Below, piece after piece: positions 1 through 64,000 of a DNA stretch of 64,000 bases. The notes under the pieces are model-generated. The model was given only the letters and a program-made list of their open reading frames with translations. It searched no databases and was not told the DNA's origin. How positions within the stretch are numbered: position 1 is the stretch's first letter; each line of letters opens with the position of its first letter. The stretch comes from Candidatus Aminicenantes bacterium (GTDB lineage Bacteria > Acidobacteriota > Aminicenantia > Aminicenantales > Saccharicenantaceae). Position numbers and translations under genes: made by a program. Location: assembly GCA_002877915.1 (NCBI GenBank), contig PNJE01000009.1, positions 3,061 to 67,060 on the forward strand, given 5' to 3'.

Positions 1-1221
1 ATTTTGCCTGAAGAGGCCCGTATCTGGCAAATAGCGGAAGCTCAGGCTAAAGAAATTTTCACTTTATATGGTTATCGGGAGTTAAGGGCACCGATAATCG
101 AGCCGACCGAGCTTTTTGAAAAAGGGACGGGAGCTTCCTCCGATATTGTCACCAAAGAAATGTATACCTTCACCGATAAAGGTGGTCGATCGATAACTCT
201 GCGTCCTGAATACACTCCTTCGGTAGTCAGGGCCATAATTGAACATCGGCTTGATCTCCAGCCGCTTCCGCTACGTTTTTATTATATCGGACCGATGTTC
301 AGATATGACAAGCCACAAAAGGGTCGTTATCGGCAGTTCCACCAGATTGATATTGAAGTCTTTGGCGAAAAAGATCCAGCGGTTGATGCCGAGATTGTAG
401 AAATGGCTCATCGATTGTTAAAAAAACTGGGGGTTGAAAATGTTTTGACCCTGGTTAATTCAGTTGGCTGCAAAAAATGCCGGCCAGCCTATGGAGAAGC
501 CCTGCGAAAGGCAGCCCAAGCAGTTAAAGAAAAACTTTGTCCGGACTGCCAGCGGAAGGCTGATATCAATCCGCTGAGGATTTTTGACTGCAAAGTGGAA
601 ACCTGCCGGGAGGCAGCCTCTACCTTCCCTAAAATTACTGATTATCTTTGCCCCGATTGCCGACAGCATTTTCAAAAATTTCTGGAATACCTGGATTTTT
701 ATGGGATAAATTACCAGGTAGAGCCAACCTTGGTCCGAGGCCTCGATTATTACACCAAAACCGCTTTTGAGATAGTCACCGAAAATCTTGGCGCCCAGAA
801 TGCCGTCTGTGGTGGCGGCCGTTATGACGACATGGTCAGGGAATTTGGCGGACCAGACCTGTGCGGTATCGGTTTTGCTATGGGAGTGGAACGCTTGCTA
901 TCGGTGGCCAGAATAGAAAAACCCCGGGACAGTTTTGTCTATTTCGCCTATATGGGTGAAGAAGGAAAAAAGCAGAGCTTGGCGACGGCTCGTTTGTGGA
1001 GGTCAAAAGGAATCGAATGCTTAGTCGAATTCAAAGACCGGGGATTAAAGGCCCATTTCAGTCGGGCTAATAAAATCGGAGCCGATTGGGTACTGATAAT
1101 CGGCCAAGATGAGCTTTCTAAGGGAAAATTTCAGTTAAAAAACATGCTTGATTCCAAGCAATACGAAGGAACATCTGAAGAACTGGCTGAGCTTATCCTG
1201 AAACAGGGCCAAAAAACTTAA
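1..1221 (+). CDS. hisS: histidyl-tRNA synthetase, 5' end cut by window edge
   Basis: The frame is open from nt 1 (ILPEEARIWQ...). It has a class II HisRS pattern (RYRQFHQIDIE, GGGRYD, a C-terminal anticodon-binding-like region). The insertion domain is Cys-rich (CKKC, CPDC, CKVETC, CPDC). The track start at nt 4 is only a TTG inside the gene. Confidence 0.95.
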   Translation: MLPEEARIWQIAEAQAKEIFTLYGYRELRAPIIEPTELFEKGTGASSDIVTKEMYTFTDKGGRSITLRPEYTPSVVRAIIEHRLDLQPLPLRFYYIGPMFRYDKPQKGRYRQFHQIDIEVFGEKDPAVDAEIVEMAHRLLKKLGVENVLTLVNSVGCKKCRPAYGEALRKAAQAVKEKLCPDCQRKADINPLRIFDCKVETCREAASTFPKITDYLCPDCRQHFQKFLEYLDFYGINYQVEPTLVRGLDYYTKTAFEIVTENLGAQNAVCGGGRYDDMVREFGGPDLCGIGFAMGVERLLSVARIEKPRDSFVYFAYMGEEGKKQSLATARLWRSKGIECLVEFKDRGLKAHFSRANKIGADWVLIIGQDELSKGKFQLKNMLDSKQYEGTSEELAELILKQGQKT

Positions 1222-1294
1222 AGAGTCCTGAAGATTAATTTACCTATTGCCCATATTATTCATATTAAAAAATCAGCGGAGAAGGAAGCATTAA

Positions 1295-3082
1295 ATGAAA
1301 GAAAAAACGCTGGAAACAGAAGTCTGGAAGAGAACCAGATATGGCGGTGAACTCCGTTCTGAAGATATTGGCAAAGAAGTGACTTTGACTGGCTGGGTAC
1401 AGAGAGTCCGCGACATTGGCAGCCTGGTTTTTGTTGACTTGAGAGATAGAAGTGGGCTGATTCAATTGGTGGCCGACCAAGAAACTCCGGGCATTCTGGA
1501 AGAAGCTAAAAAATTGCGCAGTGAATATGTGATTCAAATCAGGGGCCAGGTCAGGCGTCGCCAGGAAGAAGCCATAAACACCCAGCTGCCGACTGGTGAA
1601 GTGGAAGTAAAAATTGAGCACTTAAAAGTCTTGAACACCTCTCGAATTCCTCCTTTTGTCATTTCTGACCCACCTCAAGCTACAGAAGAGCTGAGGTTCA
1701 AGTACCGCTACCTGGACCTCAGGCGGCCCTCCATGCAGAGAAACCTCATTCTGCGACATAGAGCGGCGCTTGAGACCCGTAATTTCCTGAGCGAAAAAGG
1801 CTTTCTGGAGATAGAAACGCCTTTCCTGACGAAAAGCACGCCAGAAGGAGCCAGAGATTACTTAGTGCCGAGCCGCATCCACCACGGGAAATTTTATGCT
1901 CTGCCGCAATCGCCCCAGCTCTTCAAGCAGATTTTGATGATTTCTGGTTTTGACCGCTATTTTCAAATCGTCAGGTGTTTTCGGGATGAAGACTTGCGAG
2001 CTGACCGTCAGCCTGAATTTACCCAGATTGATATTGAAATGAGCTTCGCTACCCGCGAAGATATTTACGAGCTGATAGAAGAACTTATGGACAGGCTCTT
2101 CTACCTGAAGGGCGAAAAAATCAACCGGCCATTTATCAGGTTAACCTACGCCGAAGCCATAGAGAAATATGGCTCTGATAAACCAGACCTCAGGGACCCG
2201 GTGGCCATAGAAGATTTGACTTCTGTTGCAGCGGAGCTTGGTTCTGAAATCATCAGCAGCGTGCTGGAAAAAGGCGGGGTGCTCAAAGGTTTGCTGGTTA
2301 AAGGCGGGGGAAGTTTTTCACGTTCGCGCCTCGATAAACTCCAGGAAGAAGCCAAAACCATGGGAGCTGGCGGATTGATCTGGATTAAAAAGGCTGAAGG
2401 AAACCTCAAAAGCACTTTAAAAATCCCGGCTGAGAAGCTGAAGTTGCTCTGGTCCAGGATGGCCGCGGAAGAAAGCGACCTGGTGTTGATGGTGGCTTCC
2501 GCCAGAGAAACAGCGGTTAAAGTTCTCGGAGAATTCAGGAAGAATTTTATCCAGGAAAATATTAACCAGGGAAAGATAAGCAAAATGACCAGGGCTTTCT
2601 GCTGGGTCACCGACTTTCCGCTTTTTGAATGGAGTGAAGAGGAACAGAAAATTGTTTCTATGCACCATCCTTTTACCTCACCTAACCCAGCTGATCTCGA
2701 TTACTTAGAGACTGATCCTTTCAAAGTCAAAGCTCTGGCCTATGACCTGGTGCTCAACGGGTATGAAGTGGGCGGTGGGTCAATCAGAATACACCAGCCC
2801 GAACTCCAGGCCAAGATATTCAAAATTCTTGGATTGACGCCAGAGCAAGCTGAAGAAAAGTTCGGCTTTTTCTTGGAAGCCCTAACTTACGGGGCACCAC
2901 CCCATGGTGGAATTGCCCTGGGCTTCGACCGTTTAGTAATGCTCCTGTGCGGCGAGGATTCTATCCGGGAAGTTATCCCCTTCCCCAAGACTACCAGCGC
3001 TCTCTGCTTGATGACTAACTCCCCTTCCCCAGTTGATCCTCGCCAGCTCGAAGAGCTCGGCCTCGAAATAAAGAAGAAATAA
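1295..3082 (+). CDS. aspS: aspartyl-tRNA synthetase
   Basis: 595 aa. N-terminal OB-fold region and class IIb motifs (FRDEDLRADRQPEFTQIDIE, GGGSIRIH, GFDRLVMLL). AGGAAG Shine-Dalgarno upstream. Confidence 0.97.
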   Translation: MKEKTLETEVWKRTRYGGELRSEDIGKEVTLTGWVQRVRDIGSLVFVDLRDRSGLIQLVADQETPGILEEAKKLRSEYVIQIRGQVRRRQEEAINTQLPTGEVEVKIEHLKVLNTSRIPPFVISDPPQATEELRFKYRYLDLRRPSMQRNLILRHRAALETRNFLSEKGFLEIETPFLTKSTPEGARDYLVPSRIHHGKFYALPQSPQLFKQILMISGFDRYFQIVRCFRDEDLRADRQPEFTQIDIEMSFATREDIYELIEELMDRLFYLKGEKINRPFIRLTYAEAIEKYGSDKPDLRDPVAIEDLTSVAAELGSEIISSVLEKGGVLKGLLVKGGGSFSRSRLDKLQEEAKTMGAGGLIWIKKAEGNLKSTLKIPAEKLKLLWSRMAAEESDLVLMVASARETAVKVLGEFRKNFIQENINQGKISKMTRAFCWVTDFPLFEWSEEEQKIVSMHHPFTSPNPADLDYLETDPFKVKALAYDLVLNGYEVGGGSIRIHQPELQAKIFKILGLTPEQAEEKFGFFLEALTYGAPPHGGIALGFDRLVMLLCGEDSIREVIPFPKTTSALCLMTNSPSPVDPRQLEELGLEIKKK

Positions 3083-3083
3083 A

Positions 3084-3105
3084 AAAGGGCCCGGGGCCGC
3101 CCTTT
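3084..3105 (+). terminator. candidate intrinsic terminator after aspS
   Basis: AAAGGGC / GCCCTTT form a 7-bp GC-rich stem around an 8-nt loop, starting 2 nt after the aspS stop. The trailing T tract is short (TTTAT). Confidence 0.4.
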
Positions 3106-3172
3106 ATATTCAAAACCTCAAATCAGTTAGCCAAGGAAAATTTCAACCTTATTTTCTGGTGTTCAATCTTTT

Positions 3173-4639
3173 TCAATCTTCCAGCTGGCCGGTCAGTGGA
3201 TTCAAAAGTTTCACTCGGTGAATCTTGCCCAGCTTATCCAGTGGTCCAGGGAATTTATCTGAACCCTTGTTGCAGGGTTCCCAGTCGCCGACGATCATAA
3301 TCACCATTTTGTCCGGATGGATGTATTTCTTAGCTACTTCCAGAACTTTCTCTTTGGTTACCGCTTTTATCTTATCCAGGTAGGTGGCGTAATAGTTCAT
3401 CGGTTTGCCCTGGAGCTCAAGGTTAGCGAAATTCACCATCGTGCCAATCGGGCTCTGGAAGAAATCAGCAAAGCTTTCTAAGTAATAATTTATGGCTGTT
3501 TCCATTTCCGCATCGGACACCAGTTGCTGTCTGATTCTTTCAAATTCCTTAAGGATTAGAGAAATAGCATAACCAACTGTCTCCGACTTTGTCTGGACGT
3601 AGCCAGAAAAAGTTCCTGGAAAACCCCAGCGGTAAGTGAAACGGCTGCCGGTGTTGTAGGCCAGGCCCTCATCCGAACGAACCTTGGAAGTAATTCTTGA
3701 GGTGAAACTGCCCCCACCCAAGATGAAATTCATCACCTGCACGGCAAAATAATCCGGGTTGGTATCTTCAATCCCCAGATGACCAACCGAGACATAGCCC
3801 TGATTAATCTTCTTCTGGATGAAATAGACACCCGGCTCAGGCTGCAGGAAATTCTGGCTGATGGCCGGGAAGCTCAAGCTCTTATTAGCCCACTTGGCTG
3901 CATACTTATTTATTTTATTTTTTAACTGATCGCGGCTAAAATCTCCAGCGGCGGCAATGATGATGTTCTTAGGGAAGAAGTACTTACCGTGGAAAGCTTT
4001 AAGGTCAGCCGCGGTAAGGCCTTCAATCGTGGCTTTAGTCTCTTGATAAGTCAGCGGATGGTCTCCGTAAAGCACCTTCTGAAATTCCCTGGCCAGCACC
4101 TGGCTCGGGTTATCGTTGGCTGAACGGAGCTGCTCAATCAGCCGACCCTTAGCCAGCTTAAGACTATCATCTCGAAACTCTGGGTTCATCAGTACATCAA
4201 AAAATAAATCCAGGCCTTCGTCCAGATCCTTGCTGAGCACCGACATGGTCAATGTGGCCGTCCTCTCCCCCACATTGAAATTCAAAGTGCCTCCCAGAAA
4301 ATCAATTCTTTCCTCAATGGCCGAGCCTGTTCTGGTTTTTGTCCCGCCTTTAATCAAGCATTCAGAAAGAAGAGCATCAAGCCCGGCTTTTTCTTTTGGG
4401 ACATAGAGGCTTCCGGCATTGATAATAGCAGTAATATTTATAATTGGCAGGGTCCTCTCTTCCATCACATAGGCTCTTAGCCCATTGGCCAGGACCACTC
4501 TGAAATTGGCCGGATTGGGTGGCTGAAATTTTAGCGGAGGGAACTTCAAATTTTCAGGCCTGGTCCATTGGGCTGAACTAAAACTGACGGCTGACAAAAT
4601 TAAAATTAGGCTCAAGACTAAAACAGCATATTTTTTCAT
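3173..4639 (-). CDS. exported M16-family peptidase-like protein, non-catalytic type (no HxxEH)
   Basis: 488 aa with an N-terminal signal peptide (LILILSAVSFSSAQ). Two-domain M16 (pitrilysin/insulinase) pattern, but the zinc motif position reads LSECL. Lies 12 nt from the catalytic M16 partner gene. Confidence 0.8.
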   Translation of the reverse strand: MKKYAVLVLSLILILSAVSFSSAQWTRPENLKFPPLKFQPPNPANFRVVLANGLRAYVMEERTLPIINITAIINAGSLYVPKEKAGLDALLSECLIKGGTKTRTGSAIEERIDFLGGTLNFNVGERTATLTMSVLSKDLDEGLDLFFDVLMNPEFRDDSLKLAKGRLIEQLRSANDNPSQVLAREFQKVLYGDHPLTYQETKATIEGLTAADLKAFHGKYFFPKNIIIAAAGDFSRDQLKNKINKYAAKWANKSLSFPAISQNFLQPEPGVYFIQKKINQGYVSVGHLGIEDTNPDYFAVQVMNFILGGGSFTSRITSKVRSDEGLAYNTGSRFTYRWGFPGTFSGYVQTKSETVGYAISLILKEFERIRQQLVSDAEMETAINYYLESFADFFQSPIGTMVNFANLELQGKPMNYYATYLDKIKAVTKEKVLEVAKKYIHPDKMVIMIVGDWEPCNKGSDKFPGPLDKLGKIHRVKLLNPLTGQLED

Positions 4640-4650
4640 AACATCCCTCC

Positions 4651-6138
4651 TTATCTTCCGAGGCCGCGAGAATAAATGGCCACTAAGCAGTTGTCTTTGA
4701 CCATATACTTAGCGGCCACTCTTTTAATATCATCAGAGGTGACTTTTTTCATATCTTCCAGATCAGTTAAAAGCGAGCGCCAGCCTCGATTAAGTTCGGC
4801 CCGCCCAACTCTCATGGCTAAAAACATGGGCGACTCCAGTCCCCGGATAAAGGCAGCCTCCGTTTTATTCTTGGCTTTCTGAAGTTCTTCGGGAGTAACT
4901 CCATCTTTTTTTATTTTTTCAATCTCTTCCCAGATCTCTTTTTCCAGGTCTTCTGGCTTGACCCCTTTCTGCATTTTCGGAATGGCGTTAAAAGTAAAAG
5001 CTCCCACATACCATTGAGGTCGAGACATAGCCATAGCTCTAATAGCCATGTCTTTTTCTTTGACTAAGGATTTATTAAGCCGACCAGTCTCTCCAGAAAG
5101 AATGCTGGCTAAAATATTTAGGGCTGGAATATCGGGATGGCCTTCGGGCGGAATATGGAACCATATCTGGAGGTTAGGGAGGCCAGGGCCTTCGCCAGAC
5201 ATCCTCTTCTGAGAATATTGGGGCGGTTCACCTGTTCTAATAGGTTCAATATCTTCACCTCTGGGTATCGGGCCAAAATATTTTTCAGCCAGCTTAATGA
5301 TTTCCTCAGGCTTAAAATCACCGACATAAATAGCCACCGCATTATTGGGAACATAATATTTATTATGGAAGGCGATAAGATCGTTCTTAGTTATCTTTTT
5401 AAGGTCATCCATCCAACCAATTACTTCCCAGTGGTAGGGTGAAGCGGTGTAAAAAGCTGCCCGGACCTGCTCATTAAAGAAAAACCCGGGGCTATTTTCG
5501 CTCAGCCGGCGTTCTTCCATGACCACATCTTTTTCTGAATAGAACTCTCGGAAATAAGAATTCATCATCCGGTCAGATTCAAGCATCATCTGTAATTCCA
5601 CTTTGTTAGATGGCAGGGTAACATAATATCCAGTTACCTCATCTGAAGTGGAGGCATTCAAGCCGGTCCCCCCATTCTTCATATAAGTTTCCCAGAGATC
5701 ATCCTTGATGATATATTTTTTCTCCGCTTTCATCAGCTCTTCAGCTTGTTTCTCCCATTCAGCAATTTTTTGCTGGTCACCATCTTTTTTCCAATACTTT
5801 TCATGATAGATTTTGTCCATCAGCTCATCAATCTGGCGGTTGAGAGCATCATCAGCCTGAAAATCAGTGACACCCATTACTCTGGTTCCTTTAAACATCA
5901 TGTGTTCATGGATATGGGCAATTCCAGTGATGCCCGGCCGTTCATTGATCGAGCCAACTTTGTAGTAAATATGGCAGACTACTCGGGGAACACCTGGCTT
6001 AGGAATCATCAGAATTTTCATTCCGTTTGGCAGGACTTGCTCTTTAACTTCCAGCTTCACTTGAGCCGAGCTGAAGGAGACCAGGGATAACAAAAAGAAA
6101 AAGGAAAATAAAAATAGAAGAAGTTTTTTTTGAATCAT
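4651..6138 (-). CDS. exported M16-family zinc metallopeptidase (catalytic subunit)
   Basis: 495 aa with a signal peptide (FFLLSLVSFSSAQ). Carries the inverted zinc motif HxxEH as HIHEH within GIAHIHEHMMFKG. Confidence 0.85.
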   Translation of the reverse strand: MIQKKLLLFLFSFFFLLSLVSFSSAQVKLEVKEQVLPNGMKILMIPKPGVPRVVCHIYYKVGSINERPGITGIAHIHEHMMFKGTRVMGVTDFQADDALNRQIDELMDKIYHEKYWKKDGDQQKIAEWEKQAEELMKAEKKYIIKDDLWETYMKNGGTGLNASTSDEVTGYYVTLPSNKVELQMMLESDRMMNSYFREFYSEKDVVMEERRLSENSPGFFFNEQVRAAFYTASPYHWEVIGWMDDLKKITKNDLIAFHNKYYVPNNAVAIYVGDFKPEEIIKLAEKYFGPIPRGEDIEPIRTGEPPQYSQKRMSGEGPGLPNLQIWFHIPPEGHPDIPALNILASILSGETGRLNKSLVKEKDMAIRAMAMSRPQWYVGAFTFNAIPKMQKGVKPEDLEKEIWEEIEKIKKDGVTPEELQKAKNKTEAAFIRGLESPMFLAMRVGRAELNRGWRSLLTDLEDMKKVTSDDIKRVAAKYMVKDNCLVAIYSRGLGR

Positions 6139-6325
6139 ACACTCACCTCCTTTTACAGGTATTTATTTTTTAATAACCCATTAAAATGGGAAATAAATTT
6201 TCTTTCTAAATAATATAAGTATTTTTTATTATTGACGGAATAATTATCAGCTTTCTTCCGTTTTTTAATTTAAAAACAGCTAAATTTTAGGCCGAAATTT
6301 TATTCATTAAAAGCAATAATTTTTC

Positions 6326-6354
6326 TTGTCAAAGGCGATTAACATTAGTATTAT
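6326..6354 (+). promoter_or_regulatory. candidate sigma70-type promoter for the permease gene
   Basis: TTGTCA (6326-6331), 17-nt spacer, TATTAT (6349-6354). An AGGAG Shine-Dalgarno lies before the ATG at 6403. Motif match only. Confidence 0.35.
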
Positions 6355-6402
6355 TCAAAGCTTAAAGTATTTTTAAATATCTCTTTCAAAGGAGAAAGAC
6401 CG

Positions 6403-7791
6403 ATGAACCTTTGGGTCAAAAAGCGGCCAGAAGATCTACAAGAAGCCTCTGACCATACCCAGCTTAGGAAGAGCTTACGAGCTATTGACCTGGCGGCCCT
6501 CGGCATTGGCTCAGTAGTCGGAACTGGCATTTTTGTAGCCACCGGCCAGGGAGCTCATTTAGCCGGCCCGGGGGTGCTGCTTTCATTTGTCCTGGCAGCG
6601 ATTACTGCCGGGCTTTGTGCTTTAACCTACTCTGAGCTGGCCAGCATGTTCCCAGTAGCCGGCAGCACTTATTCTTATTCCTATGCCGCTTTTGGTGAAG
6701 TCATTGCCTGGATTATTGGCTGGGATTTAATGCTTGAATACTTAGTTTCAGCCAGCGCGGTAGCTTCTGGCTGGTCAACAACTTTTATTGGTTTGTTAGA
6801 AAACCTCGGGTTAAAATTGCCGAAAGCTTTTACGGCTACTCCCCTGGCTGGTGGAATTGTGGATTTGCCGGCTATTCTGATAACTCTTCTAATAACCTGG
6901 ATTCTCTATATTGGAATAAAAGAAAGTGCGGTCACCAATAACATCATCGTAGTTATAAAGATGGCCGTCATTGTTTTATTCATTGTCCTGGGAATCAGCC
7001 ACATAAAACTTAGCAACCTGACACCTTTTGCTCCTTTCGGCTGGAAAGGAATCATGGCTGGGGCAGCCATCATCTTTTTTGCTTATATTGGATTTGACGC
7101 TGTTTCCACAGCAGCTGAAGAAACCGTTAATCCCAAAAAAGATGTACCTTTAGGATTGATGCTCTGCTTGGGAGTGGTAATTATTCTCTATGTTGGGGTA
7201 GCGCTGGTCCTCACAGGATTGGTTCCATACAAAGAGATAGATGTGGGCAATGCCCTGCCGGCAGCCCTGGCTCGCATTGGCATAAGGTGGGGCGGGGCAC
7301 TGGTGGCAACTGGTGGAATAGTGGGTATGATTTCCACCCTGCTAATTACAGTATATGGCCAGGTAAGAATTTTCATGGTGATGGCCAGGGATGGCCTTTT
7401 GCCAGAAGTTTTTTCTCATGTTCATCCAAAGCACCGCACCCCGGCTATCTGCACCTGGATAACTGGAGGCCTGACCGCTGTCATCGCTGGCTTTTTCCCT
7501 CTGTCAGTGATCATCGAGTTGTGCAATATCGGAACCTTGTTTGCCTTCATCCTGGTTTCGGTTGGAGTAATTGTTTTGCGGCATACCCAGCCCGAAGTGG
7601 AAAGAAAATTCAAAACTCCTCTTGTGCCCTTCACTCCACTTGTCACCATTGGCTTCTGCTTGTATTTAATGTATAGCCTTCCAGCTATTACCTGGATCAG
7701 GTTTGGAGTCTGGTTGACAGTAGGGCTGCTTATATATTTTGCTTATGGGGCCCGGCATTCTAAACTTCAGAACAGACCTGAATATTATTAA
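6403..7791 (+). CDS. APC-superfamily amino acid permease
   Basis: 462 aa with about 12 predicted TM helices. The N-terminal pattern (LRAIDLAALGIGSVVGTGIFV) is typical of the amino-acid/polyamine/organocation permease family. Confidence 0.85.
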   Translation: MNLWVKKRPEDLQEASDHTQLRKSLRAIDLAALGIGSVVGTGIFVATGQGAHLAGPGVLLSFVLAAITAGLCALTYSELASMFPVAGSTYSYSYAAFGEVIAWIIGWDLMLEYLVSASAVASGWSTTFIGLLENLGLKLPKAFTATPLAGGIVDLPAILITLLITWILYIGIKESAVTNNIIVVIKMAVIVLFIVLGISHIKLSNLTPFAPFGWKGIMAGAAIIFFAYIGFDAVSTAAEETVNPKKDVPLGLMLCLGVVIILYVGVALVLTGLVPYKEIDVGNALPAALARIGIRWGGALVATGGIVGMISTLLITVYGQVRIFMVMARDGLLPEVFSHVHPKHRTPAICTWITGGLTAVIAGFFPLSVIIELCNIGTLFAFILVSVGVIVLRHTQPEVERKFKTPLVPFTPLVTIGFCLYLMYSLPAITWIRFGVWLTVGLLIYFAYGARHSKLQNRPEYY

Positions 7792-8409
7792 ATAAATTTT
7801 TAGGCAAGGAATAAGCTTTTTATTCAAATTGGTTTTTGCGGCTCAATTAATAAACTAATAATCATAAATATATAAATATCTATATTCCTTTGAAAATTGT
7901 CTATCAGACAGCATATGAGCGCTCGCCATTTTATAAATGGCCAGCAAGGGTTAATTAAATTATTCGGGTCTTGGTGAGATTGTTCCTGGGGAAAATTTTC
8001 ATATAATTTCCTTAATTGACTCTATGGATTAGCCTTATGAAACCTTTTTCTAAGGGATCCCTTTCAATAGATGCCTGCCCTGATACAAAAACCTTGCCCC
8101 AGGCCAATAGATAATAATTCCTCCTAGGCATTCCAGAAGGCCGAATATTATCAAGGATTAATATAATATGATTGCCAGGTGGCCGCTCTTCTGGTCCCTA
8201 TCTGGTAGAAAAATTATATCTGAGTTGTTTATTTTGTATCGGAGTTTTCTATTTTGCGCAAATCACTGGGTTCCTGATAACTTCAATCCACTCCCCGGAC
8301 GAACAATAAGACCACTCCGAAAAAAATAAGCAATATATGAATATTTTTTCATATATTAACCCGCAAACATCACTTTATTCTCCACCACTAAACTTGGGAA
8401 ATTGATATT

Positions 8410-9588
8410 TCAGAGGGCTTCAGAATTTTCCTGCTTGATTTTTTCCACTAATTCTTTGACTTTCTGATCATGGTCTCGATGGCAAATAAGAAGAGCATCG
8501 CCGGCATCGACCACAATTAGATTCTCTACTCCGATCAAAGCAGTTGTTTTCTCTGGAGCAAAAACCAGACACTTGTGAGCCCCGAGGGCTATTGTTTTCC
8601 CTCGGGCAGCAATGCAATTTTCATCCTGGGGAAAAAAATCATAAAGAGCACTCCAGGAACCGAGGTCCGACCAACCAAAATCCCCTCGAGCCATTAAGGG
8701 CATCTTTATTTTTTCTATCAAGGCATAATCTATCGATAAAGACGGCACCTGGCGGAATAATCGAACAAGCTCCCTCTGGTTTTTATTTTTTAGCACCGGG
8801 AGCATCTTCATCCAAACAGAAAATAGTTCCGGAGCAAATTTCCTCAAAGAATCTTCAAAAACATCTGCCCGCCAAAGGAAAATTCCGCTGTTCCAAAAAT
8901 AATCTCCAGACTGAAGAAAATCCAGAGCGGTGGGTAAGTCTGGCTTTTCCTTAAAACTGGTCACCTGATAAAATTTTTCTTCCCCAACCACTTTGCCCTC
9001 GCTCTTATATTCTGGGCAATGAATATACCCATAACCAGTGGAAGGAGAAGTTGGGGGGATGCCAAAGAGTACAATTTTCTTATATTTGAAGGCTGCTTCA
9101 GCTGCCCGGATTAATTTCTGTCTGAATTTTTCAACCTCCCTGATATAATGATCAGAGGGAAGAACCACCACCACCGATTCTGGATTCTGGAGATAAAGGC
9201 AGGCAGTGGCCAAAAGAAGTGAAGCGGTAGTGTTCCTGGCTTCTGGTTCCACCAGGAGATTTTCCTTTGGGATGGCGGGTAAAAGCTTTTTAATAAGCTT
9301 ATTCTGTTCTTTTTTCGCAATGGTATAAATTCTTGAATTCGGTACCAGCCCCTGAACTCTTTCAACTGTTTCCTCGATTAATGACCGGTCGCTTAAAATT
9401 TTAAGATACTGCTTCGGAGTTTTTTGACGGCTGAGGGGCCAGAATCTGGTTCCACTGCCACCGGCCAGAATAACCACTCTTATATCAAGAACGGTCCCGA
9501 TTGATTTCTGGCTTTTTTCTTTCTTCTTAGAAGCTTCTTTTTTGAGTCCTGGACTTTTTATTTTCCCTGTTATTTTCCCTGGTAACAT
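8410..9588 (-). CDS. mannose-1-phosphate guanylyltransferase-like nucleotidyltransferase with Lys-rich N-terminal extension
   Basis: 392 aa. Nucleotidyltransferase signature ILAGGSGTRFWPLSR and the short ManC/GMP family pattern. The ATG at 9588 is preceded by GAGGA. The first ~38 aa are Lys/Ser-rich (KKEASKKKEKSQKS). Confidence 0.85.
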   Translation of the reverse strand: MLPGKITGKIKSPGLKKEASKKKEKSQKSIGTVLDIRVVILAGGSGTRFWPLSRQKTPKQYLKILSDRSLIEETVERVQGLVPNSRIYTIAKKEQNKLIKKLLPAIPKENLLVEPEARNTTASLLLATACLYLQNPESVVVVLPSDHYIREVEKFRQKLIRAAEAAFKYKKIVLFGIPPTSPSTGYGYIHCPEYKSEGKVVGEEKFYQVTSFKEKPDLPTALDFLQSGDYFWNSGIFLWRADVFEDSLRKFAPELFSVWMKMLPVLKNKNQRELVRLFRQVPSLSIDYALIEKIKMPLMARGDFGWSDLGSWSALYDFFPQDENCIAARGKTIALGAHKCLVFAPEKTTALIGVENLIVVDAGDALLICHRDHDQKVKELVEKIKQENSEAL

Positions 9589-9608
9589 TTTTTCCTCTTA
9601 AGATAGAT

Positions 9609-10991
9609 TTATTTAGAATTAAGCTCTTTAATAGCCTCTTCTAAAACCTGGCGCACATCCCGCTGAATTATTTCCAGGTTTTGCGGACTATCGGCTTCAA
9701 ACCTCAGCACCAGCACCGGCTGAGTGTTAGAGGCTCGAACCAGGCCCCAGCCGTGCTTAAAAACTGCCCTTACCCCGTCAATGTCAATTAGTTGACTAAT
9801 TTCCGAATGAGGCCTGAGCTTTTCTTTAACCCTATCAACAATTTTAAATTTTACTTCATCCGAGGCATAAATCCTGATCTCTGGGGTGTTAAACACCGGA
9901 GGCAAATCTGATAAATATTCGGAAAGCTTTTTATTGGACCTGGAGACAATTTCCAATAACCTGGCCGAAGCATAAATGGCATCATCAAAACCAAACCAAC
10001 GATCAGCAAAGAAAATATGGCCGCTCATCTCGCCGGCCAGGAGAGCCTTTTCTTCTTTTATTTTTTCCTTAATCAACGAATGCCCCGTTTTCCACATAAT
10101 CGCCCGACCACCCAGCCGGGCAATCTCATTATAAAGAAGTCCTGAAGCCTTAACCTCAGAAATGATGGCCGCTCCAGGATTGCGAGGCAAAAGATCTCGG
10201 GCAAAAATAATAAGCAATTGATCGCCCCAAAGAATTTTTCCTTTCTCATCAACCAGCCCGATGCGGTCAGCATCTCCATCATAAGCTACGCCTAACTCAG
10301 CACCCGTTTCCACGACTTTGCTTATGAGGCTTTTTAGAGCATCAGGCAGAGTGGGATCAGGGTGGTGGTTAGGAAAGTGGCCATCCATTTCGGTAAAAAG
10401 TTCCACCACCTCGGCCCCCAGTCTTTTTAAAAGAGGCACGGCCACCGGTCCAGCGGTTCCATTCCCAGCATCAAGGACTACCTTAACCGGGCGCTGAAAT
10501 TTAACCTGGCGGACTATATAATCTAAATATTCTGGTACCAGATTATAGCTGCTTTTTTTACCCGGGGCTGCGGAAGAAACAAATTTTCCTTTTTCAATAA
10601 TATTATAGATTTCAACAATTTCATCTCCGTAGAGCGTATCGTGACCAATCATAATTTTAAAGCCATTGAACTCCGGGGGATTATGAGAGCCGGTAATCAT
10701 CATGGCCGCTTCATAGCCCTTATAATAACTGCCGAAATAAACCAAAGGGGTTGGGACAATACCTAAATCTATTACCTGACAGCCTGACTGAAGCAGACCT
10801 TCGGTCAGTCCTTCGAATAGCTCAGGCGAACTAAGGCGGCAATCACGGCCAACCGCCACTTGTCTTTTCCCGAGAGATTGAATCTTGGTGGCCACCGCCT
10901 GACCTATTATTCTGGCCACTCCAACATCCAGGTCCTGGCCAACTACCCCGCGGATATCATATTCCCGAAAAATTTCAGGATTCATGTTCAT
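9609..10991 (-). CDS. phosphomannomutase/phosphoglucomutase
   Basis: 460 aa. Phosphoserine loop TGSHNPPEFNGFK, Mg site DGDADR, sugar-binding GEMSGH. GGAGG Shine-Dalgarno upstream. Confidence 0.93.
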   Translation of the reverse strand: MNMNPEIFREYDIRGVVGQDLDVGVARIIGQAVATKIQSLGKRQVAVGRDCRLSSPELFEGLTEGLLQSGCQVIDLGIVPTPLVYFGSYYKGYEAAMMITGSHNPPEFNGFKIMIGHDTLYGDEIVEIYNIIEKGKFVSSAAPGKKSSYNLVPEYLDYIVRQVKFQRPVKVVLDAGNGTAGPVAVPLLKRLGAEVVELFTEMDGHFPNHHPDPTLPDALKSLISKVVETGAELGVAYDGDADRIGLVDEKGKILWGDQLLIIFARDLLPRNPGAAIISEVKASGLLYNEIARLGGRAIMWKTGHSLIKEKIKEEKALLAGEMSGHIFFADRWFGFDDAIYASARLLEIVSRSNKKLSEYLSDLPPVFNTPEIRIYASDEVKFKIVDRVKEKLRPHSEISQLIDIDGVRAVFKHGWGLVRASNTQPVLVLRFEADSPQNLEIIQRDVRQVLEEAIKELNSK

Positions 10992-11366
10992 CGCCAGCCT
11001 CCATTAAAGCTAATAATAGCTTAATTCATTTTTAAATTTTTTTGAATTCTTTTCTGCAAATTATAAATTAGCCCACCAGATAAAAATTACTCCCACTGGA
11101 AAATTCTTATCGCCGGCAAAAAGCCCAACTCTTAATTTTCAAGCTTCTTTTCTTCTTAAGCATCATGATTCCATTCTGGCAAAATAGGTCAAGGACCATC
11201 TGTCATCATTAAAAAAGCTTCGGCAAAAAAAATCCTAATCTTTGAAAAATCTGGCTACTAAAATTAAATTTTATCTCTGAGCCTTAGATGGCCATATTCC
11301 CAAAATCCACTAATGTCTCTTCGCCCTGGCAAAAGCCAGAGAAGACTTGGCTCCCCTTAATCAGGT

Positions 11367-11915
11367 TTATCTTAAATCACTGGCTCTGGATTTAATAGCG
11401 GACCACTTCCCCTGGGCTTTTAAAATGAACTCAATAAATTCCCTGACTGCCCCAAAACCACCCTTATTTTTACAGATATAAAGAGCAGCTTTTTTTATAT
11501 CAGGATGGGCATCCGCTACCGCTGCCCCCAGGCCAACCATCGTCATTATTTCCATATCTCCAAGGTCATCGCCAATATAGGCAATTTCTTTAAGACTTAA
11601 ATTATTGCTCCGGGCAATTTCTTCCAGGACAATTTTTTTATTTAAAATTCCTTGATGCACTTCATCGAGGCCAAGCCTGACGGCTCTTATTTCCAGAGCC
11701 GGGGATACTTTCCCAGTAATTACTCCTACTTTAAGACCAGCCATTCTCGCCAGAAAAATGCCCAGTCCATCCTGAACATTATAAGTTTTGACTTCCTGGC
11801 CATCAGGCAATAAATAAATCAGCCCATTAGTCAGCGTTCCATCAACGTCCATAAGCAGCATCTTAATTTGGCGGGCTGCCTTGAGACCTTTTAGGCGAAA
11901 AAATAAGCTTAACAT
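11367..11915 (-). CDS. kdsC: KdsC-type HAD phosphatase (3-deoxy-D-manno-octulosonate-8-phosphate phosphatase family)
   Basis: 182 aa. HAD motif I DVDGTLT, motif GDDLGD, and YrbI/KdsC size and pattern. The start is uncertain (the ATG at 11861 is also possible). Confidence 0.75.
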   Translation of the reverse strand: MLSLFFRLKGLKAARQIKMLLMDVDGTLTNGLIYLLPDGQEVKTYNVQDGLGIFLARMAGLKVGVITGKVSPALEIRAVRLGLDEVHQGILNKKIVLEEIARSNNLSLKEIAYIGDDLGDMEIMTMVGLGAAVADAHPDIKKAALYICKNKGGFGAVREFIEFILKAQGKWSAIKSRASDLR

Positions 11916-11955
11916 CTTTGCATCTCATTTATTATCAATAAGATAACATAAATCT

Positions 11956-13572
11956 TTAATCTGATTTATGGAGGCGCTTTTTTCGATATTCATAGGCAGC
12001 TGCTATAAAAGACTTAAATAAAGGGTGCGGCTCAAGCGGGCGGGATTTAAACTCTGGGTGGAATTGACAGCCAAGAAACCAGGGATGATCTTTAAGCTCG
12101 ATCATTTCTACCAGATCATGTTCAGGATTCTTTCCAGAAATAACCAGCCCGGCTGTAGAAAGAATTTTTTCGTATTCAGGATTGAATTCGTAACGATGGC
12201 GATGTCTTTCACTGATTATAGGCTTACGATAGATTGAATATGATAGTGTCCCTTTTTTTAGCTGGCAGTTGTATGCTCCGAGTCTCATTGTTCCACCTAA
12301 ATCCGTATTCTTCTTCAGGGCTCTCCACAGGCGGAAAATTTTATAAGGAGTATGGCTGTCAAATTCTTCACTATGAGCATTTTTCAGCCCGGCAACATTT
12401 CTGGCAAATTCTATAGTAGCACATTGCATTCCCAAGCAGATTCCGAAAAAGGGAACTTTTTTCAGTCGAGCATATTTAATGGCTTTAATTTTGCCCTCAA
12501 TTCCTCTTTGCCCGAAGCCTCCGGGGACAAGAATCCCATCTTTCTGCTTCAGTATCCTTTCGGGATTTCCCTTTTCTAAGTCTTCCGCTTCAATCCAATC
12601 AATATTAACCTTAAGATAATTAGCCAGGCCCCCATGATCCAGAGCCTGGTTCAAACTTATATAAGAATCATGCAGCCCAATATATTTTCCCACCAGAGCA
12701 ATATTAACCTCATCTTTCGGATAATGGCTGCGGTGAACTATATTTTTCCACCGGCTGAGGTCAGGCTGGCGAATCTCCAGGTCAAGCTTTTTTAAAATAA
12801 TACGGTCAAGCCCTTCTTCAGCAAAATTCAATGGTATGTCGTAAATAGAAGAGGCGTCCATCGCGGTAATAACTGCTTCCAGAGGGACATTAGTAAAAAG
12901 GGCAATCTTGGCTTTTAAATCAGCAGGAAGTTCCCGGCTCGTCCGGCACAGCAGAATGTCAGGTTGAATACCGATAGCCCTAAGCTCTTTGACACTGTGC
13001 TGAGTTGGCTTGGTTTTAAGTTCGCCCGAGGTCCCAATAAAAGGGATCAAGGTTAAATGAATAAAAAGGGTATTCTCAACGCCAAGGGAAAGCCTCATCT
13101 GTCTGATAGCTTCGAGAAATGGCTGGCTTTCAATATCACCAACGGTTCCACCGATTTCGACAATTACTATATCATTATTGCCGGCTACGGAATAAAAGGC
13201 ATTCTTGATTTCATCAGTAACATGAGGGATTACTTGGACAGTTTTGCCCAGGTAATCTCCGCGCCTTTCTTTCTTAATAATTAATTCATAGATTTTTCCA
13301 GCCGTCCAGTTGTTTGACCTCGTCGTCCTGGTAGAAGTGAACCGTTCATAATGTCCCAAATCAAGATCGGTTTCAGCGCCGTCATCAGTGACATAGACTT
13401 CCCCGTGCTGGAAAGGGCTCATAGTTCCCGGGTCAACATTAAGATATGGATCGAATTTTTGCAGGGTTATTTTATAGCCATGTGATTCTAAAAGCAGTCC
13501 AATGGAAGCGGCTGCAATTCCCTTGCCCAAGCCTGAAATTACTCCACCGGTTACAAAAATAAATTTACTCAT
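11956..13572 (-). CDS. pyrG: CTP synthase
   Basis: 538 aa. N-terminus [13 protein letters not shown] and a C-terminal glutamine amidotransferase domain (GICLGMQ, HRHRYE). Confidence 0.97.
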
Positions 13573-13857
13573 TTTATGACCCTCTTTCGAGCGTTTGATT
13601 TAAGTTTGATTATAAACCTTTTGAATTTACTGCTCAAGAAATATTCCCACTCTTCGAAAAAAATTTAGACAAACCAGAGCAATTCTGGCAAAATCTTAAT
13701 CTAATTAGCCGCAGAAACTTTGAATCGATTATTTTTTGAAAAAAATAAGAATTTTAATTTTATGTCAAGAGCTTCTCATTTTGATGTTACGTAAAGATCA
13801 AAAGTAGATGGCAGGGGAAAATCTATATGGCAAACTCGGCTACTTTGCAATTATATT

Positions 13858-14376
13858 TCAGCACATAAAGCTTCTGTTTTGGAATGACTGCCACAATAAT
13901 TTTATCACCAGCAAGATATCTCTATTTATAAATTCCAGCCCTTCTGCTTCAGGGCACGCAAAAACCTTTTCCTTTTTTCCCGGACGAGCCTGATAATAGC
14001 GATGCCTTAAGGCAAAGCTACGGATCGTCGCCCTATGAAAGGGATGGCCGAAACGCTTGGATGCCTCTTCATCCAGAACAACAAAATTAAATCTACCTCG
14101 ATAGACCTGGGCCTGCCGCCGGATATAATCTAACTCCTGGTGAAGCCACCGTTCCTCTGGCAACTTATGAAAGCAACTATCCTGGCGACCATATAGCGAG
14201 AAGGGCTTTTGCCCAATAATACATTCCAGTCAGCGCTGGCGCAGACGATATAGCCTCGCTCGCTTGATGTCCAAAAGCTCACAGGCCTTCTCCTCACTGA
14301 GCCGATGCTCATTAAAGGCCCTTAAAACATCCTCAACCAACTCCAATGGTAATCGCTTATGAAGTTGATTTTTCAT
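13858..14376 (-). pseudogene. transposase remnant: HTH N-terminal part only, one in-frame TGA, no DDE domain
   Basis: By hand, the ATG at 14376 and track ORF 13858..14163 are in the same frame. Translation reads MKNQLHKRLPLELVEDVLRAFNEHRLSEEKACELLDIKRARLYRLRQR*LECIIGQ...PEERWLHQELDYIRRQ.... The TGA lies at 14232-14230, where a Trp would fit. The ORF ends after ~170 codons with a degenerate tail. Confidence 0.6.
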
Positions 14377-14613
14377 CGTGGGAGGACGTTCTCTCTGATT
14401 TCTGTTCGGCCACAGACTGTCCGCATAACGTCTACTCTTCGTCTACTTTTTGTCTGCTTATGCTTTTTTAAATTAGGTCTATTTTTAATTATTGCAGAGC
14501 AGATATTACTATTTCGAAATTTCTATTTAAATTTTATTCCAGACAACAAATAAGCTAACCCCCAAACGCTATTAGTAAAGCAAAATAAAAAAGCGGCTTA
14601 TTATTATTAATAT

Positions 14614-15042
14614 TTAAGGCGTCTGTATCTTTTTCTCTGATTTTTCTGGTTCTGATCCCGAAAGCAAGCCCGGGACTTCGGCAGTCTGGCAAGTAGCTTC
14701 AAGATAAGCTCCTTCTTCAACTATTAATCGGGGAGAAATTAAAGTGCCATAAACCCGACCTTTATTATGAACTTCTATTCTTTCCTTGGCTTGCAAATTT
14801 CCTTTAATTTCTCCGTTTATGATTAGCTGACCAACTGAGACATCGGCCTCAACTTGACCTTTTTCTCCCACTATAAGCAAAGAATCCGAAATAATTTTAC
14901 CCTGAAAATACCCTTCTATCCGAAAAGAACCTTTAAAGCTGAGTTCTCCTTTAAATTCTGTACCATGATCAATGAGTCCAGCTAATCTGGATTCGTCCAT
15001 TATTTCTCTTACCCTTTCTTTTTCCTTTTCTTTTTCTTTCAT
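14614..15042 (-). CDS. bactofilin-family cytoskeletal protein
   Basis: 142 aa. Repetitive beta-helix pattern typical of bactofilin/DUF583 (FKGELSFKGSFRIEGYFQGKI...VEADVSVGQLIINGEIKGNL...RVYGTLISPRLIVEEGA). The ATG shares 1 nt with the parB stop (TAATG). Confidence 0.8.
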   Translation of the reverse strand: MKEKEKEKERVREIMDESRLAGLIDHGTEFKGELSFKGSFRIEGYFQGKIISDSLLIVGEKGQVEADVSVGQLIINGEIKGNLQAKERIEVHNKGRVYGTLISPRLIVEEGAYLEATCQTAEVPGLLSGSEPEKSEKKIQTP

Positions 15043-15887
15043 TATTTGGCTCCTTTTATCTTATCATAAATTCGGTTCAAGTCATCCAGAGAAAAATATA
15101 ATATCTTAATTGTACCTTTATTTCTGCTTCCGCTAATAACTACCTTTGTTCCAAGGAATTTAACTAGTTCTTCTTCTAAGGCCTTAAGATCTGGATCTTC
15201 CAATGATACCTGGGCTCTTGGTGGTCTTTCTTTAAACTTTTGAACTAACCTTTCCGTTTCCCTAACCGAGAGATCTTTGGCTGTTATCTGCTGCGCGACC
15301 AAGAGTTGCAACTCTGGATCTTCAAGGGCTAAGATGGCTCTGGCTTGACCCATCGAGAGTTTATTTACGCGAATTAATTTTTTAACTTCATCAGGAAGCC
15401 TGAGCAATCTAACATAATTGGCGACCGAAGCCCGGTCTTTGCCTACCTTATCAGCTATTTCCTGCTGGGTGAGCCCAAGTTCCTCACTCAAACGCTGAAA
15501 GGCCGAGGCAATTTCCAAGGGATTCAGGTCTTCTCGGTGAATGTTCTCAATAAGGGAAATTTCAAGCTGCTTTTCAGCGGAAATATTTCTAATTATTACC
15601 GGAATCGCCTTTAAACCTGCTTTTTGAGCCGCTCTCCACCTTCGTTCTCCTACAATAATTTTATAATGGTCTTCCTCCGGGACAACCAAGATAGGCTGAA
15701 TAATCCCCGTTTCTTTAATAGATTTAGCCAGATCGTCAATTGATTGATCATCAAATAACATCCTTGGTTGCAGGGGATTAGGTCTCACCTTTTCAATTTC
15801 TACCTCGGCATATCGGTCTTCTTTCAATATTCCAAATTCTTCGGGTATAAAGGCCCCGAGTCCTTTTCCCAGAGCTTTTTTGGTCAT
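15042..15887 (-). CDS. parB: chromosome partitioning protein ParB
   Basis: 281 aa. ParB box GERRWRAA and an HTH region ([26 protein letters not shown]). 4-nt overlap with parA. Confidence 0.95.
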
Positions 15888-16639
15888 TTTCCTATTAACT
15901 CCTCTGCCAAATTGAGATAGGCTTCTGCCCCCTTAGATTTCGGGTCATAAAGAATAATCGGCTTCCCAAAGCTGGGAGCCTCGGCTAATCTTATGCTTCT
16001 CGGAATTAAGGTATTAAAAATAACCCCTTTTAGCGATTTTCTTACCTCTTCGGCCACCTGCCTGGCCAGGTTGGTTCTTTCATCAAACATAGTTAGAAGA
16101 ATTCCCTCGACATAGAGTTGGGGATTAAAATAAGTTCTGACCATATCAAGGGTATGAAATAGATCAGGAATTCCTTCCATGCAGAAAAATTCAGCCTGGA
16201 CTGGAATTAAAATTGAATCAGCAGCTGATAGAGCGTTAATGGTTAAAAAGCCAAGAGACGGGGGGCAATCAATCAGGATGAAATTAAATAATTTTTTTAC
16301 TTTATCCAAGGAAATCTTAAGCCTTTTTTCTCTTTCTGGTATTTGGTAAAGCTCCGCTTCTGCGCCGCTCAGTTCAGGAGAGCAAGCACACAAAAATAAA
16401 TTTTCTACCTCGGTTGGAGTAACACAATCCATTACATCTTTACCATTAAGGAGAGCCTGATAAATTCCCTTTCCTCTTTCCTTAGGCTTTCCCAGCCCTA
16501 TGGTGGCCATTCCTTGGGGATCAAAATCAACTATCAAAATTCTGAGGTTTTTTAGCGCCAGGGCAGCTCCCAGATTGATAGTAGTCGTAGTTTTACCTAC
16601 ACCGCCTTTTTGATTGGCAATAGCTATAATCTTATTCAT
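15884..16639 (-). CDS. parA: chromosome partitioning ATPase ParA/Soj
   Basis: 251 aa. Deviant Walker [10 protein letters not shown] and the ParA/MinD family pattern. Overlaps the mnmG stop by 8 nt. Confidence 0.95.
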
Positions 16640-18515
16640 CAGCCTTTATTGTTCCACGTGGAACATTTTCTTCCGATTTTCTTCTCCTGATAACCTCAAG
16701 GTATAGATAGATATTATAAACAGCCGCCGGGGTAATTCCAGATATTTTTTTTACTTCACCCATAGTCCTTGGTCTGAATTTCTCCATTTTTTCTATTATT
16801 TCCTTGGTAAGGCCAGGTATTTCTTTTAAATTTAGGTTTTCCGGAAGAATCAAGGAATCTAACTTCATTAATTTACTGATTTCTTTCTCCTGCTTTTTTA
16901 TATATCCCTCATATTTTATTTCTGATTCTACAAATCTTTTTTCTTCCCTTGACAATTCCAGGGGCAATTTTATTATTTTTTCAATGGCCTCAAGATTTAT
17001 TTCAGGCTTTCGGAGATAATTGACGAGCGGTATTAATTCATTATTCTCACGTTGAATCTTTTCTTCGTTTAAAAATTCTATTACTTTTTGGGTTCTCTCT
17101 TGTTTCTTTAAGAATTTTTCATAATCTGCTTGTTCTATTAGGCCCAACTTATACCCATAGGGCATTAATCTCCGGTCGGCATTATCAATTCTCAGATTCA
17201 ACCTATACTCAGCTCGAGAAGTAAAAAGACGATAGGGCTCTTCAACTCCTAAAGAAATAAGATCGTCAATAAGCACCCCAATATAAGCCTCATGCCGTCC
17301 AAGGATGAAGGGAGGCTGATTTCTCAGCCTTAGCACCGCATTTATTCCCGCCATTAGACCGAGAGCCGCAGCCTCTTCATAACCAGAAGTCCCATTTATC
17401 TGTCCAGCCAGATATAAATTTTTGATTCTTTTGGTTTCGAGAGTCGGCTTCAGTTCAATGGGGGAGACCGCATCATATTCTATGCCATAAGCCGGCCTTA
17501 AAATTTTGGCCTCTTCAAGTCCGGGGATACTCTTTAAAATCTCCTTTTGCACTTCATAGGGTAAACTGGAAGATAGACCATTTACATAAATTTCGGTGGT
17601 ATTAAGTCCTTCTGGCTCCAAGAAAAATTGGTGCCTTGAATGATGGGGGAATTTGACCACTTTATCCTCTATAGAGGGACAATATCTCGGACCAATTCCT
17701 TTTATTTTTCCGCTGAAAAGCGGGGATTTATCAAGGTTTTTCCTTATTACCTGATGGGTCTTTTCATTGGTATAGCCAACATAGCAGACAATTTTATTCT
17801 CCAGCTCCCGGGTGGTTCTAAAAGAGAAAGCCACCGGCTTTTCATCTCCCGGCTGAGGCCGAAATTTATTCCAATCGATGCTGTTTTTATCCAGCCTCAT
17901 TGGTGTCCCTGTTTTCAGTCTAAGAATCCCAAAGCCCAGACGCTTAAGAGCCTCAGCCAGTTCTATGGAAGGCGGTTCATTAGCCCTTCCGGCTTGATAA
18001 CTATTAAGACCAATATGAATTAATCCGTTGAGAAAAGTCCCTGGAGTTAAAATGACTGCCCCAGCTTTTATTTTGGTCCCATCTTTATTTACAACTCCTT
18101 TTATCTCATCTCCTTCCACTATTAAATCAGTTACTATTGATTGGAGAACTCTTAACCTGGGGATTTCCTCTAACCATTTTTTCATAGTTAAGCGATAGGC
18201 AGCTTTGTCGCATTGAGCTCTGGGCCCTTGAACGGCGCCCCCTCTGCTCTGATTTAAAAGCTTAAAGTGAATGCCTGTTTCGTCAGCCAGGAGCCCTATC
18301 AAACCACCCAGAGCATCAATTTCCCTTACCAAATGACCCTTAGCCAGGCCTCCAATGGCCGGGTTGCAGGACATTTGGGCAATAGTCTCGAGATGGATTG
18401 TAATAAGGCAGGTGGACGCCCCCATTCTGGCCGCGGCCGCCGCCGCTTCACAGCCAGCATGGCCGGCTCCTACCACGACAACATCAAATTCTTCATCGAA
18501 ATTAAGATGGCTCAT
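16632..18515 (-). CDS. mnmG: tRNA uridine-5-carboxymethylaminomethyl modification enzyme MnmG (GidA)
   Basis: 627 aa. FAD motif [13 protein letters not shown] and full-length GidA pattern. Confidence 0.97.
16650..16665. other. candidate parS centromere-like site
   Basis: TGTTCCACGTGGAACA is a perfect 16-bp palindrome. It differs at one position from the TGTTNCACGTGAAACA consensus (A to G at position 12, which keeps the symmetry). It lies in the last codons of mnmG (encoding ..VPRGT..), 11-26 nt upstream of the parA start. Confidence 0.6.
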
Positions 18516-19888
18516 TTTCCTATGCAGAATCTATTAAAAATTTGCTCAATTATTTCCTGGCTTTTTATTTCTCCGGTCAGCTGACCTAAAACGGGCAGGG
18601 CTTCTTTTAGTTCTTCTGCCACGAGCTCTTCGCTAAATCCTTCCTCCAGCAGAAGACCTGATTTTTCTAAATTAGCTTTAATTTTCTCGAGAAGAATTTT
18701 CTGATGTTCGTGGAGAATAATATCATCCTGCCTTTCGGCTGTGGGGGAAAAGGTTTGAAGCATCAATGTTTTCAAATTCTCCAAATTAATGCCTTTCAAA
18801 GCGGAAACATCTATGGAGGCAGACTGTGAATACCGCTTAAGAATCTCATTTTTGTCAATTTTAGGCTCGAGATCGCATTTATTAAAGACTATTAAGCTCT
18901 TTTTCTGCTGAAATTTCTCCAATAAATAAAAGTCTTCCTCACTTTCTTCCCGGGAGGAATCAAGTATAATCAAAAGGCCATCGGCCTGTTCGGCTATTTT
19001 CTGACTCCGGATAATTCCTTCTTCTTCCACCGGATGCTGAGCGAGCCCGAATCCAGCCATATCAACCAGCCGCATTAAAACTCCATTAACATTGATATTC
19101 TCCCGGATAAAATCACGGGTAGTGCCGGGATAAGGAGTCACTATCGACCTTTCTTCCTCCAGAAGAGCATTAAAAAGAGTTGATTTACCGACATTAGTTT
19201 TCCCCAGCAAGGCGATGGTTAAGCCTTCAAGCAGAGCCCGTCCCTGTTCATAACTTTTAATCAACTGCTCAACACCATCGATAAGCCCTTTCATCCCAGC
19301 CTTTATCTGGCTTCGGCTTATCTCTACGTCTTCATCCGGAAATTCTAAAATAGTCTCAAGCAAAACCAGAACCTCTACCAATTGCTCTCTCAAATTGCTT
19401 ATTCTTTTAGAAAGACTGCCCTCAAGCTGGCGGAAGGATATTTTAGCCTGATCAAGAGAAACCGCCCTAATCAAGTCATTGACAGCCTCCGCCTGAATAA
19501 TATCTATTCGCCCGTTGAGATAGGCTCTCAGAGTAAATTCGCCAGGATGAGCCAGCCTGGCCCCGGCTTCGATTCCCAACTTGACTGCTTCCGAAAGTAA
19601 AACTGGCGAGCCATGGAGGTTGATCTCGACTACATCTTCCCTGGTATAAGAACCTGGAGCTGGAAAATAGCATAAATAACCGGCGTCAAGTTTTTCCCCT
19701 ATTTTGGAATTCAATAGATAACCAAAGCATAAGGTTCGAGGATTTTCAGCCGGGTTATTTTTTTCAACCTGAAATATTTGTCTGGCCACATCAAGAGCTT
19801 TAGGCCCACTTATCCTGACAATTCCGATTCCTCCAGAACCCGGGGGAGTAGAAACTGCTATGATAGTATCTTCAAGATTAGGATTCAT
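18512..19888 (-). CDS. mnmE: tRNA modification GTPase MnmE (TrmE)
   Basis: 458 aa. G-domain [12 protein letters not shown] and the C-terminal CIGK tetrapeptide. Confidence 0.96.
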
Positions 19889-19948
19889 ATTTTAATTTTA
19901 GCCCTGGAATCAACGATAGTAAACAGATTTCGGTTGAAAGAAAAAGCC

Positions 19949-20626
19949 TTACTCTTCAGATAAACGGCCTTTCTGGCTGTTATTTTCAACCTTGAAAATC
20001 CGCACCTTCTTTAAAAAGCCCTCGCCCAAGCTTTCCGTAGTCAAGCCAGGAATCTGATTTATAACTATATGAATAATTCTTCGTTCGTAAGGGTTCATGA
20101 AATCGAGTATTTCTTCCTGGCCTGTTTCCTTCACCTTCTGGGCAATCTCAGTGGCATATTCCCTCAATTTTTTTTCTTTCCGGCGGCGGAAAAATTCGCA
20201 GTCTACCTGAACTTTAGTGGTTGAAATTTTATTCAGAAGATGCTGAATGGCCAGCAAGAGAGCTCCATCATTCTTTAACAATAAACGCTTGTCCTCGCCA
20301 TCGAAAATCACGTAAATTAGCTGATCTCTCTTTTTTATTTGATAAGTTAAAGATAAAGGAAAGACTTCCAGCAACTTCTTCAAAAAATTGGTGACTGCGT
20401 TTTCTTCATCATCGCCTTTAAGCCAGGTGCGAATGACTATCTCTTTATTTTTAAGACCAAAAAGCTTAGTTTTTTCGGTCACAATTTCATAATTAAATTT
20501 TTCCCGCGGGACTTTCAGCACATGTTCTGCCAGGCTAAGGGCATCTTCGAGGCTTCTGCCCTTAAACTCTTGTTTTTCAATATTTTGCACGTCGGTAGAG
20601 TGATTATTTTTTTCTTCTTTTGCCAT
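19949..20626 (-). CDS. Jag/KhpB-type RNA-binding protein (Jag_N, KH, R3H)
   Basis: 225 aa. C-terminal R3H pattern (NPYERRIIHIVI) and the conserved position after yidC. 23-nt overlap with yidC. Confidence 0.85.
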   Translation of the reverse strand: MAKEEKNNHSTDVQNIEKQEFKGRSLEDALSLAEHVLKVPREKFNYEIVTEKTKLFGLKNKEIVIRTWLKGDDEENAVTNFLKKLLEVFPLSLTYQIKKRDQLIYVIFDGEDKRLLLKNDGALLLAIQHLLNKISTTKVQVDCEFFRRRKEKKLREYATEIAQKVKETGQEEILDFMNPYERRIIHIVINQIPGLTTESLGEGFLKKVRIFKVENNSQKGRLSEE

Positions 20627-22307
20627 CTTTTTCCCTCTTGCGAGCCATCATTCTGTTCATAATGGCCTGCTGAGCTATTTGAAGAACATTATTAGTCAAC
20701 CAATAAAGAACCAACCCAGCCTGAAAATTCATAAAGAAAATTGTAAAAATAAAAGGCATTAATAGCATCATTTTTTGCTGAGCCGGGTCGGCTGAAGAAG
20801 GAGTCATTTTCTGGGAAATGTACTGAGTTACCCCCATTAAAATCGGAGTAACATAATACGGATCTTTGACTGACAGGTCTTTAATCCAGAAAACAAACGG
20901 ACTGTGTCGGAATTCCACTGCTACGACTAACATTCGGAAAAAACCCCAAAAAACCGGGAGCTGAATCAGCAGTGGAAGACAGCCGGAAGCCGGATTTATT
21001 CCATGCTCTTTATAGAGACGCATCAGCTCTTCATTCATTTGTCGTCTCTGTTCCATATCCTGCTTGGCCTTTTTATATTTAGCCCGGAGAGCTTTAATTT
21101 TTGGCTGTAGCTCCTGCATTTTAGCCATCGACTTAGTTGAGCTATAGGTCAGAGGGAAGAAAAGAATTTTTATGACTAAGGTCATAAGAATTATAGCTAC
21201 CCCCCAGTTCGGGAAAAATTTATGGATAAATTTAGTGGCCAGAAGCAGAACTTCAGCCACTCCCCCAAAGAAACCAAAATTGATGATTTTTTTAGCCTGA
21301 TGGCCATAGGCACTCAATCTATCATATTCTTTTGGCCCGAGGTAAGCTTCTGACGGGTGGCTGAAAGCTAAATAATAATAGCGGACTGTCCCCGGCTGAT
21401 TCCCATTCTGGGGCTCAGCCAAATCAATTCTATAGGCAAAAGCCTGGCTTTTTAAGGGATCAAGAATAAAAAGAGCGGCAAAATAGTTCTCTTCGTATCC
21501 AGCCCAGGTTAGATAAGCATAATGGGTGGCTTCATTTTCGGGCCGGATGTTCTTTTCCTGAATCCTAATCACTTTCCCGCCGGTCAGAAAAGCCGCTCCC
21601 CGACTGGCACTAAATTTCTGCTTGATTTCTTCTGGACTTATAGTTCCTATTCCTGGGCCCCAGAGAATTAAAGGGTCGACCTCTTTTCCGCCTATTTCCA
21701 CCTTGATTTTCAGGGCAAAACTATAATCTTTCCCATTGAAATCAAATTCTTTTCTAATAATTACACTTTTCCCATCGGAATACTCAAATAAAAGCCTCCC
21801 GCTTTGACCATCCTCAAGAGTCAACCGGTCAGTTTTTATCTGGTAAAGGGCCTGATTGGCTTTATCTGTCAAGGCTTGATCATCCAGCTTCAAAGAAAAA
21901 GGAAAAAGACCGGTTTTTTGGGCTGAATCCGGAACCAGGTCCAGCAGTTCAGGTTCAGGGTTTTTCTTATCAGGCAATTTTTCTAGCTGGTGCTTCAATT
22001 TCCAGCTCTTCAGGATGCCACCTCGGTTACTCCAGACAGCAATATATAAAGGGGTTTCTATAGTTACATTTTCTTCTTTTTCTGCCGTCACCAGCTCTCC
22101 CTTAACCGCTGTCCCAGGTTCGGGTGTGGGATTAACCGGTTGGGTTTCTTTGGGCTTAGCCTTTTCGGCTGCTGGGCTGGCCTTCTGGGCAACTGATGAT
22201 TGCTCCAATGGTTTAGGCACTGGATTATGAGGCTTGATGAAAAGCAACTGGTAAAGGAAAAGAATTAAAAATGAAAGGAAAATAGCCAGAATTAATCGTC
22301 TTTCCAT
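20604..22307 (-). CDS. yidC: membrane protein insertase YidC
   Basis: 567 aa. N-terminal TM helix, large periplasmic domain, and a C-terminal 5-TM 60-kDa insertase core (GCLPLLIQLPVFWGFF). Confidence 0.95.
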   Translation of the reverse strand: MERRLILAIFLSFLILFLYQLLFIKPHNPVPKPLEQSSVAQKASPAAEKAKPKETQPVNPTPEPGTAVKGELVTAEKEENVTIETPLYIAVWSNRGGILKSWKLKHQLEKLPDKKNPEPELLDLVPDSAQKTGLFPFSLKLDDQALTDKANQALYQIKTDRLTLEDGQSGRLLFEYSDGKSVIIRKEFDFNGKDYSFALKIKVEIGGKEVDPLILWGPGIGTISPEEIKQKFSASRGAAFLTGGKVIRIQEKNIRPENEATHYAYLTWAGYEENYFAALFILDPLKSQAFAYRIDLAEPQNGNQPGTVRYYYLAFSHPSEAYLGPKEYDRLSAYGHQAKKIINFGFFGGVAEVLLLATKFIHKFFPNWGVAIILMTLVIKILFFPLTYSSTKSMAKMQELQPKIKALRAKYKKAKQDMEQRRQMNEELMRLYKEHGINPASGCLPLLIQLPVFWGFFRMLVVAVEFRHSPFVFWIKDLSVKDPYYVTPILMGVTQYISQKMTPSSADPAQQKMMLLMPFIFTIFFMNFQAGLVLYWLTNNVLQIAQQAIMNRMMARKREKDGKRRKK

Positions 22308-22315
22308 AATCTCCT

Positions 22316-22525
22316 CTAAGGAACTGGATCTATACCACCTTCATGAAAAGGATGGCACCTTAATATTCTTTTCCCCCCCAGCCAGCTCCCTTTTATTAGT
22401 CCATACTTTTTGATAGCTATATATGTATATTCTGAACAGGTAGGGTAATAGCGGCAATTATGCCCAAAAAGGGGAGAAATCAATAGCTGATAAATTCTAA
22501 TCAGCCCAAGGGCAATAAATTTCAT
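22316..22525 (-). CDS. yidD: membrane protein insertion efficiency factor YidD
   Basis: 69 aa with the [10 protein letters not shown] signature. Confidence 0.93.
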
Positions 22526-22541
22526 TTAAGCTCCGTCTTTT

Positions 22542-22895
22542 TCATCCTGAATTTTTACCTGATAATCGACCTAAGGTCGCTTCAAATTCTTCTTTTATTT
22601 CCGGCCAGCCGAGACTAGTAATTTCTTCCCGGGCTATAAACACCAGATCGTATGGTCTGGGAAGGAGGCCTTTATTTCTCCTGAACAATTCTCTGAACCA
22701 TCTTTTTATCCTGTTACGAACGACGGCTTTGCCTATCTTTTTACTGACCACCACACCCAATCGGGAATACTGGAAGCTCGTAGGCCTAAAAATCAAGTTA
22801 AAATATCTTCCTTTTATCCGATGGCCCTTCTTATAAAGTTCTAAAAAATCCTTCTTCCTTCTTATTCTTTCTATCGGTCTAAGACGCTCATCCAT
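22542..22895 (-). CDS. rnpA: RNase P protein component
   Basis: 117 aa, basic. Carries the RNR-like motif (KAVVRNRIKRWFRE) and the conserved position after rpmH. Confidence 0.92.
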   Translation of the reverse strand: MDERLRPIERIRRKKDFLELYKKGHRIKGRYFNLIFRPTSFQYSRLGVVVSKKIGKAVVRNRIKRWFRELFRRNKGLLPRPYDLVFIAREEITSLGWPEIKEEFEATLGRLSGKNSG

Positions 22896-23029
22896 CAGAC
22901 CGCGAGTCTTTTGCGCCCCTTGGCTCTTCTGCTTTTTATAACTTTCTGGCCGCCCTTGGTGCTCATTCTGACCAGGAAGCCATGCGTCTTCTTCCGGCGC
23001 CGGTTATTAGGCTGAAATGTTCTCTTCAT
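22895..23029 (-). CDS. rpmH: 50S ribosomal protein L34 (not in supplied ORF track; below size cutoff)
   Basis: Hand translation of the reverse strand gives [44 protein letters not shown] (44 aa). The stop TGA shares its A with the rnpA ATG. Confidence 0.93.
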
Positions 23030-23060
23030 TTTGCACTCGCTTCAGTAGATTTAAGCTTGT

Positions 23061-23090
23061 ATCTTAAACGAAGACAAGCATTTCTGTCAA
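23061..23090 (-). promoter_or_regulatory. candidate promoter of the rpmH-led gene string
   Basis: On the minus strand: TTGACA (23090-23085), 18-nt spacer, TAAGAT (23066-23061), about 30 nt before the rpmH ATG. Motif match only. Confidence 0.3.
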
Positions 23091-23132
23091 GTGCTCTGAA
23101 AAGGTCTCCTGAAGGATAGGCCCATAGTTAGT

Positions 23133-23161
23133 TTGACTGTCTGCTTAAGATAAACTATAAT
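23133..23161 (+). promoter_or_regulatory. near-consensus sigma70-type promoter immediately upstream of carD
   Basis: TTGACT (23133-23138), exactly 17 nt spacer, TATAAT (23156-23161). The carD ATG lies 10 nt after the -10 with no Shine-Dalgarno between. Confidence 0.5.
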
Positions 23162-23170
23162 CTAAATGAA

Positions 23171-23689
23171 ATGGATTCTCTTAAAATTGGAGACAAGGTA
23201 ATATACCCGGCTCAGGGGATAGGAATTATAGAAGATATTCAAGAAGAATCTTATAATGGTCAATCGTTCCGAACTTTTCACATCCGGTTGCTCTGCAATA
23301 ATACTCTGGTGGTAATACCCAGTTCTTCCGCCCGGGAAATCGGTCTCCGGCGACCAGTCTCAGAAAAGGGGATAAATCGTTTTTTTAACTTCATCAAGAA
23401 ATGTCCGGTTGATATTGGCTCAGACTGGAAGGATCGATATAAAGAAAATTTCGACCTGATGAAATCCGGGCAATTAGAGGATATCGCCTTAGTTTATAAA
23501 ACTCTTTACCTTTTAAGTCAGACTAAGGCCCTTTCTTTCCGAGAAAAAAAAATGATGGAAAAAGCCAGGGAGCTGATAATAAGCGAGCTATCTGCTTCCA
23601 GCTGCCTCCCCCCACAAAAAATCAGCAGCCGTCTTGACCATACTCTTCTAAGCTGCTGGAAAGACCTGAAAGTTGGATCTGAATTTTAA
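23171..23689 (+). CDS. carD: CarD/CdnL-family RNA-polymerase-binding transcription regulator
   Basis: 172 aa. N-terminal Tudor-like CarD_CdnL_TRCF pattern (LKIGDKVIYPAQGIGIIEDI). Confidence 0.85.
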   Translation: MDSLKIGDKVIYPAQGIGIIEDIQEESYNGQSFRTFHIRLLCNNTLVVIPSSSAREIGLRRPVSEKGINRFFNFIKKCPVDIGSDWKDRYKENFDLMKSGQLEDIALVYKTLYLLSQTKALSFREKKMMEKARELIISELSASSCLPPQKISSRLDHTLLSCWKDLKVGSEF

Positions 23690-23699
23690 TTGACCACCG

Positions 23700-24965
23700 A
23701 TGTTAATTCAAGTTGGACTTTTTCTGCTTTTTTTAATTTTGAGCGCGGTCTTTTCTTCTTCTGAAACTGCCTTTATTTCGACGAATCCTTATACTCTTGA
23801 GTACCTGGAGCAAAAAGGTTCAAAACGAGCTCGATTAATTAAAAAAACTCTGATGCACCTCAATGAACTGTTGGCGACCATTTTGATAGGTAATACCCTG
23901 GCCAATGTGGCCGCTGCTTCCTTAGCCACCTCTATTTTTGTCCGCCTTTATTCTGATCAGAGTAAAGCTATTCTGATGGCAACTCTGGCAACCACCATCT
24001 TGATTTTGCTATTCGCCGAAATTAATCCTAAAATTATTGCCGCCCACCGGCCAATTAAAACAGCCTCTTTTTTTATTTATCCTATCCGACTAATTTCCAT
24101 GCTCCTTTATCCTTTGACCAAACTTTTTTCTCTTCTGCCTTCGCTTATTTTACCCCCAGAAGAAAGGTCTGGCCGGATTTTCGGTCGTCCGTTAAGTGAA
24201 GAAGAAATTAAAGTAATAATTACTTCGGGCGGCCAGGGCTTATCCCGGTTTCGCCAGAAAATGCTGACCGGGGTACTGGACTTAAGTAACCGTCCAGTTA
24301 AAGAAATAATAATTCCCAGAACAGAAGTCCGGGCTCTGGAAATAAATTCTTCTTTAGAAGAGGTCATCACCCTCGTTCGAGAATGCGGTCATTCTCGCTA
24401 CCCCGTTTACAGGGAAAGGATTGATAATATTGAAGGCTTATTTCATTCGAGGGACCTCCTGACCTTTTTTCAGTCTGACCGCAGATTTAATCTTAAGGAC
24501 TGGCTTCGTCAACCTCTCTTTGTGCCAGAACTTGCCAGCATAGAAAAAGTATTGCTGCAGATGCAGGAGAAGGCCATCCACCTGGCTTTGGTCGTTGACG
24601 AATTTGGAAGCTTTGAAGGGATTGTTTCCCTCGAAGACATATTAGAAGAAATCGTTGGCGACATCAAAGATGAATATGACCGGAAAACAGAAAGCTGGTA
24701 CCAAAAAATAAAAGAGGGGGAATTTATTATCAAAGGTTCTGCCGCCATTAAGGAAATTAACGAAACTCTAAATCTTAACCTGCCAGAGAATAAATATTAC
24801 ACTACCCTGGCTGGTCTTTTCCTTTATCACTACGGCCATTTGCCAACCGAAAAAGCTGTCGTCCAAGTGAACCATCTGGAAGTGGCCGTAGAAAAAATGA
24901 ATAAACGGCACCTGAGTTTACTCCGGGTAAAAGTTTTAATGCCCGAGTCAACTGGAGAAGCCTGA
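23700..24965 (+). CDS. CNNM/HlyC-CorC family membrane protein (DUF21, CBS pair, CorC_HlyC)
   Basis: 421 aa. N-terminal 4-TM DUF21 (SSSETAF), a CBS pair, and a C-terminal CorC/HlyC-type domain. Confidence 0.88.
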   Translation: MLIQVGLFLLFLILSAVFSSSETAFISTNPYTLEYLEQKGSKRARLIKKTLMHLNELLATILIGNTLANVAAASLATSIFVRLYSDQSKAILMATLATTILILLFAEINPKIIAAHRPIKTASFFIYPIRLISMLLYPLTKLFSLLPSLILPPEERSGRIFGRPLSEEEIKVIITSGGQGLSRFRQKMLTGVLDLSNRPVKEIIIPRTEVRALEINSSLEEVITLVRECGHSRYPVYRERIDNIEGLFHSRDLLTFFQSDRRFNLKDWLRQPLFVPELASIEKVLLQMQEKAIHLALVVDEFGSFEGIVSLEDILEEIVGDIKDEYDRKTESWYQKIKEGEFIIKGSAAIKEINETLNLNLPENKYYTTLAGLFLYHYGHLPTEKAVVQVNHLEVAVEKMNKRHLSLLRVKVLMPESTGEA

Positions 24966-25417
24966 TGAAGATTATGGCCACCAACAAAAATGCCTATCAT
25001 AATTATGAAATCCTCGAAACTTTTGAAGCTGGAATTGCTCTGACTGGAAGCGAAGTTAAATCCATAAGAGAAGGACGAGTAAGCTTGAAGGAAAGTTACG
25101 CCGATTTTAACGGCCATGAACTTTTTCTATTAAATTGTAACATCAGCCCTTATAATGCGGCCAATATTTTCAATCATGAGCCTCTCCGACCCCGCCAGCT
25201 TCTCCTTCATAAAAGGGAATTAAAAAGATTAGCCGGCAAAGTCCAAGAAAAAGGTCTGACCCTCATTCCCCTCAAAGTTTATCTCAATGATCGGGGATTA
25301 GTAAAAATCGAACTGGCTTTAGGCCGCGGCAAAAAAATCTATGAAAAGAGAGAGGATATTAAGAAAAGGGACGTAGAAAGAGAAATCCAGGCCGAACTCA
25401 AAAAAAGGCGCTTCTGA
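24965..25417 (+). CDS. smpB: SsrA-binding protein SmpB
   Basis: 150 aa. Pattern NKNAYHNYEILETFEAGIALTGSEVKSIR. The start overlaps the preceding stop. Confidence 0.96.
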   Translation: MKIMATNKNAYHNYEILETFEAGIALTGSEVKSIREGRVSLKESYADFNGHELFLLNCNISPYNAANIFNHEPLRPRQLLLHKRELKRLAGKVQEKGLTLIPLKVYLNDRGLVKIELALGRGKKIYEKREDIKKRDVEREIQAELKKRRF

Positions 25418-25689
25418 TTATCTCTAATTATCTAAGAACCACTTTTAACAAGATTTAGTTTTCTCTGGAATCAAGGCATCTAAGAACTTAATAACGCCAG
25501 TCACCCGAAGATAAAGCTGATATCTTATAATCAATAAAAAATTCAGCAAATTTTCAGATATCAAAAATGAAACTTCCAATCATTATCGCCAGATTAGCAG
25601 GAAGATGGCTGATTCAAGATGGTTTATAATGATAAGAACTAATTCTCACTTCGTAATAAGCTTAACTTATGTGGAAAAGGCCAAGTATT

Positions 25690-26661
25690 TTATCCTTCTT
25701 TAACTTTGGAGGCATTCCAGGCTAACCACAACGCCTCCTTCAAGCTTAAATAGCTGGCCAGCCCCTTCCCGGCCAGGTCAAAGGCTGTCCCATGATCAGG
25801 AGAAGTCCTGATAAAAGGCATCCCCAGGGTAAGGTTGACCCCTGATTGAAAAGAAATAAGTTTGAAAGGAATCAGGCCCTGGTCATGATATAAACAGATA
25901 ACTAGTTTATCTGGTCGGTCAACCCCCTGAAGAAAAACGGTATCAGGTGGAAAAGGACCATTAAGGTTAATCTTCCGCTTTCTGGCTTCAATTACCGCCG
26001 GAATTATTTCATTTTGTTCTTCCAATCCCATAATCCCGCCCTCACCGGCATGAGGATTCAAACCGCACATCAGGAATTCTTTTATCCCTAAATTCCAAAG
26101 TTTTAAGCTTTGGTCAAGGTTAATGATGAAATTTACCAAAGATTCTTTTTTAACTCGATCAATCGCTTCTTTCAGTGGAAGGTGATGGGTAAATAGAGCC
26201 AGTTGCAGCCGATTTGACCAAAAACTCATAATAGCGTGGGGATATAATTTTTCCAAATACTCAGTATGCCCTCTATATTTTATACCAGCTAACTGCCAGG
26301 AAGTTTTTGATACAGGAGCGGTTACCATGGCCTTAATTTCTTCTTTCCGAGCCGCTTCGACCGCTGATTCAAAAAAATAAAAAGAAGCCAGCCCGTTTTC
26401 AGCTGAGGGCATTCCGCAGACGACCTCATCTAAGGGGCGCCCTATTTCTTTTATGGTTATTTTCTGCTGGGCCAGCACTCGGTTTAACCAATCAGCTTTA
26501 TGCCCGAGCTTTTCTGACCAGTTTTCTAGAATAACTCTTTGCCCAAAAATAATAACCTCAGCCGGCGGTAGTTCTGAAGGGTGTTCTAAAAGGCGAATGA
26601 CGATTTCCGGCCCTATGCCTCCTGGATCCCCAAGAGTCAAGCCGATCTTAGTAGATTTCAT
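25690..26661 (-). CDS. pdxA: 4-hydroxythreonine-4-phosphate dehydrogenase PdxA family
   Basis: 323 aa. PdxA pattern (GDPGGIGPEI, GLNPHAGEGG, RTSPDHGTAFD). Confidence 0.92.
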   Translation of the reverse strand: MKSTKIGLTLGDPGGIGPEIVIRLLEHPSELPPAEVIIFGQRVILENWSEKLGHKADWLNRVLAQQKITIKEIGRPLDEVVCGMPSAENGLASFYFFESAVEAARKEEIKAMVTAPVSKTSWQLAGIKYRGHTEYLEKLYPHAIMSFWSNRLQLALFTHHLPLKEAIDRVKKESLVNFIINLDQSLKLWNLGIKEFLMCGLNPHAGEGGIMGLEEQNEIIPAVIEARKRKINLNGPFPPDTVFLQGVDRPDKLVICLYHDQGLIPFKLISFQSGVNLTLGMPFIRTSPDHGTAFDLAGKGLASYLSLKEALWLAWNASKVKEG

Positions 26662-27048
26662 TTATTTTTTTTTGCTGTCTGAAGTCTCGGTTTTTTGAGG
26701 CCGACCAGGATCCTCGTTCTTGTTTTGCTCCCGGGATCTTTCCAGCTGTTCCGGCTTATAAATGTATTTTACCTGCCGCTTATAAATCAACAAATTAGGG
26801 GCGTGCTGACGATTTAGTTTAAAACAATTTCGATCATACCATTCAATATAGCCTTCTACCTCCTCGCCATCAGCAAAGACGACAGCCATCAGAGTCTTTT
26901 TATTCATCTGCTTGAGAAAATAATAATTCTCGGCATGAGTATCGATTGGTGGAGCGACTTTTTTCCGGGCGGCCTCCCTTTCCTTGGCTTCTTGAGTCAT
27001 TTTTTCCTTGACTTCGGTAAGATTAGGACGGATAAGCTTTCTTTGCAT
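26662..27048 (-). CDS. Sm/Hfq-like domain protein with basic N- and C-terminal tails
   Basis: I start at the ATG at 27048 (GAGGG 6 nt upstream) rather than the track's TTG at 27120. The core LMAVVFADGEEVEGYIEWYDRNCFKLNRQHAPNLLIYKRQVKYIY parallels the Hfq Sm1/Sm2 pattern (V.V.L..G..L.G.IE.FD......L.......VYKHAI..V). The stop abuts the pdxA ATG. Confidence 0.55.
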   Translation of the reverse strand: MQRKLIRPNLTEVKEKMTQEAKEREAARKKVAPPIDTHAENYYFLKQMNKKTLMAVVFADGEEVEGYIEWYDRNCFKLNRQHAPNLLIYKRQVKYIYKPEQLERSREQNKNEDPGRPQKTETSDSKKK

Positions 27049-27466
27049 TAAAGCCCTCGCTAAAAGTGAATACAGAATATTTATTGATTTTATGTTAACA
27101 CCTATATTGTCAAAATGCAATAAAAATCCAGCGCCAAAACTTTTTAAATTTTTAAGTTAAAAAACCACCGGAGGCCAATATTTGTTTTTGGGAAATCTTC
27201 TCCACTTCTAAAATTCGGTCAGGATAAGTTTGGCCTAAGTTTAACCCCAATCCAGCTTTATCGGTCATGTTTTTCCTCTTCTTACAGCAGAAACAAAAAT
27301 TGCCAAGCTCAAAGCTAAAAGTAATTCGAGACCCAATTTTTTAAATCCGGGAAGAAGAGATAATCTCTAGAAAATCGCTTCGGCCACTCGTTAATTCTGA
27401 TAGCTTTTAATTAAGATTGATTTGTTTTTGACTTCAGAAAGATAAAAGCAGTAAAATTAAAAAATT

Positions 27467-27730
27467 ATGAGGCCGAGCTTAGAATCACTTCGCTGGCTGC
27501 TATTCCTGGCCGCAATAATATCTCTAACCAATATTGTAATTCATGATTTCTCCTGCCATGAAGAATTGCACCGGTTGGCCAGCCCTATTCACCATGCTTT
27601 TAATTTTCTCGATAATAATTTTCTCGACCTTGGCCAGGCCGACCATCAAAGCCACAGCCTGCTTTACATAAATTTATCCTTAGCCCTACCTTCAGGATTT
27701 ACTCCATCAATTTTCCATCCGCCTGATTGA
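27467..27730 (+). CDS. hypothetical small His-rich protein with one N-terminal hydrophobic helix
   Basis: 87 aa with 8 His (IHDFSCHEELHRLASPIHH...DHQSH...FHPP). Lies 43 nt upstream of, and co-directional with, the Cus/Czc-type operon. No clear Shine-Dalgarno, so coding status is uncertain. Confidence 0.35.
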   Translation: MRPSLESLRWLLFLAAIISLTNIVIHDFSCHEELHRLASPIHHAFNFLDNNFLDLGQADHQSHSLLYINLSLALPSGFTPSIFHPPD

Positions 27731-27772
27731 CCTCCAGACTCAAACCATCAAATTACTTCGCTGGAGGTTAAA

Positions 27773-29005
27773 ATGTGGTTTTACATTTTATCATTGTCCT
27801 GGGCTATGGCTTTTAGCCACCAGATAGCTGCGCCCGAGCCACTGCCTTTGACAATTGAGAAGGCTGTCCAAATCGCCTTGGAAAAAAATCCCTCTATCCA
27901 GATGTTGAATCAAGAGATCGAGTCAGCCCGGGCTCAAACTTTGATGGCTACCGCTTGGCCCGAGGCTGAAGCTGGTTTTAGCACTGAAGGATTAGGACTT
28001 TCTAAGGTCGCCAGGAAAAACGAAACTGAATATAGTTTAGGATTAGCCCAACCTTTTCCCTTCCCGGGGAAGCTAAAGCTTCAAAATGAAATTGGAAAAT
28101 ATTATGAATTAGAATCCAGGTTAAGGCTGGAAAAAGAAAAGATTATTTTATCTTCTGAGGTAAAAGAAGCTTATTATCAGTGCCTTCTAAATCAAAACAA
28201 AGAAGAAACTCTTCAAAGAAATCAAGAATGGCTCAAAGAAATAGAAAGGAATGCTCTTTCGCTTTACGCCCTCGGAAAAGTTCCATATACCGATGTTATT
28301 CGTCTAAGGCTGGAAATAGCCCGGACAAAGAACGATTGGCTGGAAGTCAAAAGAGAATTGCTTTCCAGTTTTTACCGGCTCAATTTGCTTCTCGGATTAG
28401 AAAACGGGACAAAATTAAAACTACTCTCTCCTCTTCAACACCTGCCGAGGCCTGAGCTAACCGAGATACAGCTGGAGAAGGCCCGGGAAATCAGCCCCAC
28501 TCTCCAATTAGCTGCTATGAAAAAAAGGCGCTCGGAGTTGCAAATCAGACTGGCAGAAAAAGATAGATGGCCAGATTTCAGTTTAGGGCTTTTTTCCCCG
28601 AGCCACCGGGTGGGAGCTATAGGCTTTTCTTTCAATTTAAGTTACCCATTATTCTCGAGAAGGAAACTAAAGGGGGAAAAATTATTGGCTCAAGCTGAGT
28701 GGGAAAAAGCCCTCGTTTCAGTTCAGGCCACTGAAAGGTTTTACCAAGTCCGAAAGAAAGAAGCCCTGGACCAGGTCCTCCAGGCTGAACAACAGGTCAA
28801 GATCTTCGAAGAAAATCTCCTAACCGAAATGGACGCCGCTTTGAAAAAGGCTTTGAGCGATTATCAATTAGGGAAAATCGATTCTTTGAATCTTCTTGAC
28901 CTTTACAGAAGTTCAGCCCAGGTCGAACTTGAATATTACCGAGCTCTATATCTTTACTTGAGTGCTTTAGCCGAGCTAGAAAGAGCCGGTGAGGATTATG
29001 AATAG
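27773..29005 (+). CDS. TolC-family outer membrane factor of heavy-metal RND system (CusC/CzcC-like)
   Basis: 410 aa with two OEP repeats and a coiled-coil pattern. GGAGG Shine-Dalgarno. First gene of the C-B-A order. Confidence 0.85.
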   Translation: MWFYILSLSWAMAFSHQIAAPEPLPLTIEKAVQIALEKNPSIQMLNQEIESARAQTLMATAWPEAEAGFSTEGLGLSKVARKNETEYSLGLAQPFPFPGKLKLQNEIGKYYELESRLRLEKEKIILSSEVKEAYYQCLLNQNKEETLQRNQEWLKEIERNALSLYALGKVPYTDVIRLRLEIARTKNDWLEVKRELLSSFYRLNLLLGLENGTKLKLLSPLQHLPRPELTEIQLEKAREISPTLQLAAMKKRRSELQIRLAEKDRWPDFSLGLFSPSHRVGAIGFSFNLSYPLFSRRKLKGEKLLAQAEWEKALVSVQATERFYQVRKKEALDQVLQAEQQVKIFEENLLTEMDAALKKALSDYQLGKIDSLNLLDLYRSSAQVELEYYRALYLYLSALAELERAGEDYE

Positions 29006-29035
29006 GGCTGAGCAATTGAGAGAAAGGAGATTAAT

Positions 29036-30169
29036 ATGCCAGCTATAAACCTTAAAAGTAAAAAATATTTATTAATTTTCTTACTGGCCGCTATTATTAA
29101 TTTCAGCTGCGGGACCAAAAAAGAGCTAACTACTACTCAGGAAAACCAACCCGACGTCAATCAGACTCCTTCCAGGGTGCATCTCACTCCAGAAGCCCTC
29201 AAAACTGCTGGTATCGAAATTTCCGAGCTCTCAACCATAAAGATACAAAGGCAGCTCGAAGTTCCGGGAGAGGTCGTCTTTAACCCCAAAAATTATTATC
29301 GCTTAGCTTCAAGATTATCAGGGCGGGTAGAAGAACTCCTGGCTTACGAAGGCAACCTGGTAAAAAAAGGACAAGTGGTAGCCAGGCTCTTTAGCCTACA
29401 ATTTATGGAAGCCATCACCGAGCTCCGACTGGCGGCTGAAAGGCTGAAAAAAATAGAGAATCTCGATCAGGAAGACAAAACAGCCGCTCTATCAGTATTA
29501 AATTCAGCCAGGCAAAAGCTCAGGATTCTCGGCCTCGAGCCAGGTGAAATTGACCATTTAATTAACATCAGTGCCTCCAATGAGGATATAAATCTTTATC
29601 CCGTCACTTCTCCCCTTGAAGGCCAGGTCATCGCCACCAGAGTTCTTACCGGCGATAATGTGGAAGCCGGGGCTCTTCTGATGGAAATAGCCGACCTTAA
29701 AGAGCTCTGGGTTGAGGTGAGGATACAGGAAAAAGATGTATCACTTATCCAATCAGGGGAACAAGCTCTGGTCAGGGTAAATGCTTTCCCGGAAGAAAGC
29801 TTCACCGGCCAGATAACTTATATTTCTCCTCTTTTAGATAGCTCCACCAGAACAATTAAAGCTCGGATTATAGTGAATAATAAGAATGGTCACCTGAGAC
29901 CGGGAATGTATGCTGAAGCTTCCATTTTAATTCCTGAAACCAGTTGTCTGGCTATCTCGGAGGAAGCGGTGCAAGAAATAGGAGGGAAAACCGTGGTCTT
30001 CATGCCACAAACCGGGGGAGATTTTGCTATCCGGGAAATAAAAATCGGCCATCCCATAAATGGGAAAATTCCTGTGCTGGCCGGTTTATCAGCTGGCGAA
30101 AGATATGTTAGTCACGGAAGTTTCATCCTCAAGTCAGAAATGCTGAAAAATGTTTTTGGAGAGGAGTAA
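29036..30169 (+). CDS. RND periplasmic adaptor lipoprotein (CusB/CzcB-like)
   Basis: 377 aa. Lipobox (NFSCG) and HlyD_D23/barrel-sandwich pattern. AGGAG Shine-Dalgarno. Confidence 0.88.
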   Translation: MPAINLKSKKYLLIFLLAAIINFSCGTKKELTTTQENQPDVNQTPSRVHLTPEALKTAGIEISELSTIKIQRQLEVPGEVVFNPKNYYRLASRLSGRVEELLAYEGNLVKKGQVVARLFSLQFMEAITELRLAAERLKKIENLDQEDKTAALSVLNSARQKLRILGLEPGEIDHLINISASNEDINLYPVTSPLEGQVIATRVLTGDNVEAGALLMEIADLKELWVEVRIQEKDVSLIQSGEQALVRVNAFPEESFTGQITYISPLLDSSTRTIKARIIVNNKNGHLRPGMYAEASILIPETSCLAISEEAVQEIGGKTVVFMPQTGGDFAIREIKIGHPINGKIPVLAGLSAGERYVSHGSFILKSEMLKNVFGEE

Positions 30170-30175
30170 GTAAAA

Positions 30176-33100
30176 ATGATTGATCATTTGATCAATTTTT
30201 CCCTGAAAGAAAGATTTTTTGTGATCATCCTCAGCCTGTTGATAATTTCTCTTGGTATTTTTTCGTTTATCAAGCTCCCCATAGATGCTTTCCCAGATGT
30301 AACCAATATCCAGGTAGAAATTCTGAGTTCAGCTCCTGGTTATTCCCCCTTTGAAGTAGAAAAATTCGTGACCTTTCCGCTTGAAACCCATCTCCGGGGA
30401 ATTCCCAAGCTTGCCCAGCTTCGATCGATATCGAGGTTTGGACTTTCGGTTATTACTGCGGTTTTTGAAGATAAGACCGATATTTATTTTGCCAGGGAAC
30501 AGGTTTTTGAAAGATTAGCCGAAGTAAAAGACAAAGTTCCAGAAGGAGTTGAAATCAGTCTCGGACCAATTGCCACGGCCATGGGTGAAATATACCAATA
30601 TACCCTGGAAGGCAACGAGCCTAAAAGACCAGAAGATTGGGTTTCTTATCTTACCAAGTTGAGAAATATCCAAGATTGGGTACTTACCCCCATTTTCAGG
30701 AGTATTCCAGGGGTAAGTGAAGTTAATTCTTTCGGTGGTTATATCAAACAATATTTAATTAGAGTGAATCCGGAAAGTCTATTGAAGTATAACTTGACCT
30801 TACAGAATATCATTAACGCTGTCCAGAATAATAATTTAAATGTCGGTGGTAACATCATTGAGAAAGGAGAACAACAGCTGATTGTTAGGGGGACCGGGCT
30901 GTTCAATAAAATAGAAGACATTGCCAACACAGTAATAAAAGCCGAAAATGGAATCCCTGTTACCTTGAAAGAAGTAGCCCAAGTAGAAGTCAGCCAAGCA
31001 ATTCGACAGGGAGGAGCCATTAAAAACGGAGAAAAAGAAGTCGTTGGGGGAATTGTGCTGATGCTGAGGGGCGAAAATAGCCGCGAGGTCACCAGGAGAA
31101 TTGAGAAAAAGGTTGAAGAAATTAATTCCAGTCATCTGTTAGGTCCGGGTCTTAAGATAATTCCATTTTATAAAAGAACAGACATTATTCAGAACAGCAT
31201 CAGGACAATAGAAGATGCTCTGGCGATGGGGGCTATTCTGGTTATCTTAATTATTTTCATTTTCCTCCGGAGTTTACGCGGTGCTTTGGTGGTAATACTG
31301 GCCCTCCCCCTGACTGCCCTTTTAACCTTTATAGTTATGAAACAGGTAGGCCTGAGCGCTAACTTGATGACTCTTGGAGGCCTGGCTATTTCTATCGGGA
31401 TGGTAATCGATGCGGCTATCATTCAAGTTGAAAACATAGAAAGACATCTCACTGGAAAAGGACAAAAAGACCTGGCCACCTTTTCTCAGGCAATCATTGA
31501 AGTTCGCAAACCCAGTATCTTCGGAGAATTAATTATTGCTCTGACTTTTTTGCCGCTTTTAAGCTTGCAGGGTATAGAAGGCAAAATGTTTTCGCCATTG
31601 GCTTTAGCCTTATCCATTGCCATTTTATGTTCTTTATTTATCTCCCTTTTAATCATCCCGGGCCTTTCTTTCCTGGTTTTGAAGAATAAAGCTGAAAAGC
31701 CAAGCCCACTTATCAACAGGATGAATAAAATTTATGTTTCTTCTCTCAGTTGGGCTCTGCATCATAAGGCCATTGTGGCTGGTCTAACTTTATTTCTGCT
31801 GGCTGGTTCAATCTGGATTATTCCTCATCTCGGGCGAGAATTCCTCCCGATAATGGATGAGGGAGCTTTTGATATGGATATTCAGATGCTGCCAGGCATT
31901 TCTCTAGAGCAAGCCATGTCTATCGTCAAGGAAGTAGAAAAACGATTAAAAAAATTCCCCGAGCTGGAGACTGTAGTCTCGCGCACGGGCCAAACCGGGA
32001 TAGCTCTTGAAGCCCGTGGAGTTGAAAAAACCGGGTTTGTTGGCGCCCTTCGGCCAAGGAAAGAGTGGGCTTCCGCCCGAAATAGAGAAGAGCTTACCGC
32101 TAAAATGAGGCAGGCTATTTCTGACATCCCGGGAATATCTTATTCCTTCAGCCAGCCCATAGCCTGTCGGATAGATGAGCTGGTAGCCGGCACCAGAGCT
32201 CAGTTGATAATAAAAATCTTTGGTGACGATCTGGAAATTCTAAAAGCCAAGGCTGAGGAAATCGCTGGTGTGGTTGGCAGTATTCGAGGATCTACTGATA
32301 TTGTGGTAGAAAGGATATCAGGCCAGCTATATCTCGAGGTCAACGTCAATAGAGAAAAAATAAAAAGATTTGGGCTACGAGCAGCAGATGTCCTTTCTCT
32401 GGTAGAGACGGCGGTCGGGGGGAAGGCAATTACCAGAATGTATGAAGGAGAAAAAGCCTACGATGTAGTGGTAAAATATCCAGAGGATAAACGTAACTCA
32501 ATTGAAAGCCTTAAAGAAATTTTAGTCGATACTCCCCAAGGTTATCGCCTTCCTCTCAGCGAGCTGGCTTCTATTGAGCAGGTGGAAGGTCCATCCCAGA
32601 TCAGCCGGGAAGCTTCCGCCGAATTGGAATCGAAGTTAACATCAGCGGCCGGGACCTGGGCCGGTTTGTGGACGAAGCCAGGCAAAAAATAGCCCAGCAG
32701 GTGAGCTTGCCCTCAGGTTATCGCCTCGAATGGGGAGGCCAGTTTGAAAATCAGCAACGCGCTATTAAAAGACTAATGATTATCGTGCCCTTAACCATAG
32801 GTTTAATTTTCTTCCTTCTATTTATCACTTTTGACTCCTTTAAATTAGCTTCTCTCGTTCTCCTTAACCTGCCTTTTGCTCTCATTGGAGGGGTCTTTTC
32901 CCTATGGCTTTCAGGCCTATATTTATCTGTTCCAGCGTCGGTTGGATTCATTGCTCTTCTGGGCATAGCGGTACTAAATGGAGTGGTATTGGTCAGCTAC
33001 TTCCAGCAGATGATTGCTGAGGGACGACCAACCGAAGAAGCTATCCTTCTGGGCGGCCAACGAAGGTTAAGGCCGGTCTTGATGACTGCCGCCACCACTC

Positions 33101-33279
33101 TTCTTGGCCTAGTCCCCTTGCTCTTTGCTCAGGGACCAGGTTCAGAAATACAGCGCCCTCTGGCGGTAGTGGTAATTGGCGGACTGGTTACTTCGACCTT
33201 TCTGACCCTTCTGGTATTACCAGTATTTTATTATCGGTTAGCAGGCAACCAGTCGGCCTCAAAAAAGAAGCTTATTTAA
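30176..33279 (+). pseudogene. CusA/CzcA-family heavy-metal-efflux RND pump, interrupted by a 1-nt frameshift near 32617 (true pseudogene or assembly error)
   Basis: Track ORFs 30176..32692 (838 aa) and 32668..33279 (203 aa) are the N- and C-terminal parts of one ~1034-aa HME-RND protein. The TM4 motif GGLAISIGMVIDAAIIQVEN is CusA-like. Frame 1 reads ...QISREAS and then a nonsense tail. The other frame, open from 32578, reads RRIGIEVNISGRDLGRFVDEARQKI, which continues the family pattern. Confidence 0.85.
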
Positions 33280-33314
33280 ATTCACTTTACTGAAAAACAT
33301 CCGAAAAATCATAA

Positions 33315-34892
33315 TCAATTGCCAATAAAATCGACCAGCTTCATATTTTTGTTTTTAAGACTGAGGCCAAGGGCTTTTTCCAGGTAAGCTACTGATACCC
33401 GATAATCTATAACAGCTTTAAGTTCAGACTCTCGAGCATTCGCCAGGTCTCTCTGGTACTGAAGAACGGTGTAATTGGTACTCTGCCCAACCTGCAGTTT
33501 TTCTTGTTCGGCTGCCAGCTTTTGTTCCTGGAGAATCCGGGCAGCTTTATAAGCATCTATTCTTTCGAGGTTGGCCTGAACATTTCTCAGGGCGGTTTTA
33601 ACATCAAGAATGGCCTGCTGCTCCTGCTGCTTCAAATTTAGTTCGGCCTGTTGAAGATTCAACCTGGCTTGAGAATAACTGGCCCTGGAAGCAACATTGC
33701 TCAGCGGCAAGCTCAAGGTCAGGCCGACCGACCAGTTCTTGTATTTTAACCCAAAAGCATCGTTCAGTGATTTGCTCCGAGGTCCCGGGATCACATCCAC
33801 TATTACTCCGGTCAAAGGATTATTATTGAGATAAACTAACCTATCTCCAGAAAGGCCAGGAGTATAAAAGGTGGCGTTTAAATTAAGGGCAGGCAGAAGC
33901 TGGTTCTTGGCCAGCGTCAGATTGAATTGTTGAGCTTGCAAATTAATCTGGAGATTTCTGAGGTCAGGCCGATTGGCGAGGGCAATAGATAAAGCCTCAT
34001 CCAGGGACATTTCCTTCTTTTCAATAGCAGGAAGATCGACTGGATTAATCGAGGAATATTGCTTTTCTTCTTCCTGGCTCATATTCATCAGGGTTTTCAG
34101 CTGGTCCTCAGCATTTTTGACCGCGGCTTGAGCAGCAATTATATCCGCTTTTCTTGAAGCCACTTCAGATTCGGCACTGAGCACATCAAGAGGAGCCAAA
34201 GTGCCGATTTCCACTGATTTCTGATTTTTTTCTAAGAGCTCCTGGGCTAACTCCAGGGATTGTTGTTTAACCTTTAAATCTTCAATGGCATAAACCAGAT
34301 TCCAGTAGGCTTGTTCAGCTGAATAGATGGTATTCATAAGAGACAATTCTAATTGAGCCTCGGAAGCCGCCAAGTTATTCTTGGCGAGAATAATAGTCTG
34401 ATTGCTGATGTTATAGCCGAAGTTTTGCAGGAGGGGCTGGGTGAAATTAAAGCTCAGCGTGCTGTAATATCGCGGATTCCAGGTCTGATAACTCTGGGTA
34501 GTAAAGTTCTTATAGGTATCGAGACTGATACTGAGATTACCGCCAAAAGGAATCGCTTGAACAATCTGTCCATTCAAATCATTGTACCGGGTAATGGTGC
34601 TTTCGATTGATTCCAGTCCGGAAAAAGAAGGAGTATTGTTCCTTCTCTGGGTATAACCGAAATTGAGAGTCGGATAATATTTTTCCTTAGCTTTATCCAC
34701 GCCGGATGAAGCTAATTCCGGACTCAATTTCTGAATGGAAACTCCCAGGTTATTTTTCATCGTCCTGATAATACAATCCTCGAGTGTTAGATTTAGAACC
34801 TTTTTTTCCTGAGCTCTAAGTCCTAAATTAACCGTGCTAATCATAAAAATTAATATCAAAAGTAAACTTAAAAATTGAATCTTTCTGCTCAT
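33315..34892 (-). CDS. TolC-family outer membrane efflux protein
   Basis: I start at the ATG at 34892 (GGAGG 8 nt upstream), giving MSRKIQFLSLLLILIF... with a signal peptide. The track start at 34934 adds 14 aa. Two OEP repeats. Last gene of the MacAB-type operon. Confidence 0.88.
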   Translation of the reverse strand: MSRKIQFLSLLLILIFMISTVNLGLRAQEKKVLNLTLEDCIIRTMKNNLGVSIQKLSPELASSGVDKAKEKYYPTLNFGYTQRRNNTPSFSGLESIESTITRYNDLNGQIVQAIPFGGNLSISLDTYKNFTTQSYQTWNPRYYSTLSFNFTQPLLQNFGYNISNQTIILAKNNLAASEAQLELSLMNTIYSAEQAYWNLVYAIEDLKVKQQSLELAQELLEKNQKSVEIGTLAPLDVLSAESEVASRKADIIAAQAAVKNAEDQLKTLMNMSQEEEKQYSSINPVDLPAIEKKEMSLDEALSIALANRPDLRNLQINLQAQQFNLTLAKNQLLPALNLNATFYTPGLSGDRLVYLNNNPLTGVIVDVIPGPRSKSLNDAFGLKYKNWSVGLTLSLPLSNVASRASYSQARLNLQQAELNLKQQEQQAILDVKTALRNVQANLERIDAYKAARILQEQKLAAEQEKLQVGQSTNYTVLQYQRDLANARESELKAVIDYRVSVAYLEKALGLSLKNKNMKLVDFIGN

Positions 34893-34960
34893 ATAAAACC
34901 TCCAGTTACCTTGGTTCAACATAAATATCTTCAAAAAATTAAAGGTTTCCTAATCAACTT

Positions 34961-36187
34961 TTACTCGTATCTCAGGGCTTCTATTGGGTCGAGGCGGGAA
35001 GCTTTGCGAGCTGGATAATAGCCAAAAAATATCCCGACTGAGGCAGAGAAAATGAAGGCTAATAATATTGAGCCGGGTGTAACTACTGTGGTTATGCCCT
35101 GAAAAACGGAAACATATTTCATCAGCCGGGACGTCCCAATCCCCACGATAATGCCAATTAGACCACCGCCTACACTCAGAACAACTGCTTCAATCAGGAA
35201 TTGAAGCAAAATATCTCTTTCCCTCGCTCCGACAGCCAGACGGACTCCAATTTCCCTGATCCTTTCGGTCACTGATACCAACATGATATTCATAATACCG
35301 ATGCCTCCGACAATAAGGGAAATCGAAGCGATGGAACCCAAAAGAATGGTCATAATCTGAGTTGATTCAGCCGCGCTCTGAGCCACATCAGCAATATTTC
35401 GAACCTGGAAATCATCATCAGAACCGGGCATTATGTGGTGTCTATCTCTCATCAATTCTTCAATTTGTCTCTGGGCTTCCTCTGTTTTGTCGGCCGAGAC
35501 AGCCGAGACATCTATGGAAGTTATGTAATCAACGTTTCGCAACCTTTTCATAACGGTAGTGTAGGGGACAGCAATCATGTCATCGCGATTAAAAAATCCT
35601 CCCTGTTCGCCTTTAGATTCCAAAACACCTATTACCTTAAAAGGAATCTTACTTATCCTTATGGTCTTGCCTATCGGGTCTTCATCTTCAAAAAGATTCT
35701 GCTTGACCTCGCTTCCCAAAACACAAACTTTGGCGGCAGCAGCTACCTGAGCTTCATCAAAATAGGTACCTTCACTTACTGGCCAATCTCTAATGAAAGG
35801 GAACTTTTCTCCGGTTCCCTGAATCTGCGTATTCCAGTTTTTATTGGCATAAACAACTTGAGCCCTGGTAGAAATAGAAGGAGAAGTAGCCTGGACAGCA
35901 TCGCAATTTTCTTCTATCGCCTTGGCATCCTCGGGTTTTAAATTGGTATAACCGCCGGCCCCAGTAGCCACGCCCCTGAAGTTCCGGCTGCCGGGATAGA
36001 CAAAGAGAAGATTGGTCCCCATAGAAGCAAATCTCTGCTGAATGCCCTGCTTAGCCCCTTCGCCAACGCTGACCATGGCGATCACCGCGGCAACTCCGAT
36101 GATTATGCCAAGAATGGTCAAAAAAGACCTCATCTTGTTCCGGGTCAACGCCCGGATAGAAACCTGTAATATTCTAAAAATTTTCAT
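34961..36187 (-). CDS. MacB-type ABC transporter permease (MacB_PCD plus FtsX domain)
   Basis: 408 aa. TM1, a large periplasmic domain, and a C-terminal FtsX 3-TM bundle. Confidence 0.9.
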   Translation of the reverse strand: MKIFRILQVSIRALTRNKMRSFLTILGIIIGVAAVIAMVSVGEGAKQGIQQRFASMGTNLLFVYPGSRNFRGVATGAGGYTNLKPEDAKAIEENCDAVQATSPSISTRAQVVYANKNWNTQIQGTGEKFPFIRDWPVSEGTYFDEAQVAAAAKVCVLGSEVKQNLFEDEDPIGKTIRISKIPFKVIGVLESKGEQGGFFNRDDMIAVPYTTVMKRLRNVDYITSIDVSAVSADKTEEAQRQIEELMRDRHHIMPGSDDDFQVRNIADVAQSAAESTQIMTILLGSIASISLIVGGIGIMNIMLVSVTERIREIGVRLAVGARERDILLQFLIEAVVLSVGGGLIGIIVGIGTSRLMKYVSVFQGITTVVTPGSILLAFIFSASVGIFFGYYPARKASRLDPIEALRYE

Positions 36188-36189
36188 TC

Positions 36190-36915
36190 TTATCCTCCCG
36201 AGGCCGAAGCTCTTTGCTCGGCGCTGTGGTTGGTTTCTTCTCTAACAATCAAACCATCTTTCAGATATAGTCGCCGCTTGGCATAAGAAGCAATCACCGG
36301 GTCGTGGGTTACCATCACCAGAGTGATTTTTCTCTCCTGATTAAGACGACAAAATATATCCATGATTTCAGCCCCAGTCCTGCTATCGAGGTTGCCAGTC
36401 GGCTCATCAGCCAGAATAATCGATGGTTCATTGACCAGAGCTCTGGCGATGGCCACCCGCTGCATCTGCCCACCAGAAAGCTGATTAGTCCGATGATGCT
36501 CCCAGCCTTTGAGGCCGACTATCTCCAGCGCCTTCATCGCTTTTTCTCTCGACTCTTTACTTCCGACACTGGCATAAAGCATTGGAAGTTCTACGTTCTC
36601 CAGAGCAGTCGTCCGGGAAAGCAGGTTAAAATTCTGAAAGACAAAACCAATTTTTCTATTTCTGATAGCCGCCATTTGGTCTTTGGATAGCTGAGAAACA
36701 TCCATTCCTTCCAGAAAATATCTGCCTGAAGTTGGCTTATCAAGCAATCCCAGGATGCTCATCAGCGTTGACTTGCCAGAACCGGAGGGACCCATAATGG
36801 CCAGAAATTCAGAATAATCCACACTATAGGTTATACCTCTCAAGGCTTGGACCTGGGTTTCCCCAATCTGATATACTCTGGTTATATTTTCCAAATGAAT
36901 AATCTTTTCACTCAT
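36190..36915 (-). CDS. MacB/LolD-type ABC transporter ATP-binding protein
   Basis: 241 aa. Walker [10 protein letters not shown], signature LSGGQMQR, Walker [12 protein letters not shown]. Confidence 0.95.
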
Positions 36916-36940
36916 TTTATCTCCCGTTTATCTTAGACAA

Positions 36941-38284
36941 TTACCTTCTCATCATAAAAAAGCCACCGCCGGGCGGAGGAGTCTGGGTTCTGGAATTTGA
37001 AGAGACCGTCATTAATCCGAGGATAACTTCATCGCCTTCTTTCAGATTGCCACTGATAACTTCAGTATAACTGCCATCGGTTACTCCGGTCCTGAGAAAT
37101 ACCACCTTTAAATCGCCTTTTTCATCCAGCATCCAGACCCTGGCAGGACCCCTTCTGGCTGCTGACTGACCAGCTGCTCCAGCGGCTCCACCCATTTGGC
37201 TCATCTGGGCTGGATTAAAAGCTCTCTGACTGCTCTGAGCCGGTTGATTTTCACCTGTCTGTTGCCGCCTGGCGGCCATTTCGTCAAAGGCGGCTTTCAT
37301 AATTTTCTGTAACTCTTCCGGTTTCAAATCTGGCGTAAATCGCAGGGCGGCATTTGGAACCCTTAAAACATTTTTGGCTTCTCCAACAATAATGGAGCAG
37401 GTAGCGGTCATCCCGGGCAAAAGTTTCAGGCTGGAATTATCAACATCCAGGATGGCTGTATATTGAACCACATTTTGCGAAACTTGAGCGGCGTAGCGAA
37501 CCTGCTTAACGGTGCCCCAGAAAGTCTCATTAGGATAAGCTTCCACTGTGAATTTGACTTTTTGCCCCTCTTTAACTTTGCCCACATCGGCTTCATCTAC
37601 TAAACATTGAACCTGCATTTTAGTCAGGTCGTTGGCGATCTGGAAAAGAACCGGAGCCTGGAAGCTGGCCGCAACTGTCTGCCCAACGTTGACATTTCTG
37701 GAAACAACCACTCCATCAATTGGAGAACGAATTATGGCATAACTCAAATTGACTTTACTGGCATCAAGCTGATACTTAGCTTGATTGGCTCGAGCTTGAG
37801 CCTGGGTTAAATTAGCCTTCGCCTGAAGATAATTAGCTTCCGCCTGGTCCATATCCTGAGAAGCAATCAGATTTTTAGCGTACAGACTCTTGGCCCTTTC
37901 ATAATTTTTTTGGGCAATTTCCAGCGCTACTTTGGCTGCATCTACCGTTGCCACAGCATTTTGATAATTGGCCTGGTTCTGTTCAATCTGAGCTTCAAGC
38001 TGGGACTGGTCAAGCTCAGCCAAAATCTCTCCCTGCTTAACCTTAGAGTTAAAATCTACATAAATTTTTTCTATCTTGCCAGAAACCTGGCTGCCAACAT
38101 CAACCAAGACTACCGGGTTTAAAGTGCCGGTAGCGGTTACTACAGTTTCAATATCTCCGCGGCTGACTTTTTCAGTCCGATATTTGAGCTTGCTGTTGGA
38201 ACCCTTTTTGAGCAGAGTAAAGCCAACAACTAACCCAATAGTTACTACGATAGCAATGATGATGAATAAGGTTTTCTTCTTCAT
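36941..38284 (-). CDS. MacA/HlyD-family periplasmic adaptor
   Basis: 447 aa. N-terminal TM anchor, long coiled-coil hairpin, barrel-sandwich domain, and a Gln/Ala/Gly-rich low-complexity insert near the C-terminus. Confidence 0.88.
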   Translation of the reverse strand: MKKKTLFIIIAIVVTIGLVVGFTLLKKGSNSKLKYRTEKVSRGDIETVVTATGTLNPVVLVDVGSQVSGKIEKIYVDFNSKVKQGEILAELDQSQLEAQIEQNQANYQNAVATVDAAKVALEIAQKNYERAKSLYAKNLIASQDMDQAEANYLQAKANLTQAQARANQAKYQLDASKVNLSYAIIRSPIDGVVVSRNVNVGQTVAASFQAPVLFQIANDLTKMQVQCLVDEADVGKVKEGQKVKFTVEAYPNETFWGTVKQVRYAAQVSQNVVQYTAILDVDNSSLKLLPGMTATCSIIVGEAKNVLRVPNAALRFTPDLKPEELQKIMKAAFDEMAARRQQTGENQPAQSSQRAFNPAQMSQMGGAAGAAGQSAARRGPARVWMLDEKGDLKVVFLRTGVTDGSYTEVISGNLKEGDEVILGLMTVSSNSRTQTPPPGGGFFMMRR

Positions 38285-38730
38285 CTTACTTCTCCTTTAT
38301 TCTCCTTTTTAGGTGGGATTTGATCTTGAGGTTTATCCTCACGCCGCTCTGAAGAATCTCTTCTTTGCTGGCGCATATATCTGTCCATCATTTCCTGCAT
38401 TTTTTTCTGCTGCTCTGGCGTCAGAACACTATCCATATCTTTCTTTAATTGGTCCCTGAGTTCCTTTAACCGAAGATGCACTTCTTTCCTGAAAGAATCA
38501 AATCTTTCTTCACTTTCTTTAAAAATCTGCCTGATCCGGGCTTCCTGCTCGGAAGTCAGCTGGAGCTCCTTGGAGATAACTTCCATAGTAGGGAAGGGCT
38601 CTTGCTTTTGAGTTGTTTTTTGCTTGCTTGGCTGAAGAAATGATTTCTCCCAGAATAGACCAACTACTATCCCTAAGCCAAATACCAGAATTAATGATAA
38701 AGCTACCCAGAGCTTATATTTATTTTTCAT
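38281..38730 (-). CDS. membrane-anchored LTXXQ-motif (Spy/CpxP/ZraP-like) periplasmic protein
   Basis: 149 aa with one N-terminal TM helix. Two LTxxQ motifs (LTSEQEARI, LTPEQQKKM) in a helical, charged body. ATGA overlaps on both sides. Confidence 0.7.
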   Translation of the reverse strand: MKNKYKLWVALSLILVFGLGIVVGLFWEKSFLQPSKQKTTQKQEPFPTMEVISKELQLTSEQEARIRQIFKESEERFDSFRKEVHLRLKELRDQLKKDMDSVLTPEQQKKMQEMMDRYMRQQRRDSSERREDKPQDQIPPKKENKGEVR

Positions 38731-39221
38731 TGTTTCCCTCTTCTAATAGCTTCCTGACCTTCCAGCCCGGCAAACAGAAGCTTTAGCTGCCGGCTCTCCG
38801 GCTTATCTTCTTCAAAAAATGCCTGCGTCTCTTTTAATGGGCTCTGATTCTGAAAGAGGAGCATTTCTGCCTGGCTATATTTTTTTGGTGATGGTTGAAA
38901 TAGGAAAAGAGCTCCAACTAAAATAGTAGTGATAATTAAAAAAACCGGCACCGCCGCGGCATACCATCTTTCAGCCACAGCCCACACAGAAGGACGGGCT
39001 TCGCTCGCCAACCTGGCCCGGAACCATTCAGTAAAATTGGCTAAGGGTTCCGGTTCCATTCGACTTTCTGAGAGCAACTGTTTCATACTCTGATAATCCT
39101 TTAGCAGATGAGTGCAGGAAGGGCAGGCCTCCAGATGGGCCTGAAGCCGGGCCAAAGATTTCTCTTCCAGCCGGCCATCGACCAGTTTAGAAATTAATTT
39201 TTCGGCTTTCCGGCATTTCAT
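38727..39221 (-). CDS. zf-HC2 anti-sigma factor, single-pass membrane
   Basis: 164 aa. N-terminal H-x3-C-x2-C (HLEACPSC) and a central TM helix (AAVPVFLIITTILVGALFLF). 4-nt overlap with the sigma gene. Confidence 0.8.
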   Translation of the reverse strand: MKCRKAEKLISKLVDGRLEEKSLARLQAHLEACPSCTHLLKDYQSMKQLLSESRMEPEPLANFTEWFRARLASEARPSVWAVAERWYAAAVPVFLIITTILVGALFLFQPSPKKYSQAEMLLFQNQSPLKETQAFFEEDKPESRQLKLLFAGLEGQEAIRRGKQ

Positions 39222-39820
39222 TTTAATCCTCCTTCCTGACTCAAAATTGGAGCCAGTTTTTTTCTCAAAAGCTTCCTGGCCCGATGCAACCGGGAATCAA
39301 CCGTCCCCGGCGAAAGCCTCAACATCTTTCCAATTTCCTCATAACTCAATCCCTGGACATCTCTTAGAGATAATATTAGACGATACTTTTCGGGCATTTC
39401 TTCCAATTTCTGTCTTAACAGCACCTTGCGCCTTTCCGTTTCTTGATTTTCAGCTATCTGTTGCCCCACTTCTTTATCCTCAGCTCGGAGTTCGGGAATA
39501 TTATCCAGCCGGAGGTCATCTTTTTCTTTTTTATGTTTTCGTAAATAATCTCGAATATGATTTATGGAAATTTGATAAAGCCAGGTGCCAAATTCTGATT
39601 GAAATCTGAACTTTTTAAGAGACACATAAGCCTTTAAAAATATCTCCTGGGCCAAATCATCAGCCGTTTCCCGATTGTGGACCAGGTTGATGGCCAGACC
39701 ACATACTCTGCTCTGGTAAGCTTTAACCAGCTTGGTGAAAGCTTCTTCTTCACCCTGCTGGGCTCGTTTAACTAATTCCTGCTCTTCTATTTGATTCTCG
39801 CCTTTCCTGGTCTCGGCCAT
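39218..39820 (-). CDS. ECF (group IV) sigma-70 family factor
   Basis: 200 aa. Region 2 (DDLAQEIFLKAY...WLYQISINHIRDYLR) and region 4 HTH (LSYEEIGKMLRLSPGTVDSRLHRARKLL). Confidence 0.92.
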   Translation of the reverse strand: MAETRKGENQIEEQELVKRAQQGEEEAFTKLVKAYQSRVCGLAINLVHNRETADDLAQEIFLKAYVSLKKFRFQSEFGTWLYQISINHIRDYLRKHKKEKDDLRLDNIPELRAEDKEVGQQIAENQETERRKVLLRQKLEEMPEKYRLILSLRDVQGLSYEEIGKMLRLSPGTVDSRLHRARKLLRKKLAPILSQEGGLK

Positions 39821-39941
39821 TTAGACGCTACCCCTTTTTTCTTCTTCCTTAAAGAAAATATTTTTTTATTTTTTAACAACTTTCTGGAGGAGAAAAGTTA
39901 CAATTTATTTTACTTAAATGTAGCTTTTTGTTAAAGAGGTT

Positions 39942-39968
39942 GGACTTAAAATTTGAGACTTTGGTTCA
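39942..39968 (-). promoter_or_regulatory. weak ECF-type promoter-like motif upstream of the sigma gene
   Basis: On the minus strand: TGAACC (39968-39963), 16 nt, AGTCC (39946-39942). This resembles GAAC-N16/17-GTC ECF promoters. Pattern match only. Confidence 0.25.
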
Positions 39969-40019
39969 AATCTAATACTCAGAGTTGAATCTGGTTCCCA
40001 AAGAGTTTATAATTAAATT

Positions 40020-41225
40020 ATGAAATGGGAAGATTTGGCTAAAGAATTAACCCAACCAACAGATTCGAAAATCGTCCTTTTGGTCATGGATGGATTAGGA
40101 GGGCTTCCAGTCAACGGGTTCACTGAACTGAAGCTGCCCATAAACCGAATCTGGACGAAACGGCTCGAAAGAGGAATATGTGGGGTAACGGACCCGGTTT
40201 TTATGGGAATTACTCCTGGTTCCGGTCCAGCTCATCTGGCCATTTTTGGATATGACCCTCTTTATTACCAGCTCGGCCGTGGTATCTTAGAAGCTATGGG
40301 AACCGGAGTTGAAGTCGGCCGGGAAGATGTGGTGGCCCGGGGTAATTTTGCCACTCTTAAGGATGGAATAGTTGTTGACCGCCGAGCCGGCCGCATTTCC
40401 ACGGAAGAAAATATCAGGTTGTGTGCTTTCCTCAATCAGACCATCCAGGAAATTGACGGAGTTAAATTTTCTTTTTATTCGGGTAAAGAACATCGCTTTG
40501 TCTTAAAAATTACCGGGCCAGGACTCTCTGACGCCCTCACCGATGCTGATCCTCAGAAGGAAGGTAAGCCTCCTGTTCCGGCAACGGCTGTTGCCCCAGA
40601 AGCCGAATTTACCGCCGCGGTTATAAATAAATTCCTGGAAAGGCTTAAACCGGTTTTAAAAAACGAGCCCAAAGCCAATTATGCTCTTCTTCGAGGCTTC
40701 TCTAAATTCCCATCTCATCTCCCGCCGATGACCGAGATTTATAATTTCAAACCAGCAGCCATCGCCAATTACCCCATGTATCGGGGATTAACTCGATTGT
40801 TAGGGATGGATGTCCTCAACGTTGGGCCTGAAACTGAAGAAATTTTTTCTGTATTAGAAAAAAATTATGACCGCTACAACTTTTTTTACCTTCATTTCAA
40901 AAAGACAGATTCCGCTGGCGAAGACGGCCGTTATGAAGATAAGATTAAAGCCATCGAGGAAATTGATCGCTTCATTCCTCGGCTGTGGGCTCTTCAACCA
41001 GATGTTCTGGTAATTACTTCCGATCATTCAACCCCGGCCGTCCTAAAATCTCATTCCTGGCACCCCAACCCCTTTGTTCTTGTGTCTGCTACCGCTGCTC
41101 CCGATGAGGTTGAGCACTTCACCGAAAGAGAGTGTGCCAAGGGCCGGCTGGGCCGATTCCCTTCCCTGCACATCATGCCCTTGATGCTGGCTCATGCCTT
41201 AAAACTTAAAAAATACGGGGCCTGA
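40020..41225 (+). CDS. apgM: cofactor-independent phosphoglycerate mutase, archaeal/ApgM type (metalloenzyme superfamily)
   Basis: 401 aa. Motifs LLVMDGLGGLP, GITPGSGPAHLAIFGYDP, DRRAGRI, TSDHSTP. Codons 40131-40172 appear to be read out of the ancestral frame (see findings). Confidence 0.88.
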   Translation: MKWEDLAKELTQPTDSKIVLLVMDGLGGLPVNGFTELKLPINRIWTKRLERGICGVTDPVFMGITPGSGPAHLAIFGYDPLYYQLGRGILEAMGTGVEVGREDVVARGNFATLKDGIVVDRRAGRISTEENIRLCAFLNQTIQEIDGVKFSFYSGKEHRFVLKITGPGLSDALTDADPQKEGKPPVPATAVAPEAEFTAAVINKFLERLKPVLKNEPKANYALLRGFSKFPSHLPPMTEIYNFKPAAIANYPMYRGLTRLLGMDVLNVGPETEEIFSVLEKNYDRYNFFYLHFKKTDSAGEDGRYEDKIKAIEEIDRFIPRLWALQPDVLVITSDHSTPAVLKSHSWHPNPFVLVSATAAPDEVEHFTERECAKGRLGRFPSLHIMPLMLAHALKLKKYGA

Positions 41226-41298
41226 TTTTTCTTTTCTGTTGCCTTTGGCCAGCTTTGCTGGTATTTATCTTTATTAGAGGAATATAAAAACAAGGTTA

Positions 41299-42537
41299 AT
41301 GCGGGTTAAATCGGGCCTTCTATTATTATCATTTGTTATTTTCGTAACACTCCTGTCTTCGGCCCGGGAGCCGAGCGATCCCCGAGCCGAAATTACGGCC
41401 GTTCGTTATCACCAACACCCGGATTTCTTCCGGATTGTGCTCCAGATGGAAAAAGTGCGAGAATATTATTCAGCCGAGCTGAAAAATCCTGACCGTTTTT
41501 ACCTTGATCTTTATCAGGCCAAGCTCTCTCCGGACTTACAGGGAAAAAATTATCAGCTTTCTTCATCCTTTCTAAAATCAATTCAACTGAGCCAGAAGAA
41601 TTCTTCCACTGTTCGCCTGAGCTTAGAGTTTTCCTCAAACTTCAAAAGCCAGGAAAAAATCTACTATCTTAAAAATCCAATCCGGCTGGTGATCGATATT
41701 TCTAATGGTAACCCGGCGATCAAACCAAAAACACCGGCTCCCTCCCTTTCTTCTTCCAAACCGGCTGCTTCTTCATCTTCCTCTAATGCCTTAGAACAAC
41801 CACCAAAGGCAGCCAGCCCATCAACTTCCGGCTATTCGCTTGTCCGGCAGCTGGGCCTGGGGGTAAGAAGAATCGTACTGGATCCGGGTCATGGCGGAGC
41901 TGACCCCGGTTGTATTAGTCCATCCGGGCTTAAAGAAAAAGATGTAGCTTTAGACCTCGCCCGAAGATTAAAAAAAATCCTGGAAGCTCAAGGAGGTTTT
42001 GAGGTCATCCTCACTCGGGATGGAGATTTTACCCTGCCGCTGGAAAAAAGAACCGCCCTGGCCAATCAAAAAGGGGCCGATTTGTTCATCTCTATTCATC
42101 TTAACGCCAGCCCCAGGAAAAACCGGACCGGAGTAGAAACTTTTTATTTGAATTTTAGCCCCGATCCAGCAGTCAATGAGCTGGCCGCCCTGGAAAACGC
42201 TTCTTCTAATAAAAATATCAGAGAAATAAAGCAAATTGTGGAGAAAATTATCAAAAACTCAAAATACGAGGAATCCAAAGATCTGGCCGAAAAAATCCAC
42301 CACAGTCTTCTCCACCAACTGCGGCAAAATTTCGGGCCGCGCGATGATCTCGGCGTCAAGGGAGGCCCTTTCTGGGTTCTCATCGGCAGCGAGATGCCCG
42401 CTGTTCTAGTGGAAGCTTCGCATTTGTCTAACCCAAAAGAAGAAGAAGCTTTAAAAACGGATTTGTATCGAGAATCTATAGCTACCGGTCTTTTCCGTGG
42501 TATCATAGAATATGTTAAATCCTTAGGAAAAGGATAG
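41299..42537 (+). CDS. N-acetylmuramoyl-L-alanine amidase with N-terminal AMIN domain (AmiC-like)
   Basis: 412 aa. Signal peptide, AMIN-like region (RIVLQM...RFYLDL), Pro/Ser/Ala linker, and an Amidase_3 core (LDPGHGG, ISIHLNA). Confidence 0.9.
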   Translation: MRVKSGLLLLSFVIFVTLLSSAREPSDPRAEITAVRYHQHPDFFRIVLQMEKVREYYSAELKNPDRFYLDLYQAKLSPDLQGKNYQLSSSFLKSIQLSQKNSSTVRLSLEFSSNFKSQEKIYYLKNPIRLVIDISNGNPAIKPKTPAPSLSSSKPAASSSSSNALEQPPKAASPSTSGYSLVRQLGLGVRRIVLDPGHGGADPGCISPSGLKEKDVALDLARRLKKILEAQGGFEVILTRDGDFTLPLEKRTALANQKGADLFISIHLNASPRKNRTGVETFYLNFSPDPAVNELAALENASSNKNIREIKQIVEKIIKNSKYEESKDLAEKIHHSLLHQLRQNFGPRDDLGVKGGPFWVLIGSEMPAVLVEASHLSNPKEEEALKTDLYRESIATGLFRGIIEYVKSLGKG

Positions 42538-42541
42538 AAAA

Positions 42542-43435
42542 ATGGACAGACGAGATTTTATCAGAAACTTATTTTTAGCCGGCTTGACAGCAAAAATAGC
42601 CCCTCAGCTTTTTTCTCAAGTATCTTCAACCGGGTGGCCGGAACTGGCTGTAGTCCAGGGAGATTCACCAGCTGCTATTACCAAAGAGGCTCTCGCCGCT
42701 CTGGGGGGAATGAAACGTTTTGTCAAGCGAGGTGATAAAGTTCTCATTAAACCAAACATTGGCTGGGACCGAACGCCAGAAATGGCTGCCTGCACCAATC
42801 CAGAAGTAGTCAAAGCCCTGGTAGAACTGGCCTTAGACGCAGGAGCCAAAGAAGTAATTGTCATAGACCACACGATCAATCAGCCAAAGCGTTGTTATGT
42901 TCGCTCTGGCATTCAAGAGGCCGCCAGCCAGGCTGGGGCTAAGGTTCTATTCGCTGAAGACCAGCGCTTGAAGAATGTAGCCTTGAAAGGAGAATGGCTT
43001 AAAGAATGGGAAGTCTATCAGGATTTTATGGAAGTCGACAAGTTGATTAATGTTCCAATAGCTAAGGTCCACAGCCTGTCAAAAGTAACCTTAGGGATGA
43101 AAAACTGGCTGGGAGCGGTGGGCGGAAGTCGCAACCAGCTCCATCAAAAAATAGATCAAGCGATGGTGGATTTAGCCGCCTTTTTCCGCCCGGCTTTAAC
43201 TGTTCTCGATGGTTATCGAATTCTCTTCCGAAATGGACCCCAGGGAGGGTTAATCTCTGATACTAAACTTATGAAAACTGTGGTAGCTGGAATCGACCCA
43301 GTGGCGGTCGATGCTTATGGGGCAACTTTCTTCGATTATAAACCCCAGGACCTTCTTTTTTTAAGACTGGCTCAAGAAAGAGGCCTGGGGAAAAATCAGC
43401 TGGAGAAAGTCAAAATTGAAAAGAGAAAAATCTAA
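42542..43435 (+). CDS. Tat-signal DUF362-domain protein
   Basis: 297 aa. Twin-arginine leader MDRRDFIRNLFLAGL. The body matches my recollection of the DUF362 pattern (VLIKPNIG..., INVPIAKVHS...). 20-nt overlap with the next gene. Confidence 0.75.
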   Translation: MDRRDFIRNLFLAGLTAKIAPQLFSQVSSTGWPELAVVQGDSPAAITKEALAALGGMKRFVKRGDKVLIKPNIGWDRTPEMAACTNPEVVKALVELALDAGAKEVIVIDHTINQPKRCYVRSGIQEAASQAGAKVLFAEDQRLKNVALKGEWLKEWEVYQDFMEVDKLINVPIAKVHSLSKVTLGMKNWLGAVGGSRNQLHQKIDQAMVDLAAFFRPALTVLDGYRILFRNGPQGGLISDTKLMKTVVAGIDPVAVDAYGATFFDYKPQDLLFLRLAQERGLGKNQLEKVKIEKRKI

Positions 43436-45008
43436 AAAGTATTTCTGGCTTCAGCATTTAAGGATTTTTTCCCAACTGGTATTCTTCAGTCTTTTTTTTA
43501 TTCTCTTTCTCAAGACACATTATGCGGGCGAAGATTATCTCAAAACCACAGTGGAAAGATATTTCCATTTTGATCCTCTCTTAGCGCTGACCACTTTTAT
43601 TGGTTCCCGATTAATTTTTGCCGCCCTGCTTTACTCTGGAATCACTCTTCTGTTGACCCTTTTATTCGGGCGATTTGTCTGCGGCTGGGTTTGTCCGCTG
43701 GGAGCTCTGCACCAATTTTTCTCTTTTATTTTCAAAAAGACTCGCTGGCTGCGGCCAAAAAGAGATGACCAGATGTCTTTAGCTCCTAAATACTTTATTC
43801 TGATAATAATTCTGGTGGCTTCCATTTTGAGCGTTAATCTCGCTGGCTATCTTGACCCCTTGTCTTTCCTTTATCGGTCATTCAGCGTGTATATATCTCC
43901 AGTTTTAAACCAGATCTTACTGCAATCAGGGAACTTGGCTTATGCCCTGGGTCTTAAAACCTTAGGTCAAAATATCGGGCAGGCTATGGGAAATCTGGCC
44001 CTAAATGGAGTCTTTCAGAATGCCTTCTTAATTGGATTGATATTCCTCATTGCCCTGGCTCTTAATGCCTGGAAAGAAAGATTCTGGTGCCGCTACCTCT
44101 GCCCGGCTGGAGCTTTACTCGGCCTTTTTTCCAGGTTCAATTTGTTTAAACTGAAAATTGATCCGGATAAATGTATCGACTGCCACCTTTGTTCTATTCA
44201 ATGCGAAACTAACGCCCAACCTTATCCAGCCGACAAATGGAGAAGTTCGGAGTGCATTTATTGTGACACCTGTGCCGCTATTTGCCCGACCGGAGCTATT
44301 AGCTTCCCTCTAAGATGGCAAGCGGAAAAAATAAAAGGAGTCGATCTGAGCCGCAGGAAAGTTTTATTATCTTCGCTGACCGCTTTATTGATCGCCCCTA
44401 TTTTTAAAATAACCTGGCATCGGCAACGTTCTTATCCAGCTCTAATCCGACCGCCCGGAGCCTTGCCCGAAGAAGAATTTCTAACTAAGTGTGTAAGATG
44501 CGGTGAGTGCCTCAAGGCCTGCCCGACCAACGGCTTGCAACCAGCGTTAACCGAAGCCGGTCCAGAAGGAATCTGGACCCCGGTGCTGGTACCTAAGATC
44601 GGTTACTGCGAATATTATTGCTCACTCTGTACCCAGGTTTGCCCGACCGGAGCTATCCGTGAATTAACTATCGAAGAAAAAACCAAGGTAAAAATCGGAA
44701 CGGCCTGGGTTGATAGAAGCCGTTGCCTGCCCTATGCCCTCGGCAAATCCTGCATTGTTTGCGAAGAACACTGTCCAGTTTCGCCTAAAGCCATCCAGCT
44801 CATAAAAGTAGAAACTTTGACTCCAGAAGGCAAGGTAGTCTCTAATCTGGCACCTTTCGTCAATGTTGAAACCTGCGTTGGCTGTGGAATTTGTGAAAAT
44901 AAATGCGTGGTGGTTAATGAACCAGCCATCAGAGTTACCAGCATCGGTGAGCAGCGCTCTGAGAAAAACCGCCTTATTCTGGAAATAAGCGGAGAAAATC
45001 AACCCTGA
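43416..45008 (+). CDS. NapH/polyferredoxin-like integral membrane protein with multi-[4Fe-4S] C-terminal domain
   Basis: 530 aa. TTG start with GGAGAAAG upstream. Several TM helices and two CxxxCP motifs (FVCGWVCPLGAL, FWCRYLCPAGAL). About six ferredoxin-type Cys clusters (CIDCHLCSIQC, CIYCDTCAAICP, CVRCGECLKACP, CSLCTQVCP, CIVCEEHCP, CVGCGICENKC). Confidence 0.8.
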   Translation: MKREKSKKYFWLQHLRIFSQLVFFSLFFILFLKTHYAGEDYLKTTVERYFHFDPLLALTTFIGSRLIFAALLYSGITLLLTLLFGRFVCGWVCPLGALHQFFSFIFKKTRWLRPKRDDQMSLAPKYFILIIILVASILSVNLAGYLDPLSFLYRSFSVYISPVLNQILLQSGNLAYALGLKTLGQNIGQAMGNLALNGVFQNAFLIGLIFLIALALNAWKERFWCRYLCPAGALLGLFSRFNLFKLKIDPDKCIDCHLCSIQCETNAQPYPADKWRSSECIYCDTCAAICPTGAISFPLRWQAEKIKGVDLSRRKVLLSSLTALLIAPIFKITWHRQRSYPALIRPPGALPEEEFLTKCVRCGECLKACPTNGLQPALTEAGPEGIWTPVLVPKIGYCEYYCSLCTQVCPTGAIRELTIEEKTKVKIGTAWVDRSRCLPYALGKSCIVCEEHCPVSPKAIQLIKVETLTPEGKVVSNLAPFVNVETCVGCGICENKCVVVNEPAIRVTSIGEQRSEKNRLILEISGENQP

Positions 45009-45214
45009 AGCCACAAGAGAACTTCTTCTTAAGCTGGTGCTGTGCCGGCAAATAAATTAGTTAGCCTTATAAAATTTATATTCTGGGTCAAATAAACTAA
45101 AATTTTTGGGAATAGCTTAGGTCATCTGCCTAAATACCGGCGATGGCCAAACCAAAAGAGCGACTCTTTTTTTATATAAACTTTTTCTGACGGCTCTTTT
45201 TTCTTAGCTTAATT

Positions 45215-46474
45215 TTATTTCTCAAATTTTTTTAAAAGCAGGCAGGCATTTGTCCCGCCAAAACCAAAGGAATTGGTCAGAGCATAGATAATCTCAGCCG
45301 GCCGCGGTTTACCAGGAACATAATCAAGGTCACAATCTGGATCGGGAAATTCATAGTTAATGGTCGGCGGCATTAACTGGTGATAAACACTCAGGGCGGT
45401 AATGGCCGTTTCCAGCCCTCCGGCTGCTCCTAAAAGATGACCAGTCATAGACTTGGTAGAGCTTACGCCGAGCTTATAGGCATGCTCGCCAAAAACCGTT
45501 TTGATAGCTACGGTTTCTGCTTTATCATTATAAGGAGTTGAAGTTCCATGAGCATTTATATACTGCACCTCTTCAGGCGGGACACCGGCATCTTTTAGAG
45601 CCATTTTCATTACCCTGGCCGCACCTTCACCATCAGGGGAAGGGGCAGTAACATGGTAAGCATCACCATTAAGTCCATACCCCACCAATTCGGCGTAAAT
45701 TCTGGCTCCCCGATCAACAGCTGATTCTAAATCTTCCAGCAGTACTATGCCTGCACCTTCGCTCATTACGAATCCGTCTCTTTTGGCATCGAACGGACGA
45801 GAAGCTTTTTCCGGCTCATCGTTTCTTTCTGAAAGCGCTTTCATATTGCAGAATCCGGCCAAGCTTAAAGGAGTAATTGGCGCTTCCGCTCCACCAGCAA
45901 TCATTCGCTCGACAATTCCACTTTGAATCATCCGGAAAGCCTCTCCAATTGCATGTGCTCCGGTGCTACAAGCAGTGGCATTGGATAAATTCGGCCCTGT
46001 TGCTCCAAATCTAATAGAAATATGGGCTGGGGCTTCGTTGATGATCGTTTGAATGATAAAGAAAGGGGAGACTCTCTCGGGACCTTTTTCCATAAGTATT
46101 CGGTGAGTTTCTTCAATAGAGCCTATCCCGCCAATTCCTGAGCCAATATATACGCCCGTCCGCTCTCCTTTTAGTTGTTCAGCCGATATTCCGGAGTCAT
46201 CGACTGCCAGCTGAGCAGCTACAATGGCATATTGAATGAATAAATCCATTTTCCGGGTCTCTTTCCGGTCAATGAATTGCTGGGCATCAAAATTCTTAAT
46301 TTCTCCGGCGATTCTGGTCGAAAAGCGGGAAGTATCAAATCTGCTTATCAGGCTGATAGCCGAACGTCCTTCGAGGAGAGCCGACCAGTTAGCCTCTTTA
46401 CCCAGACCCAGGGGAGAAACCAGGCCGATTCCAGTTACCACCACTCTTCTTTTTTTGTTCAAGTAGGCCCCCAT
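45215..46474 (-). CDS. fabF: beta-ketoacyl-ACP synthase II
   Basis: 419 aa. Active-site context [28 protein letters not shown]. Confidence 0.96.
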
Positions 46475-46513
46475 AGGATTTTAAAGAGAAAATTGATGAC
46501 TCGAAAAATTTTA

Positions 46514-46762
46514 TTACTTGCTTTTAAGATGGTCCTGAATATAATCGATGGCTTTCCCTACGGTATTCAGCTTTTCAGCTTCATCATCGGGTATGTTCAG
46601 GCCAAACTCATCTTCTAAAGCCATGATCAACTCGACCGTGTCCAGAGAATCTGCTCCCAGATCCTGGGTGAATGAGGCGTTTTCCGTGACCTGATCTTCG
46701 CTAATATTCAGTTTGTCGGCAACGATAGCTTTAACTTTCTTCAAAAGTTCTTCTCTTTCCAT
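46514..46762 (-). CDS. acpP: acyl carrier protein
   Basis: 82 aa with the phosphopantetheine site [16 protein letters not shown]. Confidence 0.97.
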
Positions 46763-46782
46763 AATTACCTCCTAAAAATTTT

Positions 46783-47523
46783 TTACATATACATTCCGCC
46801 GTTGACACTGATCACCTGCCCGGTGATGTAGGCGGCCTCATCCGAACATAAAAATTTGACTACCCAGGCCACTTCCACAGGAAGGCCAAACCGTTTCATG
46901 GGGATAATTTCCAGAAAAGCCTTTTTAACTTCATCTGGCAATTTTTCTGTCATCTGGGTAGCAATATAACCCGGGGCAACACAATTAACCGTAATCCCAC
47001 GAGGAGCTACTTCCCGGGCGAGCGATTTAGAAAACCCAATTAGCCCGGCTTTGGAAGCCGCATAATTAGCCTGGCCAAAATTACCCATTAATCCTACTAC
47101 CGAAGAAACATTTACTATGCGGCCGAACCGAGTTGAAAACATATGTTTCAAAACAGCTCGAGAAAAGTTAAAAGCCCCCTTAAGATTAACCGCCAGCACC
47201 AGATCCCAGTCCTCTTCTTTCATCCGCAGCAACAAGGAATCTCTGGTAATGCCAGCATTATTGATTAAAAAATCAATCTTTCCTAATTCCCTAATGGCTT
47301 TCTCGGTTACCTCATTAACCTGGTCAAACCTGGTAACATCTGCAACTAAGGGCAATGCTTTGATTCCTTCGCTACTTAGCCTCTCAGCTACCTTTCCCAA
47401 TTTATCTCGCTGAATATCCACCAGGACCACCGCGGACCCTGCCCGACCAAGTTCCTCGGCGATAGCTTCACCTATGCCCTGAGAAGCCCCGGTTATCAAG
47501 GCGACTCGCTTAGTAAATATCAT
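46783..47523 (-). CDS. fabG: 3-oxoacyl-ACP reductase
   Basis: 246 aa SDR. TGASQGIG, NNAG, YAASKAG, and a ...GGMYM C-terminus. Confidence 0.94.
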   Translation of the reverse strand: MIFTKRVALITGASQGIGEAIAEELGRAGSAVVLVDIQRDKLGKVAERLSSEGIKALPLVADVTRFDQVNEVTEKAIRELGKIDFLINNAGITRDSLLLRMKEEDWDLVLAVNLKGAFNFSRAVLKHMFSTRFGRIVNVSSVVGLMGNFGQANYAASKAGLIGFSKSLAREVAPRGITVNCVAPGYIATQMTEKLPDEVKKAFLEIIPMKRFGLPVEVAWVVKFLCSDEAAYITGQVISVNGGMYM

Positions 47524-48533
47524 GCCACCACTCCTTTATTGGCCCGGGCAAATCTCAGCCAGCCTTCCTGAATTCTTTCCTGCAAATGCTCGGCGATTAC
47601 TTCTTTCCCCATTTTGATAGCATTTTTAACCGCCTTCTGGTTGGAACGCCCATGGCCAATAATACAAATTCCATTCACTCCCAACAAGTGCGCACCGCCG
47701 TACTCAGAATAGTCTATCTTTTTATAAATTTTTTTCAAATGGTGTTTTAAAAGAAGGAAACCCAACTTGGCCAGCAGATTTCTGGTTATCTCGCGCCTGG
47801 CCATAGTGAGCATAGTTTCTACTACCCCTTCTGAAACCTTGAGGGCCACATTCCCGGTAAAACCGTCGCTGACAATGACCTCGGCTGCCCCTGAATAAAT
47901 ATCCTTACCTTCGATGTTACCTATGAAATTGAGAGGAGAAGCTTCCAGCCTCTTATAAGTTTCCAGAGTAAGTTCATTGCCCTTAGTTTTTTCCTCGCCG
48001 ATACTCATTAAAGCTATGGTCGGATTGGGACGTTTGAGGGCGACTTCCATAAAAATTTTCCCCATTACGGCAAATTGCATCAAATGCTCGGGCGTACAAT
48101 TGGCGCTTGCCCCAACATCTATGAGCAAAGAAACTCCTTTTAAGGTAGGAATTAGCAGGGCCAGCCCTGGTTTTTCTATTCCTTCCAGGCTTCCCATCAC
48201 TTTTTTGGAGATATAAGTAACGGCTGCCGTGTTACCCATTGAGACCAGGGCCTCGGCTTCTTTCTTTTTAACCAGCTCTGCCCCGATAAAAATCGAGGAA
48301 CGGTTCTTCCGCCTTAATGAAATCAGCCCTTCCCCCATGCTTATGGTTTCAGGGGCGTCAACCAAAGTAACGTTCGCTCCCCTAAAATCCAAGCGCTCTA
48401 TTTCTTTTTTCAGGATTTTTTCCGGACCAATAAGGAGGATTTCCACTCCCTGCTGCTGAGCAGCGTCCAGAGCTCCTTCCACCACTACCCTCGGAGCAAA
48501 ATCGCCGCCCATCGCATCAACTGCGATCCTCAT
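47520..48533 (-). CDS. plsX: phosphate acyltransferase PlsX
   Basis: 337 aa. MRIAVDAMGGDFAP and the PlsX family pattern. 4-nt overlap with fabG. Confidence 0.95.
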   Translation of the reverse strand: MRIAVDAMGGDFAPRVVVEGALDAAQQQGVEILLIGPEKILKKEIERLDFRGANVTLVDAPETISMGEGLISLRRKNRSSIFIGAELVKKKEAEALVSMGNTAAVTYISKKVMGSLEGIEKPGLALLIPTLKGVSLLIDVGASANCTPEHLMQFAVMGKIFMEVALKRPNPTIALMSIGEEKTKGNELTLETYKRLEASPLNFIGNIEGKDIYSGAAEVIVSDGFTGNVALKVSEGVVETMLTMARREITRNLLAKLGFLLLKHHLKKIYKKIDYSEYGGAHLLGVNGICIIGHGRSNQKAVKNAIKMGKEVIAEHLQERIQEGWLRFARANKGVVA

Positions 48534-48545
48534 GATTGTTGCCGT

Positions 48546-48728
48546 TTATTGTTCCGAACCTTCGATGACCTGGCGGCCCTTATAATAACCACATTCGGGA
48601 CAGGCGCGATGGGGCAGCTTCGGGCTCCCACAATTCGGGCAGAGAGAGAAGGAAGGCAGAGAAAGGTGGTCATGAGCTCTTCTTTTTCCTTTTCTTGAAG
48701 GTGAATGTCTGCGTTTTGGGTTTGGCAT
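48546..48728 (-). CDS. rpmF: 50S ribosomal protein L32
   Basis: 60 aa. [19 protein letters not shown] and a zinc ribbon CPNCG...CPECG. Confidence 0.95.
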
Positions 48729-49246
48729 TATTTTTTATCTCTCAAAAAAGATTTTAATTTTTCTAACCTGGGGTCCGATTCCTTTATTTCACAGCCGCAA
48801 CGGCCATTTTGAATCAGCTGGCCGCAAACTGGACATAGACCCTCGCAGCCCTCAGAGCAAAGCGGCCTGAGCGGGAGGCTCAGATTTAGTTGTTCCAGCA
48901 CCACTTCTCTAAGATCCAGCTGCTGATGGTAATAGAAGAATTTTTCCAAGTCTTCTTCTTCCAGTTCTTCTTTGATTTCATCCAGTTCCTCTGGCAAATA
49001 AACCAGATCAAAAACAGAATCGACGTTATATTCAAATGGCCGCAGACACCGGCTACAAATAAAGCTTAACCTGGTGGTGATTCTGCCTTTTACCAGCACA
49101 TCTGACCCAACCTTTTTCACCTCAACCACCGCATGGGCCGGCTCCAGGAAGACAGCTTCTTCCTCTACTAGATCCAGACTAAGGAAGTCAAAGTCCTGGT
49201 CAATATGTAATCCCTCTTTGGGGATTTCACTTACATCAATGATCAT
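48728..49246 (-). CDS. yceD: YceD/DUF177 family protein
   Basis: 172 aa. C-terminal Cys cluster ([13 protein letters not shown]...GRCGC) and the conserved position upstream of rpmF. Confidence 0.88.
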
Positions 49247-49385
49247 CTTTTATCCTTTTTATGACAAAGTATTATACCAGCTTAGACCTGGTTGTCAACT
49301 TAAGATAGCCCTCAAAATCTTAGGGCCCCCACTTGCAGGCAACCTCGGGATAAGTATAATCAATAAGGTGAAACGGTAAGAAGGC

Positions 49386-49643
49386 ATGGAAGGTTATAAT
49401 ACGAGCATTGAATACAAAGGGGCGAGGTTTATGGTGCAAACCCAGGATAAAGGCCCGGCTTTTAATTATATTGAATCCCTGGTTTATATCTCCGGCCGAT
49501 TAGTAGCGAGCAAAAAAGTATCTTACGTTGACCACCTCAATCAGCCCAATCTGGGAAATATAATCCAACGTCTGGTGGATGATCTCCATGCAGAAGTGCT
49601 GGATGAAATTGTAGAAGGGAAGTTTGATAAGTTTATCGAATGA
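49386..49643 (+). CDS. hypothetical small protein, translationally coupled to polA
   Basis: 85 aa, family not recognised. The stop overlaps the polA ATG (ATGA at 49640-49643). Composition is acidic and protein-like. Confidence 0.5.
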   Translation: MEGYNTSIEYKGARFMVQTQDKGPAFNYIESLVYISGRLVASKKVSYVDHLNQPNLGNIIQRLVDDLHAEVLDEIVEGKFDKFIE

Positions 49644-52363
49644 ATTTAAAAAGATTGTTTTTAATTGATGGCCATTCTTTACTCTATCGTTCTTATTATG
49701 CTATTCAAAAGCTTTCTAATTCAGCCGGTTTTCCCACCAATGCCATTTATGGTTTCATAAACACCCTAAAAAAAATTGTGGAAGAAGAAAATCCCGAATA
49801 TCTGGGGATAGTCTTTGATACCGGGAAGCCTACTTTACGGCACGAGGCTTACAAGGAATATAAAGCTCAGCGCCGTCCAATGCCTGAAGACCTGACCATT
49901 CAGATCCCCGTCTTAAAACAGGTTATCCAGGCAATGCGGATTCCTCTTTTTGAATACCCAGATTATGAAGCTGATGATGTCCTGGCCACCTTAACCCGAT
50001 TGGCGGTAGAGCAAAAAATACCGGTGGTAATAGTGACTACCGACAAAGATCTCTTGCAGGTAGTTGGGCCCCTGGTGGCAGTTTTCAATCCGGCTAAGGA
50101 AATCTACCTTGTCGATGGCCAGATAAATCCTGAATTCCTTAAAACCTTAAAAGGGAAAAAAATTGACCAGGTTGAAAATGTATTTGGGGTCCGTCCTGGA
50201 CAGGTCACGGACGTCCTGACTCTGCAGGGAGATTCTTCGGATAATGTCCCAGGCGTTCCAGGAATAGGGGAAAAAACAGCCAGAAATCTGATACTGGAAT
50301 TCGGTTCACTTAATAACCTCAAACAAAACCTCGACCGAGTAAAAAACCCAAAAATAAGAGAAGCTCTGAAAAAAAATCTGGAACTTCTGGATCTCAGCGA
50401 GCAATTAGTGAGAGTAGAAGACCATTTAAATTTAGGATTAGAGCTGGAGAAATTTCGCCTTTCTGAACCAGATCAAGATACTTTATTCCGTTTATATCAG
50501 GAACTGGAATTCACTTCCTTAATTTCCCAATATGTAAGTAAAAATACATCAGCTAATAAAAAGTTTTCGGCCATCCTTACCCGCGAGGATTTTATCCGGC
50601 TATTAAACCAACTAAAACAGGCCAGCCGATTGGCTCTCGATACCGAAACTACCAGCCTTTATCCCACCAGAGCGAGGCTGGTAGGTATATCTTTTTGCCT
50701 TCAACCCGGCGAAGCTTATTACCTTCCCCTTCGCCACAGTTATCCCCTGGCTCCCGAGCAATTACCTGCGGACTATGTTCTTTCTGAGCTGAGAAGTGTT
50801 TTGGAGAATCCCGCTCTGAAAAAAATCGGGCAGAATATTAAATATGATTATATCGTCCTTAAAAGAGAAGGACTTAAGCTTCAAGGTATAAGCCATGATA
50901 CCATGGTGCTTTCTTATCTTCTCGAGCCTAATTGGGGAAAGCACAGTCTGGATAAGCTGGCGGCCTATTATCTTCGAGAAGCCAAGTTGCCTTTCGAAAG
51001 CTTAGTTGGGAAAGGGAAAAAACAAAAGACTATTGACCAGGCATCGATAGAAAAGGTGACTGAGTACTCCTGCCAGGATGCACACCTGGCTCTTAAGTTG
51101 AGCGAAGTCCTCTGGCCAGAAATCGAAAAAAAACAATTAGCCCGACTATATGAAGAAATAGAACGGCCACTGATTGAAGTGTTGGCAGAAATGGAAATCA
51201 GAGGAATTAAAGTTGATCTCGAGCGATTGCGGACCCTTTCGGCCGAACTCGAGAAGAAACTTCGCCAGCTGGAAAAACAGATTTATGAAATGAGCGGGCA
51301 GGAATTTAATCTCAATTCCCCCCAACAGCTCAGTCAAGTATTATTCTACAAATTAAACCTTCCGGCTTCAAAAAAGACCAGAATAACTAAGGGTTTATCT
51401 ACCGCTACAGAAATTCTGGAAGAGCTGGCCCCACTTCATCCTCTGGCCGGGGCGGTGCTCGAATACCGGCAATTAGCCAAGCTTAAATCAACCTACACAG
51501 ATTCTCTAATTGACCTGGTCAACCCGGAAACAGGAAGGGTTCATACTTCTTACAACCAAACCATTGCCGCTACCGGGAGATTATCCTCGTCCGACCCGAA
51601 CCTGCAGAATATTCCAGCCCGGGGAGAGATGGGCAAAAAAATAAGAGAGGCATTCATTCCAGAGGAAGGCCATCTCCTTCTCTCAGCTGATTACGCTCAG
51701 ATAGAGCTCCGACTGCTGGCTCACCTGTCGGGGGACCCGGTTCTTCAGGAAAGCTTCCGCAGCAACCTGGATATTCACTTAGAGACTGCCCGGCGGGTAT
51801 TTGGTCCGACGGTTGATCTTTTTCCTGAAGAAATGCGCCGGCGGGCAAAAATTATTAACTTCAGTATTATTTATGGAACTTCGGCTTTCTCGCTGGCGAA
51901 AGAATTGGAGACTTCTACTGCTGAAGCCCAGAAATTTATTGACCTTTACTTTCAAGAACATCAGAAAGTTAAAGAATATCTTGATAAAGTGGTAGCGATT
52001 GCTACAGAAAAAGGGTACGCCGAAACTATTTTCGGACGGAAGAGACCGATTCCAGAATTAAAAAGCCCGGATAAGAACATCTTTCAAGCCGGAAGGAGAA
52101 TGGCTCTCAACACTCCTATTCAGGGCTCCGCCGCCGATATAATAAAACTGGCCATGGTTAATATTTACCGGCAAATAAAAAGTCTCGGGCTGAAGACCAA
52201 TATGATTTTACAGGTGCACGACGAACTGGTATTTGAAGTACCTGAAAAAGAGAAAGAACCAGTAGAAAAACTGGTTAAAGATAATATGGAAAACGTCTGC
52301 TCTCTGAGCGTTCCTCTAAAAGTCCATCTCGGCTGGGGAAGTAATTGGGCTGAGGTAAAATAA
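49640..52363 (+). CDS. polA: DNA polymerase I (5'-nuclease, 3'-5' exonuclease, polymerase domains)
   Basis: 907 aa. 5'-nuclease N-terminus (LIDGHSLLYRSYYA), ExoI LALDTETTSL, and polymerase motifs A (LLSADYAQIELRLLAH), B (RRRAKIINFSIIYG) and C (QVHDELV). Confidence 0.97.
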   Translation: MNLKRLFLIDGHSLLYRSYYAIQKLSNSAGFPTNAIYGFINTLKKIVEEENPEYLGIVFDTGKPTLRHEAYKEYKAQRRPMPEDLTIQIPVLKQVIQAMRIPLFEYPDYEADDVLATLTRLAVEQKIPVVIVTTDKDLLQVVGPLVAVFNPAKEIYLVDGQINPEFLKTLKGKKIDQVENVFGVRPGQVTDVLTLQGDSSDNVPGVPGIGEKTARNLILEFGSLNNLKQNLDRVKNPKIREALKKNLELLDLSEQLVRVEDHLNLGLELEKFRLSEPDQDTLFRLYQELEFTSLISQYVSKNTSANKKFSAILTREDFIRLLNQLKQASRLALDTETTSLYPTRARLVGISFCLQPGEAYYLPLRHSYPLAPEQLPADYVLSELRSVLENPALKKIGQNIKYDYIVLKREGLKLQGISHDTMVLSYLLEPNWGKHSLDKLAAYYLREAKLPFESLVGKGKKQKTIDQASIEKVTEYSCQDAHLALKLSEVLWPEIEKKQLARLYEEIERPLIEVLAEMEIRGIKVDLERLRTLSAELEKKLRQLEKQIYEMSGQEFNLNSPQQLSQVLFYKLNLPASKKTRITKGLSTATEILEELAPLHPLAGAVLEYRQLAKLKSTYTDSLIDLVNPETGRVHTSYNQTIAATGRLSSSDPNLQNIPARGEMGKKIREAFIPEEGHLLLSADYAQIELRLLAHLSGDPVLQESFRSNLDIHLETARRVFGPTVDLFPEEMRRRAKIINFSIIYGTSAFSLAKELETSTAEAQKFIDLYFQEHQKVKEYLDKVVAIATEKGYAETIFGRKRPIPELKSPDKNIFQAGRRMALNTPIQGSAADIIKLAMVNIYRQIKSLGLKTNMILQVHDELVFEVPEKEKEPVEKLVKDNMENVCSLSVPLKVHLGWGSNWAEVK

Positions 52364-52475
52364 GTTCAAAATTATTAACTAAATTTGGGCTAATAAGTAC
52401 CTGGCGGCACTAAGTGCTAATTTATTGGCCTTTTTAAAAAATAATTCTGAAAATTATCTTTAATTCAGAAAAGAG

Positions 52476-52503
52476 ATTCTGACTTAATTCAGAATTATTT
52501 TTG
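52476..52503 (+). terminator. weak AT-rich hairpin plus T-run downstream of polA
   Basis: ATTCTGA-cttaat-TCAGAAT (7-bp stem) followed by TATTTTTG. A second hairpin built from the same unit lies at 52445-52470. Confidence 0.3.
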
Positions 52504-52549
52504 ATAAAGGCAAATTTTTAGGCTCTAATAAAAAAAGAAAAAGGCTTAA

Positions 52550-52578
52550 AATGAGCCACGCTTAAGGTTCGGCTCATT
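52550..52578 (-). terminator. candidate intrinsic terminator of the GNAT-like gene
   Basis: AATGAGCC / GGCTCATT form an 8-bp stem 13 nt past the stop. On the minus strand it is followed by TTAAGCCTTTTTCTTTTTTTATT. The 13-nt loop is large. Confidence 0.45.
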
Positions 52579-52590
52579 CATACTCATAAA

Positions 52591-53718
52591 TTACAGAAGC
52601 GGTTTCTGGTAAACCCGATAAATTTTATAAACCTGTCCTCCGACTCTTTCCATTTCGGCTCTCACTCGAACATTAGTTTCCATCTCGTGGTGAGTATCAA
52701 TGATTTCAAAACCAGCCTTCTGGGCCGAAGAAATCATGGCCATTCCCATTAGAGCATCCAATCCTTGACCGCGATATTCTTTTTTTATTGCCCCCAGCAG
52801 CAAATCAAGCTGCTTGGTCTTCTTGCTGGCCCGCAGGATGTGAAATATCCCAAAAGGAAAAAGACGACCGCGGGCCTTCTTAATTCCAGCCGTCAGATCA
52901 GGAATACCAACAATAAAAGCTACTACCTGCCCATCCTTTAAAACTCCCTTAACAAACCTGGGATCAAGGACAGGAAGATATTTTTTGGCCAGAGCATCCA
53001 TTTCTCTTTCATCCAAAGGAGCATAACCATAAATGTTGCTCTCGATGTAAGTTTCATTCATCAGGGAAAGTATTGGCCTGACCCAAGGTTTGATTTCTTT
53101 CTTATTTTTAAATTCTAGAAGCTGGAAGTTGCCTTTTTTCAGGATTCTCTCTGAAACCCGACAGTAAAGCTCAGGAATTTCTTTGGGGATTTCTATTTTA
53201 TAGACAAAATAATCATTATCTTTATAATAGCCCTCCTTTTCCACCATTTCCGGTAACCACTCGAAATTGTAGTAGGTAGCAATAGTGGCCCGGTGTTCAA
53301 AGCCCTTAATCAAGAATCCCTCCGGGTCTTGATCGGAAAATCCATAGGGGCCAATTATCCTGGTCATCCCCTTTTCTCTGGCCCACTGTTCCACCTGGCT
53401 GAGAAGAACATGGACCACCTCTTGATCTTTTATTGACTCCAGATATCCAAAGCGAGCCGTTTTTTCCTGACGTACCTCATTGTAGCGCCGATTTATTATC
53501 CCCATAATCCTGCCCACTACCTCTCCGTCCTTTTCGGCCAGAAGCATCAAGGTGTCAGAATATTCAAAGGCTTTGTTCTTTTTTGGATTAAAATAGGCCC
53601 ACTCATCCATATAAATAGGTGGGACCCAGTTTTCTCGCCCCCGGTGGAGCTTTTCGGGAAGATAAATAAAGACCTTTAATTGCTTTTTCGTTTTAACTTC
53701 TATCGTGCTTATGGCCAT
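52591..53718 (-). CDS. GNAT-like acyltransferase family protein (two-lobed, uncharacterised subfamily)
   Basis: 375 aa. The N-terminal pattern (F..LP..LHRGRENWVPPIYMDE...FNP..N.AFEYSD...LLAEKDGEVVGRI) and the C-terminal acetyl-CoA-like segment (YRGQGLDALM) recall a conserved uncharacterised GNAT-related family. Assigned from memory. Confidence 0.6.
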   Translation of the reverse strand: MAISTIEVKTKKQLKVFIYLPEKLHRGRENWVPPIYMDEWAYFNPKKNKAFEYSDTLMLLAEKDGEVVGRIMGIINRRYNEVRQEKTARFGYLESIKDQEVVHVLLSQVEQWAREKGMTRIIGPYGFSDQDPEGFLIKGFEHRATIATYYNFEWLPEMVEKEGYYKDNDYFVYKIEIPKEIPELYCRVSERILKKGNFQLLEFKNKKEIKPWVRPILSLMNETYIESNIYGYAPLDEREMDALAKKYLPVLDPRFVKGVLKDGQVVAFIVGIPDLTAGIKKARGRLFPFGIFHILRASKKTKQLDLLLGAIKKEYRGQGLDALMGMAMISSAQKAGFEIIDTHHEMETNVRVRAEMERVGGQVYKIYRVYQKPLL

Positions 53719-53806
53719 ATTTTCCTCTTTCCTTTTAATTTACCTGAATTTTAGCAGATTTAAAAAAACAATAAAATTAAAAATTTTGCAGTTCCTTGTC
53801 CCTTGA

Positions 53807-53860
53807 CCTGTGAAAAAATTGAGTTTTTCCTGTGAAAATGTCCGATAAATTATTGTGAAT
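53807..53860 (+). repeat. three phased TGTGAA direct repeats upstream of the hydrogenase promoter
   Basis: CCTGTGAAAA at 53807-53816 and again at 53829-53838 (identical 10-mers). ATTGTGAATT at 53852-53861. TGTGAA starts at 53809, 53831 and 53854, giving spacings of 22 and 23 nt. Confidence 0.5.
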
Positions 53861-53888
53861 TTTCTTTAAAAATTTCTAGGATAAATTC

Positions 53889-53918
53889 TTGACAATTACT
53901 TTTTTATTTTAATATACT
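53889..53918 (+). promoter_or_regulatory. candidate sigma70-type promoter of the hydrogenase operon
   Basis: TTGACA (53889-53894), 18-nt spacer, TATACT (53913-53918). The first ATG (53928) lies 10 nt after the -10 with no Shine-Dalgarno. Confidence 0.45.
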
Positions 53919-53927
53919 CACTTTCTC

Positions 53928-55358
53928 ATGAAAGTAGAGACTATAAGCCTCCTTACCATTTTTATTCCGATTTTGGGTTCATTGCTGGTTCCTCTGGCTG
54001 GAATTATCTCACCCCGACTCAGGTCTATCTGGTCGGTGCTCATCGGTGGATTGACGGCTGCTCTGCCACTGACCCTCATCCCTCAGGCACTGAAAGGCGG
54101 GGAGATAATTTTCAGTAAGAGCCTGGCTTTGGGATTGGATTTTATCTTAGTGATCGACCCGCTCTCCATTTTCATGTCCATCGTCTCCTCCTTCATTGGC
54201 TTCCTTATTATAATCTACTCGCTCGGCTACATGCATCATGATGAAAATCAGAATGAATACTACCTGATGGTCATCATGTTCATCGGCTCGATGATGGGGC
54301 TGGTGTACTCAGCTAATCTGGTGTTCATTTACCTGTTCTGGGAAATAATTGCCATTGCCTGCTGGCGGTTGATTGGTTTTTATCGTCAGAAAGATTATGT
54401 CCTCAAAGCTGATAAAGCTTTCTTGATGACCTTTGGTGGAGCGGTAGTTATGCTCCTTGGCTTTATTATTATTTACGGCCAGACTGGAACCTTCAATTTG
54501 GTCGCTATGCGGGGGGTGGCCATTCCTGGAAGCGCTGTACTTCTAATTCTATTCGGTATGTTTTCTAAATCAGCCACCGTGCCACTGCACACCTGGCTGC
54601 CCGACGCCGGTGTCGCCCCGACCACCGTGACCGCTTTACTGCACGCAGCTGTATTGGTAAAAATTGGAGTTTATGCTTATGCCCGCCTTTTTCTTTATAC
54701 TTTTAAAATTCCAGAAGGCTGGCAGCAAGCTATCATTCTGATGGCGGTTATTTCCAGCCTGGTAGCGGCTGGAGCCGCAACCGTAGAAAATGATTTTAAA
54801 AGAATTTTAGCATATTCCACTATAAGCCAGATTGGCTATATTTTCCTTGGCTTAAGCATAGCTAATCCAACGGCTATCTCCGGTGGTTTACTTTATATTC
54901 TGATGCACGGACTGGCTAAGGCCGGCCTATTCCTCTGCGCCGGTATAGTAATTCATTCAACTCACAAAAGGGACATCAGGGAAATGGGCGGATTAATTAA
55001 AACCATGCCCATTACCGCTATATCTTTTTTAATCTGTGCTTTTTCGGTAATCGGTCTTCCGCCACTGGGCGGCTTTTTCTCTAAATTGTTGGTGATTTTG
55101 GGAACTGTGCAGGCCAATCAGGTCTGGGTAGCAGCTCTGGCCCTATTCACTGCTGTGCTGACCATGTTTTACTTAATGCGGGTTTTCGCCCTGGTCTTCC
55201 TGGGCGACCTCAAGATTTCTGCTCCTGAAAAAACAACATCAATGGTGGGAGTGGTGAGCGTTCTGGCGGTACTTTCTATCCTGGCTGGCCTTTTTATTGC
55301 CTATCCCATGAAGCTCGTCCAGATGGCCACAACTCAGATCAGCTGGTGGTTAAAATGA
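53928..55358 (+). CDS. NuoN/M / MrpD-type antiporter-like membrane subunit 1
   Basis: 476 aa, ~14 TM helices. Proton-conducting-membrane-transporter core (SATVPLHTWLPDA, LLHAAVLVKIG, KRILAYSTISQIGY). Confidence 0.9.
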   Translation: MKVETISLLTIFIPILGSLLVPLAGIISPRLRSIWSVLIGGLTAALPLTLIPQALKGGEIIFSKSLALGLDFILVIDPLSIFMSIVSSFIGFLIIIYSLGYMHHDENQNEYYLMVIMFIGSMMGLVYSANLVFIYLFWEIIAIACWRLIGFYRQKDYVLKADKAFLMTFGGAVVMLLGFIIIYGQTGTFNLVAMRGVAIPGSAVLLILFGMFSKSATVPLHTWLPDAGVAPTTVTALLHAAVLVKIGVYAYARLFLYTFKIPEGWQQAIILMAVISSLVAAGAATVENDFKRILAYSTISQIGYIFLGLSIANPTAISGGLLYILMHGLAKAGLFLCAGIVIHSTHKRDIREMGGLIKTMPITAISFLICAFSVIGLPPLGGFFSKLLVILGTVQANQVWVAALALFTAVLTMFYLMRVFALVFLGDLKISAPEKTTSMVGVVSVLAVLSILAGLFIAYPMKLVQMATTQISWWLK

Positions 55359-57223
55359 CGGCAATGACTCTTTTATGGCCAATCATTTTTCCGGCGGCCG
55401 TGGCAATTTTATTTTTTCTAATTCCGACCCGGGTCAGGTTCGTCCGGGAAGTCCTGGCGGTTATAAGCTCAACTGTTCTCCTTTATTTAGGATTCGCCCT
55501 GTTCTCGCTTAAAGAGCTCTCCCTGACTACCAACTGGTTAGGAATGGGAATTAATTTTGATCTCCGACTATACCATTTTTCAGCCTTCATCTTATTAGCC
55601 CTATCGGGTTTTCTCTTTCTCATCTGCCTTTACTCTACAGTCAAAATGAAAGACCACCCGCGGGTGCGGGAATATTATGGCTATGTTTTTCTGGCTGCGG
55701 CTTTTTCCAACGGAGCAGTTCTATCAAATAATTTCATCCTGCTAATCTTCTTCTGGGAAGCTTTGCTGATAACCACTTACGCCCTGGTGACCATCGGCCT
55801 GAAGCCAACCTCCCATCGAACGGCAGTCAAATCGCTGATCATCGGCGGTTTCTGTGATTTTTCTATGATCCTGGGCATAGGTCTGCTGTGGGCTTCAACC
55901 GGCACTTTAACGATGAATCAGGTTCACGTAGAACCTCATGGGCTGGCGGTCGCTGCTTTTATCCTGATGATGATTGGCGCTATTGGCAAAGCCGGGGCGA
56001 TGCCCTTTCACACCTGGATTCCCGATGCGGCTCTCGATGCCCCGGTGACTTTCATGGCTTTTATGCCGGCTTCTTTTGAAAAGTTGTTAGGGATTTACCT
56101 CCTGGCCAGGATATCGCTGGATTTTTTCCAGCTAAAAGTTGGTAGCTCAATGGCAATGGTTCTAATGATTATAGGGGCAGCCACCATTGTCCTGGCCGTT
56201 TTTATGGCTTTGATTCAAAAAGATTTTAAAAAGCTTTTATCCTTTCACGCTATCAGTCAGGTCGGGTATATGATTCTGGGAATCGGGACAGCCATTCCAA
56301 TTGGAATTGCCGGTGGAATATTCCATATGATCAATCACGCCATGTACAAGACCGGACTCTTTTTGAGCTCCGGTTCAGTCGAACATCGCGCTGGCACTAC
56401 TGAACTCAAAAAACTTGGTGGCTTAGCCCGGGAAATGCCGTGGACCGCCTTCGGTTTTTCTGTTTGTGCCCTGGCTATTTCCGGGGTCTGGCCGCTTAAC
56501 GGCTTTGTTTCCAAAGAAATGGTGTTCCATGGAGCCCTGGAAACAGGTTATCCTATCTTTGCCATAGCCGCCTGGGTCGGAGCTATTTTCACTTTTGCTT
56601 CTTTTCTTAAAGCCGGGCATTCAGTTTTCTTTGGCCCCCGGTCAACTGAAATCCCCAAGACCAAAGAAAGCGAAGCTCCCATTGTTCTGCCAATTTTGAT
56701 CCTTGCGGCCCTGTGTATTACTTTTGGTGTTTATAACAAATTGCCCTTGCAGAATTTCATCCAGCCCATTCTGTCCGGGCAGGCAGAAGCTCAAGGGTCT
56801 TTAGATTTAACCACCCATGCTCTCAACCTTTTTAACCCAGTAGCCGGCGTTTCAATTCTTTGTTTAATTATTGCTCTGGGTATTCATTTTTACGGCTGGA
56901 ATCGGGGTGGTAAAAAAGCATATTTAGCCTCCGAGCCGATTCATCAGCTTATTGGATTAAAGCAGCTTTATAACTTATCTGAAGCCAGGTTTTTCGATTT
57001 GTATGAGCAGGGGGTTAAATTCTTGCAGTGGTTAGCCCGGATTCTTTTCCAGTTTATTGATCGCCCAATTGATTTTATCTACGAAAAGGTGATCACAGCC
57101 ATAGGGCGAAGCCTTACTGGCCTCTTGCAAAAAGCTCACAACGGTCAATATGCTAATTATTTGGCCTGGACTATCGGTGGCCTGCTGGTTGTGATCTGGA
57201 TTATACTTCAATTATTAAGATAG
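55355..57223 (+). CDS. NuoL / MrpA-type antiporter-like subunit with C-terminal amphipathic segment plus terminal TM helix
   Basis: ~622 aa from the ATG at 55355, which overlaps the upstream TGA (ATGA); the track offers GTG at 55346. Core motifs GAMPFHTWIPDA and KKLLSFHAISQVGY. A ~70-aa helical tail (HQLIGLKQLYNLSEARFFDLYEQGVKFLQWLARILFQFIDRPIDFIYEKVITAIGRSLTGLLQKA) is followed by a final TM helix. Confidence 0.88.
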   Translation: MTAMTLLWPIIFPAAVAILFFLIPTRVRFVREVLAVISSTVLLYLGFALFSLKELSLTTNWLGMGINFDLRLYHFSAFILLALSGFLFLICLYSTVKMKDHPRVREYYGYVFLAAAFSNGAVLSNNFILLIFFWEALLITTYALVTIGLKPTSHRTAVKSLIIGGFCDFSMILGIGLLWASTGTLTMNQVHVEPHGLAVAAFILMMIGAIGKAGAMPFHTWIPDAALDAPVTFMAFMPASFEKLLGIYLLARISLDFFQLKVGSSMAMVLMIIGAATIVLAVFMALIQKDFKKLLSFHAISQVGYMILGIGTAIPIGIAGGIFHMINHAMYKTGLFLSSGSVEHRAGTTELKKLGGLAREMPWTAFGFSVCALAISGVWPLNGFVSKEMVFHGALETGYPIFAIAAWVGAIFTFASFLKAGHSVFFGPRSTEIPKTKESEAPIVLPILILAALCITFGVYNKLPLQNFIQPILSGQAEAQGSLDLTTHALNLFNPVAGVSILCLIIALGIHFYGWNRGGKKAYLASEPIHQLIGLKQLYNLSEARFFDLYEQGVKFLQWLARILFQFIDRPIDFIYEKVITAIGRSLTGLLQKAHNGQYANYLAWTIGGLLVVIWIILQLLR

Positions 57224-57233
57224 AGGAGGAGCG

Positions 57234-58712
57234 GTGGTTTTCTCATTTATCGTGATACCTTTATTGGTAGCTGCTATTATGCCTCTTCTTGGCAAAATTT
57301 CGAAAAAATTAATCCCGGACGTTTTGACCAACGCCGCTCTGGCTTTTCTTTTGCTTAATTCCATTTTGCTAATCAAACCCATTTTTAATCAGGGCTCAAT
57401 TATTCAGAATATCAGCTGGATGGGTGAAAAAGTAAATCTGCAGATCGCTCTGGACAGCTTTAACTTGTTCATGCTCTTTACTATTTCCCTGGTCAGCCTG
57501 GCTATTTCCTTGTTCTCCATCGATTACTTAGAACATTATGGACACAAAGCTAATTTTTATGCCCTACTGCTGGTAATGATTGCCGGAATGAACGGGCTGG
57601 TTTTAGTTCCGGATCTTTTCTCGATTTATCTTTTCCTGGAAGTGGCCGCAGTAGCTTCTTATGCCCTGGTGGCTTTTGGCCTGGGATACGATGAGCTGGA
57701 AGCTTCCTTCAAGTATTTAATGTTATCAGCAGTAGCTTCAGCTTTTGCTCTTCTCAGCATCACTATCATTTTTGGTATGACCAGCAGCCTAAATTTCCAG
57801 GACGTCGCTCGGGGCCTTCAGGATCTCAGTGCTCGCTATGTAATTGGCGTTTGCCTGGCCTTCTTTATTATGGGATTCGGTCTGAAAGCGGCTCTGGTGC
57901 CATTCCATGCCTGGCTTCCTGATGCCCACCCCTCGGCTCCGGCTCCTATTTCGGCCATGCTGTCCGGCCTCTTAATTAAAGTTTCGGGTGTCTATGCTCT
58001 CTTCCGAATAATTTACAGCGTTATCGGAATGACCCCGGTCATGTCCCAGGTGTTGATGGCCCTGGGAACAATTTCCATGGTGGTAGCAGCTTTTCTGGCT
58101 CTTGGCCAAAAAGATATTAAAAGAATGCTGGCTTACTCTTCTATCAGCCAGGTTGGATATATTGTCCTCGGTCTGGCTATCGGAACCCCCCTGGGAATTG
58201 CCGGAGGCCTTTTCCATTTATTTAATCATGCAGTAGCTAAGGGACTTCTATTCTTGAATTCCGGCTCAATTCAGCATATAACCGGTACCAGAAACCTCGA
58301 GGAGCTTGGTGGTCTGGGCAAGCGCGTTCCTTTGACGGCCGGGACCAATCTGGTAGGCTCACTTTCGATCGCTGGGGTCCCACCTCTGGCTGGATTCTGG
58401 AGCAAGCTGGTAATTATTATGGCCCTAATCCAAGCTAAACAAATGGGATATGCCTTAATAGCTATTCTGGCCAGCATTTTAACTCTCTGGTACTATCTTT
58501 TAATCCAGCGCCGAGCCTTTTTCGGCCAAATGAATGAAAAATGGTCGCACATTAAAGAAGCTCCCTTCTGGATGTCAGCGGCCAATGTTATCCTGGCGTT
58601 GATCTGCATCCTGGTGGGAATATTTTTCACTCCAGTCTTTAAAACCTGGATTTCCCCGGCGGCTGAAGCTTTGGCCAGGGGTGTCCAGCAGGTGATGATG
58701 TGGGGAATATGA
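57234..58712 (+). CDS. NuoM/N / MrpD-type antiporter-like membrane subunit 3
   Basis: 492 aa. GTG start after GAGGAGGAG. Motifs ALVPFHAWLPDAH and KRMLAYSSISQVGY. Confidence 0.9.
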   Translation: MVFSFIVIPLLVAAIMPLLGKISKKLIPDVLTNAALAFLLLNSILLIKPIFNQGSIIQNISWMGEKVNLQIALDSFNLFMLFTISLVSLAISLFSIDYLEHYGHKANFYALLLVMIAGMNGLVLVPDLFSIYLFLEVAAVASYALVAFGLGYDELEASFKYLMLSAVASAFALLSITIIFGMTSSLNFQDVARGLQDLSARYVIGVCLAFFIMGFGLKAALVPFHAWLPDAHPSAPAPISAMLSGLLIKVSGVYALFRIIYSVIGMTPVMSQVLMALGTISMVVAAFLALGQKDIKRMLAYSSISQVGYIVLGLAIGTPLGIAGGLFHLFNHAVAKGLLFLNSGSIQHITGTRNLEELGGLGKRVPLTAGTNLVGSLSIAGVPPLAGFWSKLVIIMALIQAKQMGYALIAILASILTLWYYLLIQRRAFFGQMNEKWSHIKEAPFWMSAANVILALICILVGIFFTPVFKTWISPAAEALARGVQQVMMWGI

Positions 58713-58713
58713 G

Positions 58714-59202
58714 ATGATAATACAAATTATATTGCTTGTTGGCCTGGTCATCTTCGCCGGCCTGGCTATTCTGGCCAAAGACCTTCTAAAAGCAGCTCTT
58801 TCCTTAGCTGTGGCCAGCCTGTTCCTCGGAATAATTTTCTTCCGGCTCAGCGCTCCCTATGCCGGAGTATTCGAGATTTCAGTCGTGGCCGGACTAATCA
58901 CTGTTCTCTTTGCCCTGACCATTTCTCTGACCAGGAAAAATGATCAGGTGCAGGAAGCCCGGCTGGTAAAAATTGCTTTTCCTCTGTTTTTCATCCTGTT
59001 TTTAATTATAGATGGGCTGGTAATGAAATCTCTCCTGCTGAAAGTACCCGCCTTGCCGGCCGGCCCAGAAGCAGGAACTTTTGGTCAGGTTCTTTGGAAG
59101 CAGCGGACCTTTGATTTGATTGCCCAGATCGGCGTCATCCTGGCCGGCGTTTTGGCCGTGCTGGCTTTATTCCGAAAGAAGGAAGAAGATAAAGATGAGT
59201 AA
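58714..59202 (+). CDS. MbhD/MbhE-like (DUF4040, MrpB-related; NuoJ-equivalent) membrane subunit
   Basis: 162 aa with 4-5 TM helices. The segment RLSAPYAGVFEISVVAGLITVLFAL resembles the DUF4040 signature (APDVALTEAAVGAG..TVLF). Confidence 0.65.
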   Translation: MIIQIILLVGLVIFAGLAILAKDLLKAALSLAVASLFLGIIFFRLSAPYAGVFEISVVAGLITVLFALTISLTRKNDQVQEARLVKIAFPLFFILFLIIDGLVMKSLLLKVPALPAGPEAGTFGQVLWKQRTFDLIAQIGVILAGVLAVLALFRKKEEDKDE

Positions 59203-59503
59203 CCTCTGGTTTTTATACTTATTTTTCTCAGCCCTTCTGATATTTATAGGTATATATTGCCTCCTGACCATGCGCAATTTGATTAAGCTCTTTATTGCCA
59301 TTGAAATCATCAGCAAAGGAGTAAGCCTGGCCCTGGTGGCTACAGGAGCAGTTCAACATACCATTCTACTAGCTCAAAGCCTGGTGATTACCTACATTGT
59401 GGTCGAAGTTAGTTTAGTGGCTACGGCCCTAGCCCTGATAATAAATATTTATAAAAAGAATAAAAGCCTCGATGTTCGGCTACTTTCTAAATTGAAGGGA
59501 TGA
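59195..59503 (+). CDS. NuoK / MrpC / MbhG-like small membrane subunit
   Basis: 102 aa from the ATG at 59195 (MSNLWFLYLFF...). The track's 59120 start lies inside the upstream gene. Three TM helices with membrane glutamates (IAIEII, VVEVS). Confidence 0.85.
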   Translation: MSNLWFLYLFFSALLIFIGIYCLLTMRNLIKLFIAIEIISKGVSLALVATGAVQHTILLAQSLVITYIVVEVSLVATALALIINIYKKNKSLDVRLLSKLKG

Positions 59504-59838
59504 CCATGAGAGGATTAGAGTTTTTGCTTTCACCTCCGGTTGCCTTCTTTTTCTTCCTGGCCTTCGCCTTTTTGCTCTATGCCCTGGGGCGTAAGATGGC
59601 CCCTGGACTCAAACCCTCTAAGGGAAAATTGTCCACTTACGCTTGCGGCGAAGACATCCCGGGAGTCAAGGTTCAGTTTGGCTTCCGCTTGTTTTACACC
59701 TTTGCCTTGTTTTTCACCATTATGCATGTGGCGGCTTTAGTAATATCTACTGTTCCGATGGGAAAAATAGTATTTTTTGCTATAATTTATCTGGCCACGA
59801 TCTTTCTGGCGATCCTGGCCCTGATAACAAGGAGCTGA
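59500..59838 (+). CDS. NuoA-like small membrane subunit
   Basis: 112 aa with 3 TM helices. The loop motif YACGED corresponds to the NuoA Y(E)CG motif. ATGA overlap with the upstream gene. Confidence 0.65.
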   Translation: MTMRGLEFLLSPPVAFFFFLAFAFLLYALGRKMAPGLKPSKGKLSTYACGEDIPGVKVQFGFRLFYTFALFFTIMHVAALVISTVPMGKIVFFAIIYLATIFLAILALITRS

Positions 59839-59839
59839 G

Positions 59840-60259
59840 ATGCTGACAAAACTTACCCGCTGGTCACGGCTTAAATCACCCTGGATTCTCCATCTTAATA
59901 CCGGCGCCTGTAACGCTTGCGATATCGAGGTAGTGGCCGCCCTGACCCCTCGGTTTGATGTAGAACGCTTTGGCATCCTGCTTAAAGCTACCCCCCGTCA
60001 TGCTGACGTCATTATTTGCACCGGCCCGGCTACCCGGCAGATGAAAGATAGACTAATAAGAATTTATGAACAGACCCCGGAACCAAAATTTGTCATTGCT
60101 GCTGGAGCCTGCGCCATGTCCGGCTGCGTTTATCGGGGCGCTTATAATGTGATTGGTGGAATTGACCAACTGATTCCGGTGGATGTCTATGTTCCCGGCT
60201 GCCCGGTTAGGCCAGATGCGGTCATCGATGCGGTGGTTAAGCTTTTGAATAAACTTTGA
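59840..60259 (+). CDS. group-4 [NiFe]-hydrogenase small subunit (NuoB/MbhJ/EchC-like)
   Basis: 139 aa. Four Cys for one [4Fe-4S] cluster: GACNACDIE, GACAMSG, VPGCPVRP. Confidence 0.92.
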   Translation: MLTKLTRWSRLKSPWILHLNTGACNACDIEVVAALTPRFDVERFGILLKATPRHADVIICTGPATRQMKDRLIRIYEQTPEPKFVIAAGACAMSGCVYRGAYNVIGGIDQLIPVDVYVPGCPVRPDAVIDAVVKLLNKL

Positions 60260-60273
60260 TTTTTGAGGTTAAG

Positions 60274-60747
60274 ATGAATGACCAGATTTTAATAGAAAAA
60301 GCTAAAGAAGGACTTAAAGAAAAAATTTTAAATATTGCCAATCCGGCTCCCCGCCGTATTTTTTTAAAGGTGGCGGTGGACAACCTGCTCGAGACTATAA
60401 GCTGGCTTAAAAACGAACAGGGCTTCACCCACCTTTCGACCATTAGCGGCGTCGACCTGGGGCCGTCGTTTGAAATCCTTTACCATTTTGCTAATAATTT
60501 TTGTTCATTTACTATCAGGACTGAAATTCCCAGAGATAATCCTTCACTGCCGAGTATCTGCCAGCTAATTCCTGGAGCCATTCTTTATGAGCGTGAGCTT
60601 CAGGATATGTTAGGCCTTAACGTGCAAAATATTCCTGATCCGCGACCTCTTCTCCTGCCTGATGACTGGCCTGCAGGGAACTATCCCCTAAGAAAAGATT
60701 GGAAATTCGAACGTCCAGCTGAAGTCATTCCAGGAGGCAAAAAATGA
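60274..60747 (+). CDS. NuoC/MbhK-like subunit
   Basis: 157 aa from the ATG at 60274 (GAGG 6 nt upstream). The track's TTG at 60256 is also possible. 30-kDa-subunit pattern (ERELQDMLGL, LLLPDDWP...YPLRKD). Confidence 0.88.
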   Translation: MNDQILIEKAKEGLKEKILNIANPAPRRIFLKVAVDNLLETISWLKNEQGFTHLSTISGVDLGPSFEILYHFANNFCSFTIRTEIPRDNPSLPSICQLIPGAILYERELQDMLGLNVQNIPDPRPLLLPDDWPAGNYPLRKDWKFERPAEVIPGGKK

Positions 60748-61946
60748 ATTTTCAAATACCGATAGGCCCACAGCACCCAGCTTTAAAAGAACCTATTGGG
60801 CTGCGGATAACCGTCGATGGAGAGATTATCCGCGAGGCCGATCTCCGGCTGGGTTATAATCATCGAGGAATTGAAAAGCTGGCTGAAAGTAAAACCTGGA
60901 TTCAAAATATTTATCTCATGGAGCGCATCTGTGGCATCTGTTCTCATTCTCACACCACCTGTTATGTGCAGGGAGTTGAAAAGCTGATGGAGATTCAGGC
61001 GCCCAAACGCGGACTTTATATCCGAACCTTAGTGGCCGAACTGGAAAGGATTCATAGCCATCTGCTGTGGTTGGGGGTGGCCGGTCATGAAGCAGGCTTT
61101 GATAGTTTCTTCATGTATGTCTGGCGTGACCGCGAGATTGTCATGGATATTCTGGAAATTATTTCCGGTAATCGTGTCCATTATGCCATTAACACGATAG
61201 GGGGAGTGCGCCGTGACCTGGATGAGCTTCAGGTGAAAAATATTCTTGATTCTTTATCGGTTTTACGAAAGAGAAGTGAATATTATTTAAACCTTGGCAC
61301 CACCGAACCAAGCTTTGTGGCCAGGTTAGCTGGGGTTGGTTATCTTTCTAAGGAAGATGCCCTGGCTCTGTGCGCCGTCGGGCCTACCTTGAGGGCCTCC
61401 GGGGTACCCATGGATGTTAGAAAAGATGATCCTTATGCGGTTTATGACGAGGTCCCATTTGAAGTCTGCACCGCTGACACCGGCGACGTGTTAGGACGGA
61501 CGGTGGTGAGAATAAAAGAGCTTTTCCAGAGCTATAATATTATCGAATACCTGCTCAAAAATTTGCCCACTGGTCCGATTGCTGTCCGGGCCCCCAGGCG
61601 ACCAAAATCCAACGAAGTCGTTAGCCGCTATGAAGCACCCCGAGGAGAAAATATTCACTATATTAAAAGCAACGGCACAGAAAAACCGGAGAGATTAAAA
61701 GTTAGGGCTCCGACTCTCGGTAATTATGCGGCCACCATTAAAATGCTAAAAAATGGCTTTATCGCCGATGTCCCCTTGATTTTTGCGGCCATCGACCCCT
61801 GTATCTGCTGTGCCGAAAGAGCGGTGGCCATCGTTGACGCCAGAACCGGACAGGAAAAAATTGTTTCCACCAGCAGTTTGAAACAATTGAAACAGAATGT
61901 TTCTCCTAATAAAGAAAGAAAGAGGGAAGTGGTATGGCCACTGTAA
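60744..61946 (+). CDS. group-4 [NiFe]-hydrogenase large (catalytic) subunit (NuoD/MbhL/EchE-like)
   Basis: 400 aa. N-terminal ligand motif RICGICSHSH and C-terminal motif DPCICCAER. A 40-aa extension follows the Arg, consistent with endoproteolytic maturation. Confidence 0.93.
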   Translation: MNFQIPIGPQHPALKEPIGLRITVDGEIIREADLRLGYNHRGIEKLAESKTWIQNIYLMERICGICSHSHTTCYVQGVEKLMEIQAPKRGLYIRTLVAELERIHSHLLWLGVAGHEAGFDSFFMYVWRDREIVMDILEIISGNRVHYAINTIGGVRRDLDELQVKNILDSLSVLRKRSEYYLNLGTTEPSFVARLAGVGYLSKEDALALCAVGPTLRASGVPMDVRKDDPYAVYDEVPFEVCTADTGDVLGRTVVRIKELFQSYNIIEYLLKNLPTGPIAVRAPRRPKSNEVVSRYEAPRGENIHYIKSNGTEKPERLKVRAPTLGNYAATIKMLKNGFIADVPLIFAAIDPCICCAERAVAIVDARTGQEKIVSTSSLKQLKQNVSPNKERKREVVWPL

Positions 61947-62905
61947 GAACGCTGGTTTATTTATTTATCTATCCGGGGCTTCTCTTTATTTTCATTTATT
62001 CTACCTTCTGCGAGTGGTATGATCGTAAACTTTATGCCCGGCTTCAAAATCGAATGGGACCAACCCATACCGGACGTGGGGGAATTCTGCAGCCTATAGC
62101 TGACTTTTTCAAGCTAATGTCTAAGGAAGATATTGTTCCGGAACGCGCTGACAAGGGGATGTTTTCTGCTCTGCCGGCGTTTGGCCTGGCTATAGTTTCT
62201 ACCGCTATGCTTCTTATCCCGGTCTGGAATTACCAACTTAGCCAGCCTTCTTTAATCTCCTTCAATGGAGACCTGATAGTACTTCTCTACCTTTTGACCC
62301 TGCCCACTTTTATCTTTTTCTTGGCCGGCTGGTCATCTACCAATCTCTTTTCGACTATCGGGGCTACCAGAGTATTAACGATGCTGTTTGGCTATGAGGT
62401 CCCGCTTTTCTTAGCTGTGCTAAGCCCGGCGATCCTGGCCAATTCCTGGCGCCTGGCTGAGATTGCCGCTTTTTATCGCCAGCGGCCGTGGCTAATGCTG
62501 GTTAACCTTCTGGGGTTCGTCATCGCTTTAATCTCTGTCCAGGCAAAGCTCGAACGAACTCCTTTCGATATTCCTCACGCTGAAACTGAAATCGTAGGGG
62601 GCACCTTCACCGAATATTCTGGAAAAAAGTTAGCCCTGTTCCGGTTAATGCTGGATGTAGAACTGGTGGTTGCCTCGGCGCTACTGGCGACGGTTTTTCT
62701 TGGTGGTTTCCCCGGGGGTTTCTGGCTTGGGCTTCTTAATTTCATTATCAAAACCCTGGTGGTGATATTTATCCTTAGCCTAATCCGGGCCACCACCAGC
62801 AGAATAAGAGTAGATCAGGTAGTATCATTTTCCTGGAGATATCTGGCTCCCTTAGCCGTGCTCCAGCTTTTAATCGTCATCCTGGTTAAGGGGTTAATCT
62901 CATGA
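61934..62905 (+). CDS. NuoH/MbhM/HycD-like membrane subunit
   Basis: 323 aa with ~8 TM helices. Motifs DRKLYARLQNRMGP, ERTPFDIPHAETEIVGG. Confidence 0.92.
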   Translation: MATVRTLVYLFIYPGLLFIFIYSTFCEWYDRKLYARLQNRMGPTHTGRGGILQPIADFFKLMSKEDIVPERADKGMFSALPAFGLAIVSTAMLLIPVWNYQLSQPSLISFNGDLIVLLYLLTLPTFIFFLAGWSSTNLFSTIGATRVLTMLFGYEVPLFLAVLSPAILANSWRLAEIAAFYRQRPWLMLVNLLGFVIALISVQAKLERTPFDIPHAETEIVGGTFTEYSGKKLALFRLMLDVELVVASALLATVFLGGFPGGFWLGLLNFIIKTLVVIFILSLIRATTSRIRVDQVVSFSWRYLAPLAVLQLLIVILVKGLIS

Positions 62906-63312
62906 AGATTGGAGCTTTTATTCCCGAACTCCTCAGGCATTTAGCTAAAAAACCGGCCACAGTTGACTATCCTTTTAAAAAATTAGAAGTGCCCAAGGGA
63001 TTCCGTGGGTCTCCCTATTTAAAGCCGGAATTATGCATCGTTTGCCGCGCTTGCGAACGTGATTGCCCGGCTGAAGCCATCGAAATTACCTCTCTCAGCG
63101 AGGCGGAAAAGAAGTTTAGGATGATTATTCATAATGATCGTTGCGTTCATTGCGCCCAATGCGTTGATTCCTGCCCGACCGGAGCCATGTTGATAGATAC
63201 CAGATTTGAAATAGCCGATTATGACCGGCACAATCTGAAAATGCAATGGGATTACATCCGGGCAGTGGTCAAGCCAAAATCTGAGCCCAAAAGTGACCAG
63301 GCCAAATCTTAA
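62902..63312 (+). CDS. NuoI/MbhN-like 2x[4Fe-4S] ferredoxin subunit
   Basis: 136 aa. CIVCRACERDCP and CVHCAQCVDSCP. Confidence 0.92.
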   Translation: MKIGAFIPELLRHLAKKPATVDYPFKKLEVPKGFRGSPYLKPELCIVCRACERDCPAEAIEITSLSEAEKKFRMIIHNDRCVHCAQCVDSCPTGAMLIDTRFEIADYDRHNLKMQWDYIRAVVKPKSEPKSDQAKS

Positions 63313-63372
63313 AAATTTAATTTAAAGATATTAAATATAAAAAGAAAGGGAAGGGAAAAAGAAGAGCCGGCA

Positions 63373-63876
63373 ATGGCGGAAAATTGGCAGGCCTCGCTGA
63401 GTAAAGGACTGGCTGACCTGGAAAGGCTCGTGGTTCTGGGAACAGGTAATGCCTTGAAAGCAGATGATGCCGCCGGCCTGCTGGTAGTTAGCCTGCTCGA
63501 TCACCATCTTACCAGACGTCAAAAATCCAAAGTGAAAGTGCTCAGAGCTTATGAAATAATAGATGCCATTTTAAAAAAAATCAAAAACTTAAAACCATCA
63601 CACTTAATAATTGTGGACGCTATTAACCTTGGTAAAAAACCTGGCACCATCATCGCCACCAAAATTGAACCGGAGAAAAAAAGAAGGAAAAAAGCTGGAG
63701 GAGAGTTTTATTCTTTTTTAGACAAGCTTTCCACTGAAACCGCCTGCCAAATCTATTTTCTCGGAATTCAGCCAGAAACCTTAGACTTCGGGCATCCTAT
63801 TACTTCTTCAGTTAAGGAAGCCGCCAAAAAAATCGCTGACTTTATCTCTCGTCTGGCGAGCGGAAAAGTCAACTAA
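63373..63876 (+). CDS. HycI/HybD-family hydrogenase maturation endopeptidase-like protein
   Basis: 167 aa. LGTGNALKADDAAGLLV (GxGNxxxxDD), IIVDAINLGKKPGT, FLGIQPETLDFG. The usual metal-ligand His region is replaced by a basic insert (EPEKKRRKKAGGEFYSF). Confidence 0.8.
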   Translation: MAENWQASLSKGLADLERLVVLGTGNALKADDAAGLLVVSLLDHHLTRRQKSKVKVLRAYEIIDAILKKIKNLKPSHLIIVDAINLGKKPGTIIATKIEPEKKRRKKAGGEFYSFLDKLSTETACQIYFLGIQPETLDFGHPITSSVKEAAKKIADFISRLASGKVN

Positions 63877-63884
63877 TCCACCAT

Positions 63885-64000
63885 TTATATTTTCATTGGC
63901 ATTAAAATATAGAGATAATGGCCTTTTTCTTCTTCTTCTGGCCTGATTAAAACGGCGCTGTTTTCATCTTTAATCTCAAACCTGACCTTTTCTGATCCTA
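63885..64000 (-). CDS. 3' end of an unidentified minus-strand gene running off the window
   Basis: Hand translation gives ...GSEKVRFEIKDENSAVLIRPEEEEKGHYLYILMPMKI*. The frame is open to the window edge and the stop TAA is at 63887-63885. Family not recognised. Confidence 0.3.
   Translation of the reverse strand, partial: GSEKVRFEIKDENSAVLIRPEEEEKGHYLYILMPMKI

What the first reader, a model, noticed from the sequence alone, without database searches (positions are those of the whole stretch)
53928..63876. Membrane-bound [NiFe]-hydrogenase operon with a near-complete complex-I-type subunit set
Seen in sequence: twelve co-directional ORFs, mostly joined by ATGA or 8-13-nt overlaps. In order they are three NuoL/M/N-(MrpA/D)-type antiporter-like subunits (476, ~622, 492 aa), a DUF4040/MbhD-E-like subunit, NuoK-like, NuoA-like (YACGED), NuoB-like (GACNAC / GACAMSG / PGCP), NuoC-like, a NuoD-like catalytic subunit, NuoH-like, NuoI-like (two CxxCxxCxxxCP) and a HycI-like protease. 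The catalytic subunit keeps both NiFe ligand pairs (RICGICSHSH, DPCICCAER) and a 40-aa C-terminal tail. The ~622-aa subunit ends in a ~70-aa amphipathic stretch plus one last TM helix, which is the layout of the NuoL lateral helix. No NuoE/F/G, formate dehydrogenase, CODH or hyp genes are in the window. Established knowledge: group-4 hydrogenases are the closest relatives of complex I. As I recall, described Mbh has one antiporter-like subunit, Mbs/Mbx two, and Hyf three with a fused C-D large subunit. Inference: this locus pairs an intact hydrogen-evolving NiFe site with an A/H/J-like/K/L/M/N membrane arm in a non-nuo gene order (N-L-M-J-K-A-B-C-D-H-I). It would be a ferredoxin-driven, ion-pumping hydrogenase that structurally bridges Mbh/Hyf and complex I. 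Whether it belongs to an already named subgroup cannot be decided by eye.
Basis: partly seen in the sequence, partly recalled or inferred. Interest (0 to 1): 0.7.

Follow-up and report, generated by a model that had tools for sequence, protein, structure and literature searches.

The report
Complex-I-like membrane-bound [NiFe] hydrogenase operon
This is a real 12-gene operon from an uncultured Aminicenantes bacterium for a hydrogen-producing nickel-iron enzyme whose membrane part has the full subunit set of respiratory complex I, but the same operon occurs in many bacterial phyla, so it is a member of a known though untested family.

Summary
Window 53928-63876 (+) carries twelve tightly coupled genes. 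They encode three antiporter-like subunits (476, 622 and 492 aa), homologues of NuoJ/MbhD-E, NuoK, NuoA, NuoB, NuoC and NuoH, a 400-aa [NiFe] large subunit, a NuoI homologue and a HycI-type protease. Every assignment passed HMM or profile checks. The large subunit keeps all four Ni-Fe cysteines and a 41-aa cleavable tail.

The 622-aa subunit has the NuoL layout of TM15, a long amphipathic helix and TM16. In relatives this linker is 81-94 residues with three antiporter-like genes and 52-68 with two.

The locus is not rare. The source is a Ca. Saccharicenans/Aminicenantes MAG, and thousands of 75-90% identical proteins exist. The same gene order is found in 45 of 80 related GTDB loci from more than ten phyla. 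Published genome surveys file membrane-bound hydrogenases of several of those lineages under HydDB group 4g ([quoted passage not shown]).

It is not Mbh (no MrpEFG module), not Hyf (unfused C and D, separate A and J), not Ehr and not complex I (intact NiFe site).

Most likely function: ferredoxin-driven, ion-translocating H2 evolution. Donor, direction, ion and stoichiometry are inferred. Verdict: a new member of a known but biochemically untested kind, of moderate interest.

The parts
53889..53918 (+). Best sigma-70-like promoter match (TTGACA, 18 nt, TATACT; 11 of 12), ending 9 nt before the first ATG. A lead only.
   Evidence: The total number of promoter-like matches in the region is not above the shuffled expectation (20 found against 15.3 +/- 4.6).
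53928..55358 (+). Antiporter-like subunit 1 (476 aa). Its core is the most NuoL/NdhF/Nqo12-like, and it has no C-terminal lateral helix.
   Evidence: PF00361 4e-71 and PF00662 1e-13. PDB best hits are NdhF 3.7e-65 and Nqo12 2.4e-59. The TM5 Glu and the TM7, TM11 and TM12 Lys are invariant in 33 orthologues.
55355..57223 (+). Antiporter-like subunit 2 (622 aa from the ATG; 625 aa from the GTG at 55346). It has a 14-TM core followed by TM15, a long amphipathic lateral helix and TM16.
   Evidence: PF00361 6e-53. The NCBIfam NuoL models align end to end, 5-621 against 5-610 of 615. AF2 gives helices 495-517, 533-588 and 597-621. Foldseek gives full-length matches to NuoL/Nqo12/ND5/MrpA with TM-score about 0.70. 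The hydrophobic moment is 0.4-0.65 over residues 541-590.
57234..58712 (+). Antiporter-like subunit 3 (492 aa), closest to MbhH, MbsH and MrpD.
   Evidence: PF00361 3.5e-69 and PF00662 1e-6. PDB hits are MbhH 3.3e-76 and MbsH 1.8e-69. The charged residues are conserved.
58714..59202 (+). NuoJ-equivalent subunit (162 aa, 5 predicted TM helices). The N-terminal half resembles MbhD/MbsD.
   Evidence: PF00499 3e-9 and PF13244 1e-8. A profile of 24 orthologues hits MbsD 8e-13, MbhD 3.7e-12 and E. coli NuoJ 1.5e-8.
59195..59503 (+). NuoK/MbhG-like subunit (102 aa from the ATG).
   Evidence: PF00420 1.7e-18. NCBIfam NuoK scores 55.9 bits against a cut-off of 57.
59500..59838 (+). NuoA/ND3-like subunit (112 aa): TM1, a loop with the YACGED motif, then TM2 and TM3.
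   Evidence: PF00507 is marginal for the single sequence. A profile of 31 orthologues returns ND3/NuoA/NdhC chains for all 23 significant PDB hits (best 1e-6) over nearly its full length. 26 of 31 orthologues hit PF00507.
59840..60259 (+). Small subunit (NuoB/MbhJ-like, 139 aa) with four Cys for one [4Fe-4S] cluster.
   Evidence: PF01058 5e-31. NCBIfam NuoB scores 164 bits against a cut-off of 116.
60274..60747 (+). NuoC/MbhK-like subunit (157 aa from the ATG; 163 aa from the TTG at 60256), not fused to the large subunit.
   Evidence: PF00329 9e-30.
60744..61946 (+). [NiFe] large subunit (400 aa) with RICGICSHSH and DPCICCAER, followed by a 41-aa C-terminal extension.
   Evidence: PF00346 1e-69 and PF00374 2.6e-12. 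PDB hits are MbhL 1.1e-84, HycE 3.1e-82 and Nqo4 1.4e-60, and the tail aligns with the HycE tail. All four Cys are kept in all 79 related loci where both motif regions can be read.
61934..62905 (+). NuoH/MbhM-like membrane anchor (323 aa).
   Evidence: PF00146 1.8e-86.
62902..63312 (+). NuoI/MbhN-like ferredoxin-type subunit (136 aa) with two [4Fe-4S] motifs. It is the likely electron entry point.
   Evidence: Fer4 families.
63373..63876 (+). HycI-type maturation endopeptidase (167 aa).
   Evidence: PF01750 3.5e-10. A homologue is found in 58 of 80 related loci, at the operon end in nearly all loci with the window's gene order.

Best explanation

Shown by sequence:
- A hydrogenase module: small subunit B, subunit C, large subunit D with four Ni-Fe cysteines and a cleavable tail, and subunit I with two 4Fe-4S motifs.
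- A membrane anchor H.
- A complex-I-type membrane arm made of A, J and K plus three antiporter-like subunits. All three keep the canonical Glu/Lys chain.
- In the 622-aa antiporter-like subunit, a TM15, lateral helix and TM16 extension long enough to run along two neighbouring subunits.

Inferred mechanism:
1. Reduced ferredoxin from fermentation docks at subunit I.
2. Electrons pass through three [4Fe-4S] clusters to the NiFe site, where protons are reduced to H2.
3. The reaction is coupled, through H, the A loop and the J/K channel, to outward translocation of H+ (or H+ and Na+) by the antiporter-like subunits.
4. The resulting gradient feeds ATP synthesis.
5. The HycI-like protease removes the 41-aa tail after R359 once the hyp machinery, encoded elsewhere, has inserted the metal centre.

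The driving force of ferredoxin-to-proton transfer is small. My estimate is about 7-17 kJ per H2 at 1 bar H2 and about 30-40 kJ at 10 Pa H2, against about 14.5 kJ per ion at 150 mV. The enzyme therefore cannot pump four ions per two electrons as complex I does. Either the stoichiometry is about two or fewer, or some modules exchange ions.
For: - Gene content and tight coupling.
- Family assignments.
- The large subunit is nearest to MbhL and HycE among solved structures, with conserved L1 and L2 motifs and a HycE-like tail.
- All four Cys are kept in all 79 related loci where both motif regions can be read. A protease homologue is found in 58 of the 80 loci, many of the rest being contigs that end early.
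- The charged-residue chain is invariant or nearly invariant in all three antiporter-like paralogues across 33 loci.
- Lateral-helix layout: AF2 secondary structure, full-length Foldseek matches to NuoL-type chains and amphipathicity.
- The TM15-TM16 linker length tracks the number of antiporter-like genes. It is 81-94 residues with three (n=39) and 52-68 with two (n=8), with no overlap.
- No extra donor module (FdhF, HycB/HyfA, CooS/F, NuoEFG) is in the operon or the window. This is the composition expected for direct ferredoxin input, as in Mbh.
- Conservation of the identical operon in more than ten phyla argues for a functional unit.
Against: - No member of this clade has been purified or assayed as far as I could find. 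Donor, direction, ion and stoichiometry are inference.
- No hyp genes are in the window.
- The AF2 confidence for the lateral helix itself is low (pLDDT below 50 for residues 564-606). The subunit arrangement was not modelled.
- The linker-length comparison rests on related sequences that are not independent.
- Three pump modules are hard to reconcile with the small free energy of the ferredoxin-to-H+ reaction. This leaves room for a reverse or ion-exchange role.
Confidence: 0.7

Rival explanations
1. The complex runs mainly in reverse. It uses the ion gradient, through several pump modules, to drive H2-dependent reduction of low-potential ferredoxin. Eha/Ehb and Ech do this in methanogens.
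For: Three antiporter-like modules give a high ion-to-electron ratio. That ratio is thermodynamically awkward for H2 evolution but useful for uphill ferredoxin reduction (my calculation, inference). Related loci occur in Methanoregula and Bathyarchaeia. Group 4 enzymes are described as reversible in the reviews read.
Against: Aminicenantes MAGs are described as fermenters that carry H2-evolving hydrogenases. The operon is found mostly in fermentative lineages such as Omnitrophota, Elusimicrobiota and Bacillota, where published reconstructions infer H2 evolution. Nothing in the window points to autotrophy.
Confidence: 0.12
2. It is a Hyf-like formate hydrogenlyase, or another donor-coupled complex, whose dehydrogenase module is encoded elsewhere in the genome.
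For: It has three antiporter-like subunits, as Hyf does. NCBIfam models for hydrogenase-4 subunits D and B give strong but sub-threshold hits. The next large-subunit relatives, at about 50% identity, include fused C-D forms.
Against: There is no HyfA/HycB-type connecting ferredoxin, no FdhF and no FocA in the operon, the window or the 8 kb downstream. C and D are unfused and A and J are separate. All NCBIfam Hyf equivalog cut-offs are missed. In 45 loci from many phyla the operon ends at the protease with no donor genes.
Confidence: 0.08
3. It is not a hydrogenase but a ferredoxin:quinone oxidoreductase (11-subunit complex I) or an Ehr-type complex that only resembles one.
For: NCBI pipelines name several subunits NADH-quinone oxidoreductase B, D and L. 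The NCBIfam NuoD model scores 347 bits, just under its cut-off of 360.
Against: Both Ni-Fe cysteine pairs, the C-terminal extension and a dedicated HycI-type protease are present and conserved in relatives. Among solved structures MbhL and HycE score far above any NuoD. Ehr is defined by the loss of these ligands.
Confidence: 0.02

Closest known systems
HydDB group 4g [NiFe] hydrogenases, reported as 'Mbh-Mrp type' in Omnitrophota, Cloacimonadota, Elusimicrobiota/Endomicrobium and Bathyarchaeota
   Same: Related loci with the window's gene order, or close variants of it, come from Omnitrophota, Elusimicrobiota/Endomicrobia and Bathyarchaeia, at 50-75% large-subunit identity. Papers on these lineages class their membrane-bound hydrogenases as group 4g: uncharacterised and presumably ferredoxin-dependent and H2-evolving.
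   Different: Group 4g is a loose, polyphyletic bin, and HydDB itself was not run on this sequence. Some 4g clades have a different, Ech2-like organisation. The papers read call these enzymes 'Mrp-linked'. [quoted passage not shown]
Pyrococcus furiosus MBH (group 4d; PDB 6CFW)
   Same: It is the best solved-structure match for the large subunit (1e-84), for antiporter-like subunit 3 (MbhH, 3e-76) and for the J N-terminal half (MbhD). It takes electrons directly from ferredoxin with no extra donor module.
   Different: MBH has 14 subunits, one antiporter-like subunit, a short lateral helix and a sodium module of MrpE/F/G-like MbhA-C plus MbhF. The present operon has three antiporter-like subunits, a fused NuoJ-like subunit, a full NuoA-like subunit and no MrpEFG homologues.
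E. coli hydrogenase-4 (Hyf, FHL-2) and FHL-1 (Hyc; PDB 7Z0S)
   Same: [quoted passage not shown] HycE is the second-best structural relative, and its cleaved tail aligns with the tail here. Both use a HycI-type protease.
   Different: Hyc and Hyf have a fused C-D large subunit, an extra ferredoxin subunit and formate dehydrogenase as donor. In HycC the ND3-like element is fused to the antiporter-like subunit. Here C and D are separate, A and J are separate genes, and no donor module is present. The NCBIfam Hyf cut-offs are not met.
11-subunit complex I / NDH-1 / Fpo core (NuoABCDHIJKLMN)
   Same: [quoted passage not shown] A relative at 49% identity (P0245, locus L087) even has the exact nuo gene order with both NiFe motifs.
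   Different: The D subunit keeps the Ni-Fe ligands and a cleavable tail, and a maturation protease is encoded, so the acceptor is H+ and not quinone. The gene order here is L-L-L-J-K-A-B-C-D-H-I. The helix-bearing subunit is not the one with the most NuoL-like core.
Asgard archaeal groups 4j-4q ('complexes bridging hydrogenases and complex I', preprint 10.1101/2024.07.04.601786)
   Same: The concept is the same: NiFe-type large subunits in complexes predicted to have a complex-I-like architecture.
   Different: [quoted passage not shown] The relationship of the large subunits was not tested.
Ehr (energy-converting hydrogenase-related) complexes
   Same: They are complex-I/hydrogenase relatives with Mrp-type antiporter-like subunits and were proposed as a missing link.
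   Different: Ehr lacks the Ni-Fe ligands by definition. They are intact here.

Membership tests
[quoted passage not shown] | The large subunit has the N-terminal RxCGxCxxxH and C-terminal DPCxxCxx(H/R) Ni-Fe ligand motifs. | tested here: met
   RICGICSHSH and DPCICCAER are in the 400-aa protein. PF00374 and PF00346 both hit. The alignment to MbhL and HycE covers both motifs.
[quoted passage not shown] | A NuoB-like small subunit with one [4Fe-4S] cluster, a NuoH-like anchor, a 2x[4Fe-4S] subunit, and at least one antiporter-like subunit encoded with the large subunit. | tested here: met
[quoted passage not shown] | Hydrogenase activity (H2 evolution or uptake). | not testable with these tools
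HydDB group 4g | Assignment by the HydDB classifier or its sequence-similarity network on the large subunit. | not testable with these tools
   HydDB is not available here. The indirect evidence is that lineages carrying related loci have had their membrane-bound hydrogenases classed as 4g in the literature.
Mbh / group 4d (ferredoxin-coupled, Mrp-linked) | A sodium module of MrpE/F/G-like subunits (MbhA-C) and MbhF encoded with the hydrogenase. | tested here: not met
   All twelve ORFs are accounted for by other families, and none matches MrpE, F, G or B.
Mbh / group 4d (ferredoxin-coupled, Mrp-linked) | A single antiporter-like subunit (MbhH) with a short lateral helix on MbhI. | tested here: not met
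   There are three PF00361 subunits, and the lateral-helix extension sits on the 622-aa subunit. The A-subunit profile hits MbhI only weakly (E = 0.07) and only over its N-terminal part.
Hyf / Hyc formate hydrogenlyase (group 4a) | A fused NuoC-NuoD large subunit. | tested here: not met
   C (157-163 aa) and D (400 aa) are separate genes.
Hyf / Hyc formate hydrogenlyase (group 4a) | A HycB/HyfA ferredoxin subunit and a formate dehydrogenase partner. | tested here: not met
   Both are absent from the operon, the window and the 8 kb downstream. The rest of the genome was not seen.
Hyf / Hyc formate hydrogenlyase (group 4a) | NCBIfam equivalog scores for HyfB and HyfD. | tested here: not met
   The best scores are 315.6 bits against a cut-off of 430 (HyfD model) and 285.3 against 667 (HyfB model).
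Respiratory complex I, 11-subunit form | The subunit set A, B, C, D, H, I, J, K, L, M, N. | tested here: met
   A homologue of each is present. One-to-one orthology of the three antiporter-like subunits to L, M and N is not supported.
Respiratory complex I, 11-subunit form | A NuoD without Ni-Fe ligands that forms a quinone site, with no maturation protease. | tested here: not met
   All four Cys, the C-terminal tail and a HycI gene are present.
Respiratory complex I, 11-subunit form | A NuoL-type subunit with TM15, a long amphipathic helix HL and TM16 spanning the antiporter-like subunits. | tested here: inconclusive
   The layout, length, amphipathicity and fold match are met. Linker length scales with the number of antiporter-like genes. 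The helix itself is modelled at low confidence, and its position in the assembly was not modelled.
Ehr complexes | A large-subunit homologue lacking the Ni-Fe binding cysteines. | tested here: not met
   The cysteines are present.

The most novel reading that the evidence does not exclude
This widespread bacterial clade may be the extant hydrogenase that comes closest to the proposed proton-reducing ancestor of complex I. It would be a true [NiFe] enzyme assembled in the complex I arrangement, with separate NuoA-, NuoJ- and NuoK-type subunits, three functional pump modules and a full-length lateral helix. Natural two-module and three-module variants, and relatives in exact nuo gene order, would form a graded series. 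If so, it contradicts the older conclusion that NuoA and NuoJ are absent from all hydrogenases (PMC3144371). It would also offer a tractable system for asking what extra antiporter modules do when the redox span is only enough for one or two ions.
Probability: 0.35. Interest if true: 0.65.

Novelty: new member of a known kind. Interest (0 to 1): 0.42.

Why it matters
The locus itself is one more copy of an operon already present in thousands of public contigs and loosely filed under group 4g. Its discovery value is therefore modest.

The family has value because nobody appears to have characterised it. It combines an intact H2-forming site with the complete 11-subunit core of complex I. It also exists in nature in versions with two and with three antiporter-like modules, whose lateral-helix linker differs by about 29 residues.

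Two open questions in bioenergetics become approachable:
- How the complex I membrane arm was assembled from hydrogenase and Mrp parts.
- How many ions multiple antiporter-like modules can move when the driving reaction yields only about 10-40 kJ per two electrons.

For the ecology of Aminicenantes and other fermenters in sediments and digesters, the operon points to energy conservation from ferredoxin-dependent H2 release.

Tried and rejected
- Two look-ups of upstream window proteins in the contig index found nothing. One of the two genes turned out to be a split acrB. The upstream ORFs were scanned with Pfam instead.
- phmmer of the C-terminal 153 residues of the 622-aa subunit against the long antiporter-like subunits of the two-module and archaeal variants found no match, even at E <= 10. 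Homology of the lateral-helix regions across variants could therefore not be shown. Only their layout and length could be compared.
- An Rfam scan of window 52300-64000 found no RNA family.
- The promoter and terminator scans are at background level apart from one strong -35/-10 match upstream of the first gene.
- Single-sequence searches for the NuoA-like and NuoJ-like proteins were marginal. Profiles built from orthologues were needed.
- Reading as a complex I or Ehr complex: rejected because of the NiFe ligands, the tail and the protease.
- Reading as Mbh proper: rejected because there is no MrpEFG module and there are three antiporter-like subunits.
- Reading as Hyf: rejected because C and D are unfused, A and J are separate, no HyfA or FdhF is present and the scores are sub-threshold.
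- A multimer model was not attempted. The structure tool takes single chains of at most 1200 residues and only accepts window sequences or hits from the homology search, so paired alignments could not be supplied.
- The cap on papers was reached before the T. kivui Ech2 paper could be read.

Full report
**1. The observation**

Window 53928-63876 holds twelve co-directional ORFs on the + strand. Neighbouring genes overlap by 4, 8 or 13 nt or are separated by 1-10 nt. Only the last gene follows a 60-nt gap. The identical sequence occurs on public contigs of a Candidatus Saccharicenans/Aminicenantes MAG (GCA_049969695.1, a 279-kb contig, and GCA_011055285.1). Independent gene calls there give the same twelve genes. 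They place ATG starts at 55355 (622 aa), 59195 (102 aa) and 60274 (157 aa).

There are three PF00361 antiporter-like subunits. A 162-aa protein passes both the NuoJ (PF00499) and MbhD (PF13244) thresholds. NuoK, NuoB, NuoC and NuoH homologues are present, and a NuoA match is marginal. The large subunit hits PF00346 and PF00374. A two-cluster ferredoxin-type subunit and a HycI-family protease complete the set. All quoted motifs are present in the translations. The tail after the DPCICCAER motif is 41 residues.

**2. The two weakest assignments**

I tested the NuoA-like and NuoJ-like assignments with profiles built from orthologues in related loci.

- The NuoA-like profile (31 sequences) returned ND3/NuoA/NdhC chains for all 23 significant matches among solved structures. 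The best E-value is 1e-6 and the match covers nearly the full length. MbhI was matched only weakly, over its N-terminal part. 26 of 31 orthologues hit PF00507 individually.
- The NuoJ-like profile hit MbsD (8e-13), MbhD (3.7e-12) and E. coli NuoJ (1.5e-8). With five predicted TM helices, the protein is a NuoJ equivalent of the fused MbhD-MbhE type.

**3. The catalytic core**

Among solved structures the large subunit is closest to P. furiosus MbhL (1.1e-84) and E. coli HycE (3.1e-82). These score well ahead of any NuoD (1.4e-60). Its C-terminal extension aligns with the cleaved tail of HycE. Both cysteine pairs are intact. All 79 relatives in which both motif regions can be read also keep them. 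A HycI-type gene is found in 58 of the 80 related loci, at the operon end in nearly all loci with the window's gene order. This is a hydrogenase. It is not a quinone reductase or an Ehr complex.

**4. The membrane arm**

All three antiporter-like subunits keep the TM5 Glu and the TM7, TM11 and TM12 Lys, invariant or nearly so across 33 loci from different phyla. All three therefore look like working ion-translocation modules.

The labels N-L-M are not supported:

- The 476-aa subunit has the most NuoL/NdhF/Nqo12-like core but no C-terminal extension.
- The 492-aa subunit is closest to MbhH, MbsH and MrpD.
- The 622-aa subunit is the most divergent and has no significant PF00662 domain.

The 622-aa subunit aligns end to end with the NCBIfam NuoL models. 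An AlphaFold2 model (pLDDT 70.9, pTM 0.74) gives a 14-helix core and then helices 495-517, 533-588 and 597-621. Foldseek returns full-length matches to NuoL, Nqo12, ND5 and MrpA with TM-scores near 0.70. The 541-590 stretch has a high hydrophobic moment and lies between two hydrophobic segments. The model confidence for the long helix is low, as expected for a helix that needs partner subunits.

A comparative test supports its role. In relatives with three antiporter-like genes the TM15-TM16 linker is 81-94 residues (median 88, n=39). In relatives with two it is 52-68 (median 59, n=8). The ranges do not overlap. The difference of 29 residues is about 44 angstroms as a helix, roughly the width of one subunit. 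This matches the published rule that the lateral helix scales with the number of antiporter-like subunits. The sequences are related, so this is not an independent-sample statistic.

**5. Surroundings**

The rest of the window is housekeeping and lies near the replication origin. It includes tRNA synthetases, parA/parB, gidA, mnmE, yidC, fatty-acid synthesis genes and polA. dnaN and dnaA lie just beyond the window end. There are no large hyp genes, no nuoEFG, no formate dehydrogenase and no CODH. The best promoter-like match sits 9 nt upstream of the first ATG. No Rfam family matches.

**6. Distribution**

The large subunit has thousands of 75-90% identical relatives in Aminicenantes contigs. 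Outside that clade identity drops to about 50-55%. Even so, a scan of GTDB species representatives found the same order in 45 of 80 loci: three antiporter-like genes, then J, K, A, B, C, D, H, I and the protease. These loci come from Aminicenantes, UBP2, Omnitrophota, Bacillota, Phycisphaerae, Spirochaetota, Elusimicrobiota including Endomicrobia, Coriobacteriia and others. Most of the remaining loci are contigs that end early.

Variants exist:

- A J-K-L-L-A-B-C-D-H-I form with two antiporter-like genes in most cases. It is found in Anaerolineae, including the cultured Longilinea arvoryzae and Leptolinea tardivitalis, and in some methanogens (9 loci).
- An archaeal A-B-C-D-H-I-J-K-L form in most of the Bathyarchaeia-type loci (5 loci).
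- A 49%-identical fused C-D form in exact nuo order that keeps both NiFe motifs.

**7. What is already known**

[quoted passage not shown] A 2026 survey finds it polyphyletic. Genome papers on Omnitrophota and Cloacimonadota, on Endomicrobium and on Bathyarchaeota classify their membrane-bound hydrogenases as group 4g. A study of groundwater Elusimicrobia calls them 'Mbh-Mrp type'. All infer ferredoxin-dependent H2 evolution. Aminicenantes group 4 hydrogenases are mentioned in passing.

None of the papers I could read describes the complex-I-type composition explicitly. A 2011 analysis stated that NuoA and NuoJ are absent from all hydrogenases. A 2024 preprint on Asgard archaea proposes new groups 4j-4q as bridges between hydrogenases and complex I, with shorter membrane arms.

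It is still biochemically and structurally uncharacterised as far as I could find.

**8. Mechanism**

Shown: composition, motifs, conservation and lateral-helix layout.

Inferred: reduced ferredoxin donates to the two-cluster subunit. Electrons reach the NiFe site through the small-subunit cluster. Proton reduction is coupled through H, A, J and K to ion export by the antiporter-like modules. The protease trims the large subunit after metal insertion by hyp proteins encoded elsewhere.

My own estimate of the energetics uses E(H+/H2) of -414 mV at 1 bar and about -296 mV at 10 Pa, ferredoxin at -450 to -500 mV, and 14.5 kJ per ion at 150 mV. This allows roughly 0.5-1 ion per H2 at 1 bar and 2-2.7 at 10 Pa. 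It never allows the four of complex I. Either the modules do not each pump one ion outward per turnover, or some exchange Na+ for H+, or the enzyme is also used in reverse. This is the same unresolved puzzle as for Hyf.

**9. Verdict**

The locus is a new member of a known, widespread but experimentally untested kind of group 4 hydrogenase. It is neither Mbh, Hyf, Ehr nor complex I by the features tested. Interest is moderate. It attaches to the family, and to the natural series of two- and three-module variants, rather than to this particular locus.

Noticed in passing
window 30176-33279 (+): An AcrB-type RND transporter is split into two overlapping ORFs. The first is 838 aa and matches PF00873 positions 2-810. 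The second is 203 aa and matches positions 831-1019. This is a frameshift, so either a pseudogene or an assembly error. The 838-aa product is not on record as a called gene.
   Followed up: partly
window 53889-53927 (+): The strongest promoter-like match (TTGACA, 18 nt, TATACT) ends only 9 nt before the ATG of the first operon gene. No Shine-Dalgarno sequence lies between them. The first gene may be translated from a leaderless or near-leaderless mRNA.
   Followed up: no
window 42542-45008 (+): A DUF362 protein (297 aa) is followed by a 530-aa protein with several 4Fe-4S motifs (Fer4_5). It is a possible iron-sulfur redox pair about 9 kb upstream of the hydrogenase operon. No link to the operon was established.
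   Followed up: no
L041 (Dehalococcoidales), L051 and L081 (Bathyarchaeia): In these loci, relatives of the same large-subunit clade sit in B-C-D-I clusters, with a HycI-type gene found in two of the three. No NuoH-like or antiporter-like genes were detected. They may be soluble or differently anchored offshoots of the membrane-bound family.
   Followed up: no
window 59500-59838; alignment A3: In the NuoA-like subunit, the conserved Asp of the ND3/NuoA TM2 motif (FDVE) aligns with a His in most bacterial members (TIMHV). It is kept as Asp in the archaeal members. This is a lineage-specific change in a position of the complex I E-channel.
   Followed up: partly
L087 (metagenome contig, ENA ERZ27227321): A relative with a fused C-D large subunit (P0245, 49% identity) keeps both NiFe motifs and a 33-aa tail. 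It lies in the exact complex I gene order A-B-CD-H-I-J-K-L-M-N, and its 649-aa L subunit carries PF00662. Among the loci seen, this is the hydrogenase cluster with the most nuo-like gene order.
   Followed up: partly
L042 (Margulisiibacteriota): A single 1010-aa ORF stands where the first two antiporter-like genes lie in the window's operon, which suggests a gene fusion. Several other loci (L028, L039, L060) have one antiporter-like gene split in two, which suggests frameshifts or assembly errors.
   Followed up: no
L048 (Bacillota MAG): The N-terminal Ni-Fe motif reads CGICSHAQ. The usually conserved His after the cysteine pair is Gln, while all four cysteines are kept.
   Followed up: no
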